Assembly: GCA_049602155.1 (NCBI GenBank)
Contig: JBMYRH010000009.1
Coordinates: forward strand, 95,391 to 159,390
Reading direction: 5' to 3'
DNA from: Myxococcota bacterium
GTDB taxonomy: Bacteria > Myxococcota_A > UBA9042 > PHBI01 > JBMYRH01
Length of the DNA stretch: 64,000 bases
Shown piece after piece: positions 1 to 64,000 of the stretch; position 1 is the stretch's first letter; each line of letters opens with the position of its first letter. Under the pieces are notes generated by a model that did not search any database, was not told the DNA's origin, and worked only from the letters and a program-made list of their open reading frames with translations. Made by a program: the position numbers and the translations under genes.

Positions 1-1237
1 GAGGGCGGCCGTCGCCTTTGGAGGGATGGAGGCGATCGAAGTCATGCAGTCGAAGGAGCTGATGGAAGCGAATGGGCGCTGCGCCTCCGACGCTGATCTG
101 CTCCAGCGGTCCTATTGCGCGGCGGTGCACCAGCGACGCCATCTCAGCATAGGCCACCTCGACTTGGGCAGAGGCATGAAGAGGGTGAAGGGTAAAGGTC
201 ACCCCTCGAATGTCCTCTAGGGGGGCGTCTAAGCCGATGTCGTCGCTCTCGACTCGCGCATCCGGTGGAGAGGCCACGAGCGCGGAGGTGGCGGACGAGT
301 CCCTAGGGGCTCGCCAGTCGAGGTCCCCTACGAAACGCGCGAGGGTGCGTGGCGTGACGCGGAGACGTTGGTCGAAGAGGTAGGTCAGCAGGGCCTCGCG
401 GAAGGAGGCAGCATTCGGGTAGCGGGCGCTTGGGTCTTGTGCGAGCGCGCGCCGCAGGATGAGCTGAACACCGTCTGGGATGTAGGGGTGTCGGGCGAGC
501 TTCTCGTCTAACCGCGCCCCCCGAATGTTGTTCAGGGTCTCTGGGTCGGAGGCTCCGAGGAAGAGGCGCTTCAGCGTGAGGGTCTCGAAGAGGACGACGC
601 CGAGCGAGAAGAGGTCCGAGCGATGGTCAACGGGTTGGCCGGTGACTTGTTCGGGTGACATATAGCCGAGCTTGCCCTTCAGGCTGCCTTGGGTGTCGTC
701 GACCGCGCGCTGTCTCCCGGGGCGCGCGAGGTCCGCTCGGGCGACACCGAAGTCCATGAGCTTTACGCCACCGTCCTCGCTGATGAGGATGTTGGAGGGG
801 CTGACGTCTCGGTGAATGAGGTTGAGTGGTCGTCTTTGGCTGTCTGTGGCTTTGTGGGCGTAGTCGAGGCCATTGCAGACTTCGCTGACGACGTAGAGGG
901 CGAGCCCCAAGGGGATGCGCAGGCCTGTGCGGGTGGCCGACGTCAGGATCCCCAAGAGATCGGGGCCAGGCACGTACTCCATGGCGATATAATGTTGGCC
1001 GTCGCTTTCACCCAGCTCGAAGGTCTGGACGATGTTGGGGTGATGCAGCATCGAGCTGACCCGCGCTTCGGCCACCAGCATCCGGACGAAGTGGTGGTTC
1101 GTCGCGAACTCGGGGAGGATCTTCTTGATGACGAGGGTGCGCTCCACGCCTTCAGGGCTTACAGCGCGGGCCTTATAGACCTCGGCCATACCGCCGACGC
1201 CGATCTTCTCCGTGAGCTCGTAGCCGCCGAAGCGCAA
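1..1237 (-). CDS. Ser/Thr protein kinase (eukaryotic-like), partial. The C-terminus runs off the window start. A TTG start at 1237 is proposed because the first in-frame ATG lies inside the Gly-loop.
   Basis: Minus-strand translation gives GYELTEKIGVGGMAEVYKA (Gly-loop with VYKA Lys), ...LNLIHRDVSPSNILI (catalytic loop) and DFGVA. The ORF is open to position 1 and is absent from the ORF track because no stop lies in the window. An in-frame TGA sits at 1280-1282. Confidence 0.8.
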   Translation of the reverse strand, partial: MRFGGYELTEKIGVGGMAEVYKARAVSPEGVERTLVIKKILPEFATNHHFVRMLVAEARVSSMLHHPNIVQTFELGESDGQHYIAMEYVPGPDLLGILTSATRTGLRIPLGLALYVVSEVCNGLDYAHKATDSQRRPLNLIHRDVSPSNILISEDGGVKLMDFGVARADLARPGRQRAVDDTQGSLKGKLGYMSPEQVTGQPVDHRSDLFSLGVVLFETLTLKRLFLGASDPETLNNIRGARLDEKLARHPYIPDGVQLILRRALAQDPSARYPNAASFREALLTYLFDQRLRVTPRTLARFVGDLDWRAPRDSSATSALVASPPDARVESDDIGLDAPLEDIRGVTFTLHPLHASAQVEVAYAEMASLVHRRAIGPLEQISVGGAAPIRFHQLLRLHDFDRLHPSKGDGRP

Positions 1238-1247
1238 GGGATCCTCG

Positions 1248-1487
1248 TTACTGAACCTTCTCGAGGCTCTCGACCAGGTTCAAGGCGACCTCACAGGACC
1301 GCCGCTCCTCTGTCGAGGCACGGGAGGCCATGGTCTGCAGGCGGGTACATTCCTCGCTCTCCGAGCCGGCGGTGGCGCATGCCTTCTCTGCGATCACCGC
1401 GCATGGATTGGCACAGCCCCCGGCTAGAACCGAGGCTGTGAGCACCATGAATAGCCACCGCTTTGTCATCGCAATCCTCGCCCTCAT
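1248..1487 (-). CDS. Small secreted/lipoprotein-like Cys-containing protein (79 aa); hypothetical.
   Basis: It fills the 317-bp gap between the PP2C and kinase genes on the same strand. The N-terminus MTKRWLFMVLTASVLAGGC looks like a signal peptide with lipobox-like LAGGC, and there are 5 Cys. There is no homology-based support. Confidence 0.4.
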   Translation of the reverse strand: MRARIAMTKRWLFMVLTASVLAGGCANPCAVIAEKACATAGSESEECTRLQTMASRASTEERRSCEVALNLVESLEKVQ

Positions 1488-1554
1488 CGCCGTGTGAACG
1501 ATCTATCACCCTGCGTTTCGCAGAGCAACCGGCATCCCATCGCCCCTGCCGACC

Positions 1555-2361
1555 TTACGCGTGGACGTCGATGATCATAACGGTGACATTGTCGACGCCG
1601 CCCAGGTCAAGGGCGTCCGCGACCAAGGCCTCCGTGGCGTTCTTGGCGCCCTTGACGTCAGCCAAGATGGCCGCCATCTCGTCATCGCTGACGAGGTCGG
1701 TGAGGCCATCGCTGCATAGCAGGAAGCGATCCCCCGGTTTGGCGGTCCGGAAAAACGAGTCGACCTCGACCTCTTCTTGAAGTCCGAGGGCACGTACGAT
1801 CACGTTCTTATATGGGAAAGAGGGCAGATCCTCGGGCTTGAGCACGCCGAGTCGAATGAACTCGTTAGCGAGCGAGTGATCTTCCGTGAGCTGTTCGAGG
1901 GAGTCACCACGCATCCGGTAAACGCGACTGTCCCCGACGTAGGCGCAGTACACACGGCTCCCCGAGAACGCGATGCTGACGACGGTTGTGCCCATGTCGT
2001 TAAAGCGGGTGTCACGCGATGCGGCTGCGAAGATCTGACGATTGCCGAACTCGACCGCCGTGCGGAGCCGGTACTCGTCGAAGTTCGACAGCGCGCTGTC
2101 TGCCTCCTCGCCCTCGCCCGCCTCCTCGCTCTTCTCTTTCAGCGTCTTGTAGCTCGCACGGAGCGAATCGTGGCGCGCGGGATCAGCGTAGAACTCCGCG
2201 ATGGACTCCACAGAGATGCGGCTGGCGACCTCGCCACACGCATGGCCTCCCATGCCGTCAGCGACGACATAGACCTGTTGGTCTGGGAGGACCAAGCAGT
2301 CATCCTCATTGTGTTGGCGAACACGGCCAACATCAGAGAGGACGAACACGTCGTGGGTCAT
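1555..2361 (-). CDS. PP2C-family Ser/Thr protein phosphatase.
   Basis: 268 aa. Motifs: SDVGRVRQHNED, VVADGMGGHACGEVAS, LLCSDGLTD and DNVTV. ATG at 2361. Its start overlaps the stop of the upstream tldD-like gene by 4 nt. Confidence 0.9.
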   Translation of the reverse strand: MTHDVFVLSDVGRVRQHNEDDCLVLPDQQVYVVADGMGGHACGEVASRISVESIAEFYADPARHDSLRASYKTLKEKSEEAGEGEEADSALSNFDEYRLRTAVEFGNRQIFAAASRDTRFNDMGTTVVSIAFSGSRVYCAYVGDSRVYRMRGDSLEQLTEDHSLANEFIRLGVLKPEDLPSFPYKNVIVRALGLQEEVEVDSFFRTAKPGDRFLLCSDGLTDLVSDDEMAAILADVKGAKNATEALVADALDLGGVDNVTVMIIDVHA

Positions 2362-4073
2362 GGACCATCCTGGGCCGGAGCTGGGGCATTTAGGAGCGGC
2401 TTTTGGCCGCGAGCACGTGCGGTGCGCTGGAGTTCCACTTCGGAGAAGACCAAAGCAGGAGCGACTGTACTGACGGGTACCATACCGGATTCAGCGCCGC
2501 AATAACCGTTGAAGACCCCGACGCTCTGACCTGCAGCGGTGATCTTGGCGAGCGTCGCGAGGGGGGTGCCCACCAGATCCACGCCGCGCACGAGGGTCTT
2601 CTCCCCGGTTTTTGCGTCGACCTTGTAGACCATTCGTGCCTCCCCTTTGAAGGCTTGATAGCCATAGGAGGAGGTGTTTGTCTGCCCGCCAGAGAGGTCT
2701 CGGATCCACAAGCCGAAGGGCTTGCCCTGCTTGCGGACCTCAGCGAGGAGGCGCTTCAGGAGCGTGCGGTCCGAGACGGTCCGGTGAGCGTGGACAATCA
2801 GGTTACCCATTCGGGCCGTGGGGCGCATGACCCCTGCGGCGCGGCCATGCCCATTGGAGCTGTCGAAGCCCGGCGCCGGACGGCGGCCCATCAGGAAACC
2901 GCGCAGGACGCCACGATCAACGAGGGTGGTGCGCTCGGAGCGGACGCCCTCGTCATCGATAGCATATGTCCCATTCAAGGGCGTCGCGCCGAGGTGAGCC
3001 CGGCTCGGGTCATCGTAGACAGAGAGGAAGGTGGGCACGACGCGCTTGCCGAGGTGATCGGCGAAGGTCTGACCTTCGTCTTCGGAGTCTTGTCGGTGTG
3101 CCTCGAGGCGATGGCCGAGGACCTCGTGGAAGAACACGCCCGCGGCGCGGGGAGCGAGGAGCGCTGGTCCGGTGTAGGGCCCGAGCTCTGGCGCGTTTCG
3201 GAGCGCCTCGAGCTCAGTGAGCATCTGTGCAGTGGCATCGATGAGCTGGTCGTCGGTCGGCAGCTCAGCCTCAACGGGTGCGTAGCGATCCACCGAATGT
3301 TCGAGGAGCATACCGTCGTCGGCGCGAGTGCGAGCGAGCACATGGATTTGAACGAACGGGGTTTGGGTTCGTACGCGGACACCCTCGCTGTTGACGAACC
3401 AGCGGACGGTGCGGCCCGAGCGGAACTCGACCTCACTGTCGAAGACCTCGGGGCTGTCGGCGGCTTGAGCACTCAGGCGTCGCGTGATGGCGCGCCAGCG
3501 TGACAGGTCTACGGTGACGTCGTTCAAGGGAGCGTAGTCAACGACCGCGGGGGCGCGCGAATGGCTGACGCGCTCGCGCTTGGGTGCGGCTTCGAACAGG
3601 CGCCGGCCTTTGAGGCGTAGGTAGGAAGAGGCAGCTTGTTTGTATCGCAGGTCCGTCAGGAGCCAGAGGGCGTGCTGTATGGCAGTCGGCGAGTCGGCGA
3701 GGGGGACGGAGCGCAGGGGCTCGAAGTCTGGGGCCTCCGCCCACTCGGCTTGCTCGTCCTCCGAGTTGTCGAAGGCGTAGTCGCCTACCCGGACGTCGAC
3801 GTACGCGTCCCGTGTGCGATCGACATCGTCGAGGAGCATCGCGCCCTGCTTGGCCGCGATGCGGTGCGTCTGAAGATCGTGGACGGTGTAGGACACGTAA
3901 TAGGGCGCCGGATATTGGTCGTCACCGAGCTGCGTCATGGCCCGTGAGAGCTCCGCCGTCATCGCGGTGATCACGGGGTCGGTGTGTTCGGTCGCCAGGC
4001 TGGTCGCGCTCAGAGCGCCGGACAGGGCCGTCGTGCACAGAAGGACGTAGAACTTTGATCTGAACGCAATCAT
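2358..4073 (-). CDS. TldD/PmbA-family (peptidase U62) metalloprotease, secreted.
   Basis: 571 aa with an N-terminal signal peptide (MIAFRSKFYVLLCTTALSGALSA). It carries FFHEVLGHRLE (HExxxH-like) and a Gly-rich C-terminal region typical of TldD/PmbA. GAGG lies 12 nt upstream of ATG 4073. Confidence 0.8.
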   Translation of the reverse strand: MIAFRSKFYVLLCTTALSGALSATSLATEHTDPVITAMTAELSRAMTQLGDDQYPAPYYVSYTVHDLQTHRIAAKQGAMLLDDVDRTRDAYVDVRVGDYAFDNSEDEQAEWAEAPDFEPLRSVPLADSPTAIQHALWLLTDLRYKQAASSYLRLKGRRLFEAAPKRERVSHSRAPAVVDYAPLNDVTVDLSRWRAITRRLSAQAADSPEVFDSEVEFRSGRTVRWFVNSEGVRVRTQTPFVQIHVLARTRADDGMLLEHSVDRYAPVEAELPTDDQLIDATAQMLTELEALRNAPELGPYTGPALLAPRAAGVFFHEVLGHRLEAHRQDSEDEGQTFADHLGKRVVPTFLSVYDDPSRAHLGATPLNGTYAIDDEGVRSERTTLVDRGVLRGFLMGRRPAPGFDSSNGHGRAAGVMRPTARMGNLIVHAHRTVSDRTLLKRLLAEVRKQGKPFGLWIRDLSGGQTNTSSYGYQAFKGEARMVYKVDAKTGEKTLVRGVDLVGTPLATLAKITAAGQSVGVFNGYCGAESGMVPVSTVAPALVFSEVELQRTARARGQKPLLNAPAPAQDGP

Positions 4074-4314
4074 ACGTAGCTCGGTACCTCAAATTGGGAC
4101 GAAGTGTCAATAAGGTTAGGGGGTTATGTGTTTCCCAGGGGCGATGTTGTCATTTTTATTAAAACAACGACTTATATGCTTTTTATTTAAAAAATGGCTG
4201 GATTGAGACTGTCGTGTTTCACGTGAAACATGAGTTTTTTAAAACATCTTGTGTTAACTACTGCTCACCGTAAAACAGGCTAAAGAGCCAATAGCGGCGT
4301 AATTAGGAGGCTTT
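4074..4314. promoter_or_regulatory. AT-rich intergenic island between divergent operons; holds parS and presumably the divergent promoters.
   Basis: The region is ~35-40% GC in a ~65% GC context, with T/A runs (ttttattaaaacaac, ttttatttaaaaaatgg). A perfect AGGAGG lies 5 nt before the parA ATG. Confidence 0.5.
4215..4230. promoter_or_regulatory. parS: parS centromere-like site (ParB binding).
   Basis: Exact 16-bp palindrome TGTTTCACGTGAAACA, identical to the consensus parS (tGTTNCACGTGAAACa). It sits 85 bp upstream of parA. Confidence 0.85.
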
Positions 4315-5124
4315 ATGGCCCGCACGATTGCCATCGCCAACCAGAAGGGAGGCGTCGGAAAAACCACGACCGCCGTGAACCTCGCGGCGTCTCTTGCGGT
4401 CGCCGAGCAGCGTGTGTTGCTCGTCGACCTGGACCCACAGGGCAACGCTACCTCCGCCTATGGCGTCGAGAAGGCCCAGCTCTCTGCGCACGCTTATCAC
4501 GTGCTTGTGGACGGCCTACCCGCCCACGATGCCATCGCTCAGACCGAGCTTGAGGGCTGCGATATTCTGCCTACCAACACGGACTTAGTGGGCGCCGAGC
4601 TTGAGCTCGTCACGGGTCACGGCCGCGAAACGCGCCTCCGCGATGCCTTGGCTCCCCTCGCTGATGGCTATGACTTGATCCTCCTCGACTGTCCGCCATC
4701 CTTGGGCCTCTTGACCCTCAATGGCCTAACGGCCGCCGATGGCGTCTTGATTCCGCTTCAATGCGAGTACTACGCCATGGAGGGCATGAGTCACTTGCTG
4801 CGCACCATCGATCTCGTCAAGGCGCGCCTCAACCCAGGCCTCTCCTTAGACGGCATCGTGCTGACCATGTACGACAAGCGAAATCGCCTCACGTTCCAGG
4901 TCGAGACCGAGGTCGTGAATCACTTTGGACCCCTCGTCTGGCCCACGCGCATCCCTCGGAATGTGCGGCTCAGCGAATCGCCCTCATTTGGAAAACCGGC
5001 GCTCCTCTATGACGTCGCAGCGCCCGGTACGGCAGCTTATCTCGCCCTCGCGGACGACCTTTTGGCGCGTCAGCCGAAGGCCCCCGTGTCGTCCTCATCA
5101 TCGCAGGAGGTCTTCGGACAATGA
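4315..5124 (+). CDS. parA: Chromosome partitioning ATPase ParA/Soj.
   Basis: 269 aa. Deviant Walker A motif NQKGGVGKTTTAVNL. DLDPQGNAT is typical of ParA/Soj. Confidence 0.95.
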   Translation: MARTIAIANQKGGVGKTTTAVNLAASLAVAEQRVLLVDLDPQGNATSAYGVEKAQLSAHAYHVLVDGLPAHDAIAQTELEGCDILPTNTDLVGAELELVTGHGRETRLRDALAPLADGYDLILLDCPPSLGLLTLNGLTAADGVLIPLQCEYYAMEGMSHLLRTIDLVKARLNPGLSLDGIVLTMYDKRNRLTFQVETEVVNHFGPLVWPTRIPRNVRLSESPSFGKPALLYDVAAPGTAAYLALADDLLARQPKAPVSSSSSQEVFGQ

Positions 5125-6008
5125 GCACTGGAAGACAGACACTAGGGAAGGGCCTTGGTGCCCTCCTGCCGGCGCCCGAGTACGCGGCACATCGTGATGA
5201 CTATTTCCTCTGCCCTGTGGCCGAGGTCCACCCAGATCCGGGCCAACCTCGCCGTCACTTTGACGACGCGGCGCTCGATGAACTCGTCGTCAGCGTGCGT
5301 GAGAAGGGGATCTTACAGCCCCTCGTCGTGCGGACCCGCCCGGACGGCCCAGGCTATCTGCTGATCGCAGGTGAGCGTCGCCTGCGCGCTGCTCAGCGCC
5401 TGCGCCTCCGCGACGTGCCCGTCCTGGTCAAAGAGGTGGCCTCTGATGAGGCCTTTGAGCTGGCCCTGATCGAGAACATTCAGCGTGAGGACCTCAACCC
5501 TATCGAGGAGGCCCTCGCCTTTGAGAGGCTCCTCAGCGCGGAGGGCATGACTCAAGAGACCCTCGCCCTGCGGATCGGGAAGAGCCGGTCCTCTATCGCG
5601 AACGCCTTGCGCCTCTTGAAGCTCTCAGAGGTCCTCCAGGCTCACGTCGAGCAGGGGCTCTTGAGCTCCGGTCATGCGCGCGCCTTGCTCTCCCTCGATG
5701 ACCTTGCCCGTCGCGATGAGCTGGGCGCGAAGGTGATCGAGGAGAAGCTCTCAGTTCGGGAGACAGAGCGGCTCGCCAAGCTCTGGAATCGCGGCGAGCC
5801 TCGCGTCAGAGGTCCGCGTAAACCGGGTCCCCTTGCACCTTATCTCGAGGGCCTCGCGGACGAGATCGGGACCGCGCTGGACCTGCAGGCGACCGTCAAG
5901 TTGCGTGGACGTCAGGGCAAGCTCACCCTTCAATTTCACGGCGTCGAGCAGCTCCGAACTTTGCGGGATTTCTTGGTGCAATCTGCGGAGGCTGATGCCT
6001 CCCGATAG
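5121..6008 (+). CDS. parB: Chromosome partitioning protein ParB/Spo0J.
   Basis: 295 aa. GERRLRAAQ (ParB box II), LIENIQREDLNP and an HTH region. Its ATG overlaps the parA stop. Confidence 0.95.
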   Translation: MSTGRQTLGKGLGALLPAPEYAAHRDDYFLCPVAEVHPDPGQPRRHFDDAALDELVVSVREKGILQPLVVRTRPDGPGYLLIAGERRLRAAQRLRLRDVPVLVKEVASDEAFELALIENIQREDLNPIEEALAFERLLSAEGMTQETLALRIGKSRSSIANALRLLKLSEVLQAHVEQGLLSSGHARALLSLDDLARRDELGAKVIEEKLSVRETERLAKLWNRGEPRVRGPRKPGPLAPYLEGLADEIGTALDLQATVKLRGRQGKLTLQFHGVEQLRTLRDFLVQSAEADASR

Positions 6009-6021
6009 GCCTCGCCCCGTC

Positions 6022-8274
<2,253 letters not shown>

Positions 8275-8334
8275 GACTTCTCTCCCCGCCTGGTTTTCTG
8301 GCCTACGTTCAGGCTGCCTTCTACACTTCGTGCG

Positions 8335-9855
8335 ATGGGACCACCATCTGTGTTCAAGAGGCAAGGGCGTCTTCTACGCGCGCGAGCGCGTTCGCTCACG
8401 CGCGCGGCCGTTGCCCTCTTGCTCACGGTCGCCACCTGCTGGGTCAGCGCATATTTTTGGACACATACAACATCCGGCCAGGGGCAGATCATCTCGGTCG
8501 CCGAGCGCCGTTTCGATCACGCGCTGGTTCGCCTCGACGGCCTGGGTTGGGGGCCGTCCCCTCTGCGCTGGTGGACGCGGGGCCTCGTGATAGCTGAGCA
8601 CCCTGAGCAGCCCGTGCTGAGCGCTGGTGTCGCTGTGATCGAGCTGGATCTCGCGACAGCGTGGTCCGAGACCGTCAGCGTGACGCGTATGACGGCGAAG
8701 GATGTGGGGGTTCACCTGACTTGGGACGCCTCAGGGCGCTCAAACTTGGCGCGACTGCGGCGCCCAGCGGATCCCACCGAGCCGGCGCGTGATCCCCGCC
8801 CCTGGGTGTTTCAGGTCGTCGATCTGTCCGGTGGCGTCGTCAGCCTGACGTGGCCAACGTGGGGGCTTCACTTTGATGCCGTGGACTGCGCGGGCTCGAT
8901 TCGACGCGCGCCGCCCGAGGGCCTTGTGATCGCGGCGGACCTAGAGGGCGCTGAGGCCTCTTTGAGGGTCGGTGATCGGGTTCAACGCTTCGATGCCCAC
9001 GCTATCGAGGGGTTTGAGTGGCGCTCGCGAGCCCTAGAGGCCAAGCGCGTGGTGGTGAGTTCCACGGCAGGGGCAGAGCTCATGCTCGCTGGTGAACTGG
9101 GGTTCGATGGTGGGACCTCGGCGGACCTCCGTGGTCACGCGACGCTCCCAGTGGATGCGGGAGATGAACTGCTCACCCAGTGGTTCCCTCAGGGAGGCGG
9201 AGCGCGAGCCATCACTGTGTCACGCACCGCTGGGGCACCATGGTCCTTCGGCGTCACGGAGGCTGTGATCCCCACCCTGAGCATGGGTGATTGGCAGGCC
9301 TCCGGGCTCGCCGCCTCTTTTGATGCAGAGGTTGGGCGTGGTGGTGTGGTGCCTTCTCTGGGGTTAAGGACGGAGGGCGCGACGGCGCAGTCGATTGCTT
9401 ATGGGACGAGGTGGCGCGTAGACGGCGTACGGGCTGGCTCGGTGAACTTGAGCCTTGGGGTGGCCACTGAGGCCAAGATCTCCGCCCTGAGAGCGTCTGA
9501 TTTTCAGCTCTCAGGGGAGCGCGTGACCTCTCCCGTCTTTGAGGGAGGGCTCGTCGCCAATATGGGGGGCGGCGCTCTGAACGCCTCTCTGACGACCGCG
9601 ATGGGGACGGTGACGGTCTCAGGGCCGATCGAGACGAGCCTCTTGCGGCGTCGGGTCGGTGCGCAGCTCTCTTGGCGCTTTGCGGATGTCCAGGGCGGCT
9701 TAGCAGGCTTGCTTCGTCGGGCACTGCCCGGTGGGGAGACGCCCGATGATTTCGAGGTCCTCGACGGTCGCGCAACGTCAAGATTCGGCGTCGCTGCTGC
9801 GGGACCTGTGACGTGGTCTTGGACTGACGTGGAGTGGACGGGAGGTGAGCCATGA
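8335..9855 (+). CDS. Hypothetical membrane-anchored protein (506 aa), first gene of the TamB/Omp85 cluster.
   Basis: The N-terminal TM is RAAVALLLTVATCWVSAYFW. Start 8335 is chosen to avoid overlapping the divergent maeB start. Its stop overlaps the downstream start (ATGATG). No recognisable catalytic motifs. Confidence 0.5.
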   Translation: MGPPSVFKRQGRLLRARARSLTRAAVALLLTVATCWVSAYFWTHTTSGQGQIISVAERRFDHALVRLDGLGWGPSPLRWWTRGLVIAEHPEQPVLSAGVAVIELDLATAWSETVSVTRMTAKDVGVHLTWDASGRSNLARLRRPADPTEPARDPRPWVFQVVDLSGGVVSLTWPTWGLHFDAVDCAGSIRRAPPEGLVIAADLEGAEASLRVGDRVQRFDAHAIEGFEWRSRALEAKRVVVSSTAGAELMLAGELGFDGGTSADLRGHATLPVDAGDELLTQWFPQGGGARAITVSRTAGAPWSFGVTEAVIPTLSMGDWQASGLAASFDAEVGRGGVVPSLGLRTEGATAQSIAYGTRWRVDGVRAGSVNLSLGVATEAKISALRASDFQLSGERVTSPVFEGGLVANMGGGALNASLTTAMGTVTVSGPIETSLLRRRVGAQLSWRFADVQGGLAGLLRRALPGGETPDDFEVLDGRATSRFGVAAAGPVTWSWTDVEWTGGEP

Positions 9856-12800
9856 TGGCTGCGCTCTTCCGCGCGCTGCGCCGTACGCTCTACCTTGGCT
9901 TCAAGCTGGTGATGACGGGCCTCTTCATGGCCTACCTGCTCGTCGCGCGGAGCTTCCTCTACATCTTGACCCTTTACGTCGCTGTGTACTTCGTCAGCGG
10001 CCACTCGGCGACGAAGCATTTCGTGCAGCAGGCGGTGTCGTCTGAGGTGCCAGGCTTCATCACGGTGGGCACCATGCAGTGGGGGCCGATGCCTTGGAGC
10101 ATCACCTTGGCTGGATCACGGGTTCATGGAGAGCACACCCAGCAAGTGATCCACGTGGAGATGTTTGAGGCTGAGGTCGACTGGGCTTCGACGGCTGCGG
10201 CTGTGACACGGATGATGGTGGTGCCTGACGCGCCGATCCCGATCTTGATGCGGCACGTGCACATCGTGAAGCCGACGATCCACATGACGTCGAGTGAGGA
10301 GGGGTTGGACTTTACCCGAGCGTTCCACATCCCCACTGGTGGTCCATCGAACCCGCCGAAGAAGACGATCCGGATAGATCACGCCACGATTGAGGGGGCG
10401 CGTATACGCATCGACTTCCCCGAGATACGCATGGACGCGGAGGGCATTGACCTCCACCTCGCACATTTCCTGCTCGAGAACATCGATGACGTGAACTTCC
10501 TCGTGTCCCGGGCGCATATCGACACCTTCGATTTTCATATGCGACCACACTTTAGGCCCTTCCCGAGCCTCGATCGGCTCACGATGCCGGTCCGCAACCT
10601 CGCGATCACACGCTTTCAGTTCGTCTTGAACCGCTTTGAGGCCTTGAAGGTCGAAGGTGAACTCGACGGCGGCAAGATGCTGGCGTCGATCGCGATGGAC
10701 TTCGTGCGAGGTCAAACGCCGCTTTGGAAGACTCGAATGAACCTCGACCTCCCAGAGACCTCCACCATCTTACCGGATCTCTTCGGTGGGCATGTGCGGG
10801 GGGCGTTAACGGCCGACATCGAGGGGCAAGGCTCGATGGACGAGCTTAACCTCGCGATCTCGGGGCGCTCACCGACGATGAAGCTCCTGGGCCATGACGT
10901 CGCGGACTTGGCGATGGAGCTCACGATCGCGCCAGAGGTCACGCCTGAAGGTCGGATCAACCACCCGTTTGTCCTCCACTCACTGTCAGGCGACACCTTG
11001 GGGGGGCGTGTCGAGGCGGGTCCGTTTCGGTATGTCATGCGTTGGGCCGAGCCCGCTGCACCGAATGCCCAAGGGCTCACGATGCCGGGCCATGGGACTC
11101 GCCACGCCTTTGGTGGCACGCTCAAGCTGGACGGCGTCGACCCCTGGGAGTTCCTGCAGCCCCTCGATCTTGGGCTAGATCTTGAGTCGCTACCGCTCCT
11201 GAGTGGATCAGCGGTGGGGACGCTCCACGTCAACGGTTATATCGATGAGGAGACTCACCGCTTTGTACTCGACGGTGCGACCGATCGGTTGGGCTACAGT
11301 TGGAATGGGGCATCGAATTGGCCTCTGAACAAGGTCTTCGAATTGAGCGGTGGCCTCGGCCTCTCGCTCGGTGAGGTTGGCTCCACAGACCCGGTCGACG
11401 GTGTCTTTGCGCCTCACCGCCTCCTCACGTTTGAAGAGATGCGCCTGACGAGTAGCGGAGACGCGGTGGTCCTAGACGCTGAGCTGGACCTCACCCGTGG
11501 TCGCGTCGACGCCTACGCAGATGTTCGGGTCCGTGAGCTTCGACGCTTCTTGGCGCCCTTTGGGGTCGACACTGTTGCAGGGCGAGCTCACCTCGCTCGA
11601 CTGCGGATCACCGAGACGTTTACAAACCCGACAGTCGAGACCTTCGCGACGATCAATGGTGCGGAGCTCTCGGGGAACCCGATGGGGACGCTGACCAGCC
11701 ATGTCGCGCTGCATGACGGCCTTCTCAAGATCAAGGGCATGAAGACAGAGGCGCCTTGGGGGAAAGCCTCTGCGAATGGACATATGCAGCTCTGGAATGG
11801 CGCGATCACATCGCCAGACCCGAACCTGCCCTTCGTCGTCAACGACGCCCGTGTCGACAACTTACAGCTCAAGAACCTGCTCCCACAGATCGGCCTCAGC
11901 GCCCGTGTCTCCGTCAACGCGGATCGGATCTCCGGCAAGGCGGTGAGGCTCATCGATACGGTCGAGGGATCGGGCACTGTTCGGGCGACTGACCTGAAGA
12001 TGGGGCCGGACTCAGCCAAGCTGTTCACCGCAGAGCTTATCGCCAATTCACGGATGCTGAAGGCGAAGGAGGTGGAGATCACCCTCGCCTCTGGAGACCT
12101 GATCCAGGGCAACGTCATGATGACAAAGGGAGGCCGACAGTTCTCAGCTCAGCTCAAGACTGACGAGCTCCCGCTCACCGCGATCAAGTGGTTTGGTCAG
12201 CAAGGTGTGAACCTCGGTGGTCGTGTGAGCGCTGATCTGAGCTTGGATGGGACGCTCGAGAAGCCGATCTTAATCGGCACGTTGGCGACCTATGACTTCT
12301 CCCTCGACCCGATCTTTATGGGGGATGGCAGCTTCAGTATTACGACCGCTCAAGATGGGCGTATCGAGCTGTCGGCCTTGGAGAACTTCCCCGGCATGTC
12401 GCTGCTCGAGGGCTCCCATGTGGTCGTCAATCGAGGGGTCCCGACGTACGCTAACTTCCGGGTCAAAGCTGAGGACGCCAAGGTCTACGAGGTCCTTCCG
12501 TTCCTCGCCATTGACGACACGGAGCTGACAGCGACGGCCATGGTGGAGATCGATCTTTGGCCCGGTCGTGACGGAGACACCTGGCAGGTCTTGGTGGACG
12601 CGATGCCCGGTGACGTCGGCTTGTCGCTCTTTGATGGAGAGCTGGAGTACGACAACCTGTCTGAGCTGTTCATGGTGATGACGCCGCGCGAGCTGCTCAT
12701 TGAGCCAGTCGCGCTAGGGGTGGATCTCGACGATGCCATTTTGGTCTGTGGGACCTTCCAAGAGGAGGCCCTCTGGGACCTTCAGGTCGGAGGTCGCCTT

Positions 12801-14255
12801 AACATGGGGCTCCTGCGCTTCATGAAGGACATGTTCAGTGTCATGGAGGGGCACATCATCGTGGCCCCGGATCGGTCGACAGCCCTCGCGCTCGGAGACG
12901 ACGCTTGTCTGCCTCGCGGTGGCGACGTCACGGAGGTCGACCCTAGCGTCTTACGGCTCCAAGGAGAGCTCTTGAGCCCTAAGCTGAGCGGTAAGCTTGA
13001 GATGTCCAAGATCCTCCTCACACCTCGAAACTTTGGCAGGGATGTCGAGCTCGCCGATGGCTCGACGGTCATCTTACGGCCGGGCACAGAGCCCGGCATG
13101 CAGAGGGTCTCCCTAGGCAAGGACAAGGACTCTCGTGTGAAGGGCACCTTGGAGGACGGTCAGTTCGAGGTCTGGGGTGAGCTGATGTTGAAGCACCTCT
13201 TCTTAGACTCGGCGGAGATTAAGGCTGTCGGGACCGAGATCTTCTATGCCTCTCCAGGTGAGTACAACATCACGATTAACCCGGAGCTGAGCTTGGCGGT
13301 CACCGACTTCATGGATGACGAGCGCCGTAAGCTCTTGCTCTCCGGCAAGACACAGATCACCGAGGGGATGTACTACAGGAGCTTTGACTCTCTCGGCCAA
13401 GCGATCGGAAATATCGCGGGGAGTGGCGGTGGCAAGACTCATGAGTTGCCCCTCGTCGAGCGCGTCCCCTGGCTCAAGTCCTTGGTGATGGACCTCAACG
13501 TCTTCGGCAGCACCTTCGAGATCACAAGCCCTTACACGGGGGGCTCGGCGGCGGTTGATTCGCGCTTTGATCTCCGGGTGACCGGGACCCTCGAGGAGAT
13601 GTCGATCTATGACCGGCTTCAGCTCATCCCTGGTGGCATCGTCAGCTACGACCTGATCGACCGAGAGTTCGAAGTGGTCCAAGGGACTGTGGACTTCCGA
13701 GGTGACCTTGGGGCACCCGAGATCGACCTCGAATTGGCGACCGACGTCGCCTATGAGATCACGACCGGGGTCGAAGATCAGGTGGAGGAGCGCGAGGTGA
13801 CTGTCAGCGTGCGCATCTCTGGGATCCCCCCGAACCTCGACATCGAATTCTGGTCCAAGGACAGCACGGGCTTGGACCAAGCTGACCTGCAGTCACTCAT
13901 CTTGACCGGTAGCCCGCGCACAGAATCGGCCTCGCTTCAGGATTCGTTAGGTATCAGCTTTGATTTTAGTCAGTTCCTCTCATCGGTGCTCAAGGCGCCT
14001 TTCTTTGAGGCGTTCAAGGCGCGCGTCGGTCCGCAAGGTACAGTCACGACGCAGATCGTGACGGAGTTCGGGCGCGCCGTGCAGCTTCACACCAAGGTCA
14101 CCCAGGCGGCGACCGAGACGCGAGTCCGCGCCGGCTTCCAGTTTCAGCTCTCGGACAACTTGTCTCTGGAGGGCACCCTGCAGCGGACAGATAGAGCCCA
14201 GAACCCGACTCAGACCTATGAAGCTCGCTTCAAGTACAGGATCCCAATCGACTGA
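9852..14255 (+). CDS. TamB/AsmA-like giant inner-membrane-anchored translocation-and-assembly protein (1467 aa).
   Basis: N-terminal signal-anchor (LYLGFKLVMTGLFMAYLLVARSFLYILTLYVAVYF). The rest is long, beta-rich and low in Cys. It is translationally coupled (TGATG) to the downstream Omp85 gene. Assignment is by architecture and neighbourhood, not by a named motif. Confidence 0.55.
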   Translation: MMAALFRALRRTLYLGFKLVMTGLFMAYLLVARSFLYILTLYVAVYFVSGHSATKHFVQQAVSSEVPGFITVGTMQWGPMPWSITLAGSRVHGEHTQQVIHVEMFEAEVDWASTAAAVTRMMVVPDAPIPILMRHVHIVKPTIHMTSSEEGLDFTRAFHIPTGGPSNPPKKTIRIDHATIEGARIRIDFPEIRMDAEGIDLHLAHFLLENIDDVNFLVSRAHIDTFDFHMRPHFRPFPSLDRLTMPVRNLAITRFQFVLNRFEALKVEGELDGGKMLASIAMDFVRGQTPLWKTRMNLDLPETSTILPDLFGGHVRGALTADIEGQGSMDELNLAISGRSPTMKLLGHDVADLAMELTIAPEVTPEGRINHPFVLHSLSGDTLGGRVEAGPFRYVMRWAEPAAPNAQGLTMPGHGTRHAFGGTLKLDGVDPWEFLQPLDLGLDLESLPLLSGSAVGTLHVNGYIDEETHRFVLDGATDRLGYSWNGASNWPLNKVFELSGGLGLSLGEVGSTDPVDGVFAPHRLLTFEEMRLTSSGDAVVLDAELDLTRGRVDAYADVRVRELRRFLAPFGVDTVAGRAHLARLRITETFTNPTVETFATINGAELSGNPMGTLTSHVALHDGLLKIKGMKTEAPWGKASANGHMQLWNGAITSPDPNLPFVVNDARVDNLQLKNLLPQIGLSARVSVNADRISGKAVRLIDTVEGSGTVRATDLKMGPDSAKLFTAELIANSRMLKAKEVEITLASGDLIQGNVMMTKGGRQFSAQLKTDELPLTAIKWFGQQGVNLGGRVSADLSLDGTLEKPILIGTLATYDFSLDPIFMGDGSFSITTAQDGRIELSALENFPGMSLLEGSHVVVNRGVPTYANFRVKAEDAKVYEVLPFLAIDDTELTATAMVEIDLWPGRDGDTWQVLVDAMPGDVGLSLFDGELEYDNLSELFMVMTPRELLIEPVALGVDLDDAILVCGTFQEEALWDLQVGGRLNMGLLRFMKDMFSVMEGHIIVAPDRSTALALGDDACLPRGGDVTEVDPSVLRLQGELLSPKLSGKLEMSKILLTPRNFGRDVELADGSTVILRPGTEPGMQRVSLGKDKDSRVKGTLEDGQFEVWGELMLKHLFLDSAEIKAVGTEIFYASPGEYNITINPELSLAVTDFMDDERRKLLLSGKTQITEGMYYRSFDSLGQAIGNIAGSGGGKTHELPLVERVPWLKSLVMDLNVFGSTFEITSPYTGGSAAVDSRFDLRVTGTLEEMSIYDRLQLIPGGIVSYDLIDREFEVVQGTVDFRGDLGAPEIDLELATDVAYEITTGVEDQVEEREVTVSVRISGIPPNLDIEFWSKDSTGLDQADLQSLILTGSPRTESASLQDSLGISFDFSQFLSSVLKAPFFEAFKARVGPQGTVTTQIVTEFGRAVQLHTKVTQAATETRVRAGFQFQLSDNLSLEGTLQRTDRAQNPTQTYEARFKYRIPID

Positions 14256-17200
14256 TGTCTTCGGCCCTCCCCATACTCATCGCGCTGGCCGCGGTCGCCC
14301 AGAGTCCGGCGCCGTCTACGGCCGCTCCGTCGCTGGATCCACAGCCGGTTGAGGAGGCGGCGACCGAGGTGAAGGAGTTGCCTTCGCTGGACGAGGTCGC
14401 GCCGACGCTAGAGGTCACACAGCCCGTCGAGGCTGCGCCGCCTCACCCCTGTGTTGGCACATCGCTCTACTCGGTGCGCTTGGCGGGCTGTCGTGGACCT
14501 GTCTGCGACTCGGGAGAGATGCGCGCGGGCTTTGTGACCATCACCGACATCGAGCCGGGCCAGACCCTCTCTGCGAATGATGTGTCAGTGGCTATCGCGC
14601 GCCTTGAGGCGACGGGTTTCTTCCGGAGCGTGGCCCTAAAGTGCACGCGAAAGGGAGATCAACTGGCCCTCGTTGTGACGGTTGCGCCGCATCGCTTCGT
14701 CCGCAAAGTCTCGATCCGAGGCAACCAATTCTTCCGTGAGAGCGAGCTGTCTAAGCGCGTGACATTGCACAGCGGCGACGCCTTGAACGTCGAGCCGGGG
14801 CAAGAGTCAGACAGCGAGACCTTGAAGCGGCTCGTGGAGAGCTTGAAGGCCCTCTATTACAAGGAGGGACTTGAGGATGTGCGCTTTGACGTGAAGGTCG
14901 CGCTGATCGATGAGACCACGGTCGACCTCTCTGTCGAAATCACGGAGGGTGAGCGAGACCGCGTACGCTCCTTGGACATCGCCCATCAGCCGGCGGTCGT
15001 CACGCAGCGTGGCGCGATGAAGTGCCCCAGCGTGGAGCCTCGCAAGCTGAGCGCGCTCGTCGGCGTGAACGTTGGAGAGGTGGTCACGGAGCGTCAGCTC
15101 CGCGAGATGAAGCGGCGCCTGAAGAACTTCTTCCAATCGATTGGATTTGAGCGGCCTGACATCGAGGCTGATATCGTCGGCGATCCCTTGGTGCTCCGCG
15201 TCCGTGTCAAGACGAACCAATGCTGGCTGGTTCGAGTGTGGGAGCGTGAAGCCACTTCCTTGAGCGCCTCCCGTGCGGAGCCCGCGTTTCGCTTTCGTGA
15301 CCCGGTGGATACCGACGAGAGCTTCACGGACCCCGCACCGTATGAGCGCAGTCGACTTGAGCCATGGCGCGGCCTCTTGCCCTTCTATGAGTCCGGCGTC
15401 TTTGAGCGTGAAGAGGCGCTGCGTGGCGTGGAAGTGATTCGCGCGATTTTGGCCAGCCAGGGATTCCTCTTCGCCGATGTACGGCTTGAGCATCGGGTGT
15501 TGCAGACGCGCGATAAACGTCGCAATTCGGTGGGTGCATCGCCTGTGATGGGCACGATCGATTACTACCTCACCCGGAACTATGAGCGCCGACTTCAGGG
15601 GCTGACCTTTGAAGGACTGGAGAGCTTTGAAGAGGAGGTCTTGCTGAGCGTGATGGATACCCAGATGTATGATTTCTTGGGTGACCCTGGCGCGATTCAG
15701 ATCCAGAAGGTCCTCTACGACCTCACGAAGGTGAAGCGCTATTATCAAGAGCGTGGCTTCTATGCGTTCCGTTATGCGCTGACTGGAGAGCCTGAGCAGC
15801 GGAGCCCTCGGCGTGTGCGGCGCACGGAGGGCGACTCTGTCGTGTGGGAGTACCGCTTCCGAGATCGTGGCTTCAGGATCCGAAAGCGTAAGGGGCAGAT
15901 GGTCCTCTATCTAGAGATCCCGCTCATCGAGGGGCCGCAGACAAAGGCGACCAAGATCAACATCTTCGGGGCTAAGAGCTTGCCACCGATTTTGGCCAAG
16001 CTGTTGCTTGAGATTGAGACAGGAGGGGCCTACGGAAAGGTCATGCTTGAGTCGGGCCTCAAGCGTATCAAGCTCTGGTACTCCCAACGCGGCTACCATC
16101 AGATGAAGGTCTTCCCCACCTGCAAGGCCTATGATCCGGAGCCTGAGAACGGCGATTGCGACCCCTTCAACGTGCGCTCAGGCAAAGTGGAGATGGTCTA
16201 TCGCATCGATGAAGGCCCTCAAAGCAGCGTCGGTGAGATCTTCTGGCGCGGCAATTTCCGCACGGATCCAGAGGTCTTATTGCGCGACCTGCCACAGCCT
16301 GGTGATCCGTATCGTGCAGAGGATATCGCGACGGCTGCTCGGAAGCTCCGTAACCTTGGCGTCTTCAATTCGGTCAAGATCACCCCCATCGGCATCGATG
16401 AGACCCCGGCGCGAGATGAGATCGCGCTCCTCGTCACGGTCGAAGAGGGTAGGACGCGCTTCATCGATCTCGCGGTTGGTTTCCGCACCATCGATCGGGA
16501 CAGTGACGCGGGCACAAAGGCGCCCGCGTGGTTGGGCTCGATCATCGGTCAAGCGACAGCAGCCTCTGACCGATCCACCAACGGGTTGGCGCGGGGCAGG
16601 GCGCTCGGCTTGCCCGATGTCTTGCTCAAGGTGGAGGCGGAGTACCTTGAGTACAACTTCCTGGGCTTGGGCTGGCAGTTCACTTTGCCCGTGCAGTACG
16701 GGTTCTCGACGAGCGATCCGCTGCGCCTTGGTTCGTTGACCCCGACCATCCGTATCCCGCGGCCAGGGGGCACGGACTTGGAGACGGAGATTAAGCTCCT
16801 CGCGGAGATCGACCGGGTCAATGACCAGATCGATCGCACCGAATTCGGCCTCTATTCGTCACTCAATTGGCCGCTCATGGATCAGATGACCCTGGGGTTC
16901 GCGCTCGACTTTGGGATGATCTGCTTTAAGCAGCCGGGAGACAGCAACCCGATCTGTGATCTGGATGAGTACTCTCCTCAGTTCCGACCCTCAATCCGTT
17001 GGCGCTGGGACACTCAGAACAACCCCCTTAACCCCACCAAGGGCTTCACGCTCTCGGGCGAGTTTAAGTACATCTTCGGGCGCAGCAGTGACGAACTTAT
17101 CGGCCTTGAGACCGCCAATGATTTGGGCACCGAGTACGCCAATTTCTTGAAGTGGGAGACCAGCGCCGAGGTCGTGATAGACACGCGCATCGGACCGATC

Positions 17201-17761
17201 ATCGCGGCCTTTGTACGCTACGGTGGCAGCCATCAGATCGGCGGAGATGGTACGTCACTGCTCCCCGCCAACGAGATCTTCACGCTGGGGGGATCCAACG
17301 GTGTGCGAGGGTATACCGACCACGCCATCGGTCGCTATGACGCCGCTGGGCTCCTCGACCGTGGCTGGCTCGATGCGAACGGAAACCGCGTCGGCGCCAT
17401 CTACGATTATCGTCAAGATGGTGGCGGCAACGTGGTCCTCAACGGAAGCATGGAGGTTCGAATCCCGCTCGTGAAGCGAATTGGGCTCTGGGCGGCGACC
17501 TTTGTGGACGCAGGGGCGATCGCCCGAACGCACTCCGATATTCACCTTGAGAGCTTCCGTTTCTCCGCGGGCGCCGGCATTCGCTACCTCATCGGCAATC
17601 AGATCCCCGTGCGGCTCGACTGGGGGTTTGCGTTGGGCGACCCGCGCTGCACGGCTTGGTCCAGGACGGCGGACCTGTCCTCGGACACGCTCGCGGCGGA
17701 CGCCTGCGCCAAGGAAGAGGAGGGCAACCGCATTCACTTTGACCTGCTCTATCCGTTCTAG
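14255..17761 (+). CDS. Omp85-family outer-membrane protein (BamA/TamA-like) with extended N-terminal POTRA region.
   Basis: 1168 aa with a signal peptide (MSSALPILIALAAVAQSPA) and a Pro-rich linker. Repeated POTRA-like segments are followed by a C-terminal beta-barrel ending ...RIHFDLLYPF (terminal aromatic beta-signal). Confidence 0.75.
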   Translation: MSSALPILIALAAVAQSPAPSTAAPSLDPQPVEEAATEVKELPSLDEVAPTLEVTQPVEAAPPHPCVGTSLYSVRLAGCRGPVCDSGEMRAGFVTITDIEPGQTLSANDVSVAIARLEATGFFRSVALKCTRKGDQLALVVTVAPHRFVRKVSIRGNQFFRESELSKRVTLHSGDALNVEPGQESDSETLKRLVESLKALYYKEGLEDVRFDVKVALIDETTVDLSVEITEGERDRVRSLDIAHQPAVVTQRGAMKCPSVEPRKLSALVGVNVGEVVTERQLREMKRRLKNFFQSIGFERPDIEADIVGDPLVLRVRVKTNQCWLVRVWEREATSLSASRAEPAFRFRDPVDTDESFTDPAPYERSRLEPWRGLLPFYESGVFEREEALRGVEVIRAILASQGFLFADVRLEHRVLQTRDKRRNSVGASPVMGTIDYYLTRNYERRLQGLTFEGLESFEEEVLLSVMDTQMYDFLGDPGAIQIQKVLYDLTKVKRYYQERGFYAFRYALTGEPEQRSPRRVRRTEGDSVVWEYRFRDRGFRIRKRKGQMVLYLEIPLIEGPQTKATKINIFGAKSLPPILAKLLLEIETGGAYGKVMLESGLKRIKLWYSQRGYHQMKVFPTCKAYDPEPENGDCDPFNVRSGKVEMVYRIDEGPQSSVGEIFWRGNFRTDPEVLLRDLPQPGDPYRAEDIATAARKLRNLGVFNSVKITPIGIDETPARDEIALLVTVEEGRTRFIDLAVGFRTIDRDSDAGTKAPAWLGSIIGQATAASDRSTNGLARGRALGLPDVLLKVEAEYLEYNFLGLGWQFTLPVQYGFSTSDPLRLGSLTPTIRIPRPGGTDLETEIKLLAEIDRVNDQIDRTEFGLYSSLNWPLMDQMTLGFALDFGMICFKQPGDSNPICDLDEYSPQFRPSIRWRWDTQNNPLNPTKGFTLSGEFKYIFGRSSDELIGLETANDLGTEYANFLKWETSAEVVIDTRIGPIIAAFVRYGGSHQIGGDGTSLLPANEIFTLGGSNGVRGYTDHAIGRYDAAGLLDRGWLDANGNRVGAIYDYRQDGGGNVVLNGSMEVRIPLVKRIGLWAATFVDAGAIARTHSDIHLESFRFSAGAGIRYLIGNQIPVRLDWGFALGDPRCTAWSRTADLSSDTLAADACAKEEEGNRIHFDLLYPF

Positions 17762-18663
17762 AGGGGCGGGTCGCGCACCTCTTGCCGCGCGCGGAGGGCG
17801 TCGACGTAGTAGTGGGTGTCTTGACCCGGTTGGAGCTCCCCTGTTGAGATCTGAGCCTCAAGCCAAGCGATGAACTCGCCGACCTGAGGGCCAGGCTTGA
17901 TGTTCATGTCGCTGCAGAGCGCGCTCCCGAGCCGCGGAGGGAGGGTCGGTGCGGCGTTCGCTTTCGCATTCATCCGGGCGATCCGCTCGGTGAGCTCGGC
18001 CAGCTGGGCGCGAATCCTGCTCGCGCGCCTCGGCCGCTTGGTTGTGTAATCCGCGCTGCTAAATCGAAGCATGTCCTCAAGGTGCTCGCCTGCATCTCGG
18101 ATCAACCGTCGGATGGCGCGATCGCTCCAGCTCCCTTCGTACGCGTTCACGCGCGCGTGGTGCTCTACGACGAAGGCGATGCGCTCACGGCGCGCATCGG
18201 GCATATGAAGTCGTGCAGCGATGCCGTGGGTGAGCCAGGCCCCGAGCTTCTCGTGACCATGAAAGCTCACTTGGCCATGCCCAAAGATCGCGCGCGTCGC
18301 CACCTTGCCGATGTCATGGAGCAGTGCGACCCACCGCAGATCTGCGTCCACTGGGGTGCGCTCTAAGACCTCGAGCGTATGTGACCAGAGGTCTTTGTGA
18401 TGCACCGGCGAACTCAAGTGAAAGTTCACCAAGGCGTGCACCTCGGGGAGCCACACTGCCAACGCCCCTGTGGACTCCAACCACTGAAGTGCCGCCCCCG
18501 CGTTCGGACCCGTGAGCACCGTGTCTAGGCACGTCAGGGCACCAGGGGACTGCACATCGATGAGCCTGCCGATGTCACGGCGAATGCCTGCCTCAGTCGG
18601 AGGGGCAGTCGTCCCATTGGCGATGGCTGGGGCGAGCGTCAGGATGTCGGCGGGCACCGTCAT
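17758..18663 (-). CDS. HD-domain phosphohydrolase family protein.
   Basis: 301 aa. H..HTLEV....ALLHDIGK (HD motif) and VVEHHARV. Its stop overlaps the Omp85 stop region (convergent). Confidence 0.65.
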   Translation of the reverse strand: MTVPADILTLAPAIANGTTAPPTEAGIRRDIGRLIDVQSPGALTCLDTVLTGPNAGAALQWLESTGALAVWLPEVHALVNFHLSSPVHHKDLWSHTLEVLERTPVDADLRWVALLHDIGKVATRAIFGHGQVSFHGHEKLGAWLTHGIAARLHMPDARRERIAFVVEHHARVNAYEGSWSDRAIRRLIRDAGEHLEDMLRFSSADYTTKRPRRASRIRAQLAELTERIARMNAKANAAPTLPPRLGSALCSDMNIKPGPQVGEFIAWLEAQISTGELQPGQDTHYYVDALRARQEVRDPPL

Positions 18664-18687
18664 GGGCCGTGCTTACGCGAACGTTCG

Positions 18688-18996
18688 TCAGTTGGCCAGG
18701 ATCGGTTGCATGTCGAGGTACGCGAAGAGGGTGTCGAAGTAGGCCCGCACCAGCGTCTCTTGGACCTCAAGGGGCGAGCCAGCGACCCATTCACGTTGCT
18801 CTCTCGCGTCCCCAGAGGTCTCCACAGCATCGACGACCGTTCGAAGCCTTGCGGCAGCATCGGGTGACAGGGATGGACCATCTGCGCGACGCATCGTGAA
18901 GCGCACCAGCTCTGGCTCGAAGAGGGGGTGATGACCACTCAACCCTTGGCAAAGCAAGGTGCCCCAAGCGTCGGATTCTGTACGCGGAGATAACAT
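18688..18996 (-). CDS. Hypothetical small protein (102 aa).
   Basis: Non-low-complexity ORF downstream of... upstream of the HD gene on the same strand. No motif support. Confidence 0.3.
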   Translation of the reverse strand: MLSPRTESDAWGTLLCQGLSGHHPLFEPELVRFTMRRADGPSLSPDAAARLRTVVDAVETSGDAREQREWVAGSPLEVQETLVRAYFDTLFAYLDMQPILAN

Positions 18997-19093
18997 GCCA
19001 TATATGGCACCATAGGTGTCGCGTCCTGTCCAGTGGGGTTTCGATACGCGTCAACCTTGAATCCAGGGTGGAGGATCGACTAGCTTCGTGGCC

Positions 19094-20392
19094 ATGAATG
19101 CACGCCCCCTATTGTTCGCCTTGTCCCTCTTTTTGCTCCCGTCTGCAGGCGCCTGCGTGGACGTCGGGACTGACCCTGGCCCCGAGCCCACGGTGCCGGA
19201 CATCGAGGAGCCTACGGTGGAGGGCTGCGAAGAGGCGGAGCAGCAGACGTATCGATGCCGCGACAACGAAGAAGAGGTCCAGATCTGTAAAGAGGCCGCT
19301 GTGGGTGAGTTCGTCTGGGATACGATCGACTTCTGCGAGGAGGATCAGGGCTGCTTTGCGAGCCCCTTGAACGCCTACCCCGCCTGCATGTCGAAGTTCG
19401 ACTGCTATTCTGTGGTCTACGAGCTGATCTCATGTGACAGCGCCCCTCAGCTGGGCGCTTATGATCGCATTGAGTGCAGAAACGGTGTGGAGCGCCTGGC
19501 CCTCGATGATAGCTATCAGGACCTCTACACCTGCTATTACGACTTCAACTGCCACGAGACGAAAAACCCGACCGACTGCGTCATGGAGCGGTGCAGTGAC
19601 TTGCTCCTCGCGTGCGTGGAGGGTGAGGCAGGCCCCCCAAGAGCCGGTAGTGAGGCATCGAGCCCAGAGCCCAGCATCCCAGATGAGGGTGGAGCCGACG
19701 TGTCAGAGGAAACGGAGGATCCCGGGGTGGGAGCCGATGCGTCGAATGATGAAAGTGTCGATGCCGTCTCAGCCGAGAACCCTCCCGGAGCACTTGAGGT
19801 GCCCGAGGGGTGCGAGGTGGACTTCATCACCTGCGTCTCGGGTTGCGTGCCGACCTGCCTCGCAGACTGTGACTCCAGTACCGAGGGCCCGGTGACGGAC
19901 TACGCGCACGGCCTTTGTCAGCAAGAGTGTCCCTCGAGCTGTGTCGAGACGTGCGCAGCGGAAGAAGATCATATGGGGCCGATGGAGCTCTTGGGCATGG
20001 GGAACTGTGCGACCCAATGCGCCAACGTCTCGGGCATGTCGATTCAAGCATGTTTGCTGCAGCAATGCCCTCAGGCTGTCGCGCCTTGCTTCCAGGGCAC
20101 CTTTGGGAGCTCAGAGGTGTGCTCGGAGACCGTTGAGTGTCTGTTCCAGTCAGTCTCTGCTGAGCCTGTCACCTCGACCCTTGAGTGCGCCGCAGAGGCT
20201 ACCCAAGACACCCTGGATCAGGCGGTCGCAGTGCTCGCCTGTGTGTCTGAAGCGACCCGGGCAGGCGAGCCATGCGCTTGGGATGCCTCCTCTCTCCCGT
20301 GGGCCGATCATGTGGCCGCGGAGGCCGCGTGCTTCGCCGAGGCTTGCGGTCCTGAGCTCTACAGTTGTCCCAGCGACCTGTTCGGTAACTGA
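19094..20392 (+). CDS. Acidic Cys-rich lipoprotein, hypothetical (432 aa).
   Basis: Signal peptide plus lipobox (MNARPLLFALSLFLLPSAGAC). About 40 Cys spaced as CxxxC/CC pairs. There is a central acidic low-complexity linker (PEPSIPDEGGADVSEETEDPGVGADASNDES). ATG 19094 is chosen over the upstream GTG 19088. Confidence 0.7.
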   Translation: MNARPLLFALSLFLLPSAGACVDVGTDPGPEPTVPDIEEPTVEGCEEAEQQTYRCRDNEEEVQICKEAAVGEFVWDTIDFCEEDQGCFASPLNAYPACMSKFDCYSVVYELISCDSAPQLGAYDRIECRNGVERLALDDSYQDLYTCYYDFNCHETKNPTDCVMERCSDLLLACVEGEAGPPRAGSEASSPEPSIPDEGGADVSEETEDPGVGADASNDESVDAVSAENPPGALEVPEGCEVDFITCVSGCVPTCLADCDSSTEGPVTDYAHGLCQQECPSSCVETCAAEEDHMGPMELLGMGNCATQCANVSGMSIQACLLQQCPQAVAPCFQGTFGSSEVCSETVECLFQSVSAEPVTSTLECAAEATQDTLDQAVAVLACVSEATRAGEPCAWDASSLPWADHVAAEAACFAEACGPELYSCPSDLFGN

Positions 20393-20408
20393 GCTTCGAG
20401 AACAGGCC

Positions 20409-23400
20409 TCAGGAGATCTTCTGACCCGTGAGGCCAAGGATGGCCTCATTGTCCGGCGTGCTGACCCACGTCTTCCGCTTCTCAGCGTCCTCGATCGTGC
20501 CGGCGATACTGCGGAGCGCGTCGACGGCTTGCAGCATCAACGCGTCTGCTGCCTGCTTCCGCCCCACGCCTCGCCTCGCCCGACTCAGGACGAAGAGCAG
20601 CTGATGGGTAAAGCGCGTCCAACCCGTCTTCCGTTGACCTAACTGAAGGGCGTCCTCTGCGAGCTGCAGTCCTTCGACAGGCTTCCCTGCCTTGATGAGC
20701 GCTTGAGAGCCGTAGGCAGAGGCGCGCGCAGCGCGACCAAACGCCTGGCGTCTCGTCGCTTGAATGACCAAAGAGTGCGCCTCTTTGGCCATCTTCGCCG
20801 CGACGGCCGCGGGGGCCTTCTGGAGGCTGAGGTTCATCAGCCCGAGGCGCGCGTCGGCCATCAGCATCCAATCAGGTGTGTCGCGCACGATCGCCGTGAC
20901 CCTCTGGAGTCGGTCAGCCGCCTCACCACGACGGCGCTCAAGCTGAAGGGCCGCGGCTTCGGCCAAGAGGGCCTGGCCCATGGCCACGGCGTCCGCGTCG
21001 CGCTCGCCGAGCTGGGCAGCTTGCTCCGCATGATCCCGGGCGGAGGCCGCCCAGCCGAAGTCGACATGGAGACGCGCGAGGTCAAGCTCGACACGAGAGG
21101 AGAGCCCGCGCACGTGGTCGGCTGGCAGCTCGATAGAGACCTCGATGAGCGCCTCTAGGGCGGCCTCTGGTCTCCCTGCCTGGACGAGCAAGCGCGCAGC
21201 TAAGATATCTGCGGTGAGTTCATGGTTGCGCTCTCCAGCTTGCTCTGCTGCGGTGCGGTACTCATCGACAGCTTGCTGAGCATCACGAGTCCACTCAAGC
21301 TCCGTTAAGATCTCCGCCAAGGCGCCCATCAGCCGCATCCATACTGCAGGCCGAGGACGTTCACCCTTGCGCGCGTCCTGGATCGCCTGAAGCGCGCCGG
21401 CCGTGTCACCTGTAGCATAAGCGCTCATGACGCGCGCCCAGCTCCGCAGACCGAGGGCATCCACACCGGGGCGACCAGGCTCAAGGGCGACGCGCGCCTC
21501 GGCCTGTCGCGCCATTCGTGTCCAATCCTTTTGCTCAAAGGAGGAGACCACCTGGGTCTCCAGAGCGAAGGCGAGGGTGGGCATATGGGCGGCCTCGGTG
21601 CCCACCTCGACGAGCGCTGCGCTGGCCTTGTCGAAGGCGTCGAGATCTCCCTCCTGCATCGCATGACGGACACGGGCCTTATAGAGCATCGCCCGCCATC
21701 GCCACGCTTCATCAGCCTCCTCGGGTCCAAGTTGCCGCTCGAGCAGCTCCTCCGCTTGATCGAGGAGCGCCGCGGAATGCGCTGCAGCGTCTGCGCCTCC
21801 GGACTCTGACGCGGCGACGACGAGGTGGGGGGCGGCGAGCACAGGCCGGTCGGAGAGGATGAGGTGATCGGCGACGAGCTTACGTTGGCCGTTGAAGCGC
21901 TCCTCAGCGTGGATAGCGCGGGCCAGCCGGCGGTGGAGCTGTTGACGCTCCCCGCTGGGCAGCGACTCATAGATGCCCTGCCGCCAGCGATCGTCACTGA
22001 CCAGCAGCATGCCGTCGCCTTGTGACGCTAAGACGCCATCGGTCAGCAGCGAAGGTACGTACTCGGCGTCGTCGTCGAAGTAGCGCTCAATGATGGTCTC
22101 AGGGAGCGCCTGCTGGAGGATCGCGAGGAGGGCGTCTAGACGCCCAATCTCGTCGCCGCTTGGTGCAGCCAGGGTCGCGTCGACACCCGCTTCCAAGACA
22201 TAGCCGCCGCCCACGCGCTTCAATGTGCCGCGTCGGAAGAGGTCGTGCATGACGGCGATGAGGCCCGCGGGGGCCCCCTTAGCGGACTCGTGGAGGCGCT
22301 TGAGCTGCTCGGGGCCGATGACCCCGCGACCTACGGTTCGCTCCATCCACAGCGCGGTTTGCTCTAAGCTGATGGGTTGAAGGGGGACGACCGTCGCCTC
22401 TTCCATCTTGATGAATTGTTCGAAGGCGTCTGGCGCCGTCGGCTCCTCGTCTGGGTTCACGCTGGCCATGACGCGCAGCTTCTCGTTTCTCGCTGCAGTG
22501 AGGGCAGCCTGTAACACCGCGATACTTGAGCGGTCGGCGCGCTGCAGGTCCTCGATCACCAAGAGCGTCGGGCCATGAAGCCGCGTCAGCATGGTCGCCG
22601 CACCACTGCAGCCTCGAAGCAGCTCCTCATTCTCGTCAGGGTTCTCTGCTTGTCGCAGCCTGCTGAAGATGTCGATGGCGGGCTTGAGGCATTCCAGTGG
22701 ACCTTCTGTGCCCGTGAACCGGAGGCGAATGACGCGCGATCCACCGACCGCGCCTCGGTCTGCGAGCTCATGGAGCAACCAAGAGGCGTCGTATCCGCCG
22801 GGCGCGCGCGCGACGAGCAGCCGGGGTCGGTCGGTCTCGATCGCCATGCCTGGCTTGAGCCAGGAGAGGCAGCTGTCGCCGGCCCCCAAGAAGTCATCAC
22901 GGCCTGGAAATGGGCTCGACTGCAGGTGCTTACCGAAGGCGCTCTCGGTCTCGATCAGCGGCGTCTGCTCTGTGGCCTCGCAAAGACGCACGAGCACCTC
23001 GTGGGCGTGCGATGGTCGGTTGTCTGGGTCGGGTGACAGCAGCTCATAGATGAGCGCCTCGACGCCTGGGGGGCAGTCCGGGTGGGAGATCTTCGGCGGC
23101 TGGTTCTTGAGGCGCGCTTTGAGGAGCTCGTTCTCGTCGCTCCCTGACCAGGGGCGCTTCCGCTCCACCAGCTCGTAGAGGACCAAACCGAACGCGTAGA
23201 GGTCAGAGCGCTGATCGAAGGGGTCGCCGGCGAGCATCTCGGGGGCACAGTACTCGGGCGTCCCGATGAAGAACCCCTCTGGGGCCTTACCCAATCGGGT
23301 AGCGACCCCGAGGTCGATCAGACGGCAGGCCCGGTCTCCCGTGTCTTGCATGTCGACGAGGACGTTGCCTGGCTTCAGATCTCGATGCAGCCACCCCATG

Positions 23401-23771
23401 CGATGGATGTAGTCGAGGGCGCGTAAGAGCTGTGTCATCCACGGCCAAGAGTCTTGAAGGCGCTTTACACGTCGGATCGCTAGGATCAGCGGGATTCCGC
23501 GACAGTACTCGAGTGAGAAGTAGGGCACCTCACCCCCGCGCGGGTGCTTGGCGAAGCCAAAGTCATGGACGCGCGGGATGTTGGGGTGGTCGAAGCCTCG
23601 CTGGGCGACGAACTCGTCGAGGAAGGTCCCAATGGAGTGGCGAAATTCGGGGAGCAATATCTTGATGGCGACGGGATCCGAGGCCTCAGCGAGGTCTCGC
23701 GCCAACAAGACACGCCCCATCCCACCCTCACCGAGGGTGCGCTGGAGTTGGTAACGACCGTCCCAAGTCAC
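20409..23771 (-). CDS. Ser/Thr protein kinase fused to an AAA/STAND-like NTPase and a TPR-like C-terminal region (1120 aa).
   Basis: Kinase motifs: GEGGMGRVLLA, VAIKIL, HRDLKPGNVLV, DLGVA, GTPEYCAPE. The ~700-aa Ala/Leu-rich C-terminal region is typical of the NTPase/TPR regions of myxobacterial kinases. The GTG start at 23771 overlaps the stop of the upstream HTH gene (GTGA). Confidence 0.85.
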   Translation of the reverse strand: MTWDGRYQLQRTLGEGGMGRVLLARDLAEASDPVAIKILLPEFRHSIGTFLDEFVAQRGFDHPNIPRVHDFGFAKHPRGGEVPYFSLEYCRGIPLILAIRRVKRLQDSWPWMTQLLRALDYIHRMGWLHRDLKPGNVLVDMQDTGDRACRLIDLGVATRLGKAPEGFFIGTPEYCAPEMLAGDPFDQRSDLYAFGLVLYELVERKRPWSGSDENELLKARLKNQPPKISHPDCPPGVEALIYELLSPDPDNRPSHAHEVLVRLCEATEQTPLIETESAFGKHLQSSPFPGRDDFLGAGDSCLSWLKPGMAIETDRPRLLVARAPGGYDASWLLHELADRGAVGGSRVIRLRFTGTEGPLECLKPAIDIFSRLRQAENPDENEELLRGCSGAATMLTRLHGPTLLVIEDLQRADRSSIAVLQAALTAARNEKLRVMASVNPDEEPTAPDAFEQFIKMEEATVVPLQPISLEQTALWMERTVGRGVIGPEQLKRLHESAKGAPAGLIAVMHDLFRRGTLKRVGGGYVLEAGVDATLAAPSGDEIGRLDALLAILQQALPETIIERYFDDDAEYVPSLLTDGVLASQGDGMLLVSDDRWRQGIYESLPSGERQQLHRRLARAIHAEERFNGQRKLVADHLILSDRPVLAAPHLVVAASESGGADAAAHSAALLDQAEELLERQLGPEEADEAWRWRAMLYKARVRHAMQEGDLDAFDKASAALVEVGTEAAHMPTLAFALETQVVSSFEQKDWTRMARQAEARVALEPGRPGVDALGLRSWARVMSAYATGDTAGALQAIQDARKGERPRPAVWMRLMGALAEILTELEWTRDAQQAVDEYRTAAEQAGERNHELTADILAARLLVQAGRPEAALEALIEVSIELPADHVRGLSSRVELDLARLHVDFGWAASARDHAEQAAQLGERDADAVAMGQALLAEAAALQLERRRGEAADRLQRVTAIVRDTPDWMLMADARLGLMNLSLQKAPAAVAAKMAKEAHSLVIQATRRQAFGRAARASAYGSQALIKAGKPVEGLQLAEDALQLGQRKTGWTRFTHQLLFVLSRARRGVGRKQAADALMLQAVDALRSIAGTIEDAEKRKTWVSTPDNEAILGLTGQKIS

Positions 23772-24604
23772 GCCTCAGCACCTCCCATGGTCGCTGAGAG
23801 CCACAAAGGGACGACGGTCCGGGCATCTCGAGAGAGCTGAGTCTTGAGTCGGGCCGCTGTGGGGGCACCGCGGGCCACCTCGTACAGGTACGTCACAGAC
23901 CAGGGGCCGTTTCCAGGTGTGACTGCGATCATCGCCCCGCTCGCCCTTGCGCGCTTGAGTTGCTTGGGCGTGGGTGGGCTTGAGGAGTGATCGCCGGGCA
24001 CTTGAACGCTGAATTCGATCGCGTCGGAGGTGACGGAGAGGGCGACTCGGGGGCGATCGAGGAATCCAGGGGCTCCTTCACCCTCTGCCCACGTCATCGT
24101 GACGTGGTCGATAGACTTCATATGGGCTTCGAGCCGCCACGCAGACGTCCTGTTGGCCTCGGACGGAGAAGGATGCAATCGGTCGTTAGAGAGGCGCACC
24201 AACGTGGGGTGGAGCGCGTCCCCTAACGCAGCGAGGCCATCCCTCACTTGCTGGCGAAACAGGTTGTGCGTGGGATCGGCCGCGTGATGCCCAAGGGACA
24301 TCAAAGCGTCGCGGCTCACGAAGGGCGTCTCATCATCGTTCGCTGGCAAGATCACCGTCTCTGCGCTGTCGAACGCGACCCTCTCCTCGGGCTCAGCGAC
24401 CGCTTTGATGGGCGCGACGACGGGGGTTGGGATGAGGAGCGGACCCTGAGCGCTCAGCCAAGTGAGCACATCCTGGCTGATGAACCGCACCTGATCGGCG
24501 ATCACCACCCGTGGCATATCAGTCTCCTGAATCAGGCGAGCCAGGAGAGGTGGGTCGATTTGAAGGAGCTTCGCCAACTCCACGTCGGTCAACACCGGTG
24601 CCAT
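23768..24604 (-). CDS. Hypothetical protein with N-terminal excisionase/MerR-like HTH; co-transcribed with the kinase.
   Basis: 278 aa. The N-terminus LTDVELAKLLQIDPPLLARLIQETDMPRVVIADQVRF resembles an HTH_17/excisionase-like DNA-binding helix. There is a 4-nt overlap with the kinase start. Confidence 0.55.
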   Translation of the reverse strand: MAPVLTDVELAKLLQIDPPLLARLIQETDMPRVVIADQVRFISQDVLTWLSAQGPLLIPTPVVAPIKAVAEPEERVAFDSAETVILPANDDETPFVSRDALMSLGHHAADPTHNLFRQQVRDGLAALGDALHPTLVRLSNDRLHPSPSEANRTSAWRLEAHMKSIDHVTMTWAEGEGAPGFLDRPRVALSVTSDAIEFSVQVPGDHSSSPPTPKQLKRARASGAMIAVTPGNGPWSVTYLYEVARGAPTAARLKTQLSRDARTVVPLWLSATMGGAEA

Positions 24605-24702
24605 GGCCTGGAGTCTAGCCCGACCAGAGGGCTCTGCCTAGGTCCCCTTGGGACCATTTTTACGATCGCGCGGTCGTGTCGACCCAAGACGGGTTGGTTT
24701 GC

Positions 24703-26229
24703 TCAGCGCGTGCGCGACCTGCGCATCTGCTTTCCAGCTTTTGGTGCTGCCTTCTCTTTGCTCTTTTTCTTCGCCTTTTGGGGGATCACGTTGACGGACG
24801 GAGGGGCAGGTGCCCGCCTGGTGACTGGACGCTTGGGTACAGCTGTCCGTGTCCGTTTAGGGGTCACCCGTCGCGATCGGGTCGCCGGTGGTGCCACGAT
24901 TTTACGTGTCGTCGTTCGTGGACGCACGGCGGGCCGTGTCGGGCGCGTCGTGCGGGTCGCTTTGGGTCGTGGCGCGGGTCTCGGCGCTGGGCGCTGGGCG
25001 GCAGGTCGCCGTGGTGCTGCGCGTCGCGCTGCTGGCCGCTCCGGCGCTGCACTGCGGCGCCGTTGAGCAGCAGGAGGCTCGCGTGTGGGACGTGACTGAC
25101 CGCTGGGGCGTGCATCTCTCCGACGCTCTGGAGGTTGAGCGTAGCGTGGGTTTGTCGCAGGGAGTGGGCGTCGAGGTTCAGCACGTCGGGTCTCTTCCTC
25201 TTCGTCGTCGCCTCTGTCTTCGGGGCGATACGGCTTGGCCGTCTCGGACCACAGGTGTGTGGCTGCCTCCTCGGTCTTTTTGGGCTTCACGACGACGGTC
25301 GGCGTCGCAGGGCTGTGGCCCTTCGGCTTCACGACGACGGTCGGGGTACTGGATGCCTCGGCATATCGCGCGGCGCGGGTGCGTGTGTGATGGTGAACAT
25401 GACCGTGGCCGTGCGCGTGGTGGTAGTGGGCGTAGTGTCCGTAGAGCAAATGCCCAGGTCGATGCCACGTCCCAGCGACCCAATGGCCTGGGAGCCAGCG
25501 ATGGCCGTCCCAACAGCCGGGGGCCCAGGAGTAACCATGGCGGTGTGCGGGCCGCCAATAGCCCAGCCCCCATACGTAGTTCGTGGCGTAACCGGGGACC
25601 CAAATGAAGCCTGATCGGCGCGTGATTGGTGACCAGTAGCCGCCGTACCAGACGCCGTCTGCGTAGTAGCCGTTGACCCAGGCGTAGCCGTCCATGCTCG
25701 AGGGTCGCCAAAACCCAATCCGCCAAAGGCGCTGTGGGCCCAGGACGTGACCGGGGACCCAGACGGACTCGATCCGGTCGGTCGTGGGGCGCCAGTGACC
25801 TGAGATCCACGCACCGTCATCATCGTAATAGCCGTCGATCCACTCGAAGCCTTCGGCAACCTCGACGCGCCAGAAGCCCTGGACCCACACGCCATCATCG
25901 GCGCGGTGACCGCGCACCCACCGGTAGGTCTCACCGTCTTGAGGCGCCTCGGGGATCCACTGACCGGGGACGTTGAGTCCGTAGTCGTCGACATGAGGTG
26001 GGATCCAACGCTCATCGGGGCGCTCAGGTTCCCTGTAAAACCCCTGAATCCACGTCTCGTCTGCCGCGCGATGTCCAGGGACCCAGACCCACCCATCCGC
26101 TTCGGCTGCAGCGGCGTCAGAGCTATGTGTGATGGACGCGGGCGCTTGCGCATACGCCGGAACAGAGGCGGCACATATGAGCGCCGTCAGCGCGGCTGCG
26201 AGGGTGTGGTTGATTGAAGGGCTGGGCAT
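24703..26229 (-). CDS. Secreted YXWGXW-repeat protein with His-rich tract and basic Pro/Arg/Lys-rich C-terminal tail.
   Basis: Signal peptide MPSPSINHTLAAALTALICAASVPAYAQA, with AGGAG 6 nt upstream of ATG 26229. About 12 Trp/Gly repeats (WVPGHRA, WVRGHRADDGVWVQGFW, GYWSP, GYWRP, WLPGHWVAGTW). His tract HYAHYHHAHGHGHVHHH. The ~170-aa C-terminal tail is rich in R/P/K/T/A. Confidence 0.7.
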   Translation of the reverse strand: MPSPSINHTLAAALTALICAASVPAYAQAPASITHSSDAAAAEADGWVWVPGHRAADETWIQGFYREPERPDERWIPPHVDDYGLNVPGQWIPEAPQDGETYRWVRGHRADDGVWVQGFWRVEVAEGFEWIDGYYDDDGAWISGHWRPTTDRIESVWVPGHVLGPQRLWRIGFWRPSSMDGYAWVNGYYADGVWYGGYWSPITRRSGFIWVPGYATNYVWGLGYWRPAHRHGYSWAPGCWDGHRWLPGHWVAGTWHRPGHLLYGHYAHYHHAHGHGHVHHHTRTRAARYAEASSTPTVVVKPKGHSPATPTVVVKPKKTEEAATHLWSETAKPYRPEDRGDDEEEETRRAEPRRPLPATNPRYAQPPERRRDARPSGQSRPTREPPAAQRRRSAAPERPAARRAAPRRPAAQRPAPRPAPRPKATRTTRPTRPAVRPRTTTRKIVAPPATRSRRVTPKRTRTAVPKRPVTRRAPAPPSVNVIPQKAKKKSKEKAAPKAGKQMRRSRTR

Positions 26230-26404
26230 TGGAGCTCCTAGGTCGCGGGCGTCTGAGAACTCAGACGATGGCCCCCGCGATTTATTCAACGCGCCCTGCA
26301 AGCATGTCGACCCGCGGGTCTCCAGGCAAGACAAAGGCCCCGAAGCTAGGCGCGTGATGGCCAGCCTCGGAGCCCTTGTGGAGACTCACGATCGCGTCGG
26401 TCCG

Positions 26405-29400
26405 CTAGGGAGCGACGACGTGGATATTACCGACCATCATCGGGTGGAACTGACAACGGTAGTTGTAGTAGCCCTCGGTCGCCATGGTGACGGTCACGTT
26501 GCTCGTCGCACCGTCCTGCGCGTCGAAGATCGTGTCCTCAGCACACAGCAACTCGAAGGGATGACCCCCAGAGGCCTCGATGGTCACCGTTTGACCGACC
26601 GCGACGCGTAAGCATTTGGTCGAGTACGGAGAGCCTGCGCCCATGATCGCGACATCGATCGTCCCCTCCATGGCGGTCATATCACCAGCGACGAAGTCCT
26701 CCTCTGTGCAGTCCGCGTAGTCCGCCTCGCAGGCGAACGCGGGCGCGTCCGCCTCACAGACGCCTGCGTTGCAGCTCTCGCCGTCACCGCAAGTGCCACA
26801 GTCGATGGTGCCGCCGCAGCCGTCGGTCTCGGTGCCACAGGTGACGCCGTCGGAGCAGGCGATGGCCGGGGTGCAGTCCGCCTCACAGACGCCCGCGTTG
26901 CAGCTCTCGCCGTCTCCGCAGGTGCCACAGTTGACGGTGCCGCCGCAGCCGTCGTCCATGGTGCCGCAGACCATGCCCTCGGTGCACTCGGTGGCCGGGG
27001 TGCACGTCTCACACGCGCCGCATGTCCCTACACCGTCCGCGAAGCACACAGGCCCCACATCAACGGTCACGCCGCTGTTGACGTCGTCGGCGCCGACCTC
27101 GAAGAAGTAGTTGTTGTTCTCGGTGTCGAAGCTGCACTCGTCGGGTGCGCTGGAGATCACAGACCATGCACCGATGGTGGGCTTCCATTGCCAGGTCTTC
27201 GGTGAGAGGTACTGAGTGAAGCTGTAGATGCCGTCCATATCGGTGTCAGTGCCCGTGTTTGAGCAGGAGCCACACCATTCGTTGAACTCTCCTTGGAAGT
27301 TAGGTGCAGCGCTCGCATCGTAGCTGTTCATGTCGACGTGGAGCTCAACGTGAGCCCAACCGCAGACAGTGGACTCGCCACACTCCCACCATGCGCTTGT
27401 TGCCGTACAGGCCTCGCCATCGAAGCAACCCATGCAATCGCTGGGGCAACCGTTGGCGGCGAACGTCGGCTCATCGCTGACGCATGCACCGTCGGTGCAG
27501 GTCTCACCCTCGCCACAGGCGGGGTCGCACGCCACGGGAGCTTCACAGGCGCCGCAGGTGCCGAAGCCGTCTGCGAAGCACACAGGGCCGACCGCGACAA
27601 CCTCGCCGCTGTTGACGTCGTCTTCGGTGACCTCGAAGAAGTAGTTGCTGTCCTCAGCGTTGAACCGACACCCCTCAGGTGCGCTGGAGATCACAGTCCA
27701 CGATCCGATGCTCGGCTTCCACTGCCAGGTCTTGGGTGAGAGGTACTGCGTGAAGCTGTAGACGCCGTCCATGTCGTCGTCAGTGCCCGTATTGAAGCAG
27801 TCACCGCACCAGTCGTTGAACTCACCCTGGAAGTTGGGCGCAGCGTTCATGTCGTAGTTGTTCATGTCGACGTGGAGCTCGACCTGAGCCCAGCCGCAGA
27901 CAGTGGACTCACCGCAGGTCCACCACTCGTCGGTGGTCGTGCAGGTCGCGCCGTCGTAGCAGCCTTGGCAATCGGTGGGGCAGCCGTTCGCGGCCATGGG
28001 GGTCTCATCCGCCATGCACATGCCCGCGGTGCAGGTCTCGCCGTCGGCGCAGGTGCCGCACTCAAGGGTGCCACCACAGCCGTCGTCCATAGTGCCGCAG
28101 TTCATCGCGCCGCAATCAGCAGCAGGAGTGCATTCTGCGGTGCACATGCCCTCGGAGCAGGTCTCACCGTCGGCGCAAGTGCCGCACTCAATGGTGCCGC
28201 CGCAGCCGTCATCCATGGTGCCGCAGTTCATGGCCTCACCGCACTCGGTCGCTGGCTCGCAAGGATCGCTGCACGCGCCATCGACACAAAGCTGACCGTT
28301 CTCGGAGCAGTCCGTGGTCACGGCGGTGAACTCGCCACAGTCGTCCGCATCCTCATTACAGGACGCGTCGTATTCGGTGAGGATGTCGCCATCACAGGTC
28401 GCCGCTTGCTCACAGAGCGTCGCGGTCATCTCGTGGCCACAACCGTCGGCGTCACAGGTGGGGGCGTAGGTCCGGACCTCGGCCAAGCCGTTGGCTCCGA
28501 CGCACTCGCTGGCCTTCGGGACGTCGCAGTCCTCCACGTCGCTCGTGGTGTACTCACATGCGGTGCCCTCGGCGTTACAGGCGCCGGTGGCCTCGTACGC
28601 CACGATCATCAAGCCCATGCAGCCGTTCGCTTTCGCGTCCGAGCAGAGGCTGATGGTCTCGTCTTGGCCGCACACTCCGTCATCACAGGAGGGGGCGTAG
28701 GTCCAGGTCTGGGCTGCGACGGTGGTCGTGCACAGACCGTCGGTGCAGACCGCATCATCGTCGGCGCAGGGCGTGTCGTCGTCACAGGCGTCGCCCGTGA
28801 GTGAGGTCACGCATGCATCGTCTTGGGCGATATCGCAGTCCGTCGTAGCCTCTTCGTAGCTGCAGGGATCCGAGTCGTCCTCGGTCTCGGCGCAGACGCC
28901 AACTTGGGCGTAGGTCGTCGCCATCAGCCCATCGCAGCTGTCTGCGGGGGGCGCTTCACAAGCGACAGGGGTGTCGACACAGGCGCCAGTGGCGGTCTCG
29001 CAAGCTGAGGTGACGCAGTCGCCAGCGCTCGCGGCGCAGTCGACCTCGCTGTTCGGGACAGGCTTGCACTCACCGGTCTCTTCACCGACGAACTTCTGGC
29101 ATGACCAGATGCCGTTGCACATGTCGCCGTCGTCCAGGGACGCGCAGTCCTCTTCGGTGGTGCAGGCGGCGCAAGGCTCACCGTTACCTGGCTTACATGT
29201 GCCGTTTTGGCAGTAGTCGCCGTCGTTCTCGCAGTCTGCGCCGGGGGCGCAGCCTGTGCAGGGATCGCCGTCATCGCAGGCGAGGTAGTTCTCGACCGGA
29301 GTCAACTCGCACGCGCCCGTGCCTGGGTTGCACGCATTCGTGCGGCATCCACCGTTGTCGGAGCCCTCGGAGCAGGTGACCTCGCTGTCGGCCACTGGGG

Positions 29401-30085
29401 CGCAACTGCCCTCGACACAGCCCCAGAGTCCGTTGCAAAGGTCACCATCGTCGTAGATGGCGCACTCTGCGTCGGTCGAGCATGTGCAGATGTCACCGTC
29501 TTCGGTGACGCCGTTGATCTCTGCCCCTGCGCACGCGCCCTCGGCGCAGACATCGCCGCTCGTGCAGGGGTTGCCGTCGTCGCACACGGCTGCGTTCGCC
29601 GTGTTTGCACAGTCGCCAGTCTCGGCGTCGCAGGTGTCGTCAGTGCAGGGGTTGTCGTCGTCGCAGAGCACCGTCGACACGTCCACACAGAGGCCGCTCG
29701 CGCACTCGCCAATCGTGCACGCCGTCCAGTTCTCCTCGTTGCACGGCGTCCCGTCATCGGACGTCCGCACGACACATTGGCCACTGTCATTGCAGTAGCC
29801 GCCTTCGCAGGTCCCTGCGTCGGGGTGGTCGCATGAGGCCCATGTGCTGCGGGTCTGCTTCACGCAGGTGCCTGCATCACAGACTGCGTCCTCGCACGGC
29901 GTCAGGTCTGAGAAGGTGTCAGCGCACTCGGCGTCATACCCACACTCATGGTCTGGCGTCGGGATGTCCGTCGTGGCCGTCGAGCCAGCATCGGTCGTGG
30001 TGTCGATACCGCCGTCGTCGCTGCAAGCGATGAGCGCTGAGAAGCCAACGAGGATGGCGAGGGTAAAGATTCTGTTGGGCGTCAT
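26405..30085 (-). CDS. Giant Cys-rich multidomain lipoprotein (~1226 aa) with two CBM20/48-like modules and a C-terminal cupredoxin (amicyanin/pseudoazurin-like blue-copper) domain.
   Basis: ATG at 30085 with GGAGGT 9 nt upstream. Lipoprotein signal MTPNRIFTLAILVGFSALIACSDDGG. The N-terminal ~550 aa are myxo-type Cys-rich repeats (CDDDNPCTDDTCD, CDDGNPCTSGDVC, CDDGDPCTGC). There are four CGTMDDGCGGTxECGTCxDGExC modules and two ~145-aa modules with GEFNDWCG...DGVYSFTQYLSPKTWQWKPSIGSW (CBM20/48-like). The C-terminus ...IEASGGHPFEL...EGYYNYRCQFHPMMVGNIHVVAP fits the Y-x-Y-x-C-x-x-H-P-x-M type-1 copper signature. Confidence 0.8.
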   Translation of the reverse strand: MTPNRIFTLAILVGFSALIACSDDGGIDTTTDAGSTATTDIPTPDHECGYDAECADTFSDLTPCEDAVCDAGTCVKQTRSTWASCDHPDAGTCEGGYCNDSGQCVVRTSDDGTPCNEENWTACTIGECASGLCVDVSTVLCDDDNPCTDDTCDAETGDCANTANAAVCDDGNPCTSGDVCAEGACAGAEINGVTEDGDICTCSTDAECAIYDDGDLCNGLWGCVEGSCAPVADSEVTCSEGSDNGGCRTNACNPGTGACELTPVENYLACDDGDPCTGCAPGADCENDGDYCQNGTCKPGNGEPCAACTTEEDCASLDDGDMCNGIWSCQKFVGEETGECKPVPNSEVDCAASAGDCVTSACETATGACVDTPVACEAPPADSCDGLMATTYAQVGVCAETEDDSDPCSYEEATTDCDIAQDDACVTSLTGDACDDDTPCADDDAVCTDGLCTTTVAAQTWTYAPSCDDGVCGQDETISLCSDAKANGCMGLMIVAYEATGACNAEGTACEYTTSDVEDCDVPKASECVGANGLAEVRTYAPTCDADGCGHEMTATLCEQAATCDGDILTEYDASCNEDADDCGEFTAVTTDCSENGQLCVDGACSDPCEPATECGEAMNCGTMDDGCGGTIECGTCADGETCSEGMCTAECTPAADCGAMNCGTMDDGCGGTLECGTCADGETCTAGMCMADETPMAANGCPTDCQGCYDGATCTTTDEWWTCGESTVCGWAQVELHVDMNNYDMNAAPNFQGEFNDWCGDCFNTGTDDDMDGVYSFTQYLSPKTWQWKPSIGSWTVISSAPEGCRFNAEDSNYFFEVTEDDVNSGEVVAVGPVCFADGFGTCGACEAPVACDPACGEGETCTDGACVSDEPTFAANGCPSDCMGCFDGEACTATSAWWECGESTVCGWAHVELHVDMNSYDASAAPNFQGEFNEWCGSCSNTGTDTDMDGIYSFTQYLSPKTWQWKPTIGAWSVISSAPDECSFDTENNNYFFEVGADDVNSGVTVDVGPVCFADGVGTCGACETCTPATECTEGMVCGTMDDGCGGTVNCGTCGDGESCNAGVCEADCTPAIACSDGVTCGTETDGCGGTIDCGTCGDGESCNAGVCEADAPAFACEADYADCTEEDFVAGDMTAMEGTIDVAIMGAGSPYSTKCLRVAVGQTVTIEASGGHPFELLCAEDTIFDAQDGATSNVTVTMATEGYYNYRCQFHPMMVGNIHVVAP
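27000..28080. repeat. Intragenic tandem duplication, 2 copies of ~537 bp at ~85% identity, encoding the two CBM-like modules.
   Basis: Nearly identical stretches. Copy 1 (27181..): gcttccattgccaggtcttcggtgagaggtactgagtgaagctgtagatgccgtccat. Copy 2 (27711..): gcttccactgccaggtcttgggtgagaggtactgcgtgaagctgtagacgccgtccat. Similar antisense ORFs 26769..27110 and 27369..27644 in the track reflect the same repeat. Confidence 0.7.
28080..28300. repeat. Intragenic short tandem module (2 x ~117 bp) encoding CGTMDDGCGGTxECGTCADGETC. A second pair lies at about 26690..27000.
   Basis: Antisense ORF 27975..28295 shows two internal copies of VSPSAQVPHSxVPPQPSSxVPQF, and 26769..27110 shows two copies of LSPSPQVPQ..VPPQPS. 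The protein has four near-identical GC/GT Cys modules. Confidence 0.5.
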
Positions 30086-30298
30086 GAGGGCCGACCTCCG
30101 TGATTTGGGCCGCGTCACAGTATCCGAAGGTTGTGCCCGGGACAACAAGCGCCTGACACCCAATGGTCACTTGTCGTGATTCTGTGCCCGATATCATCAT
30201 AAGTGCTTGTTTACGCTGGTGAATAAAGTTTGGCAATGTGGGTTCGGATCGCCGTACTTCGGTGCCTCAGCAGAGTGATAAAAGAGGCACGACCGCCG

Positions 30299-32608
30299 TC
30301 AGGGGGCCAAGTAGGGGATCCACCGGAGGGGTAGCGGCACCGCAGTGCGGCCCTGCCAATCGAGGCGCTCGATGACCCCAGCCTTCTCTTTGCCGACCCG
30401 AAGGTGTTGGCTCGGGGCCTTGGGCCGAGCGCCTTTGAGGGCCTTCTTCGAGGGCGGCGCCGGGCGCCAGAACCCGAGCTCGTAGCGGACGCGATCTCGC
30501 CACGCGTTCAGCCCCGAGTAGACCCTGACCACGATCAGGCGGCCCTTTTTCCAGGTCCCTTCGGCGCTCAACGTCCTCGCGTTCATCGGCATCTTGGCCT
30601 CTGGTCCATCTTCGTTGAGGGGACGAGAGAGGCGGTTCAAAAAGGGGCGCCATCCCGCGCCAGGGTCGCGGCGGACCTCGAAGACGGCCTCAATCACTTC
30701 ACCATCGCGGTGCATGCTGTGGATGCGGTAGCCGTGGAGTGAGAGCTTCCCACCATAGCGCAGCGCTGGATCGAGGACGGTGCCCAGGGGGGCGAGCCAA
30801 GAGGCGACCTCCGCAGGGGTTTCATTCAGTTGAACCGCCAAGTTGTGGGCTGCGGCGTGCTGCCGGAGGGTCTCTGGTGGCGGGGCGCCCTCGCGGCGGC
30901 TCTCGGCCTGACTCTCATGCCCGGTCGCGAGCAACATCTCTGCTTCGAGCCAGGGGTCTCTCACCAGCGTTTGAGGCGGGTAGACGTGGCTTACGAGCCA
31001 GCGGTGCATCAGGTCGGCGGGCTCAGACTTGAGCCGGAGCCAAGTCACGTCTGGGGTGCTCACGGTCTCCCGCAGATCGATCACCAAGAAGTCCTCGATC
31101 ACGGTCACGGGGTGTTGGCTCATCGCGTCCGTCTGGAGCGCAGGGATCGCGAGCTGGGGGGCGCTCCTGAGGTCCACAACCGCCATCGCAGATCGCGCGA
31201 CGTTCTTTAACACCTTCGTACGCTCTGTGACCTTGATGCGGCGGAACCTTCGGTCCAAGTAGAAGGCAAACTGGAACTTCGCAGTGAGCATCTCATCGTG
31301 GACCGCGATCTGGTCGTCAGGGGTCGTCTGCGTGTGGATCCAGCGCGCCACCACGGCGTGACGTCGTCGGTAGTCTTCACCCTCTTTGGGGGCTGGATCG
31401 GCGAAGCGTGTGCGGTAGTGCGTCCCCGCGATCCCCGACGCACCCTGTAAGAGGATCAAGCCGGTGGCCACCGAGAGGGTGATCGCTCTGGACCACCTTG
31501 GGCCAGGGCGCCACTGAGCCGCGCGCCGAGCCACCTCTGTGAGGGCCACGATCACGTCGGCCCCGGCGATCACGAAGTACACGGCCGCGAACATGGGCCA
31601 GAAGTCGTGGACCCACGCCCCCTGCCTGAAGATCACGACCCACGCAGTCCCCAGCCCCAAGAACGCGAGCGCCGCGTTGTGCTTCATCCCCCATCGCCCC
31701 TCCTTCGCGTCTCGCCGGGCGATCCATGGCCAGAAGAGACCCGCCAGGACCAGGGTAGGGGTCATGAGGTCGACCCATCGAGGCCCTTGGCGGCTCAAGA
31801 CATGAGCCACAGTCTTGCCCTTGCCGTTTTGACGAAAGCGCCCGACGTCTCGAAAGGCTTGGATGAAGTCGTCGCCGCCGTAGAGCTCAGAGAGGTGCCA
31901 CAGGACACCGAAGAAGCCGATGAGTACGGCGGCACAGAAGGGCGCGATCCAGCCCCACTCGATGCGCCGCCGCTTCAGCATGGGGACCGCGACTGTGCAG
32001 GCCAGCCAGAAGGCGAAGACAAACCAAGGCCAGTCTGACCAGGCCCCCAAGATCGCCACCCCTGCGCTCGCTGCGACCCACCTGCGTTGATGCGTCTCAC
32101 ACCACCGCATCCACGTCCAAAGGCTCGCTAGGCAGAAGAGCAGCACCAGGGCCTCTTGATTCACGAAGGGACCGTAGTAGGCGAGCATCGGTGTGGTGAT
32201 GAAGAGGATCATGGCCGCCCAGCGGCCCGGCCCGGAGGGCCACCATCTGCGCGCCATATCCGCGAAGAGTAGGAAGCCTAAGAGCATCAAGATCGCGGGG
32301 ACGAGCCGCGCTTGCCATTCACCGACACCGAAGACGCTGAACGAGGCACCTACGAGCAGGTGAATGCCCACCGGGTGATGCCAGTAGTGCTTAAACTCAT
32401 CTGGCTTGGCCCTTGGGTCGAGGTTCTCGACCGGGCCGTACTTCGCCTTCTCAAACCCGTGCCGCACGAAATTGCGGGCGGCGACGGCGCGTCGCGCGGC
32501 GCACCAACCTTTGTGGCCAAAGAGGAACTCTTCATTCACGCTCTGGAGGTTCACCGCCACAGAGAGGGCGAGGCAGAGGCCCAAGCCGATGCGGTGAAGC
32601 CGTGTCAC
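30299..32608 (-). CDS. Polytopic membrane protein, putative GT-C-fold (PMT/ArnT-like) glycosyltransferase with ~300-aa C-terminal soluble domain.
   Basis: GTG start 32608 immediately after the rlmD stop (32605-32607); the longer track start at 32812 would overlap rlmD by 200 nt. At least 10 hydrophobic helices in the first ~450 aa (LGLCLALSVAVNL, LVPAILMLLGFLLFADM, AAMILFITTPMLAYYGPF, LVLLFCLASLWTWM, ...). The function call is by architecture only. Confidence 0.55.
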   Translation of the reverse strand: MTRLHRIGLGLCLALSVAVNLQSVNEEFLFGHKGWCAARRAVAARNFVRHGFEKAKYGPVENLDPRAKPDEFKHYWHHPVGIHLLVGASFSVFGVGEWQARLVPAILMLLGFLLFADMARRWWPSGPGRWAAMILFITTPMLAYYGPFVNQEALVLLFCLASLWTWMRWCETHQRRWVAASAGVAILGAWSDWPWFVFAFWLACTVAVPMLKRRRIEWGWIAPFCAAVLIGFFGVLWHLSELYGGDDFIQAFRDVGRFRQNGKGKTVAHVLSRQGPRWVDLMTPTLVLAGLFWPWIARRDAKEGRWGMKHNAALAFLGLGTAWVVIFRQGAWVHDFWPMFAAVYFVIAGADVIVALTEVARRAAQWRPGPRWSRAITLSVATGLILLQGASGIAGTHYRTRFADPAPKEGEDYRRRHAVVARWIHTQTTPDDQIAVHDEMLTAKFQFAFYLDRRFRRIKVTERTKVLKNVARSAMAVVDLRSAPQLAIPALQTDAMSQHPVTVIEDFLVIDLRETVSTPDVTWLRLKSEPADLMHRWLVSHVYPPQTLVRDPWLEAEMLLATGHESQAESRREGAPPPETLRQHAAAHNLAVQLNETPAEVASWLAPLGTVLDPALRYGGKLSLHGYRIHSMHRDGEVIEAVFEVRRDPGAGWRPFLNRLSRPLNEDGPEAKMPMNARTLSAEGTWKKGRLIVVRVYSGLNAWRDRVRYELGFWRPAPPSKKALKGARPKAPSQHLRVGKEKAGVIERLDWQGRTAVPLPLRWIPYLAP

Positions 32609-33981
32609 TGCGCAGCTCGGCGCAGGGCCACCCCGACCTCCACGTGTGGGGTGTGGGGGAACATGTCGAAGGTCGCGACGTCGGTGATGACGAACCCAGC
32701 GTCGATCAAGCGCTTGAGATCCCGGCTCAGGCTTCTTGATTCGCATGAGGCGTAGATCACCGTGACCTCGCCTTTCAGCGCCGTGATCGCGTCGATGACA
32801 GCCGGCGCGCACCCTGCGCGAGGGGGATCTAGGATGACCGCGTCCGCCCCCTCGGCGAGGACGCGTGGGGCGGCTGTCGCGGCGTCCTCGGTGATGGCGG
32901 TGACTGCGGAGGCCTCAAGCAGCTCGATGTTCCGCATCGAGTCCTCGGAGGCGAGCGGGTGACTCTCGATGAGGGTCACTCGGTCGGCGCGCGCGCGGCT
33001 CGCGAGCCCTAAGACGCCGGCGCCGGCGTAGAGATCGACCAGGTGTGTCATCCGCTCAGGGAGCCACTGCCCCAGGGTCGTCACCATGGCCTCTGCCATG
33101 TCATGTCGCGTCTGTATAAAAGAGGTCGGCCCCACCTGGAGGTTGAGATCGCCGTAGGAGACGCTCTGCCGCCGCTTGCCTCGCAGATGGACGTTCCGTT
33201 CGCCGAGCATCGGCCCAGAGCCCTTGGGGTTGATGTTGGCGTGGACGCCGCAGACCCCCTCGATCCGGATCAACTGTTGAGCGGCCTGAGCGACCTTGGG
33301 GCCCGGCTTGACCGAGAGGATGAGGGTCAGGATCCCCTCCTCGCGGCCCGGATCGACCCGATACAGGAACCCACGGATCACCCCAGGGCGCTCTTCACTT
33401 CGCCATGTCGGCCAGTCAAGCCGTGCCAAGATGTGGTGAGCGTGCTTGAGGACGCTGTTGACCCGTCGATGTTGAATGACGCAGCTGTCGACCGGGACCA
33501 AGTCCTGGGTCCCCGGCGCATAAAACCCCATCCGCATGGATCCACCGCGATGCCGAAGCACCATGAGCGCACGGGTGCGGTACCCGAGGCTGTACTCCGG
33601 ACCAATCCACCCATGATGCCGGGTCGCGTCGTCGCAAAGGGGCGCCAAGAGCTCCTTCACCTGAGTGGCTCGAACCTCTCTCTGCAGCGACATCGAGGCG
33701 GGCTGCCAGGGGCATCCACCGCAGCTCGTGACGACCGGGCAGGGCGCCTCGACCCGATATTTAGAGGGCTCAGTCAGCGTCTGAATTTGCCCCACGTTGA
33801 TGTGCTTGCCCGTGTGCGTAATACGCAGCTGAGCGGAGTCGCCAGGCACGCCGCCTAGGACGCGCACCTCAGCGTCTCCGACCCGCGCCAGTGAGCCACC
33901 ACGTCGCTCGAGCGACGTGATGGTGGCCTCCACCAAGTCACCTTGATTGAAGGGTCGCTTACGCCGAGGTGACTTGGCCAT
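32605..33981 (-). CDS. rlmD: 23S rRNA (uracil-C5)-methyltransferase RlmD/RumA-like (TRAM plus 4Fe-4S plus SAM methyltransferase).
   Basis: The internal ATG (MAKSPRRKRPFNQGDLVEATITSLERRG) is chosen. TRAM-like N-terminus, Cys cluster CPVVTSCGGCPW, SAM-MTase motifs DLYAGAGVLG and ILDPPRAG, and C-terminal VIYASCES. Confidence 0.85.
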   Translation of the reverse strand: MAKSPRRKRPFNQGDLVEATITSLERRGGSLARVGDAEVRVLGGVPGDSAQLRITHTGKHINVGQIQTLTEPSKYRVEAPCPVVTSCGGCPWQPASMSLQREVRATQVKELLAPLCDDATRHHGWIGPEYSLGYRTRALMVLRHRGGSMRMGFYAPGTQDLVPVDSCVIQHRRVNSVLKHAHHILARLDWPTWRSEERPGVIRGFLYRVDPGREEGILTLILSVKPGPKVAQAAQQLIRIEGVCGVHANINPKGSGPMLGERNVHLRGKRRQSVSYGDLNLQVGPTSFIQTRHDMAEAMVTTLGQWLPERMTHLVDLYAGAGVLGLASRARADRVTLIESHPLASEDSMRNIELLEASAVTAITEDAATAAPRVLAEGADAVILDPPRAGCAPAVIDAITALKGEVTVIYASCESRSLSRDLKRLIDAGFVITDVATFDMFPHTPHVEVGVALRRAAQ

Positions 33982-33983
33982 GA

Positions 33984-37538
<3,555 letters not shown>

Positions 37539-37692
37539 GTAAGGCCTCCGATTCAGCTCCGCAGCGGTCTTCTGCGGGCAAAGGGCGGCCTATCCAAGCA
37601 GCAAACTCGCGCGCGAGCAATATGGATCCCATTGACGGCGTCCGTGCCCCTCGTTATGCAGGGCAGGAACCTTGCCTAAAGGGAGCCTGGCC

Positions 37693-38634
37693 ATGTCCTT
37701 TCGCGAGCTCGTAGAACGTTACGCTAAGACCTACCCGGCGCTCGGCCTCGTCGGCAACACGCCGCTGGTGCGGGTGGACCTCTTTAAGGATGAATTTCCT
37801 GATGTCGAGGTCTACGCCAAGGTGGAGAGCTTCAACCCAGGGGGCTCCCTCAAGGACCGCCCTGTCCTCTACATGCTCTTGAGCGCCTTGGAGGACGGTC
37901 GACTGGACGCCTCGAAGACCATTATGGACAGCTCGAGCGGTAACGCAGGGATCGCCTATGCGTGGATCGGCCAAGTGCTCGGTGTGCCGGTCAAGCTCGT
38001 GATCCCCGACAACGCGAGCGCCGAGCGAAAGAAGCGCATGCGGTCGCACGGGGCTGAGATTCATCACACCAGCGCGCACGAAGGTTATGATGAGGCGCTG
38101 CGCGAGGTACGCCGCCTCGCGGCCGCCGATCCGGACACGATCTTCTTCTGCGATCAGTACGGTAACGACTTCAACTGGCGCGCGCACTACGAGACGACCG
38201 CTGAGGAGATCTGGGAGCAGACCTCGGGGCGCATCACGCACTTCGTCTGTGGCGTCGGGACCGGCGGAACCCTGACAGGGACGTCGAAGCGCTTGAAAGA
38301 GCTGAACCCTGCCATCCAGACCGAGTGCTGTGTCCCGGACGCGTTCCCTGGCGTGGAGGGGCTCAAGCCTCTGAAAGATCCGGAGGACATCGTCCCGGAG
38401 ATCTTGGACAAGACGCTCATCGACCGCATGTGGGACACGGACGTCGATGTGGCCTGGGAGATGAGCCAGAAGCTCGCCAAGGCCGGGCTCTTCGCCGGGC
38501 AGTCCTCGGGGGCCTACATGGCGGGCGTTTATGACGTCGCCAAGGACCTCCACCAACGAGGAGAGCCAGGTGTCATCGTCACGTTGCTCTGCGACATCGG
38601 CGAGCGGTACATGTCGACCCGCCTCTGGGATTGA
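37693..38634 (+). CDS. Cysteine synthase family PLP enzyme (CysK/CysM-like).
   Basis: SFNPGGSLKDRP (PLP lysine motif), SSGNAGIAYA, GVGTGGTLTG. ATG 37693 is preferred (AAGGGAG 9 nt upstream) over the track TTG start at 37672. Confidence 0.85.
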   Translation: MSFRELVERYAKTYPALGLVGNTPLVRVDLFKDEFPDVEVYAKVESFNPGGSLKDRPVLYMLLSALEDGRLDASKTIMDSSSGNAGIAYAWIGQVLGVPVKLVIPDNASAERKKRMRSHGAEIHHTSAHEGYDEALREVRRLAAADPDTIFFCDQYGNDFNWRAHYETTAEEIWEQTSGRITHFVCGVGTGGTLTGTSKRLKELNPAIQTECCVPDAFPGVEGLKPLKDPEDIVPEILDKTLIDRMWDTDVDVAWEMSQKLAKAGLFAGQSSGAYMAGVYDVAKDLHQRGEPGVIVTLLCDIGERYMSTRLWD

Positions 38635-38644
38635 GATACTCCGC

Positions 38645-39265
38645 TTAGTCGAGCGACAGCTCGCTGGCCCCGAGGGCGCGCGCAAGCATTCGAACGATCG
38701 TCTGATTGTCCCCCGAGCCGGGCACGATCAAGTCCGCCTCTCTCCTTGAGCGATGCCCAAATTGCTCATGCATCGGGCGCACGGTCTCAAGGTATTGATG
38801 CAGCACGCCATCAACGTCGCGTCCACGCTCCGCGATGTCTCGCTGCACACGACGGGCTAAGCGTATGTCGTCTGGGGTCTCGACATAGATCTTCACGTCC
38901 AGCAGGTCAGTCAGCTCCGGGAAGACGAAGACCAAGATCCCCTCGACCAGAATGACGGGCCGCGGCTCGATGACCTCGCCGCCGCTCATCCGCGCGTGGT
39001 GGGCGAAGTCATAGCGCGGCGCGGTCACACTGTGTCCCGCGCGAAGTGCCCGCAGCTGATCGGCGAAGAGCTGCGCGTCGATGCTCTCGGGGTGGTCGAA
39101 ATTGACGGTCGCGCGCGCCTCGACGCTGAGGCCAGACAGGTCGCGGTAGTAATTATCCTGACTGACCGTGGCGCAGCGCTCTGCTCCGAGCGCGCGGGCC
39201 AGTCGCCTCGCGAGAGTGCTCTTCCCGGAGGCGGTGCCCCCGGCGATCCCGATCAAATGAGGCAT
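38645..39265 (-). CDS. udk: Uridine kinase.
   Basis: 206 aa. P-loop IGIAGGTASGKST. DNYY...FDHP and LVEGI are typical of Udk/PRK. Confidence 0.9.
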   Translation of the reverse strand: MPHLIGIAGGTASGKSTLARRLARALGAERCATVSQDNYYRDLSGLSVEARATVNFDHPESIDAQLFADQLRALRAGHSVTAPRYDFAHHARMSGGEVIEPRPVILVEGILVFVFPELTDLLDVKIYVETPDDIRLARRVQRDIAERGRDVDGVLHQYLETVRPMHEQFGHRSRREADLIVPGSGDNQTIVRMLARALGASELSLD

Positions 39266-39274
39266 GCCAGCGAC

Positions 39275-40294
39275 CTACCAGGCCTGATCCGCATCAGCCG
39301 CCAAGGCCACGTGCTGCCCGGTGCCGATCCTGCGGTGAGTGCCGGTGTCCGAGGAGTACCCCAGCTGTGAGAGCTCGGCGATGTGCTGTGCGACCTCGTC
39401 GCGTTGCTCTACGGCCGAGGGGTCTTGCACATAGATGCGGTAGTGGTGAAGCGCTTCGCGGACGCGCCCGGTTGTCTCAAGCGCCCGAGCATACGCCAGG
39501 TGACACTCCGGGAAGACGGACCGGAGCCCGAGGGCCTCTTGGAATGCCGCGATCGCCTCGTCGAGGCGGGCACTCCGAGCCAACGCCTGCCCAATGGCGA
39601 AGTGAGCGCGGGCGTGCCGTGCATCGAATTCAAGGATCGTCTGGTAGGCATCGAGCGCGAGGTCGATGTGGCCACTCTTCAGGTAGCAGTTGCCGAGGTT
39701 GTAGTATGCCTTCACGTAGGTCGGTGATTGATGGATTGTGCGGCGGTACTGCTCGACTGCCTCGTCGTTGAGGTCCATCAGTGCGTAGACATAGGCCAGC
39801 ATGAAGCGGGCCTTGTAGAATCGTGGTTCGCTCGCGAGCGCGCGGCGGAACGCCCCCGCAGCGGCCTGCAGCAGGCCCTTCTCTTTGAAGGCGTGCCCCA
39901 GGTTGAAGTGGGCGCGAGAGTAGTCGGGGCGCAGCTGGATCGCGCCGCGGTAGGCGCGGAGCGCGAGGTCGATCTCGCCACACTCGAAGTAGACGTTCCC
40001 GAGGGCGAATGCTGTCTCGGCGTTGCTCGGATCGAGGCGATTGGCTCGGGCGAAGGCGATGCGGCTGCCCTCAAGCCGGCCCAAGGCGCTCATTGTCGTG
40101 CCGAGGGCGAAGTGCCCCTCCGCGCTATCGGGCTCCAGCTGAGTAGCGAGGTAGAGCCGCTCGGAGGCGTCGTTTAGTTGGCCGGCGTCGTGTAGCGCCA
40201 GGCCCAGGTGTCGATGGTGGCTCGCCTGCCCAGGCTGAAGGCGCGCAGCGCTGCGCCAGTAGATGATCTTCAGCGCTGTAAGGGCACGCTTCAC
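39275..40294 (-). CDS. TPR-repeat protein.
   Basis: 339 aa with ~8 TPR units (AEGHFALGTTMSALGRLEGS, AETAFALGNVYFECGEIDLALRAY, SRAHFNLGHAFKEKG, VKAYYNLGNCYLKSG, ARAHFAIGQALARS). GTG start. Confidence 0.8.
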   Translation of the reverse strand: MKRALTALKIIYWRSAARLQPGQASHHRHLGLALHDAGQLNDASERLYLATQLEPDSAEGHFALGTTMSALGRLEGSRIAFARANRLDPSNAETAFALGNVYFECGEIDLALRAYRGAIQLRPDYSRAHFNLGHAFKEKGLLQAAAGAFRRALASEPRFYKARFMLAYVYALMDLNDEAVEQYRRTIHQSPTYVKAYYNLGNCYLKSGHIDLALDAYQTILEFDARHARAHFAIGQALARSARLDEAIAAFQEALGLRSVFPECHLAYARALETTGRVREALHHYRIYVQDPSAVEQRDEVAQHIAELSQLGYSSDTGTHRRIGTGQHVALAADADQAW

Positions 40295-40552
40295 ACGATC
40301 TCCGGCTGACGGTAGCGAGGGGTGAAGAGGGCATCGGCCCCGATCGACGCTCGGTTCCGATCATCACCCTAACCTGCTCCGCAGAGCAGTTGATATCAGA
40401 GCGACCTCTTCATTGTAGCACGAGCCCACGTTGACTGGTAGATTCCGCGGCCGCTGAGCCGGCACCCGTCGGCATGGCAAGATCGGAATCATTACACGGC
40501 GCCTTTTTGAAGCGCGGGCATGCCCTGCGTGACGAGGCCGGGACGAGAGATC

Positions 40553-41572
40553 ATGGGCGAAGGTGAAGTCGAAATCGAAGGGGGCATCCAGGTCGCCGTC
40601 TACGGAGCTACCGGTGCCCTAGGGCGTGAGGTCTTGCTCTCGCTCGAGGGCCACGGACTCCCCGTGGAGAGCTTAGTCGCCGTCGGTGGCACACAGTCTG
40701 CCGGGCGCGAAGCGTACTGGCGTTCACATCCCATCACAGTGATCGGCGAACAGCATGTCGACGTTGGGGAACTGGATGTCGCGATCTTGGCGGTCCCCGC
40801 TGAGGCGGCTGAGGCTCTCCGCGCGACGCTTATCGACGCGGGTGTCTTCGTCGTGGACCTCTCTGCAGGTGGCGGAGAGCGGCCGCTACCGCTGGTCTGG
40901 CCAACCTTTGATCTTAGCGGCCTCGAGACCCACCCCGGTGGCGTCTCTTTGCCCTGCGGGATCGCCGGGGCCCTAGCGCCTTTCCTGCGCGCCCTGAACA
41001 CCCTGGGGACCCTCGCTGACCTCGACGTCACCGCGATGATGAGCGCCCAGGCGGCAGGTCGTCGCGGTGAAGAGGCGCTGTCGGCGCAGACCGTCGCGCT
41101 CTTGAATCAGCGGTTACCGACCGCGGACGTCTTTGGCGGCGTCTTGGCGTTCAACCTGTTGCCGCGTTCACCCGCTGCCATCGGCGCCGAAGACCCGGTG
41201 GTGCGCCAAGCGCTCGACGAGCTTCACCGCATCCTGCCCGCTGCCGCAGAGGTCAAGACCACGATCCGAGTGATGCAGGTCCCAGTGTTCGCAGGCCTCG
41301 GGCTCACCGTGCGGGTCGCATTTGAGGGCACGCCGCCGACGCGTGCTCAACTCGACGCCTGCCTTGAGGCAATCGACGAGCTTCGGCCGATCCCTGACGA
41401 AGGGCGCCTCGCCCTGCGCGACACGATGGAGCGAGACGCCGTCTTCTTGGCCGACCTCTCCTTGCGTGACGATGGGGTCTTACACGCCTTCGTAGCGACC
41501 GATCCCTTGCACCGCTCGGCGTGGGCGTCTGGCGCTGTGCTGGAGCACGTGTTGGCAGAAGATCTCTGGTAG
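40553..41572 (+). CDS. Aspartate-semialdehyde dehydrogenase-family protein (semialdehyde DH NAD-binding fold); catalytic Cys motif atypical.
   Basis: IQVAVYGATGALGREVLLSLE (Rossmann GxxGxxG) at the N-terminus, and VSLPCGIAGALAP in place of the canonical Asd active site. The internal ATG (MGEGEVEIEGG) is chosen. Confidence 0.55.
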   Translation: MGEGEVEIEGGIQVAVYGATGALGREVLLSLEGHGLPVESLVAVGGTQSAGREAYWRSHPITVIGEQHVDVGELDVAILAVPAEAAEALRATLIDAGVFVVDLSAGGGERPLPLVWPTFDLSGLETHPGGVSLPCGIAGALAPFLRALNTLGTLADLDVTAMMSAQAAGRRGEEALSAQTVALLNQRLPTADVFGGVLAFNLLPRSPAAIGAEDPVVRQALDELHRILPAAAEVKTTIRVMQVPVFAGLGLTVRVAFEGTPPTRAQLDACLEAIDELRPIPDEGRLALRDTMERDAVFLADLSLRDDGVLHAFVATDPLHRSAWASGAVLEHVLAEDLW

Positions 41573-41593
41573 CCATCAAGAGTCCGATCATTT

Positions 41594-41606
41594 TGACAAA
41601 ATGTCA
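41594..41606. promoter_or_regulatory. Perfect palindrome TGACAaaaTGTCA in the intergenic region upstream of the secreted-protein/beta-barrel operon; candidate operator.
   Basis: Seen directly at 41594..41606 in a locally AT-richer stretch. Two TTGACA hexamers lie nearby. Confidence 0.3.
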
Positions 41607-41833
41607 GACCAGTGGTCCCTTTTCTTATGGATTGACAGGTTGGCACGTTGGCGTCGCAACCGCGGCACCCGCGCATCAACCCAAACAGCTGCCTGGTCTC
41701 TGATTCAATACAGACTCCGGAGTGGCATGGCGCTTGCAGACTCCTCACGTCTTACACGTGTGACGGACGCAGGCGTTCCCGAATGAGACGGCGACGACAG
41801 GCGAGACGAGGCACGCCAGGAGGACTGGCTTAG

Positions 41834-43057
41834 ATGGTCAAGACAGAGCACAAACGGATCGTATTTGCCGGGCTTCTCGGCATGTTCTGCCTGGTGGGGC
41901 AACCCGCGCTGGCGGACATCGACGGGTTTGAGATCTTGGAGATCTCCCCGGTCGGCGATGTCAGCCTGAATAGCCGGCTGGGCACGACATCGAGCGCGAC
42001 AGAGCACCTCATCAACATCGCCGACTGCGAATCTTACGCAGACGGGACGGTCCAGATTGAGATCGGGGTCGACACGAGCAACTACGTCTCCTTTAGCTAC
42101 GGGGTGGCTGTCGCGTTGCCAGGTTCGACGTGCAACGCGGACTCCACCGACTTCGCTGGTAGCGATGACACGGTCTGTAAAGTGCTCGAGTCGGCGGGAG
42201 AGCTCGACACGAGCTTTAAAGTCACGGTGGACCTCGATCGACTCACCGGGGGTGATTGCACCTCAGGCACCGAGGCATCTTCAGTACTCTACGTGGTCGT
42301 CGCAGACTCGGACGCCGCGAACTCGGCCAAACAAGAGGTGCTCTTCAACGTGGATCTGCTTCGCCCCGCTGCGCCGACCATCACAGAGGTCATCGGCGGC
42401 GATGGTCGCCTTGAGGTGCTCTTCGACGACTCGGATAACGAGACCGAAGAGGGGTTGAGCTATGACATCTACTGGAGCACGACCTCTATCCCGGAGACCC
42501 CGGGCAGCGACGTGAGCAGCGGCTCGACCTCGTCGACGACCTACGAGATCGATGACGAGTCCATCGTCAATGGCTTGACCTACTACGTCCGCGTTGGCGC
42601 CACCGACAGCGCTGACAATGACAGCGCCCTCTCCGATGAGCTGAGCGTCGTGCCTGTCCCTACGACGGACTTCTGGGAAGCGTATAAAGCGGCCGGCGGG
42701 ACCGACCCCGGAGGCTTTTGCTTTATCGCGACCGCCGCCTACGGCTCACCGATGGGGGCAGATCTCGATCTCCTGCGGGCCTTTAGGGACCAGATCTTGT
42801 GGCCCACTGCGCTCGGTCGGAGCTTCGTCCGCAGCTACTACAGTTGGGGGCGTCATGCGGCCGCGTGGATCGCAGCGCGCCCTGTGGCCAAGGCCGTTGT
42901 CCGCGTCGCTCTACAGCCCTTGGTGTGGGTCGCAGCGCTGACCACCACGATCGGTGCGCTCGGGACACTGCTGCTCTTTGGCTTGGTGCTCAGCGCGGTG
43001 ATGCTCTTGTGGCGGCACCGTCGTGAGCGCGCGGTGCATGCTCTGGAGGTGAGCTAA
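41834..43057 (+). CDS. Secreted cell-surface protein with CFIATAAYGS motif and C-terminal TM/basic anchor (407 aa).
   Basis: AGGAGG 12 nt upstream. Signal peptide MVKTEHKRIVFAGLLGMFCLVGQPALA. Ser/Thr/Asp-rich beta-type domains, GGFCFIATAAYGSPMGADLDLLRAFRDQIL, then the hydrophobic helix ALTTTIGALGTLLLFGLVLSAVMLLW followed by RHRRER. Confidence 0.7.
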   Translation: MVKTEHKRIVFAGLLGMFCLVGQPALADIDGFEILEISPVGDVSLNSRLGTTSSATEHLINIADCESYADGTVQIEIGVDTSNYVSFSYGVAVALPGSTCNADSTDFAGSDDTVCKVLESAGELDTSFKVTVDLDRLTGGDCTSGTEASSVLYVVVADSDAANSAKQEVLFNVDLLRPAAPTITEVIGGDGRLEVLFDDSDNETEEGLSYDIYWSTTSIPETPGSDVSSGSTSSTTYEIDDESIVNGLTYYVRVGATDSADNDSALSDELSVVPVPTTDFWEAYKAAGGTDPGGFCFIATAAYGSPMGADLDLLRAFRDQILWPTALGRSFVRSYYSWGRHAAAWIAARPVAKAVVRVALQPLVWVAALTTTIGALGTLLLFGLVLSAVMLLWRHRRERAVHALEVS

Positions 43058-43776
43058 TGAAGACCCTTCGCCTCTTAGCCCTCGCGGGTGCGATGTTGTT
43101 GGTCTTGTCGCCGTCGGCGTCAGCAGAGTCCTCACGCTCCATGATGCTCGAGCTTCATGCTGGGCCCTATACCCCGCAGATCGACCGCGCCTTTCTGTAT
43201 TCGACGCCCTACGCCGACTACTTCGCTGAGACACCGATGGTGATGCTCGGGATGCACTTGGATTACCAGGTGTGGCAGGGCTTCGGTAGCCTCGCTGTCG
43301 GGGCCGGCGCTCGCATCGGTTGGTCCGACGGGCTGGCGGTCAGCCAAGACGGGTCGACGTCGTCCGATACGACGAGCTTGAACGTCGTACCTTTGACGGC
43401 GACGGTGACCTATCGCTTTGACTGGCTCGCGCAGAACGTGGGGATCCCGCTGGTCCCCTACGCCAAGGTGGGGATGACCTACTCTGTGTGGTGGGTCACC
43501 AACGGCAGTGGCGAGATAGCCAACACCTACGACCTCGATGGTGTGGGGCGCGCCGGGTACGGAGGCACCTTTGGCTTCCATGCCGGCGGTGGTCTGCAGT
43601 TCCTGCTCGATTGGTTCGGAGCCGGTATGGCTGCCGAGTTTGACGCCGAGATTGGGGTCAACAACAGCTACATCTTCTTCGAGTACGCCTATCACAGCGT
43701 GAATGACTTCGGCTCGGAGACGAGCTTTGACTTGGGCGACGCTAACTTCAGCGCTGGCCTGATGTTTGAGTTCTAG
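43057..43776 (+). CDS. Small outer-membrane beta-barrel protein (239 aa), translationally coupled to the upstream gene.
   Basis: TAATG overlap with the upstream gene. Signal peptide MKTLRLLALAGAMLLVLSPSASA. Alternating amphipathic beta-strands and a C-terminal ...SAGLMFEF ending in Phe. Confidence 0.65.
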   Translation: MKTLRLLALAGAMLLVLSPSASAESSRSMMLELHAGPYTPQIDRAFLYSTPYADYFAETPMVMLGMHLDYQVWQGFGSLAVGAGARIGWSDGLAVSQDGSTSSDTTSLNVVPLTATVTYRFDWLAQNVGIPLVPYAKVGMTYSVWWVTNGSGEIANTYDLDGVGRAGYGGTFGFHAGGGLQFLLDWFGAGMAAEFDAEIGVNNSYIFFEYAYHSVNDFGSETSFDLGDANFSAGLMFEF

Positions 43777-43781
43777 AGCTG

Positions 43782-44594
43782 GTGTCCTCTGAAGCTCCCC
43801 TTCGCAACATTCGCCTGCTCGTTCAATACGAAGGGACGGACTTCTGCGGTTGGCAGCGCCAGGACGGGCTTCGCACCGTACAGGGCGAGCTGACGCGCGC
43901 CGTTCAGGAGATGGTGCATCACCCGGTGAAGCTCGGGGGCAGCTCGCGTACGGACGCAGGGGTCCACGCTGTGGGTATGCCTTCGAACTTTAAGACCCAC
44001 CGTGACATCCCCCTCATCGGCTTTGTCCGAGGGTTGAACGATAAGCTAGACCGCGACGTCGCGGTCCTTGAAGCTGTCGAGGTCCCTGCGGAATGGGATG
44101 CCCGCGACGCCGCGGTCGCGAAGAAGTATTGTTACCGCTATCTGCTGGGTGAGAGTCGTATGCCGCTCTGGGATAGGACGAGCTGGTGGGTGAAGCGTCA
44201 GTCTCTGGACGTGGAGGCGATGCACGAGGCAGCCCAGGCCTTTGTGGGCTCTCATGACTTCAGCTCGTTTCGAGCCTCGAAGTGCGTCGCGCGTACACGC
44301 CGCCGCTTGATGCACTCGCTTGATGTCTCTCGCTCGCAGGATGGCTCGCAGGTGGTCTTGAGGATCGTCGGTAACGCCTTCCTCACGCACATGGTTCGGA
44401 TCATGGCGGGGACGTTGTTTCGCGTCGGGGTAGGGCAGACACGTATCGATGAGGTCGCCGAGATCCTCGCAGCGAAAGAGCGCTCACATGCCGGGATGAC
44501 GGCGCCTTCTCGCGGCCTGACCCTCGAGAAGGTGTATTTCGAGGGGTATCCTCGGATCGGCAAAGTCACCACAGACTCAACCGCTGCACCTTGA
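43782..44594 (+). CDS. truA: tRNA pseudouridine(38-40) synthase.
   Basis: LLVQYEGTDFCGWQRQ, GSSRTDAGVHA (catalytic Asp), GNAFLTHMVR. GTG start 6 nt after the upstream stop. Confidence 0.9.
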   Translation: MSSEAPLRNIRLLVQYEGTDFCGWQRQDGLRTVQGELTRAVQEMVHHPVKLGGSSRTDAGVHAVGMPSNFKTHRDIPLIGFVRGLNDKLDRDVAVLEAVEVPAEWDARDAAVAKKYCYRYLLGESRMPLWDRTSWWVKRQSLDVEAMHEAAQAFVGSHDFSSFRASKCVARTRRRLMHSLDVSRSQDGSQVVLRIVGNAFLTHMVRIMAGTLFRVGVGQTRIDEVAEILAAKERSHAGMTAPSRGLTLEKVYFEGYPRIGKVTTDSTAAP

Positions 44595-44626
44595 CCAGGC
44601 CTAGTACCGCTTGCTAGCACGGAGCT

Positions 44627-45787
44627 ATGGCTGATCTCGCTGAGTTGATTGCCAGCCGCGATACGATCGTCGTGGTCGGCCCGGGTGGTGTGGGGAAGAC
44701 GACGACTTCGGCGTCCTTGGCGCTGCATGCTGCGCGCACTGGGCGCAAGGTGCTCGTCTTGACCGTCGACCCCGCTCGGCGCCTCGCGACCTCTCTTGGG
44801 TTGGATGATCTGGGTGCCACGGAGCAGCGCGTCTCACCCGCTCACTTCGCCGCCGCCGGCGTGGAGCTCGGTACGGGGGCACTTTACGCAATGATGTTGG
44901 ACACGAAGACAACCTTTGATGCGCTTGTCAGACGTCATGCGGGCTCGCCAGAAGCGCGCGATCGCATCCTGAACAACCGGTTCTATAAGCAAACATCGAC
45001 CACCCTCGCTGGCTCTCAGGAGTACATGGCGATGGAGAAGCTTTATGAACTGCGAGTAGAGCGAGACTACGACTTGATCGTGCTCGACACACCGCCTGCA
45101 GTGAACGCCGCAGACTTCTTCGATGCCCCGGAGCGGCTCAACAACTTCTTGGACTCGGGCTCACTGGGGATGCTCCTCACAGGGGTGCGTCGCGCCAGCC
45201 GCTTTGGATTCGGGCTCTTCAATTCGCTGCTGTCCCGGGTCATGAATCGCTTTATAGGCGCGGGGACCTTCGTCGATCTGCTCGATTTCCTTGAGTCATT
45301 CACCAGCATGTTTGGCGGGTTCAAGCTCCGGGCGAAGCGCGTCGCTGCGATGCTTCGGGCTCCGTCGACAGGCTTCGTGATCGTCAGCTCGACGGAGGTC
45401 GTCTCTCTCGATGAGGCCGTGGTGCTGCGTGAGCAGCTGGAGAGGACAGGCATGCCCTTCGGGGCGCTCCTCATCAACCGGGTGCGCTCCCCTTATCTCG
45501 ACCCTGAGGGTCTGGAGGGGCTCCAAGCGCGGTTCGCTGATGCGGCTGCGGACCTGAGCGGGGATGCGTCCTTGAGCGCGACGGCTATCGAGGGCGTATC
45601 GGAGCAGGTGGCGCGCGCCTGCCAAGATTACGCCGTGCTCGCAGAGGTGGACGCAGCCCGCGTGGAGGCTGTGACCCGCCGCCTAGGCGCTGACGGAGAG
45701 CAGGTTTGGACCGTCCCGCTCTTTGATGGGGACGTCCACGATCTCGAGAGCCTCGCTGCGTTTGCGGACCACGTCTTCGCGGATTAG
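44627..45787 (+). CDS. ArsA/GET3-family P-loop ATPase.
   Basis: VVVGPGGVGKTTTSASLAL (ArsA-type Walker A), VLVLTVDPARRL, DLIVLDTPP. Confidence 0.85.
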   Translation: MADLAELIASRDTIVVVGPGGVGKTTTSASLALHAARTGRKVLVLTVDPARRLATSLGLDDLGATEQRVSPAHFAAAGVELGTGALYAMMLDTKTTFDALVRRHAGSPEARDRILNNRFYKQTSTTLAGSQEYMAMEKLYELRVERDYDLIVLDTPPAVNAADFFDAPERLNNFLDSGSLGMLLTGVRRASRFGFGLFNSLLSRVMNRFIGAGTFVDLLDFLESFTSMFGGFKLRAKRVAAMLRAPSTGFVIVSSTEVVSLDEAVVLREQLERTGMPFGALLINRVRSPYLDPEGLEGLQARFADAAADLSGDASLSATAIEGVSEQVARACQDYAVLAEVDAARVEAVTRRLGADGEQVWTVPLFDGDVHDLESLAAFADHVFAD

Positions 45788-46548
45788 AGGAATTCGACGC
45801 GCAGCAGTTGTCGTCCGATGAAGACGTAGTCACCGTTGGACAGTGGGACCTCGGACTTGATCCGGAAGTATGTCCCATTGCGGCTGTTGAGATCCCGGAG
45901 CAGGGTCTCATGCTGGCTGACCTCAAGTCGTGCGTGGTGGTGGCTTATAAAGCGATCATGAGGGAAGTTGATGTCGCAATCATCGCGTCCAATGCTGACC
46001 TGTGGTCGCCGGATGCAGTGAGCTTGGCCCACTTGTCCGCCGTTGTGCAGCTGCTCTAGACGGAATGACCATGGGGTCACAGGGGTGCCACAAAAGACCG
46101 CGCCGTCGTCGCCCACGCGAACTGCAGCGGGGTTGTAGCAGGTGTAGCGCAGGACCTGCTCGCCGACGAGGAAGACCTCTCCGTCAGTCACTGGGACGGG
46201 CTCTTTGACTCGGATGAAGGTCCCGTTTCGGCTCCCCTCATCCCGGACGAAGAGCCTCCCGTCTGCATAGTAGAACGAGGCATGGATCGGGGAGACCGTC
46301 AGGTCCTCCGGGAAGAGGATGGGGCCCTCGCTTCGCCCGGCATAGTGGGACGTGGCATTGAGCTCAAAGACCATGCCATCTGTCGCGTCGCCTCGGATCA
46401 GCCTCAGGCGCGCCCGTCCAACCTCTGGCGCCTCAGAGTAGACGCTCTCCGCTGGTCGTGACTCTTTGGTCGCACGTAAAGGTTGGCCACAGGACCCGCA
46501 AAAGCGGTGCCCAGGTTCAACTTCGTGGCGACATGATTGGCACCTCAT
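45784..46548 (-). CDS. Zinc-ribbon plus tandem FHA-domain protein.
   Basis: N-terminal CQSCRHEVEPGHRFCGSCG zinc ribbon. Two FHA cores: GRSEG...SPIHASF...RDEGSRNGTFI and IGRDDCDINFP...ISHHHARL...RDLNSRNGTY. Confidence 0.85.
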   Translation of the reverse strand: MRCQSCRHEVEPGHRFCGSCGQPLRATKESRPAESVYSEAPEVGRARLRLIRGDATDGMVFELNATSHYAGRSEGPILFPEDLTVSPIHASFYYADGRLFVRDEGSRNGTFIRVKEPVPVTDGEVFLVGEQVLRYTCYNPAAVRVGDDGAVFCGTPVTPWSFRLEQLHNGGQVGQAHCIRRPQVSIGRDDCDINFPHDRFISHHHARLEVSQHETLLRDLNSRNGTYFRIKSEVPLSNGDYVFIGRQLLRVEFL

Positions 46549-46625
46549 TTCGCTCTCACTCCGCAGCGGTATGCACTTGTCTTGGACTATAGGAGCGGCC
46601 TCGAAAGAGCGTCAAGGCGTCGCGC

Positions 46626-49600
46626 TCAATGGGGCGATGAACCGCGCCAAACCGGGCTCTCTTTATGGGCCGCCTGCGCGGCGCTGAGGAGCGCCCTCGC
46701 TGCGGGGTGACCGGAGCGCCTCAGTGCGTCAAGCGCCTCGCGTGCGACATCGGCGATAGGATCGTTGATGAGATCCGCCAGGGTAGGCAGGAGTGGCGCC
46801 AAGTCGCGCGCTTTGGCGCTCCGGATAGCGGCAAGTCGCACTGAAGAGCCCTTGTCTCGGAGGAGACGTTGCATGATCGTGATCTGCATTGGACTTTGAG
46901 GTGCCGTCATCACCCCTGACGCTCGAGCCATCGCTGCTCGGACCTCCGTCGAGCGCTCGGCTCCGAGGTACCAGTCCATGAGCGCATGAGCGTGATGAGC
47001 ACTCGCTGTCGCAGAGTCAGGCGGGGGGGCGTGGGCGAGGACAGCGATCGCCGCCGATTGCAGCTCTGGCCATGGGCTTTGGAGCGCGCCTTTCGCGTGC
47101 CCCACGACGGTCGGCGTCATGGCTGCGGGTTCGAGCCGTGACAAGAGCTGAAGAGCTTTGGCTTGCGCCGACCCTCCCGCGCTACCCCCCGCCAACTCGA
47201 CCAACGCGTCGCGGGACGATTCCCAGAGGCGCGTCAGGACCTCCTGAACTTGGCTTTGATTCGTGGTCGCGGGGATTAAAGGGTGAAGCATCAGCGCACC
47301 GTGGGGACCCAGGCATGCGTCCAAGGCCTCGTTGATCTCCTCCACCGTCCCGTTACGCAACAGAGACGTCAGGCGGGCTTCAAGGAGCGGCAGCAGCGTG
47401 ACAGCTCGTCTGAGCCGCTCAGTCGCTGATGGAGGCGCGGGGAGTGTGGTCGCGATCAGCAGTCCTCTGTCAGTGCTGAGCCGTCCTCGTTCTTCGTCGA
47501 TCATCGCCGCGTACACATCCCGAACCTCTGACAAGTCGGGGGCGTTTCGTACGCTCGTGAGCGCCATGCCGAGGTGCCCTATCGGTCGACCGTCAGCGCG
47601 CCATAAACGCGCGATCAGGCGGCGCTGGGCGGCGGTCGTCCCCACCGCATTCAGGCCTCGACTGGCCAGGCGCCGCTCAAGCGGGTCGGCCGAGGCCAAC
47701 GCGCCGCCGAGGGTCAGTTCAACGGCGGGGCTCGGGGTCTGGCCGAGGGCCCAGACCGCGGCAATGCGTTGGCGCACGTCGGCGCTTCGGGCGAGGCGCT
47801 TGAGCGTTGGAGTCGCCGAAGGATCAGCCCTCGCGCCCATCGCCCAAGCGGCGAGGATCCGATGCTGCGGGTGCCGTGAATTCGCGATCTCAGCGAGCTT
47901 CTCTTGTGCTTTCGGTGCGCGGGCCAGCCCGAGCGCCCAGATCGCCACCCGCTGTCCATGACCGGTCGCCTCATCATAGAGCCGCCCGAGGGCGTCGACC
48001 GCAGAGGCGGTTCCGATCGCACCTAGGGCCGCAGCGACGGTCAGTCGAACGGCTGGGCTCTGGCCAAGCAAGATACGGGTCAACGCGGGGACGGCTCCTG
48101 GGGGGTGTGTCGCGCCGATCACCTCCAGTGCGCGCGCGCGGAGGGCGACATCGGCGCCGGTGAGGGCCTCTAGTAGAGGGCGCAGTGCTCGCTCTCCCAG
48201 GGCCTCAAGTTGCCGAGTTTTGATGTCTTTTGTCGGGCCGGACCAGCGGATCGCGCGCGCCGAGGCTAAGAAGACGTCGATCAAGAGCTTCAGGTACACG
48301 TCGCTTCGTCCCGAGCGCCTTACAGCCAGCGGTCTTAGCGCATCTTCGACGTCCCTGAGGCCTCGCGTCGCGATGGCCACCTGCAACAGCCGTCGCCCCG
48401 CCTTGAGAGCGTCCGAAGGTTGAGGGGTCTCACGGACGATATGGATGAGCTCCTGACGCTCGCGATCGGGCTGCTCGAGGGTGCGATACATATCGGCGAG
48501 CTTGAAGCGGACGGTGTCGTTTCTGGGATCGAGCAGCAGGACCTGCCGCCAGGCCTCGATGGACTCTTGCATGCGCCCCATGCGCCGATAGAGATCGCCG
48601 ACGCGGTCGTGGGCGGTCGGGGCCGCGGGGTTTAGGGCGACGACGCGCCGTGTGGTCTCAAGCGCACCCTTAAGATCACCACGGGCTAGGGCGAGGTCTG
48701 CAGCACGGTGCAGATAGTCGTATGCCTCTCTCGGGTTCAGCCGCGCCAGGGTCTCGAGGACCTCGATGGCGTCGACGACGCGGTCGCTGCGTGTGTAGAG
48801 CTGCTCGAGCGCTGTCAGCGTCTCGAGTCGCTTCGGAGCCAGCTGGCGGAGGCGCTCGAGCACGGCCTGTGCGCGTGTATCGTTGCGCTGGAGCAAGACG
48901 ACCTCGACGAGGAAGAAGCCGGCCTCGAGATCGGGTGGCTTTGCGTCGAACCGCGCGGTGAGTTCGCGCTCTTTTTGCCTCAGGGTGCCCGCGCGCTGCC
49001 AGAGCTGCACCACGCGCCGCCGTGCTTCAATGGACTTGGCGCTCTGTGATTCAGTGTCCAGGACGCGGCGCCATGCGGCGAGGGCCCCAATCGACTCCTT
49101 TTGTTGCTCTAAGAACGTCGCAAACGCGCGCAAGAAACGCGGATCATCTGGGCTCTTAGCGATCGCCGCTTCATACGCTTTCCGAGCCTCTTTGATCAGG
49201 CCGTGGTCCCTAAGGACTTCCGCGTGGCTCAAGTGGCCCGCCCCGCTCTTGGCGGCGAGCTTCCCCAGCGTGTGCCACGTGCGCTTCGCTCTCTCCCGAT
49301 CTCCTGTGCTCCACCAGTACTCACCGAGGCTGATAATGTGACCCTCTTCGCGCGGCTCGAGTTTCATGAGGGTGCGATAGGTCCGCTCTATGCGCGGTCG
49401 CTCTTTGTCGCCGCCATAGCGCATGGTCAGATCGATGATGCGCTGATGCACGCCAGGGTCATTGCGATAGCGTCGCCCGAGCGTGTCGAGCAGCCGGAAG
49501 CCCTTCGTGGTCTCATCCTGCTGAAAGTAGAGGTGGGCCAGGTTGAGCTCATGGCGCGGCTCACCCCGCGCGACCTTTACGAGGGCCTCGTGCTGAGCCA

Positions 49601-50669
49601 GCAGGGCCTTGGGGGGCCCGGTGCGCTCGAGGATACGGATCAGGCGGAGGCGTGTGGCGACGTCTCTTGTGTTGTTCGCGAGCGCCTTCTCTAGCCAGCG
49701 CCGCGCGAGGTCATCGCGGCCGAGCTCCTCATAGAGGTGCGCCAGAGTCAGCTGAGTGTGGCGATCCCGCACGCGCCCTCTCTCCAGCTCCTCCACGAGC
49801 GCTGGGAGGGCGTCTTTGCGTCGGTAGACGCTGACGAGCCCCTCGAGGAAGGCTGGACGGGCCCAATGGCTGGAAGACAGCGCCTTGAGGCCCTCGCGCC
49901 ACGTCGCCTCCGCGGCGCTAAGATCGCCCAGCTCCTCTTGGAGTGTCGCGACCTGCCTCCAGACGACGACTCGATGCTTGAGGGCGCTCCCGACCGCCTC
50001 TTGGACCTCAAGCCAGGCGGTCAGCGCAGCCCTTGGGAAGCCGCGACGGCTAAGGGTCGCTGCGGCCTCCATGTGCACGAAGGGTTTCCGAGGCGTCGCG
50101 TCACGGAGGGTGCTGTAGTAGCTCAGGGCACGTTGGAGTGATTTTGCTTCCAGGGCTGTGTCGGCTGCCTCTTGCCAGAGCGTGATTCGATCGTCGCGCT
50201 TTCGAGCGCGGCTGAGCGCGCTGTCAAAGGCGGCGAAGCTGTCCGTCCAGTCATGGGTGTGCCGCCACAGCCGCGCGAGCGCGAGGTGAGGTCTCCAGTC
50301 TTTCGGTGCGCCCGTGGCGGCCTTCTTGTAGGCGTCGACGGCTTGTGGGTGTCGATCGCCCGCGCGGTACAGGTGGCCAAGGACCACCCAGGTGCTGATC
50401 TGATCGGGGGTCGCTTTGGCGCGACCTTCGTAGGTGGTGATCACCCCGGAGAGGCCTCCCTGGGTGTGGGAGACCTCGAGGAGGCGTCGGAGGGCGTACG
50501 GTTGATAGGGATCGTCGCGCAGCATCGCCTCGTAGGTCGAAAAGAGCGCGCGGTCGCGGGCGTCTCGATCGGCCGTCTCTGCGTGAGGGCTGGCGCTAAA
50601 GAGCACCACAGTGAGCGCAAACGAGGCGCTCTGAAGCGATCGGCTGGTGATGGATGAGGAGACTGTCAC
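46626..50669 (-). CDS. Large TPR plus HEAT/PBS-lyase repeat protein (1347 aa), probably exported.
   Basis: GTG 50669. N-terminal hydrophobic segment SASFALTVVLFSASPHA. The N-terminal ~900 aa are TPR-like repeats. The C-terminal third has HEAT-like repeats (PAVRLTVAAALGAIG, RVAIWALG, RILAAWAMG, RIAAVWALG). Confidence 0.8.
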   Translation of the reverse strand: MTVSSSITSRSLQSASFALTVVLFSASPHAETADRDARDRALFSTYEAMLRDDPYQPYALRRLLEVSHTQGGLSGVITTYEGRAKATPDQISTWVVLGHLYRAGDRHPQAVDAYKKAATGAPKDWRPHLALARLWRHTHDWTDSFAAFDSALSRARKRDDRITLWQEAADTALEAKSLQRALSYYSTLRDATPRKPFVHMEAAATLSRRGFPRAALTAWLEVQEAVGSALKHRVVVWRQVATLQEELGDLSAAEATWREGLKALSSSHWARPAFLEGLVSVYRRKDALPALVEELERGRVRDRHTQLTLAHLYEELGRDDLARRWLEKALANNTRDVATRLRLIRILERTGPPKALLAQHEALVKVARGEPRHELNLAHLYFQQDETTKGFRLLDTLGRRYRNDPGVHQRIIDLTMRYGGDKERPRIERTYRTLMKLEPREEGHIISLGEYWWSTGDRERAKRTWHTLGKLAAKSGAGHLSHAEVLRDHGLIKEARKAYEAAIAKSPDDPRFLRAFATFLEQQKESIGALAAWRRVLDTESQSAKSIEARRRVVQLWQRAGTLRQKERELTARFDAKPPDLEAGFFLVEVVLLQRNDTRAQAVLERLRQLAPKRLETLTALEQLYTRSDRVVDAIEVLETLARLNPREAYDYLHRAADLALARGDLKGALETTRRVVALNPAAPTAHDRVGDLYRRMGRMQESIEAWRQVLLLDPRNDTVRFKLADMYRTLEQPDRERQELIHIVRETPQPSDALKAGRRLLQVAIATRGLRDVEDALRPLAVRRSGRSDVYLKLLIDVFLASARAIRWSGPTKDIKTRQLEALGERALRPLLEALTGADVALRARALEVIGATHPPGAVPALTRILLGQSPAVRLTVAAALGAIGTASAVDALGRLYDEATGHGQRVAIWALGLARAPKAQEKLAEIANSRHPQHRILAAWAMGARADPSATPTLKRLARSADVRQRIAAVWALGQTPSPAVELTLGGALASADPLERRLASRGLNAVGTTAAQRRLIARLWRADGRPIGHLGMALTSVRNAPDLSEVRDVYAAMIDEERGRLSTDRGLLIATTLPAPPSATERLRRAVTLLPLLEARLTSLLRNGTVEEINEALDACLGPHGALMLHPLIPATTNQSQVQEVLTRLWESSRDALVELAGGSAGGSAQAKALQLLSRLEPAAMTPTVVGHAKGALQSPWPELQSAAIAVLAHAPPPDSATASAHHAHALMDWYLGAERSTEVRAAMARASGVMTAPQSPMQITIMQRLLRDKGSSVRLAAIRSAKARDLAPLLPTLADLINDPIADVAREALDALRRSGHPAARALLSAAQAAHKESPVWRGSSPH

Positions 50670-50714
50670 ACTGGGATCTTCCCGAGGGCGTCATCTGCGG
50701 TCAATCTTCGCTGC

Positions 50715-52508
50715 ATGGCCAGAGGCTCCTCTTCGGTTATGATGGGCACAATGACAGGCACGACCACCCTCTATCCCCTCGAACTCTTCCGTCTCCTTGA
50801 GGTGATGTGGGAGGATCGCTTCGCCGGCAGCGTGATCTTGCGCGCTCGAGATGAGACGACGGTGCTCTACCTCGATGACGGTCAGGTCCGTTATGCGACG
50901 ACGACTGAGGTGTCCGGAACATTCCCCGGGTACCTGCTGACCGAGCAGTTCTTCTCTCGTGATCAAGTCCATGAGTGGCTTCAACACTGTGGAGAGGGGC
51001 AGACGACCCTCGAGGATCATTTGCTGTCCCAGCAGGTTCTAGACGCGCGTGCGGTCGTCGCGATGAAGACAGACCTTTGCCACGGGATCTTCGCGCGCGC
51101 CTTCTCGGTGGGCTCCACTGCCGAGGTGAAGCCCACACGGGGGGATCCTCTGCTCTTCGGCGACCTGGTACTGAACCCCTACGAGGGGCTCTTTCAGTGC
51201 GTCAGCGAAGGGCAAGCTCTCCCTCATCGGCTCAATGACCTGAGCGAGTATCTCGATCGCGGCCGCTTGATCCGTAGCCACGCATTCTTTCGTCTTTGGC
51301 CCCTGTTCAAGCGATGGTTCGATCCCTCCTTTGTCGGCCCGCTCTTCGCCTCCCCAGATGGGCTGAGGTCCGTCGGCTCCTCTCGCAAAGAGCGCTCGCT
51401 GTTGCTCACCTACACGTACCTGCTCCGTGAGACAGGGATGGCGTCCTTCGAGGACGAATCTCCGCGCTCGGCGTCGATGAGCAGCGCTCGTGCAGCCCCT
51501 ACACAACCTCCGGTGAAGGCCCCATCAGCAGCCCCTGCCGCGACGAAGTCTCTGCGCCGAGAGGCGACAGTCCCGGGCGGCTTCCCAGTCATCTCGGTCC
51601 CTAACAAGCCGGGGCCCTTATCCCCGCCCCCGCCGGCGAACCCAAGTCGTCGCGCTGCCCCAGCACCTCGCGCCAGCCGCCCATCCCCGACCCCCGTCGC
51701 GACGGTTGACCCATCAGAGTCCTTCGCTGACTTGCGCGGTAACCTCGTCGGCGCCGATTTGATCGCGTCTGCTGAGGATGCGCGCGGTCAGAGTTGTTAC
51801 GCCTTCTTGGAGATCGAGCCGCAGGCTGCACTGAGCGAGGTTCGGGCTGCTTGGCAGATGATGCGTCGGCGCTACGAGGAGGACCGTCACCGTGGCTTGA
51901 TGCTCAGGAATGAAGCAAAGACAGCGCTTAAGGAGCTTCAGAAGCGGACGGAGGCTGCGTATGACACCCTGACTGACCTCCGTCGACGGTTAGATCATGA
52001 CGCCCGCTTCGCGGTTGAGAACGTTCAATCCAAGCAAGTCCTTGAGGACGTCTTCTACGCCGAAGGCCTGTTTAAGGCGGCTCAGATTCGATTGACTGAA
52101 GAGCGCTATGTCGAGGCAGCGCAGCTCTTGGATGAGGCCTTTATCCGGAACCCGATGGAGCCCGAGTACCTCTCCTACCTCGCCTTCACCCTCTTTAACG
52201 GTCGTCTCGTCGGTGTGACCGTCGGCTCAGAAGATGAGGAGCCGGAGGGGCTCTTGACCCGGGCGTTAGCGATGAACAGCAGGTTGGAGAGTGCGTGGCT
52301 CTTCCGCGCACGCATCGCCGATCAAACGGGGCACGCTTCGCGCGCGATGGGCGCGTACATGACTGTGCTTGATATCGACGCGCATAATGACGAGGCGCGA
52401 CGGGCCGTGCGCGCCTTTAAAGAGGCTGGGGTCAGCCCTGCGGGGCGTTTGCGTCGAGAGCTCGCGCAGCGCCTGGGACGCTTGCTGGGTCGACGCGGAG
52501 CCGGCTGA
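50715..52508 (+). CDS. DUF4388 (PatA-like) N-terminal domain protein with Pro-rich linker, J-domain-like segment and TPR C-terminus.
   Basis: The N-terminus LYPLELFRLLEVMWEDRFAGSVIL resembles a DUF4388 response-regulator-like fold. Pro/Ala/Ser linker. QSCYAFLEIEPQAALSEVRAAWQMMRRRYEEDRH is J-like but lacks a clear HPD. C-terminal TPR-like repeats. Confidence 0.6.
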   Translation: MARGSSSVMMGTMTGTTTLYPLELFRLLEVMWEDRFAGSVILRARDETTVLYLDDGQVRYATTTEVSGTFPGYLLTEQFFSRDQVHEWLQHCGEGQTTLEDHLLSQQVLDARAVVAMKTDLCHGIFARAFSVGSTAEVKPTRGDPLLFGDLVLNPYEGLFQCVSEGQALPHRLNDLSEYLDRGRLIRSHAFFRLWPLFKRWFDPSFVGPLFASPDGLRSVGSSRKERSLLLTYTYLLRETGMASFEDESPRSASMSSARAAPTQPPVKAPSAAPAATKSLRREATVPGGFPVISVPNKPGPLSPPPPANPSRRAAPAPRASRPSPTPVATVDPSESFADLRGNLVGADLIASAEDARGQSCYAFLEIEPQAALSEVRAAWQMMRRRYEEDRHRGLMLRNEAKTALKELQKRTEAAYDTLTDLRRRLDHDARFAVENVQSKQVLEDVFYAEGLFKAAQIRLTEERYVEAAQLLDEAFIRNPMEPEYLSYLAFTLFNGRLVGVTVGSEDEEPEGLLTRALAMNSRLESAWLFRARIADQTGHASRAMGAYMTVLDIDAHNDEARRAVRAFKEAGVSPAGRLRRELAQRLGRLLGRRGAG

Positions 52509-53061
52509 GCATCTCTACCGCTAAGGTCAGAGCGTCCTCGCTCTTCGTGCGCCACTTCACCGTCACGATGGCGGTGATTGTGCCGCCGCCGTAGCTCGCG
52601 AACAGGGCGAAAGAGCGGCGCTTCATCCCAAAGGCGCGTCGCGTGACAGAGAGTCGCACGGTCTGCCACTGACCCTGCTGCAGGAGCCACTGACTGCTGC
52701 GAGCTTCGCAGATAGGTGTCAGGTGTGTCGGTCCAAGCTCGAGCAACTCAACGTCTCGACGTATGCGATCGAGCTGATCCTCTTGGCCAGCTCGCCCCCA
52801 GCGAATACTGGCCCATGCCTGGCCATCCGATGCTTCAAGGCTGAGGGTGCTGCCGTCCTGTCTGGCGCTCCAATCGGCGGGGTGACTGACGCGCACCCCG
52901 CTCTCCTTCAACGCTGTCTCTTTCCACCCCTCTCTCGGGGATGCGTCCGGCGTCTCGGTGACCAGAGGGCAGCCTAAGAGGTCCGTCGTAGGTGGTAACG
53001 CAGAGGCGGCGGGTGTGATGCAGACACAGAGCGCGAGCCCTGCTAAGACCCCGCGGCTCAC
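52432..53061 (-). CDS. Putative lipoprotein (209 aa); the GTG start overlaps the gshB stop.
   Basis: GTG 53061 (GTGA overlap with the gshB stop 53058-53060). N-terminus VSRGVLAGLALCVCITPAASA (lipobox-like LALC). The longer track ORF 52432..53280 is rejected. The 3' end overlaps the convergent 50715..52508 gene by 77 nt. Confidence 0.45.
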   Translation of the reverse strand: MSRGVLAGLALCVCITPAASALPPTTDLLGCPLVTETPDASPREGWKETALKESGVRVSHPADWSARQDGSTLSLEASDGQAWASIRWGRAGQEDQLDRIRRDVELLELGPTHLTPICEARSSQWLLQQGQWQTVRLSVTRRAFGMKRRSFALFASYGGGTITAIVTVKWRTKSEDALTLAVEMLSRLRVDPASVPGAARALDANAPQG

Positions 53062-54002
53062 CGTCGCGCTTGGAGGCGTCGCTCCACAGCGTCGAGGATC
53101 AACCCTTCGATGCAGATGCCGTCGAACTGATTGATCTCGTGGATGCACGTGGGGCTCGTGACGTTGACTTCGGTCAGGTACCGCCCAATCACGTCGATCC
53201 CGACGAAGATCTGACCCGCCTCCTTGAGCGCTGGGCCGATGGCGGCGCAGATCTCCAAGTCGCGCTCTGACATGGTGCAAGGGGCGACCCGAGCTCCCAC
53301 GTGAATGTTCCCTCGGTGATCGACCCCGTCAGGGATCCGCAGGCATGCACCCACGGCCTCTCCATCGACTAAGATGATCCGCTTGTCCCCCTCCTTCGCC
53401 TCTGGGAGATAGCGCTGCGCCAGGATCACACGCCCCTCATGGCGGGTGGAGGTCTCGAGGATGACACCGACGTTTGGATCGTCTGGTCGGACGATGAAGA
53501 CACCCTCTCCGCCGTTCCCATCGAGGGGCTTGACGACGATAGGGCCGATCTCCTCCATCATCGCGCGCAGGCGACGCTGAGAGCGCGTGATCAAGGATGG
53601 CGGCACCAGGTCCGGGAACTGTAGCGTCCAGGCCTTCTCATTAAAGGCTCGGAGTCCATCTGGGGCGTTCACGACGAGGGCGCCGCTCTGTGCCAAGTCG
53701 AGCAGGTACGTGTTGAAGATGTACCCCATATTGAATGGGGGATCTTTGCGCATCCAGACGACATCGTGGTCCGACAGCTTCACTTCCTTCGCCGGGCCCA
53801 ATGTCGCGTGGTCTCCTTGGGTGGGCTGGACGGTCACAGTGTGGGCGTTCGCCCAGGCACAGCCGGCCTCTCCGTAAAGCTCATCTACGGTCGCGTAGAC
53901 CAGTTCGTGACCACGACGCTGCGCTTCGAGCATCAACGCGAATGTTGAGTCGAGATCGACGCGGATCTCCTCAATGGGATCCATGAGGAAGAGGTGCCTC
54001 AC
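53058..54002 (-). CDS. gshB: Glutathione synthetase (prokaryotic ATP-grasp type).
   Basis: MRHLFLMDPIEEIRVDLDSTF matches the GshB N-terminus. ATP-grasp motifs VVKPLDGNGGEGVF and KRIILVDGE. GTG 54002 overlaps the upstream stop. Confidence 0.9.
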   Translation of the reverse strand: MRHLFLMDPIEEIRVDLDSTFALMLEAQRRGHELVYATVDELYGEAGCAWANAHTVTVQPTQGDHATLGPAKEVKLSDHDVVWMRKDPPFNMGYIFNTYLLDLAQSGALVVNAPDGLRAFNEKAWTLQFPDLVPPSLITRSQRRLRAMMEEIGPIVVKPLDGNGGEGVFIVRPDDPNVGVILETSTRHEGRVILAQRYLPEAKEGDKRIILVDGEAVGACLRIPDGVDHRGNIHVGARVAPCTMSERDLEICAAIGPALKEAGQIFVGIDVIGRYLTEVNVTSPTCIHEINQFDGICIEGLILDAVERRLQARR

Positions 54003-54829
54003 GGTCCGACGCCAGTTTCCTCGGCGCCGCCATCGGCCTCTGATGCGCCATCGCCGCTGCCGCCGGCGTCAGCCTCATCGACCGGCTTGGGCTCCGGGAC
54101 GGTCCAGGTCCAATCCTCAAGGAGGAGTCCGCGTCGCCCTGCTTTGATGCTGATGAGCGTGCCGGCGCCGTCGCCGCACAGGGTCGCGACTTCGGCGCCG
54201 CCGGCCCACGCTTTCCAGCAGAAGAGGTTCGCAGCTTTGCCATCCGGATCTCCCACCGTGGTGCCTGTCGTAGGCGCTAAACGCGCGGTCACAGATGCGC
54301 GCTGAGTGATGTCGAGGACCTTGAATGAGACCTCACCGGCTCTTGACGCCATCTGTAGCCAGAGGGCCAGGCCCGAGAGCATGCTGGGATCCCAGATGTG
54401 GTGCTCACTGGCTTTGGGGATCTCTACGGCCTCAAATTTTTGGTTGATCCCGGCGATGCGGATCCCGACGCCGCGGCGGAAGGCGCGCACACCCTTGCCT
54501 AGGCGCACGTCTGTTTTACGCATGTATTTGCGGAGGGTGCCGTCTGCATCCCGCTCCTGAAACGAGGTCACGCGAGGGCTCTCCTTGATCTTCTCGGGCA
54601 CGACCTCGATCGAGGTGTACTGCTTTTTCTTGCTGCTCAGGACGCGCTTCATGCGCTCGACGCCCGTGACAGCGCCAGCTTCGCTGGTCACCCACACCGC
54701 CTCACTCTTGATCGCCTCAGGCTTCGGGGCCTCCTCTTTGGCGGTACTCTCGGCCATCACAGGGCCCGCGAGGCTGATAATGATCATCGCGCTCATCCAC
54801 GCGATGGCTCTTCGAGTTTGCTCGGTCAT
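53999..54829 (-). CDS. Hypothetical secreted protein (276 aa) in operon with gshB.
   Basis: Signal peptide MTEQTRRAIAWMSAMIIISLAGPVMA. Lys-rich N-terminal third and Gly/Asp/Ala-rich C-terminus. No motif assignment. Confidence 0.5.
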   Translation of the reverse strand: MTEQTRRAIAWMSAMIIISLAGPVMAESTAKEEAPKPEAIKSEAVWVTSEAGAVTGVERMKRVLSSKKKQYTSIEVVPEKIKESPRVTSFQERDADGTLRKYMRKTDVRLGKGVRAFRRGVGIRIAGINQKFEAVEIPKASEHHIWDPSMLSGLALWLQMASRAGEVSFKVLDITQRASVTARLAPTTGTTVGDPDGKAANLFCWKAWAGGAEVATLCGDGAGTLISIKAGRRGLLLEDWTWTVPEPKPVDEADAGGSGDGASEADGGAEETGVGP

Positions 54830-54877
54830 GGTCCTCCCCGTTACGCTCGGGTCCCAACCCCTCAACTGTCATAGAGC

Positions 54878-55720
54878 ATGTGGGATTTCATCAAATATCA
54901 TGGCCTTGGTAATGACTTCGTCCTCCTGGACGGAGGGCTCTCAGGGCGCTCTGAACCAACAACTGCACAGGTGATAGCGATCTGCGACCGGAGGACAGGC
55001 GTGGGCGCTGATGGCGTGATGTGGGCTCGCCCAAGTGCGGTCGCTGATCTCAAGATGACCCTGATCAACAGTGATGGCACCATGCCGGAGATGTGCGGCA
55101 ACGGACTTCGCTGCCTCGTGAAGCACGCTGTCGACGACCTGGGCTTCACGGCGAACCCGCTCCACGTCGAGACCGGCGCCGGGATCTTAGCTTGCCAATG
55201 GCGGCGTGATTCTAAAGATCGCGTCGACCGCGTGGAGGTCGCGATGGGGCCACCCACTTTCAGGCGAGAGCGCATCCCGATGACGGGTCAGGGCGAAGCG
55301 TTGGATGTGGGCGTCGAGGTGCCAGGGCGCTCTTTTAATGCCACCGGTGTCGGGACAGGTAACCCACATATGGTCATCTTTGGCGACGCCTCTATTGCCT
55401 TCGCGACGACCTGGGGTCCGGCGCTCACGGATCACCCGATGTGGCCGCAAGGGACGAACGTCGAGTTTACAGAGGTGCTCAGCCCCACCCACCTCAAGGT
55501 GACCGTTTGGGAGCGAGGCTGTGGTCTGACTCAGGCCTGCGGCACCGGCGCGACGGCCGCCGCTGCAGCCGCAGTGAAGCGCGGGCACAGCCCAAGCGCC
55601 ACGCCGATCAGCGTGAGCTTGCCTGGCGGCGATCTTACGATCCGCGTGGCCGCAGACTTCCACGAAGCGTGGATGGATGGCCCGGCGGTCGAAGTCTATC
55701 GCGGTCAGCTGTCGCCCTAG
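54878..55720 (+). CDS. dapF: Diaminopimelate epimerase.
   Basis: YHGLGNDFVLLD, MCGNGLRC (first catalytic Cys), ERGCGLTQACGTGATAAA (second catalytic Cys). Confidence 0.9.
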   Translation: MWDFIKYHGLGNDFVLLDGGLSGRSEPTTAQVIAICDRRTGVGADGVMWARPSAVADLKMTLINSDGTMPEMCGNGLRCLVKHAVDDLGFTANPLHVETGAGILACQWRRDSKDRVDRVEVAMGPPTFRRERIPMTGQGEALDVGVEVPGRSFNATGVGTGNPHMVIFGDASIAFATTWGPALTDHPMWPQGTNVEFTEVLSPTHLKVTVWERGCGLTQACGTGATAAAAAAVKRGHSPSATPISVSLPGGDLTIRVAADFHEAWMDGPAVEVYRGQLSP

Positions 55721-55744
55721 AGCGACAGCCACCCGAGAGCGACT

Positions 55745-56386
55745 TTAAGCCAAGGACGGCGCGACGGTGACGAGGCTGTTCTTGGCTCCAGGCACGGCGC
55801 CCTTGACCAGCAGCACGTTGTCATCGGCGTGGATGGCGACGACGGTCAAGCCGCGCACGGTGATGCGCTTGTTGCCCATCTGGCCGGCCATCTTCTTGCC
55901 CTTGATCACGCGAGCCGGGTAGGCCGAGCAACCGATGGAGCCAGAGTGGCGCTTGTACTCGTGCGTACCATGCGTCATCTCTTTGGCGCCCTTGAATCCG
56001 TGGCGCTTGACCACACCCTGGTAACCACGGCCCTTGCTGGTGCCGGTGACGTCGATCTTTTCGCCGGGGCTGAATTGGGTCACCTTGATGGCGTCGCCGA
56101 CCTTCATGTCGGAGACCTCATCGGCGTCGACGCGGAACTCTGCGAGGTTCTGGTACGGGTCGACGTTGGCCCGCAGAAACACACCACCCTCAGGGCGGTT
56201 GAGCTTCTCGAAGGACGTGGAGCCGTAGCCCACTTTGATGGCGTCGTAGCCATCTGCGCCCTCTGAGGACTTGATCTGAACGACAGCGTTGGGGCCGAGC
56301 TCAAGGATCGTGACGGCGACGAGATCGCCCTCCAGGTCGAACACCTGCGTCATTCCGAGCTTCTTACCAAGTAGTCCAATAGCCAT
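55745..56386 (-). CDS. rplC: 50S ribosomal protein L3; a stand-alone gene not in an S10 operon context.
   Basis: MAIGLLGKKLGMTQVF, VTGTSKGRGYQGVVKRHGF, KGKKMAGQMGNKRITV and LLVKGAVPGA all align to L3. AAGGTGA RBS. Confidence 0.9.
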   Translation of the reverse strand: MAIGLLGKKLGMTQVFDLEGDLVAVTILELGPNAVVQIKSSEGADGYDAIKVGYGSTSFEKLNRPEGGVFLRANVDPYQNLAEFRVDADEVSDMKVGDAIKVTQFSPGEKIDVTGTSKGRGYQGVVKRHGFKGAKEMTHGTHEYKRHSGSIGCSAYPARVIKGKKMAGQMGNKRITVRGLTVVAIHADDNVLLVKGAVPGAKNSLVTVAPSLA

Positions 56387-56569
56387 GGTCTCACCTTTTG
56401 TGTCGTCGGGTGTACACTCACGGGATTGTGAGGCGGTCCAGCCGTCGACGGCTCCCTTTACAAGGGGGCGCGGAAGCTAGCAGTGGCTCTAGACCGTGTC
56501 AATCTAGAAACTTAGTGCAGCCAGCCCGCCATTTAGGCCGGGCCTCGAGGGCCCGACAGTGGGGTCCCT

Positions 56570-58237
56570 TTAGCGCAGCGTAATGGGGTAGTTTACCGAC
56601 ATCTGGGCGGCAGCAAAGGGCGGGAATTTCGTGCCCTTAAGCGCACTTGAGATGCACCGCAGGACGCCCGCGGACGCGCCGCCTCCAGAGGTGATGCGGA
56701 CCGACTTGACCGATCCGGAGCCCGCCACGACGAGCGACGTGTTCACCGTGATCCCCCCAGCCGGCCGATCGGCCATCTTCTTGTAGCACCCACCGAAGGT
56801 GCCGCGCTTTCTCCGGAGGGTGCTCCGCAGCTTGGAGGAGCTCAGGCGTTGCGGGAGCGACCCGGCCGCCGGTGCCGCGCTGCCACCGCTGTCCGCCGAT
56901 TTGTTCTTGTTCAAGGTCGCGAGCAACGCGTTGACGTCCTTTTTAGGGCCAGGCTTTGCGGCAGGTGTTGGCGTGGGTGCCGGCTTTGCAGGGGCCTCGG
57001 CCACCGCGGGTGCAGGTTTCGGGACGACAGGCTTGGCCGGCTCAGCCTTCGATGTGCTCGCCTTTGAGGCGCCTCCCTGCGCTTTTGCCTCTCGTTGACG
57101 CTCTCTGCGCTCTTGCCGTCGCTTCTTCCGGAGTTCTGCGGCGCTCAGCTTCTCAGGCTCGGCGTCCTCGGCGGCGGGTTTCTTCTCGGGCTCCGGCGCG
57201 GCTGCTTTAGCCACCTCTGCCTTTGGGACCTCTTTGTTCTTCGTTGGGGCCACGGCTGCCGCGGCCTTTGGCGCCTCCTTGGCCGGCGCAGCCTTGGCAG
57301 GCTCTGGGGTCTTCGCTGCAGGTGCCGGGGCAGCGGCGACCGCCGCCGGTTGTGGGCCGGTGGACGCTGGTGCGTTCATCATCTGCATCGCAGCGAATGC
57401 TCCACCGCCGAGCACGGCGACCGCTGCGATGACGATAGGGACGGTGTTTGAGCGGCGCTTGATCACCGGGACAGCGATGGTGGTCGTGCCGGGCTCTGCG
57501 GCGCGCGAGGCGGGCGCAGGCCCGTCATCGAAGGGGCTCTGTGTCAGAGGGCGCCGTCGATTGCCGCTGCGCGGCTTCGTCGCGCGCACATCGATTAGGC
57601 CGCTGTATTCACCGTCTTGGCCCGGCTCGAAGGTGACACCCGGGAGGGGGTTGTTCGTCGACTTCGCGAGGTCGTCCAAGCTGAAGAGCACGGAGGTGTC
57701 TGCGCGCTCGTGCATCGGCGCTGAGGACTCAAGTGGCGCATTTTGATCGAAGAGATCGTCGAGCATGGAGCCCGTCTCGGACGGCGCTGAGGCCGCCGAG
57801 GCGCTTTCCGCGGCCGCGTCCTCCGCGGCCATCGCCGCGTGCGCGGCCTCCAGCTCTGAGCGTGACACCATGGTGGTGTCGTCGCTGATATCTTCAGGCT
57901 CGCTGTGGTCTGCATCGCTCGGGCCGCTGAGGACGCTTGCCAGCTCGGTGATGGTCTGAAGGGGCTCCCACCCAGCCATCCCTTGGCACCATGCGAGGCT
58001 CTCGAGGGTCACCGTGCCGTCCTTGAGGTGTGCTGCGATCGCGGCACCGTCGACGGGACCTCGTCGATCTCGCCCGACTGCGAAGTACCACTTCGCCTCG
58101 GATTCACCGCCGATCCCTTTGATCATAATCGGTGCGCTGCACTGCCTGCACGTCACCTTGAACGTGCGACCCGATCCTTGGATCTTGTCTTCGGGCACTG
58201 AGTATTTCGCGCCGCAGCCTTCGCAAGCGACCTTCAT
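56570..58237 (-). CDS. AgmX/GltJ/PglI-like protein with zinc ribbon, GYF-like (DUF4339), TM, Ala/Pro/Lys-rich linker and AgmX-type C-terminal domain.
   Basis: The internal ATG (MKVACEGCGAKYSVPEDKI, MJ0042-type zinc ribbon) is chosen. WYFAVGRDRRGPVDGAAIAAHL is GYF/DUF4339-like. TM segment IVIAAVAVLGGGAFAAM. A ~200-aa A/P/K/E-rich linker. The C-terminus GGCYKKMADRPAGGITVNTSLVVAGSGSVKSVRITSGGGASAGVLRCISSALKGTKFPPF resembles the AgmX/PglI C-terminal domain. Confidence 0.65.
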   Translation of the reverse strand: MKVACEGCGAKYSVPEDKIQGSGRTFKVTCRQCSAPIMIKGIGGESEAKWYFAVGRDRRGPVDGAAIAAHLKDGTVTLESLAWCQGMAGWEPLQTITELASVLSGPSDADHSEPEDISDDTTMVSRSELEAAHAAMAAEDAAAESASAASAPSETGSMLDDLFDQNAPLESSAPMHERADTSVLFSLDDLAKSTNNPLPGVTFEPGQDGEYSGLIDVRATKPRSGNRRRPLTQSPFDDGPAPASRAAEPGTTTIAVPVIKRRSNTVPIVIAAVAVLGGGAFAAMQMMNAPASTGPQPAAVAAAPAPAAKTPEPAKAAPAKEAPKAAAAVAPTKNKEVPKAEVAKAAAPEPEKKPAAEDAEPEKLSAAELRKKRRQERRERQREAKAQGGASKASTSKAEPAKPVVPKPAPAVAEAPAKPAPTPTPAAKPGPKKDVNALLATLNKNKSADSGGSAAPAAGSLPQRLSSSKLRSTLRRKRGTFGGCYKKMADRPAGGITVNTSLVVAGSGSVKSVRITSGGGASAGVLRCISSALKGTKFPPFAAAQMSVNYPITLR

Positions 58238-58465
58238 CGAGCCACCTTTAGCTCCCTCGGGAACCATAGCCTTTCGTTGTTCGTCTACTGTGGGGTGAGG
58301 GGTGCGCCTCTCATGAACGCACCTCGCGCTCCCCAACATTCCCTCATCATTGAGGCGATATCTGCCCTCTACGCCGCGCGCACGCCACGCAGTGCTCGAC
58401 TATACGAGAGGGGGGCGAGGCTCAGCAAGCCCCTCGGGTCCTCTTGGCTATCCTTACAGGGGTGG

Positions 58466-59830
58466 CTACGCGTGATTCGTGCCACGAAGGCGGTGAACTC
58501 TTCGCCGCAGACCGACCCTGTCCATGGGATCAAGGGCGCCGATGACCGTAATTTGTGCCCCGGTGGGGGTCAGATGTCGGGTCACGACGTCTCGGACGTC
58601 TTTTGGTGTGAGCTCGAGGAACTTCGCCTTCGCGCTCTCGATCGCAAGATCTCGCCCATAGAAGGCTGCGAGCCCGAGTCGATAGGAGACCTCGGAGGCC
58701 CCATCGATGGCGATGGCGAGATCGAAGCCATAGCGTCGCCGCATCCGAGACCATTCGTTCGAGGTCGCGTCCTCCGAGGCGAGCTGGGCGACCTCCTCGA
58801 ATACTGCGTCCAAGACGGCCAAGACGTTGTCGTGGGAGATGTCCGCCTCGATCACGAGGAGCGCGCGGTCCGTGAAGGCCTCGAGGCTGCTCCCGACGTG
58901 ATAGGCGAGGCCGTCGTCGTCTGTGATTCGTCGCCTTAGACGTCCGCAGGTGCCGTCGTCCAGGAGGCGCTGAATGGCGGTGAGCGCCGGCCAGTCTGGC
59001 GAGGCGGGCGGTGGGACAAGCCAAGCCACTTGGACACTCGTCTGACTGCCACCATGCGATACGTACTCCAGGGCAGGTAGGTCGCCCCGAACTGCCATGT
59101 CTGTCGGCGCCAATGGGGACCCGGGGCGCAGGCTTCCCAAGCTGGCCTCCGCCATGGCGACGACGGCGTCATGGGCGAGGGGGCCGGCGACGCTTAGCAC
59201 CAGGTTCTGAGCGCCATAGCAGGCCTCGAACCAGCGCTGACAGTCCAAGGCGCTGAAGCGCTTCACTTGAGGGATGTCACCTCCGATCTTCCGCCCTGCG
59301 CCGCAATTGGGCATCAGGGTGAGCTTGGCGACGTTGTCGACGTCGATGTCCCGTCCATTCTCATCGAGCTCATCTTGGAGTTCCTCCACGATGATCCGCT
59401 GCTCGATGTCGAGGTCTGCCCATGTGGGCGCACTGAGCATCGCCCCGACGAGCGCGAGGAGCTCCGAGACATGGTCCGGGCCACAGAGTGCATCAAGGGT
59501 CACGAACTCGCGATAGGTCGCCGCGCCCAGACCGAGAGAGCAGGACTCGACGGCCTCGTTAAAGGCGCGCGCGGATGGGAAGCCTTTGCATCCGCGGAAG
59601 AGGCCGTGCTCGACGAGGTGGCTCAGGCCATTGTCCTCTGCGCGCTCGTAGCGAGGACCTCCAGGCGCGAAGACGCTGATGGCGACGGTGTGAAGGTGGC
59701 TGAGCGTGGCGCTCACGACCGTGAGCCCGTTTGAGAGCACGCTTCGAGCCTCAAAGTATGGCTCTGGACCAGAAAAAGCGGAGTTTTTATCAGCGCTTAC
59801 AGCTGATTTAAAGCTAGCGTTTGTCATCAT
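58466..59830 (-). CDS. M16-family (pitrilysin/insulinase-like) zinc peptidase.
   Basis: NGLTVVS...GLSHLVEHGLFRG carries the inverted HxxEH zinc motif. Length ~450 aa. Confidence 0.85.
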   Translation of the reverse strand: MMTNASFKSAVSADKNSAFSGPEPYFEARSVLSNGLTVVSATLSHLHTVAISVFAPGGPRYERAEDNGLSHLVEHGLFRGCKGFPSARAFNEAVESCSLGLGAATYREFVTLDALCGPDHVSELLALVGAMLSAPTWADLDIEQRIIVEELQDELDENGRDIDVDNVAKLTLMPNCGAGRKIGGDIPQVKRFSALDCQRWFEACYGAQNLVLSVAGPLAHDAVVAMAEASLGSLRPGSPLAPTDMAVRGDLPALEYVSHGGSQTSVQVAWLVPPPASPDWPALTAIQRLLDDGTCGRLRRRITDDDGLAYHVGSSLEAFTDRALLVIEADISHDNVLAVLDAVFEEVAQLASEDATSNEWSRMRRRYGFDLAIAIDGASEVSYRLGLAAFYGRDLAIESAKAKFLELTPKDVRDVVTRHLTPTGAQITVIGALDPMDRVGLRRRVHRLRGTNHA

Positions 59831-59954
59831 CGATTCATCTCGCTATGGTCCGCCACCCTTTAAAGTAGATGTTCACGCTTGAACTCGCCGTAAATCGGCG
59901 GATTCGAGGGATATTCGAGGCCTGAACATCTCACCCGGCACACGCGAATAGGCG

Positions 59955-61115
59955 ATGGAAGTGACTGACGTCAACCACCACGTAGACGCAAGCTCAAACC
60001 GAGTGATCCGTGCGGCAGCACCGGCCACAGTGAGCGGCATCTTTACCGACCTCGATCTGCAGGCGCTGCGCCTGCTGCTCTTGGGGGGATCGGTCGTGGA
60101 CTGGCGTCGCCTCTCGTTTCGTGAACCCGGTGAGGTGGCTCAATTCCTCGCCGCCAATGGGTACGACGTTGAGAACTCGATCGAGATGGACCGCTTGTCG
60201 GCGTTGCATGGTCGAGCCCTTCAGTACTTAGAGGAGACCTACGAGCTGTCGATCCCGGATCGCGTACGAACCCCCAAGGATGTCACGGAGCTCTTCCTGA
60301 CGGCCTCAGGTGTGAACGCTGATCAGGATGAGCAGCAGGCCGCTTGCGCGGTGCTCAAGGTCATCCACGTCCTCAATCACCTTGAGGCTCGCCGCCTCGT
60401 GCACCACTTGAGCTTGAGTGAGCGCGCGCTCTTTTTGGCTGCGGCGAACAAGGTGGATGCGCTGATCGGTGAGATGCAGAGCGCTGGGTTTGGGATCGCG
60501 GAGTACGAGCCGAGCACCAAGACGGATCACAGCCTCATCACGAAGCTGATCTCCAAGCCGCGGGTCACCGCTGCGCAGATCTTCGACAAGCTGCGCTTTC
60601 GCCTCATCACCGAGTCGCGGGAAGATCTCTTGCCGGTCATTCAATGGCTGCTGCGTCAGCTCTTCCCATTCAATCACGTCATCGCGGGCGAGTCTCACAA
60701 CACGATCCTCACCGAGGAGGAGCTGCGAGACTGCTTAGCGCCACACCTTGAGCACCCGGACGGAGATCCCTCGGCGCACTTTGGGGGCTACCAGCCTAGC
60801 AACCCGGCGACCTCCCCCAGCTTCCGGATGATCAACTTCGTGGTCGATCTGCCCGTGCGCATCAACCGCCTCTGCACCCCTGCGGAGCTCGTTCGATTAA
60901 GCCACTTGGGCCACTTGGTCCACGTCACGCTGGAGTTCCAGCTCTTCGATAAAGCGACGGTGCTGGCGAATGAAGCCGGTGAAGGCAACCACGGGGCTTA
61001 CAAGCAACGGCAGTTAAACCTCGTGAGTGAGCGCCTTTGGGGCGGCCTCAAGCCGCGCCTCACCGCGCGCGACCAAGTCTCCCGTCAGGTCTTCGATGAC
61101 AGCGACGCAGGCTGA
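59955..61115 (+). CDS. Conserved hypothetical protein (386 aa).
   Basis: Non-repetitive, well-formed ORF, divergent from the M16 peptidase gene across an AT-richer ~120-bp region. No motif recognised. Confidence 0.55.
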   Translation: MEVTDVNHHVDASSNRVIRAAAPATVSGIFTDLDLQALRLLLLGGSVVDWRRLSFREPGEVAQFLAANGYDVENSIEMDRLSALHGRALQYLEETYELSIPDRVRTPKDVTELFLTASGVNADQDEQQAACAVLKVIHVLNHLEARRLVHHLSLSERALFLAAANKVDALIGEMQSAGFGIAEYEPSTKTDHSLITKLISKPRVTAAQIFDKLRFRLITESREDLLPVIQWLLRQLFPFNHVIAGESHNTILTEEELRDCLAPHLEHPDGDPSAHFGGYQPSNPATSPSFRMINFVVDLPVRINRLCTPAELVRLSHLGHLVHVTLEFQLFDKATVLANEAGEGNHGAYKQRQLNLVSERLWGGLKPRLTARDQVSRQVFDDSDAG

Positions 61116-61121
61116 GCGCCT

Positions 61122-62087
61122 CTAGAGCATCTGCGCGATGAACCATGTGGCGGTCCACAGGGCGAGCCCAAGCGCTGCGCTGAGGACGATCCAGGCGTGG
61201 CGTCCCTCGCGCTCAACTTCCTCAGGCCTCCCCGCGGACTGACCGAGGGCCGCGGTGAGCCAGCGTCGCCATGCAGCCCCGCCGTTTGGGGTCGCGCATG
61301 CTGCAGCGATCTCTCTGATCGCAGCAGCGTCTCTCGGTCGGGCCGTCGGGTCGGAGGCGACGCAACGGCTGATCAACGCACCCATCTCGGTCCCGCTGAG
61401 CGGAGAGGAATTCGGGAGCTGTCGAGGTGACTCTGTGGGCCAGCGCCGCCCTGCTGCCAGCTCCCAAAGCAGGACGCCGAGGCTGTAGACGTCACCGGCG
61501 GTCGACAAGGGGGCGCCGGGTTGGCGCTCCGGGGGGCTGTAGCGTGGGGTGCCACCATCGCCGCTCACGACGCCGACTGGCGCCGCCGAGCCTAGATCGA
61601 CCAAGGTCGTCGTCCCGTCCTCACGGGCCAGGAGGTTCCCAGCGCTCAGGTCGCCGTGGACGAGACAGGGAGCCTGGGCCTCGTGGAGCACATTCAGCCC
61701 CTCGGTGAGGCTCAGCGCCGCGGCGGCCAGGGCTGCCTCCGACAGGAGAGGTTCAGGGTGACGCTCCAGGAGTTCACGAAGGCTCTGACCCTTCACACGT
61801 TGCATGACGAGGCACGCGTCTCCGGGTCGCCCCTCGTCTGCGCTTGGCCCGGTGATCACCTCAACACCGCGCACTAAGGCGGGGTGTGTTTGGTTCATGA
61901 CGAGCGTGATCTCGCGTTCGAAGCGTGCGCGCTGCTCGGGGTCCTCCCAGGCGTGAGGTAGCGCGCGCTTTATCACGACCCTGGCGCCGCTCTCGCGATG
62001 CTCGGCCTCGTACACCTCCGAGTTGCTCGAGAGGCCCAAGCGCTCAAGGAGCACATACGGACCGAGTTGCCGCATGGGCGAGCTCAC
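61122..62087 (-). CDS. Divergent protein-kinase-like protein with C-terminal TM helix (possible pseudokinase), operonic with dnaJ.
   Basis: Kinase features present: VVIKRAL (VAIK-like), FEREI (alphaC Glu), [12 protein letters not shown] (HGD replaces HRD; catalytic Asp and Asn retained), VDLGSA (DLG replaces DFG), YSPPER. The Gly-loop LGLSSNSEV is degenerate. C-terminal [22 protein letters not shown]. The GTG start overlaps the dnaJ stop. Confidence 0.65.
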
Positions 62088-63127
62088 AGCCCAGCGTCTC
62101 TGAGCTGCTCTACGAGGTCGCGCTGGGCCTTGTTTAGGCTCTTGGGGACCGCCAGGTTGACCTGCACGAAGTGGTCGCCTTGGCCTCGGCGCCCGATCTT
62201 CTCGATGCCGTGTCCGCGCAGGCGAACGACGGTGCCAGAGCGCGTCCCTTTGGGGACATCAAAGCTCTCATCGCCGTGGATGGTCGGGACGGTGATGTTG
62301 GCGCCGAGCAGCGCGTCGCTGATCGGGATCTCGATCTCGGAGTACACGTCGGCGCCGTCGCGCTGGAAGGTCTCGTGACCCGCGACTTGGATAAACACGT
62401 AGAGGTCGCCGCGACCGCCTGCTCCGCCTTCACCTTCGCCAGTGACCCGAAGCCGGTTGCCGTTGTCGACCCCCGGAGGGATGGTGACCGTGACCTTCCG
62501 CTCCACGTTTTGATGACCGGCCCCTCGGCACTCACCGCAGTGGTCCGTGATGATGCGCCCCGCACCTCGGCAGACCGGGCAGGTTGTCTGCACCATGAAG
62601 AAGCCCTGCTGCCGAGAGACTCGGCCGGACCCTTGGCAGCTCCCACAGGTCTTGGGTGTGGTCCCTGGTGCTGCCCCCGAGCCCTGGCAGGGTTCGCAAG
62701 ACTCTTGTCGCGGGAAGACGATCTCACGCTTGAGCCCGAAGGCGGCCTCTTCAAAGCTGAGCTCAAGGTCGTAGCGGAGATCTGACCCTCGCCGCGCGCG
62801 CTGGCGCCCGCCACCCCCGTTGAACCCCCCAAAGATGTCCCCGAAGATGTCCGAGAATTGTCCGAAGATGTCGTCGAAACCGCCACCGCCGCCACCGGCG
62901 CTCAGCCCCGCATGACCGTGGTGGTCGTAGATGCGTCGTTTTTCAGGATCAGAGAGTACCTGATACGCCTCTGAGGCCTGCTTGAAGAGCTCCTCAGCCT
63001 CGGCGTTGCCCTGATTGCGATCGGGGTGATGCTGCATCGCCAGCTTTCGGTAGGCGCGCTTGAGATCAGCGGCGTCTACATCGCGTGACACACCCAAGAC
63101 CTCGTAATAATCGGCCTTCGCGCTCAT
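62084..63127 (-). CDS. dnaJ: Molecular chaperone DnaJ.
   Basis: J-domain [11 protein letters not shown]...[13 protein letters not shown] (HPD motif), a G/F-rich region, four CxxCxGxG zinc-finger repeats ([32 protein letters not shown]), and a C-terminal substrate-binding domain. Confidence 0.95.
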
Positions 63128-63148
63128 GTCGCTGTCTTCTGATCCATG

Positions 63149-63177
63149 GGGGACAACACCTGTCTCGCTCAGTGCCG
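63149..63177. promoter_or_regulatory. Inverted repeat CTCAGTGC-N13-GCACTGAG upstream of dnaJ, between the divergent dnaJ and lipoprotein genes; candidate operator.
   Basis: Seen directly. It does not match the CIRCE consensus (TTAGCACTC-N9-GAGTGCTAA). Confidence 0.3.
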
Positions 63178-63303
63178 CCGTATCGTATGCACTGAGGCCG
63201 GGGAATCAACCTCGGCGTGCGCCATCTCGCCGCGCGTGACACTCTGTGCATCGCTGTGGGTGCACCAATCGACTGCCTGCATTACACTGTCCCTCGTGTT
63301 CAC

Positions 63304-64000
63304 CATGCGCCTGACATTTCAATCCCCCGCGCTCTTCATGTGCGCCGCTGGATTTCTTCTCCTCTCCTCTGGATGCAGTCCGTCCGACTCGAATGGATCG
63401 GGCTCAGACGCGGTCCTCGACGTCGATCCCGGATCAGACATTGAGGCCAACGCGACTGACGACACTTCGTCCGATGGTGGTGTGCCGGGCGATGCGTCTG
63501 CGGACGCCGCTGTGACCGCAGACGTGGGACCCGCTGATACGGCGGCCCCTGACAGCACGGACGACGACGCCGGTTCGCCGGGCGATGACGCCTCGGACAG
63601 CGAGGTGAGCGCAGAGGACGTGGATCCCGGTGATGCTCAGGTCGACGATGCGACCGAGGATGTCGCCACGCCAGAGGACACGAGCACCCCTGACGAGGAC
63701 ACGGACGCTGAGGATGACGTCAGTGTGTCCGAGGACGTCGCCTCGCCAGAGGTCGAGTGCGAGTCGGACTCCGACTGTGACGCGGAGGTCTCTTGTGCAA
63801 CCCAGACCTGTGACCTGGCGACGGGGACGTGTCAGTCGGCACCGCATGCGGATGGCACACCGTGTGACGACGGGACAGTTTGCAGCGAGGCTGACACGTG
63901 CCAGGGGGGGGTGTGCTTGGGCGGTGTCGCCCTCGTGTGTGACGACGGGAACGTCTGCACCGACGACATCTGTGACCCTTCGACAGGGTGTGTCTACGCT
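63304..64000 (+). CDS. Acidic Cys-rich lipoprotein, partial; the 3' end runs off the window.
   Basis: ATG 63304. Lipoprotein signal MRLTFQSPALFMCAAGFLLLSSGCS. A ~130-aa D/E/S/T/A-rich low-complexity region is followed by Cys repeats CDLATGTC, CDDGTVCSEADTC, CDDGNVCTDDICD (the same repeat class as the 26405..30085 lipoprotein). The frame is open to position 64000. It is absent from the ORF track because it lacks a stop. Confidence 0.7.

Follow-up and report, generated by a model that had tools for sequence, protein, structure and literature searches.

The gene at positions 30299-32608 of the analysed DNA (a stretch of 64,000 nucleotides from a Myxococcota bacterium, contig JBMYRH010000009.1, referred to as the window) very probably codes for a functional GT-C glycosyltransferase of the inner membrane, belonging to the ArnT/PMT-like class, a judgement that draws on sequence and structural modelling and covers the identity of the enzyme, its start codon and its general mechanism jointly. 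Its fold, family and start codon were established, and each of the three protein parts was shown to be under purifying selection. The GT-C/PMT_2 enzyme type is well known; the gene represents a narrow, uncharacterised subfamily of it, which is rare and comes from uncultured Myxococcota.

The gene and its upstream junction comprise the following features (positions refer to the window):
30299..32608, minus strand: coding sequence of the GT-C glycosyltransferase, 769 aa, GTG start, stop codon at 30299-30301
32605..32608, minus strand: GTGA stop/start overlap, read directly, with the GTG at 32608-32606 and the rlmD TGA at 32607-32605
32605..34047, minus strand: rlmD, encoding the 23S rRNA U1939 methyltransferase (TIGR00479, Pfam tRNA_U5-meth_tr), directly upstream

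The reading frame was intact, its longest version in the ORF list being 30299..32812 (minus strand, 837 aa). Translation from GTG 32608 yielded a product of 769 aa beginning V/M-TRLHRIGLGLCLALSVAVNL, which opens directly with a transmembrane (TM) helix, as had been proposed (TM1, residues 3-22 in the AF2 model). The choice of this GTG as the start, made in the original prediction, was backed by three independent results. In each of the nine homologues from the database (40-84% identity; 746-807 aa, except for one truncated sequence of 637 aa), the protein begins at the aligned position. The rlmD/GT-C junction is a GTGA or TGATG overlap in the window and in L001-L007, L010 and L012 (eight related lineages), with a 20-nt gap instead in L009, a ninth lineage. 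Finally, the 204-nt extension (32812..32609) has a GC3 of 0.47 in the GT-C frame versus 0.84 in the rlmD frame, the GC3 of the GT-C gene body being 0.81. The GTG had been placed immediately after the rlmD stop codon; in fact the two codons overlap by two bases (GTGA), and the GTG does not lie past the stop. A true start further upstream (GTG 32812 or ATG 32746), with an N-terminal extension overlapping rlmD, would agree with a frame that stays open back to 32812, but is extremely improbable given the GC3 values of the extension, its absence from all nine homologues and the match between RlmD and its family models, which runs almost to the RlmD C-terminus (PF05958 to residue 477 and TIGR00479 to residue 470, of 480). 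RlmD itself scored 250 bits against TIGR00479 (cut-off 183.55), and its start is likely ATG 33981, 2 nt past the stop of the upstream S8/FG-GAP gene. The GTGA overlap is the probable site of translational coupling between rlmD and the GT-C gene.

The GT-C protein was divided into the following parts:
31406..32608, minus strand: transmembrane catalytic domain, residues 1-401, delimited by AF2 helices, hydropathy and positive-inside analysis
32009..32380, minus strand: Pfam PMT_2 (PF13231) stretch, residues 77-200, E = 1.3e-9, 38.9 bits (gathering cut-off 26.1)
30809..31378, minus strand: alpha/beta subdomain, residues about 411-600, containing AIPALQTDAMSQHP, block-mean pLDDT about 75-94
30359..30793, minus strand: beta-sandwich subdomain, residues about 606-750

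The earlier assignment to GT-C/PMT_2-type membrane glycosyltransferases was confirmed by the PMT_2 match, which exceeds the gathering score, and by the predicted structure (pLDDT 80.6, pTM 0.77). When the AF2 model was compared with the PDB using Foldseek, all 25 matches at E <= 1e-3 were GT-C enzymes (probability 1.00 for the top 30), headed by ArnT (5f15 and 5ezm; 3.5e-7 and 6.1e-7) and including STT3, PglB, ALG9/12, DPY19, AftA, Pmt4 and EmbB. Searches of the PDB by sequence, with the single protein or a family profile, returned nothing significant. The PMT_2 threshold was also reached, or nearly so, by relatives P0011-P0036. Comparison of the window with L012 gave dN/dS values of 0.09-0.11 across the three portions of the protein (TM, alpha/beta and beta-sandwich). 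The suggestion of a distinct subfamily agrees with the family-model, homologue and relative searches, in which the group was rare and carried no name. A scan of GTDB genomes yielded one locus only, in a Myxococcota MAG, and in metagenomes a first scan found no relative and a further scan distant relatives only. The second-tier relatives P0011, P0012 and P0013 lie on short contigs with uninformative context.

AF2 helices, hydropathy and positive-inside analysis together suggest 11 TM helices, a cytoplasmic N-terminus and a periplasmic C-terminal region. In the AF2 model, TM1 is followed by helices at residues 26-30 and 32-54, matching the GT-C pattern in which an N-terminal TM helix leads into a structured extracytoplasmic loop with juxtamembrane helices and conserved catalytic or ligand-binding residues. 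Residue conservation was judged in sets of 10 and 33 sequences. The narrow family shows no variation at E26, G31, H32, G34, W35, R39, R40 or N46; among the 33 relatives, H32 likewise never varies, conservation of R40 and N46 is 90% or higher, and E26 is present in 20/33. Under the positive-inside topology, a single membrane face, predicted to be periplasmic, carries all the polar residues conserved across the 33 relatives (identity 17-73%): the first-loop residues E26, H32, R40 and N46, the W76-H77-H78-P79 motif atop TM2, N150/E152, D192, R259 and H334. Together they would form a periplasm-facing active site. In alignments that are weak (hhalign probability 14.6%, hmmsearch E about 1), E152 falls on E169 of STT3A, the acidic residue of its D-N-E motif, and on D135 of E. 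coli ArnT, and H77-H78-P79 falls on ArnT E60-K61-P62, placing His where ArnT has Glu-Lys. A GT-C-like membrane protein without catalytic activity, for instance one that associates with a flippase or acts as a scaffold, like archaeal Agl23, would fit with Agl23 (TIGR03663) being the sole NCBIfam match (E = 1.9e-9) and with a canonical first-loop Asp that is not strictly conserved in the wider family. This is very unlikely, however, as the match scores 37.1 bits against a cut-off of 126.25 and covers residues 85-190 only, and the periplasmic face carries a cluster of conserved His, Arg, Asn, Glu and Asp residues like that of active GT-C enzymes.

The soluble C-terminal region of the AF2 model spans about 365 aa (residues 405-769) and comprises the alpha/beta subdomain and the beta-sandwich; the extracytoplasmic domain of ~300 aa predicted originally is thus present, but larger. 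No Pfam family, specific PDB relative or specific CBM match was found for it. The region is under purifying selection (dN/dS about 0.1), and its alpha/beta subdomain (dN/dS 0.11) is covered by many relatives of 500-600 aa. A periplasmic domain at the C-terminus is usual for GT-C enzymes, ArnT, PglB/STT3, EmbA-C and AftD among them. The view that this C-terminus departs from standard ArnT or PMT enzymes therefore holds for its lack of a Pfam family or specific solved relative, but not for the periplasmic domain as such. The Foldseek alignment to ArnT extends over 599 columns on a 541-residue target, which suggests that the first, alpha/beta half is probably the counterpart of the ordinary ArnT-like periplasmic domain; only the terminal beta-sandwich, of roughly 150 aa, looks like an addition. 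A GT-C enzyme with an extra carbohydrate-binding module is known in GT136 ORF12 (PMC11127046).

Among characterised systems, the best structural match is ArnT (undecaprenyl-phosphate-L-Ara4N:lipid A transferase; GT83; 5EZM/5F15), with a TM-score of 0.54 normalised on ArnT and, in both proteins, a periplasmic C-terminal domain that comes after a core of multiple membrane spans. The two differ in that identity is 14-15%, hhalign against E. coli ArnT gave a probability of 14.6%, no ArnT model was matched in NCBIfam, no arnBCADEF-like genes, including ArnC or ArnE/F, were found nearby among the ORFs scanned, and the window protein has about 220 extra C-terminal residues, including the beta-sandwich. 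PMT enzymes (GT39) and TMTC1-4 belong to the same Pfam clan, the PMT_2 model being common to TMTC and the window protein (PMC7801869). Pmt4 and Pmt1/2 are among its structural matches, and TMTC1-4, in which a PMT_2 core is joined to TPR repeats, offer the idea of a core fused to an acceptor-recognition domain. Unlike these enzymes, the window protein matched neither PF02366 nor a MIR domain at E <= 1 in Pfam and had no TPR match there, its C-terminus being alpha/beta plus beta-sandwich; their acceptors are proteins, whereas a protein acceptor is only a candidate here. PglB, STT3 and AglB share the GT-C fold (E about 1e-6) and a large C-terminal periplasmic domain, and FVNQE of the window protein falls on the YDNE motif of STT3A in a weak sequence alignment. 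Identity to these oligosaccharyltransferases is, however, 11-13%, and WWDxG occurs nowhere in the translation, the only WW being that of RRWWPSG.

GT136 ORF12, EmbA/B/C and AftD likewise combine a GT-C core with an extra beta-rich periplasmic domain. The window protein differs from them in the lack of a specific CBM match in its C-terminal domain and in the position of its gene between rlmD and a lipoprotein gene. Moreover, a scan of the window ORFs of at least 250 aa (most of them) revealed neither a polyprenyl-phosphate sugar synthase gene nor a flippase gene, so that there is no local three-component system. At L016, a GT2 gene lies immediately before that of a distant GT-C relative, and their cluster further contains LPG_synthase_TM (flippase-candidate) and methyltransferase genes, similar to the classic arrangement of donor synthase, flippase candidate and GT-C enzyme (PMC11127046).

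The enzyme would use a polyprenyl-phosphate-sugar donor, synthesised and flipped by the products of genes located elsewhere, and would pass a single sugar from it to an exported acceptor that may be positioned by the periplasmic alpha/beta and beta-sandwich region. The GT2 neighbour at L016 is an indirect hint of such a donor. Translation of the GT-C gene would be coupled to that of rlmD through the GTGA overlap, and the enzyme would thus be made from the rlmD message.

The acceptor was considered in the light of the downstream region, which contains the following features:
26405..30085, minus strand: gene for a Cys-rich lipoprotein, downstream of the GT-C gene, probable start ATG 30085, lipobox ...LIAC
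30117..30145, minus strand: sigma-70-like lipoprotein promoter, -35 TTGTCC (30145-30140), 17-nt spacer, -10 TACTGT (30122-30117)

This lipoprotein is the best single acceptor candidate, although the choice is tentative. The enzyme would then be a dedicated protein glycosyltransferase that O-glycosylates, or otherwise glycosylates, the lipoprotein and recognises it through its C-terminal domain, which would make it the bacterial equivalent of PMT_2 enzymes with specific substrates, for example TMTC or actinobacterial Pmt; as a whole, this reading is possible but rather unlikely. The target could be the acidic Ser/Thr/Gly-rich tether after the lipid-modified Cys or the conserved Cys-rich module; the N-terminal module of about 400 aa is conserved and the C-terminal parts of the lipoproteins are variable. 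In favour of dedication, the order rlmD, GT-C gene, Cys-rich lipoprotein gene, with the lipoprotein gene directly 3' on the same strand, was found at every narrow-subfamily locus with genomic context (window, L001-L012 including L008; lipoproteins 42-85% identical), more distant GT-C relatives lack the lipoprotein gene, and the interval between the two genes contains no terminator-like site. The tether contains 2-8 Ser/Thr in 14-19 residues, and there are known bacterial examples of GT-C enzymes glycosylating disordered regions rich in Ser/Thr, among them that of the lipoprotein PrsA (PMC12041528). However, tether Ser/Thr content is alike in lipoproteins with and without a GT-C gene. A conserved W-x-x-C motif was considered as a C-mannosylation site and dropped, as DPY19 ranked only 19th among the fold matches and the Trp is more simply explained as structural.

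Dedication is also countered by the lipoprotein promoter. The pattern TTGTC[CG]-17-TA(A/C)(G/T)GT aligns in eight loci, including L017, which has no GT-C gene, and L008 has a similar layout by eye (TTGAGG ... TAACGT). Over the last ~85 nt before the lipoprotein ATG, the window, L012 and L004 share an almost identical sequence despite a dS of about 1.1-1.25. Because the lipoprotein gene appears to have its own conserved promoter, it is probably not simply co-transcribed with the GT-C gene. Another promoter-like match (30223-30196) was set aside in favour of TTGTCC-17-TACTGT, since it is not conserved in L004. Four terminator-like sites, two on the minus strand inside the GT-C gene (30661-30646 and 32040-32028) and two on the plus, non-coding strand, were taken as chance occurrences (shuffle expectation 1.7 +/- 1.2), and an Rfam scan of 24000-40000 gave no match.

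The outgroup loci likewise argue against dedication. In L017/L018, the orthologous lipoprotein gene directly follows rlmD with no GT-C gene between, and two motif scans found no GT-C relative on the 5.0-Mb L017 contig. The malic enzyme of the outgroup genome is more distant (66% vs 72%), so that the arrangement is consistent with later insertion of the GT-C gene into an older rlmD-lipoprotein pair, as judged from gene order and sequence. The wider gene order is also conserved in the clade, which counts against dedication as well, and the lipoprotein linkage may be simply inherited gene order. The proposal that the enzyme is dedicated to its neighbouring lipoprotein thus retains the linkage in every narrow-subfamily locus, but is weakened by the separate promoter, the GT-C-less outgroup pair and the possibility of inheritance.

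An envelope glycan or lipid, taken as a class of acceptor, is about equally or more likely than the lipoprotein, a substantial possibility that falls somewhat short of an even call. In that case, the enzyme would act in the periplasm, attaching a side-chain sugar to LPS, to lipid A, to an exopolysaccharide or to some other lipid-linked glycan in the manner of ArnT, Gtr-type, Emb/Aft or GT136 enzymes, with the beta-sandwich serving as a carbohydrate-binding module and the adjacency of the lipoprotein gene being historical. ArnT as the top structural match points this way. Among the bacterial ArnT-like GT-C enzymes that have been characterised, the majority have glycans or lipids as acceptors. 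Further support comes from the gene cluster at L016 and from the C-terminal CBMs of GT-C enzymes, which bind glycan acceptors (PMC11127046). Against it, the gene is surrounded by housekeeping genes (parAB, malic enzyme, truA, gshB, dapF, dnaJ) with no polysaccharide or LPS gene cluster, and NCBIfam gave no ArnT match.

A combined scenario, in which the GT-C gene was inserted into the older rlmD-lipoprotein pair and then became the dedicated transferase for a modular Cys-rich surface lipoprotein, its structurally unclassified C-terminal domain recognising the folded Cys-rich module or the tether, is more doubtful still. If true, it would represent a bacterial parallel, limited to a single substrate, to the domain-specific O-mannosylation that TMTC carries out. 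Bacteria possess very many PMT_2-type GT-C enzymes, and the acceptor is known for few of them. The subfamily provides a compact candidate enzyme-substrate pair, consisting of the GT-C enzyme and a conserved lipoprotein module, together with a clear set of conserved residues. Should the lipoprotein not be the acceptor, the result would amount to routine annotation, that is, the correct start codon and family for a hypothetical protein; should it be, the pair would reveal substrate-dedicated periplasmic protein glycosylation in Myxococcota and give a role to the unclassified C-terminal domain.

The longest minus-strand open reading frame at the glycosyltransferase (GT-C) locus covers positions 30299..32812 (837 aa), and the product of the upstream reading frame (32605..34047) was identified as RlmD (TIGR00479, 250 bits vs. 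a cut-off of 183.55). On the minus strand, rlmD ends with ...CGC CGA GCT GCG CAG TGA, and the start proposed for the GT-C gene reads GTG ACA CGG CTT... The original prediction had placed this GTG immediately after the rlmD stop codon; instead, the GTG (32608-32606) and the TGA (32607-32605) overlap as GTGA. Its remaining coordinates and the N-terminus V/M-TRLHRIGLGLCLALSVAVNL were reproduced by translation, and its choice of GTG 32608 agrees with three independent results, i.e. homologue starts, junction overlaps and GC3. A search of 5.8 billion proteins returned ten relatives, nine of which were aligned with the window protein (40-84% identity, 746-807 aa, except for one truncated sequence of 637 aa); the aligned start position was identical in 9/9. 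The 637-aa sequence (P0004, from an ENA contig) loses similarity past about residue 600, ends early and is probably a frameshifted or truncated copy. The upstream gene was rlmD in every contig of the relatives. The junction reads TGATG in loci L001-L004; L005-L007, L010 and L012 show GTGA or overlap by 4 nt, and the sole exception is L009, with a gap of 20 nt. GC3 of the 204 nt at 32812..32609 was 0.47 in the GT-C frame vs. 0.84 in the rlmD frame (GT-C gene body: 0.81), so that the upstream extension is coding sequence of rlmD in the wrong frame. As judged from this anatomy, the conserved stop/start overlap suggests that the GT-C gene is translationally coupled to rlmD. The probable rlmD start (ATG 33981; site 33979-33986, minus strand) lies only 2 nt past the stop codon of a gene for a 1184-aa S8 peptidase/FG-GAP protein (33984-37538), so that this gene, rlmD and the GT-C gene form a tightly packed same-strand array; the S8/FG-GAP gene and rlmD are arranged alike in L004.

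Residues 77-200 of the GT-C protein matched Pfam PMT_2 (PF13231; 38.9 bits, gathering score 26.1). NCBIfam contained no model for it, the sole match being Agl23 (37 bits vs. a cut-off of 126). An AlphaFold2 model was built from the family alignment (pLDDT 80.6, pTM 0.77) and compared with the PDB using Foldseek. In keeping with the GT-C fold originally proposed, 25/25 matches at E <= 1e-3 were GT-C enzymes, led by ArnT (5f15, E = 3.5e-7) and followed by STT3, PglB, ALG12/ALG9, DPY19, AftA, Pmt4 and EmbB. A profile search of 1.84 billion representatives yielded 1833 relatives at E <= 1e-3, 116 of them reaching E <= 1e-30. The subfamily itself is rare: clustering at 90% identity gave ten clusters and at 50% left three full-length representatives, and a motif scan of 185,579 GTDB species returned one locus. 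Its nearest named relatives stem from metagenome-assembled genomes (MAGs) labelled Myxococcota or Deltaproteobacteria and are annotated, where the source names a product, as 'hypothetical protein'.

The topology was derived from the model helices, hydropathy and the positive-inside rule, which together point to 11 membrane spans with the N-terminus inside and the C-terminal region outside. In this predicted arrangement, short Arg/Lys-rich loops (119-129, 173-176, 212-216, 298-309, 360-373) lie inside and all strongly conserved polar residues face the periplasm:

Residues 3-22: TM1
Residues 80-118: TM2, a long kinked helix
Residues 127-143, 151-172, 175-188, 193-213, 218-242, 284-299, 308-326, 337-360, 374-396: remaining nine spans
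E26, H32, R40, N46: periplasmic-face residues of the first loop
W76-H77-H78-P79, N150/E152, D192, R259, H334: further periplasmic-face residues

In an alignment of 33 sequences with identities down to 17%, H32, H78, P79 and H334 were invariant, and R40, N46, N150 and R259 were at least 90% conserved. E152 was acidic throughout (31 Glu, 2 Asp) and the D192 position in 31/33; E26 was conserved in the narrow family (at least 40% identity) only, with 20/33 in the wider set. In a weak family-profile match (E about 1), FVN150-Q-E152 fell on the metal-binding motif Y-D-N-E of STT3A, and a hhalign comparison with E. coli ArnT (weak, probability 14.6%) placed E152 on D135 and H77-H78-P79 on E60-K61-P62. 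Both weak alignments agree with each other, and the active-site correspondences may serve as leads only. Overall, we consider it very likely that the protein is a periplasm-facing, polyprenyl-phosphate-sugar-dependent GT-C transferase whose translation would be coupled to that of rlmD.

Modelled on their own (pLDDT 81.3, pTM 0.82), residues 405-769 form an alpha/beta subdomain (about 411-600) and, C-terminal to it, a beta-sandwich (about 606-750). This region matched no Pfam family, and its model returned no Foldseek match at E <= 1e-3. It is as constrained as the membrane core, since dN/dS relative to L012 was 0.11 (alpha/beta) and 0.09 (sandwich) vs. 0.09 (TM), with dS near saturation. Many relatives of 500-600 aa from the profile search span positions 1 to about 550, and a few dozen reach about 700. 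Because the Foldseek alignment of the full model covered all of ArnT (599 columns vs. a 541-residue target), the alpha/beta half is probably an ordinary ArnT-like periplasmic domain and the sandwich probably a real addition. The C-terminal domain had been regarded as unusual, which is only partly correct: extra periplasmic domains are well known on GT-C enzymes, as in the CBMs of EmbA-C, AftD and the GT136 enzyme ORF12 (PMC11127046).

The order rlmD, GT-C and same-strand Cys-rich lipoprotein gene was found in every locus whose GT-C protein shows at least 40% identity, also in L001, L003 and L005, whose lipoprotein genes had been overlooked or wrongly called by gene callers. The lipoproteins share a lipobox (...AC then DDG), a tether of 14-19 residues that is acidic and rich in Ser/Thr/Gly, and a conserved module with an invariant Cys pattern, about 360-400 aa long and 42-85% identical between loci; their C-terminal parts vary:

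26405-30085, minus strand: window lipoprotein, with conserved N-terminal Cys-rich module, a pair of nearly identical repeats (each about 190 aa) and cupredoxin-like C-terminal end
L004 lipoprotein, C-terminal part: Fasciclin and LTD domains
L006 lipoprotein, C-terminal part: BfoA_C domain

The repeats weakly matched Pfam X25_BaPul_like (E = 1.3e-4), and the cupredoxin-like end shows a C...H...M pattern (weak Copper-bind match, E = 0.02). L001 and L002 are contigs from sister samples with the same GT-C protein (P0005). Relative to L002, L001 carries a 100-bp insertion (about 12145-12246) in the repeat region of the lipoprotein gene, which may be an assembly artefact or reflect a varying number of repeats; opposite-strand ORFs were called there because the insertion shifts the frame.

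Distant GT-C relatives (<36% identity) have neither rlmD nor the lipoprotein gene as neighbour. Among these, the L016 gene comes immediately after a GT2 gene, with an LPG_synthase_TM gene in the same cluster, resembling the classical donor-synthase and flippase arrangement. No genes of these types turned up in a scan of most window ORFs with 250 aa or more; what was scanned is housekeeping (parA/parB, malic enzyme, truA, gshB, dapF, dnaJ). Besides the scanned set, the window contains large ORFs of 1467, 1168 and 1347 aa (in 9852-17761, plus strand, and 46626-50669, minus strand), and a 597-aa ORF (50715-52508, plus strand) had no Pfam match.

The adjacent lipoprotein, to which the enzyme had been proposed to be dedicated, is a possible though rather doubtful acceptor. 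The adjacency in all narrow-family loci fits this proposal, and there is precedent in streptococcal GT-C enzymes whose glycosylation targets are disordered regions rich in Ser/Thr, among them that of the lipoprotein PrsA (PMC12041528). However, the lipoprotein gene has its own predicted promoter, conserved in eight loci, while the GT-C gene appears tied to rlmD:

30117-30145, minus strand: promoter-like element, roughly 31 nt before the lipoprotein ATG, pattern TTGTC[CG]-17-TA(A/C)(G/T)GT

This sigma-70-like element (TTGTC[CG]-17 nt-TAAGGT/TACTGT/TAATGT) aligned at the same place in the window, L002, L004, L006, L009, L010, L012 and L017; a similar TTGAGG ... TAACGT arrangement was recognised by eye in L008. 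Although synonymous sites are saturated, the window, L012 and L004 hardly differ over the ~85 nt that precede the ATG, a stretch that could also contain an operator or leader RNA. A dedicated link is further weakened by an outgroup lineage in which rlmD and the lipoprotein gene adjoin with no GT-C gene between them:

L017 7527-10956: rlmD and lipoprotein gene pair
L018 1931-5360: rlmD and lipoprotein gene pair

In both, the lipoprotein orthologue (P0165) is encoded 82 nt downstream of rlmD and is preceded by the same predicted promoter. Scanning the metagenome collection with motifs on two occasions revealed no GT-C relative on the 5.0-Mb L017 contig, although a divergent copy could have escaped. 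The malic enzyme of the L017 genome is 66% identical to that of the window vs. 72% for the L008 MAG, which carries its malic enzyme and GT-C genes on one contig. The outgroup pair indicates that the rlmD-lipoprotein adjacency is older or wider than the GT-C gene, the simplest history being an old pair that either gained the GT-C gene by insertion in one clade or lost it in one lineage. Given this history and the general conservation of gene order in the group, the adjacency of GT-C and lipoprotein genes weighs less than first apparent. An envelope glycan or lipid is a plausible acceptor, if short of probable, and the remaining probability falls to something else. The analysis corrects the start codon, assigns the protein to a family, lists candidate catalytic residues and puts forward an enzyme-substrate hypothesis that can be tested.
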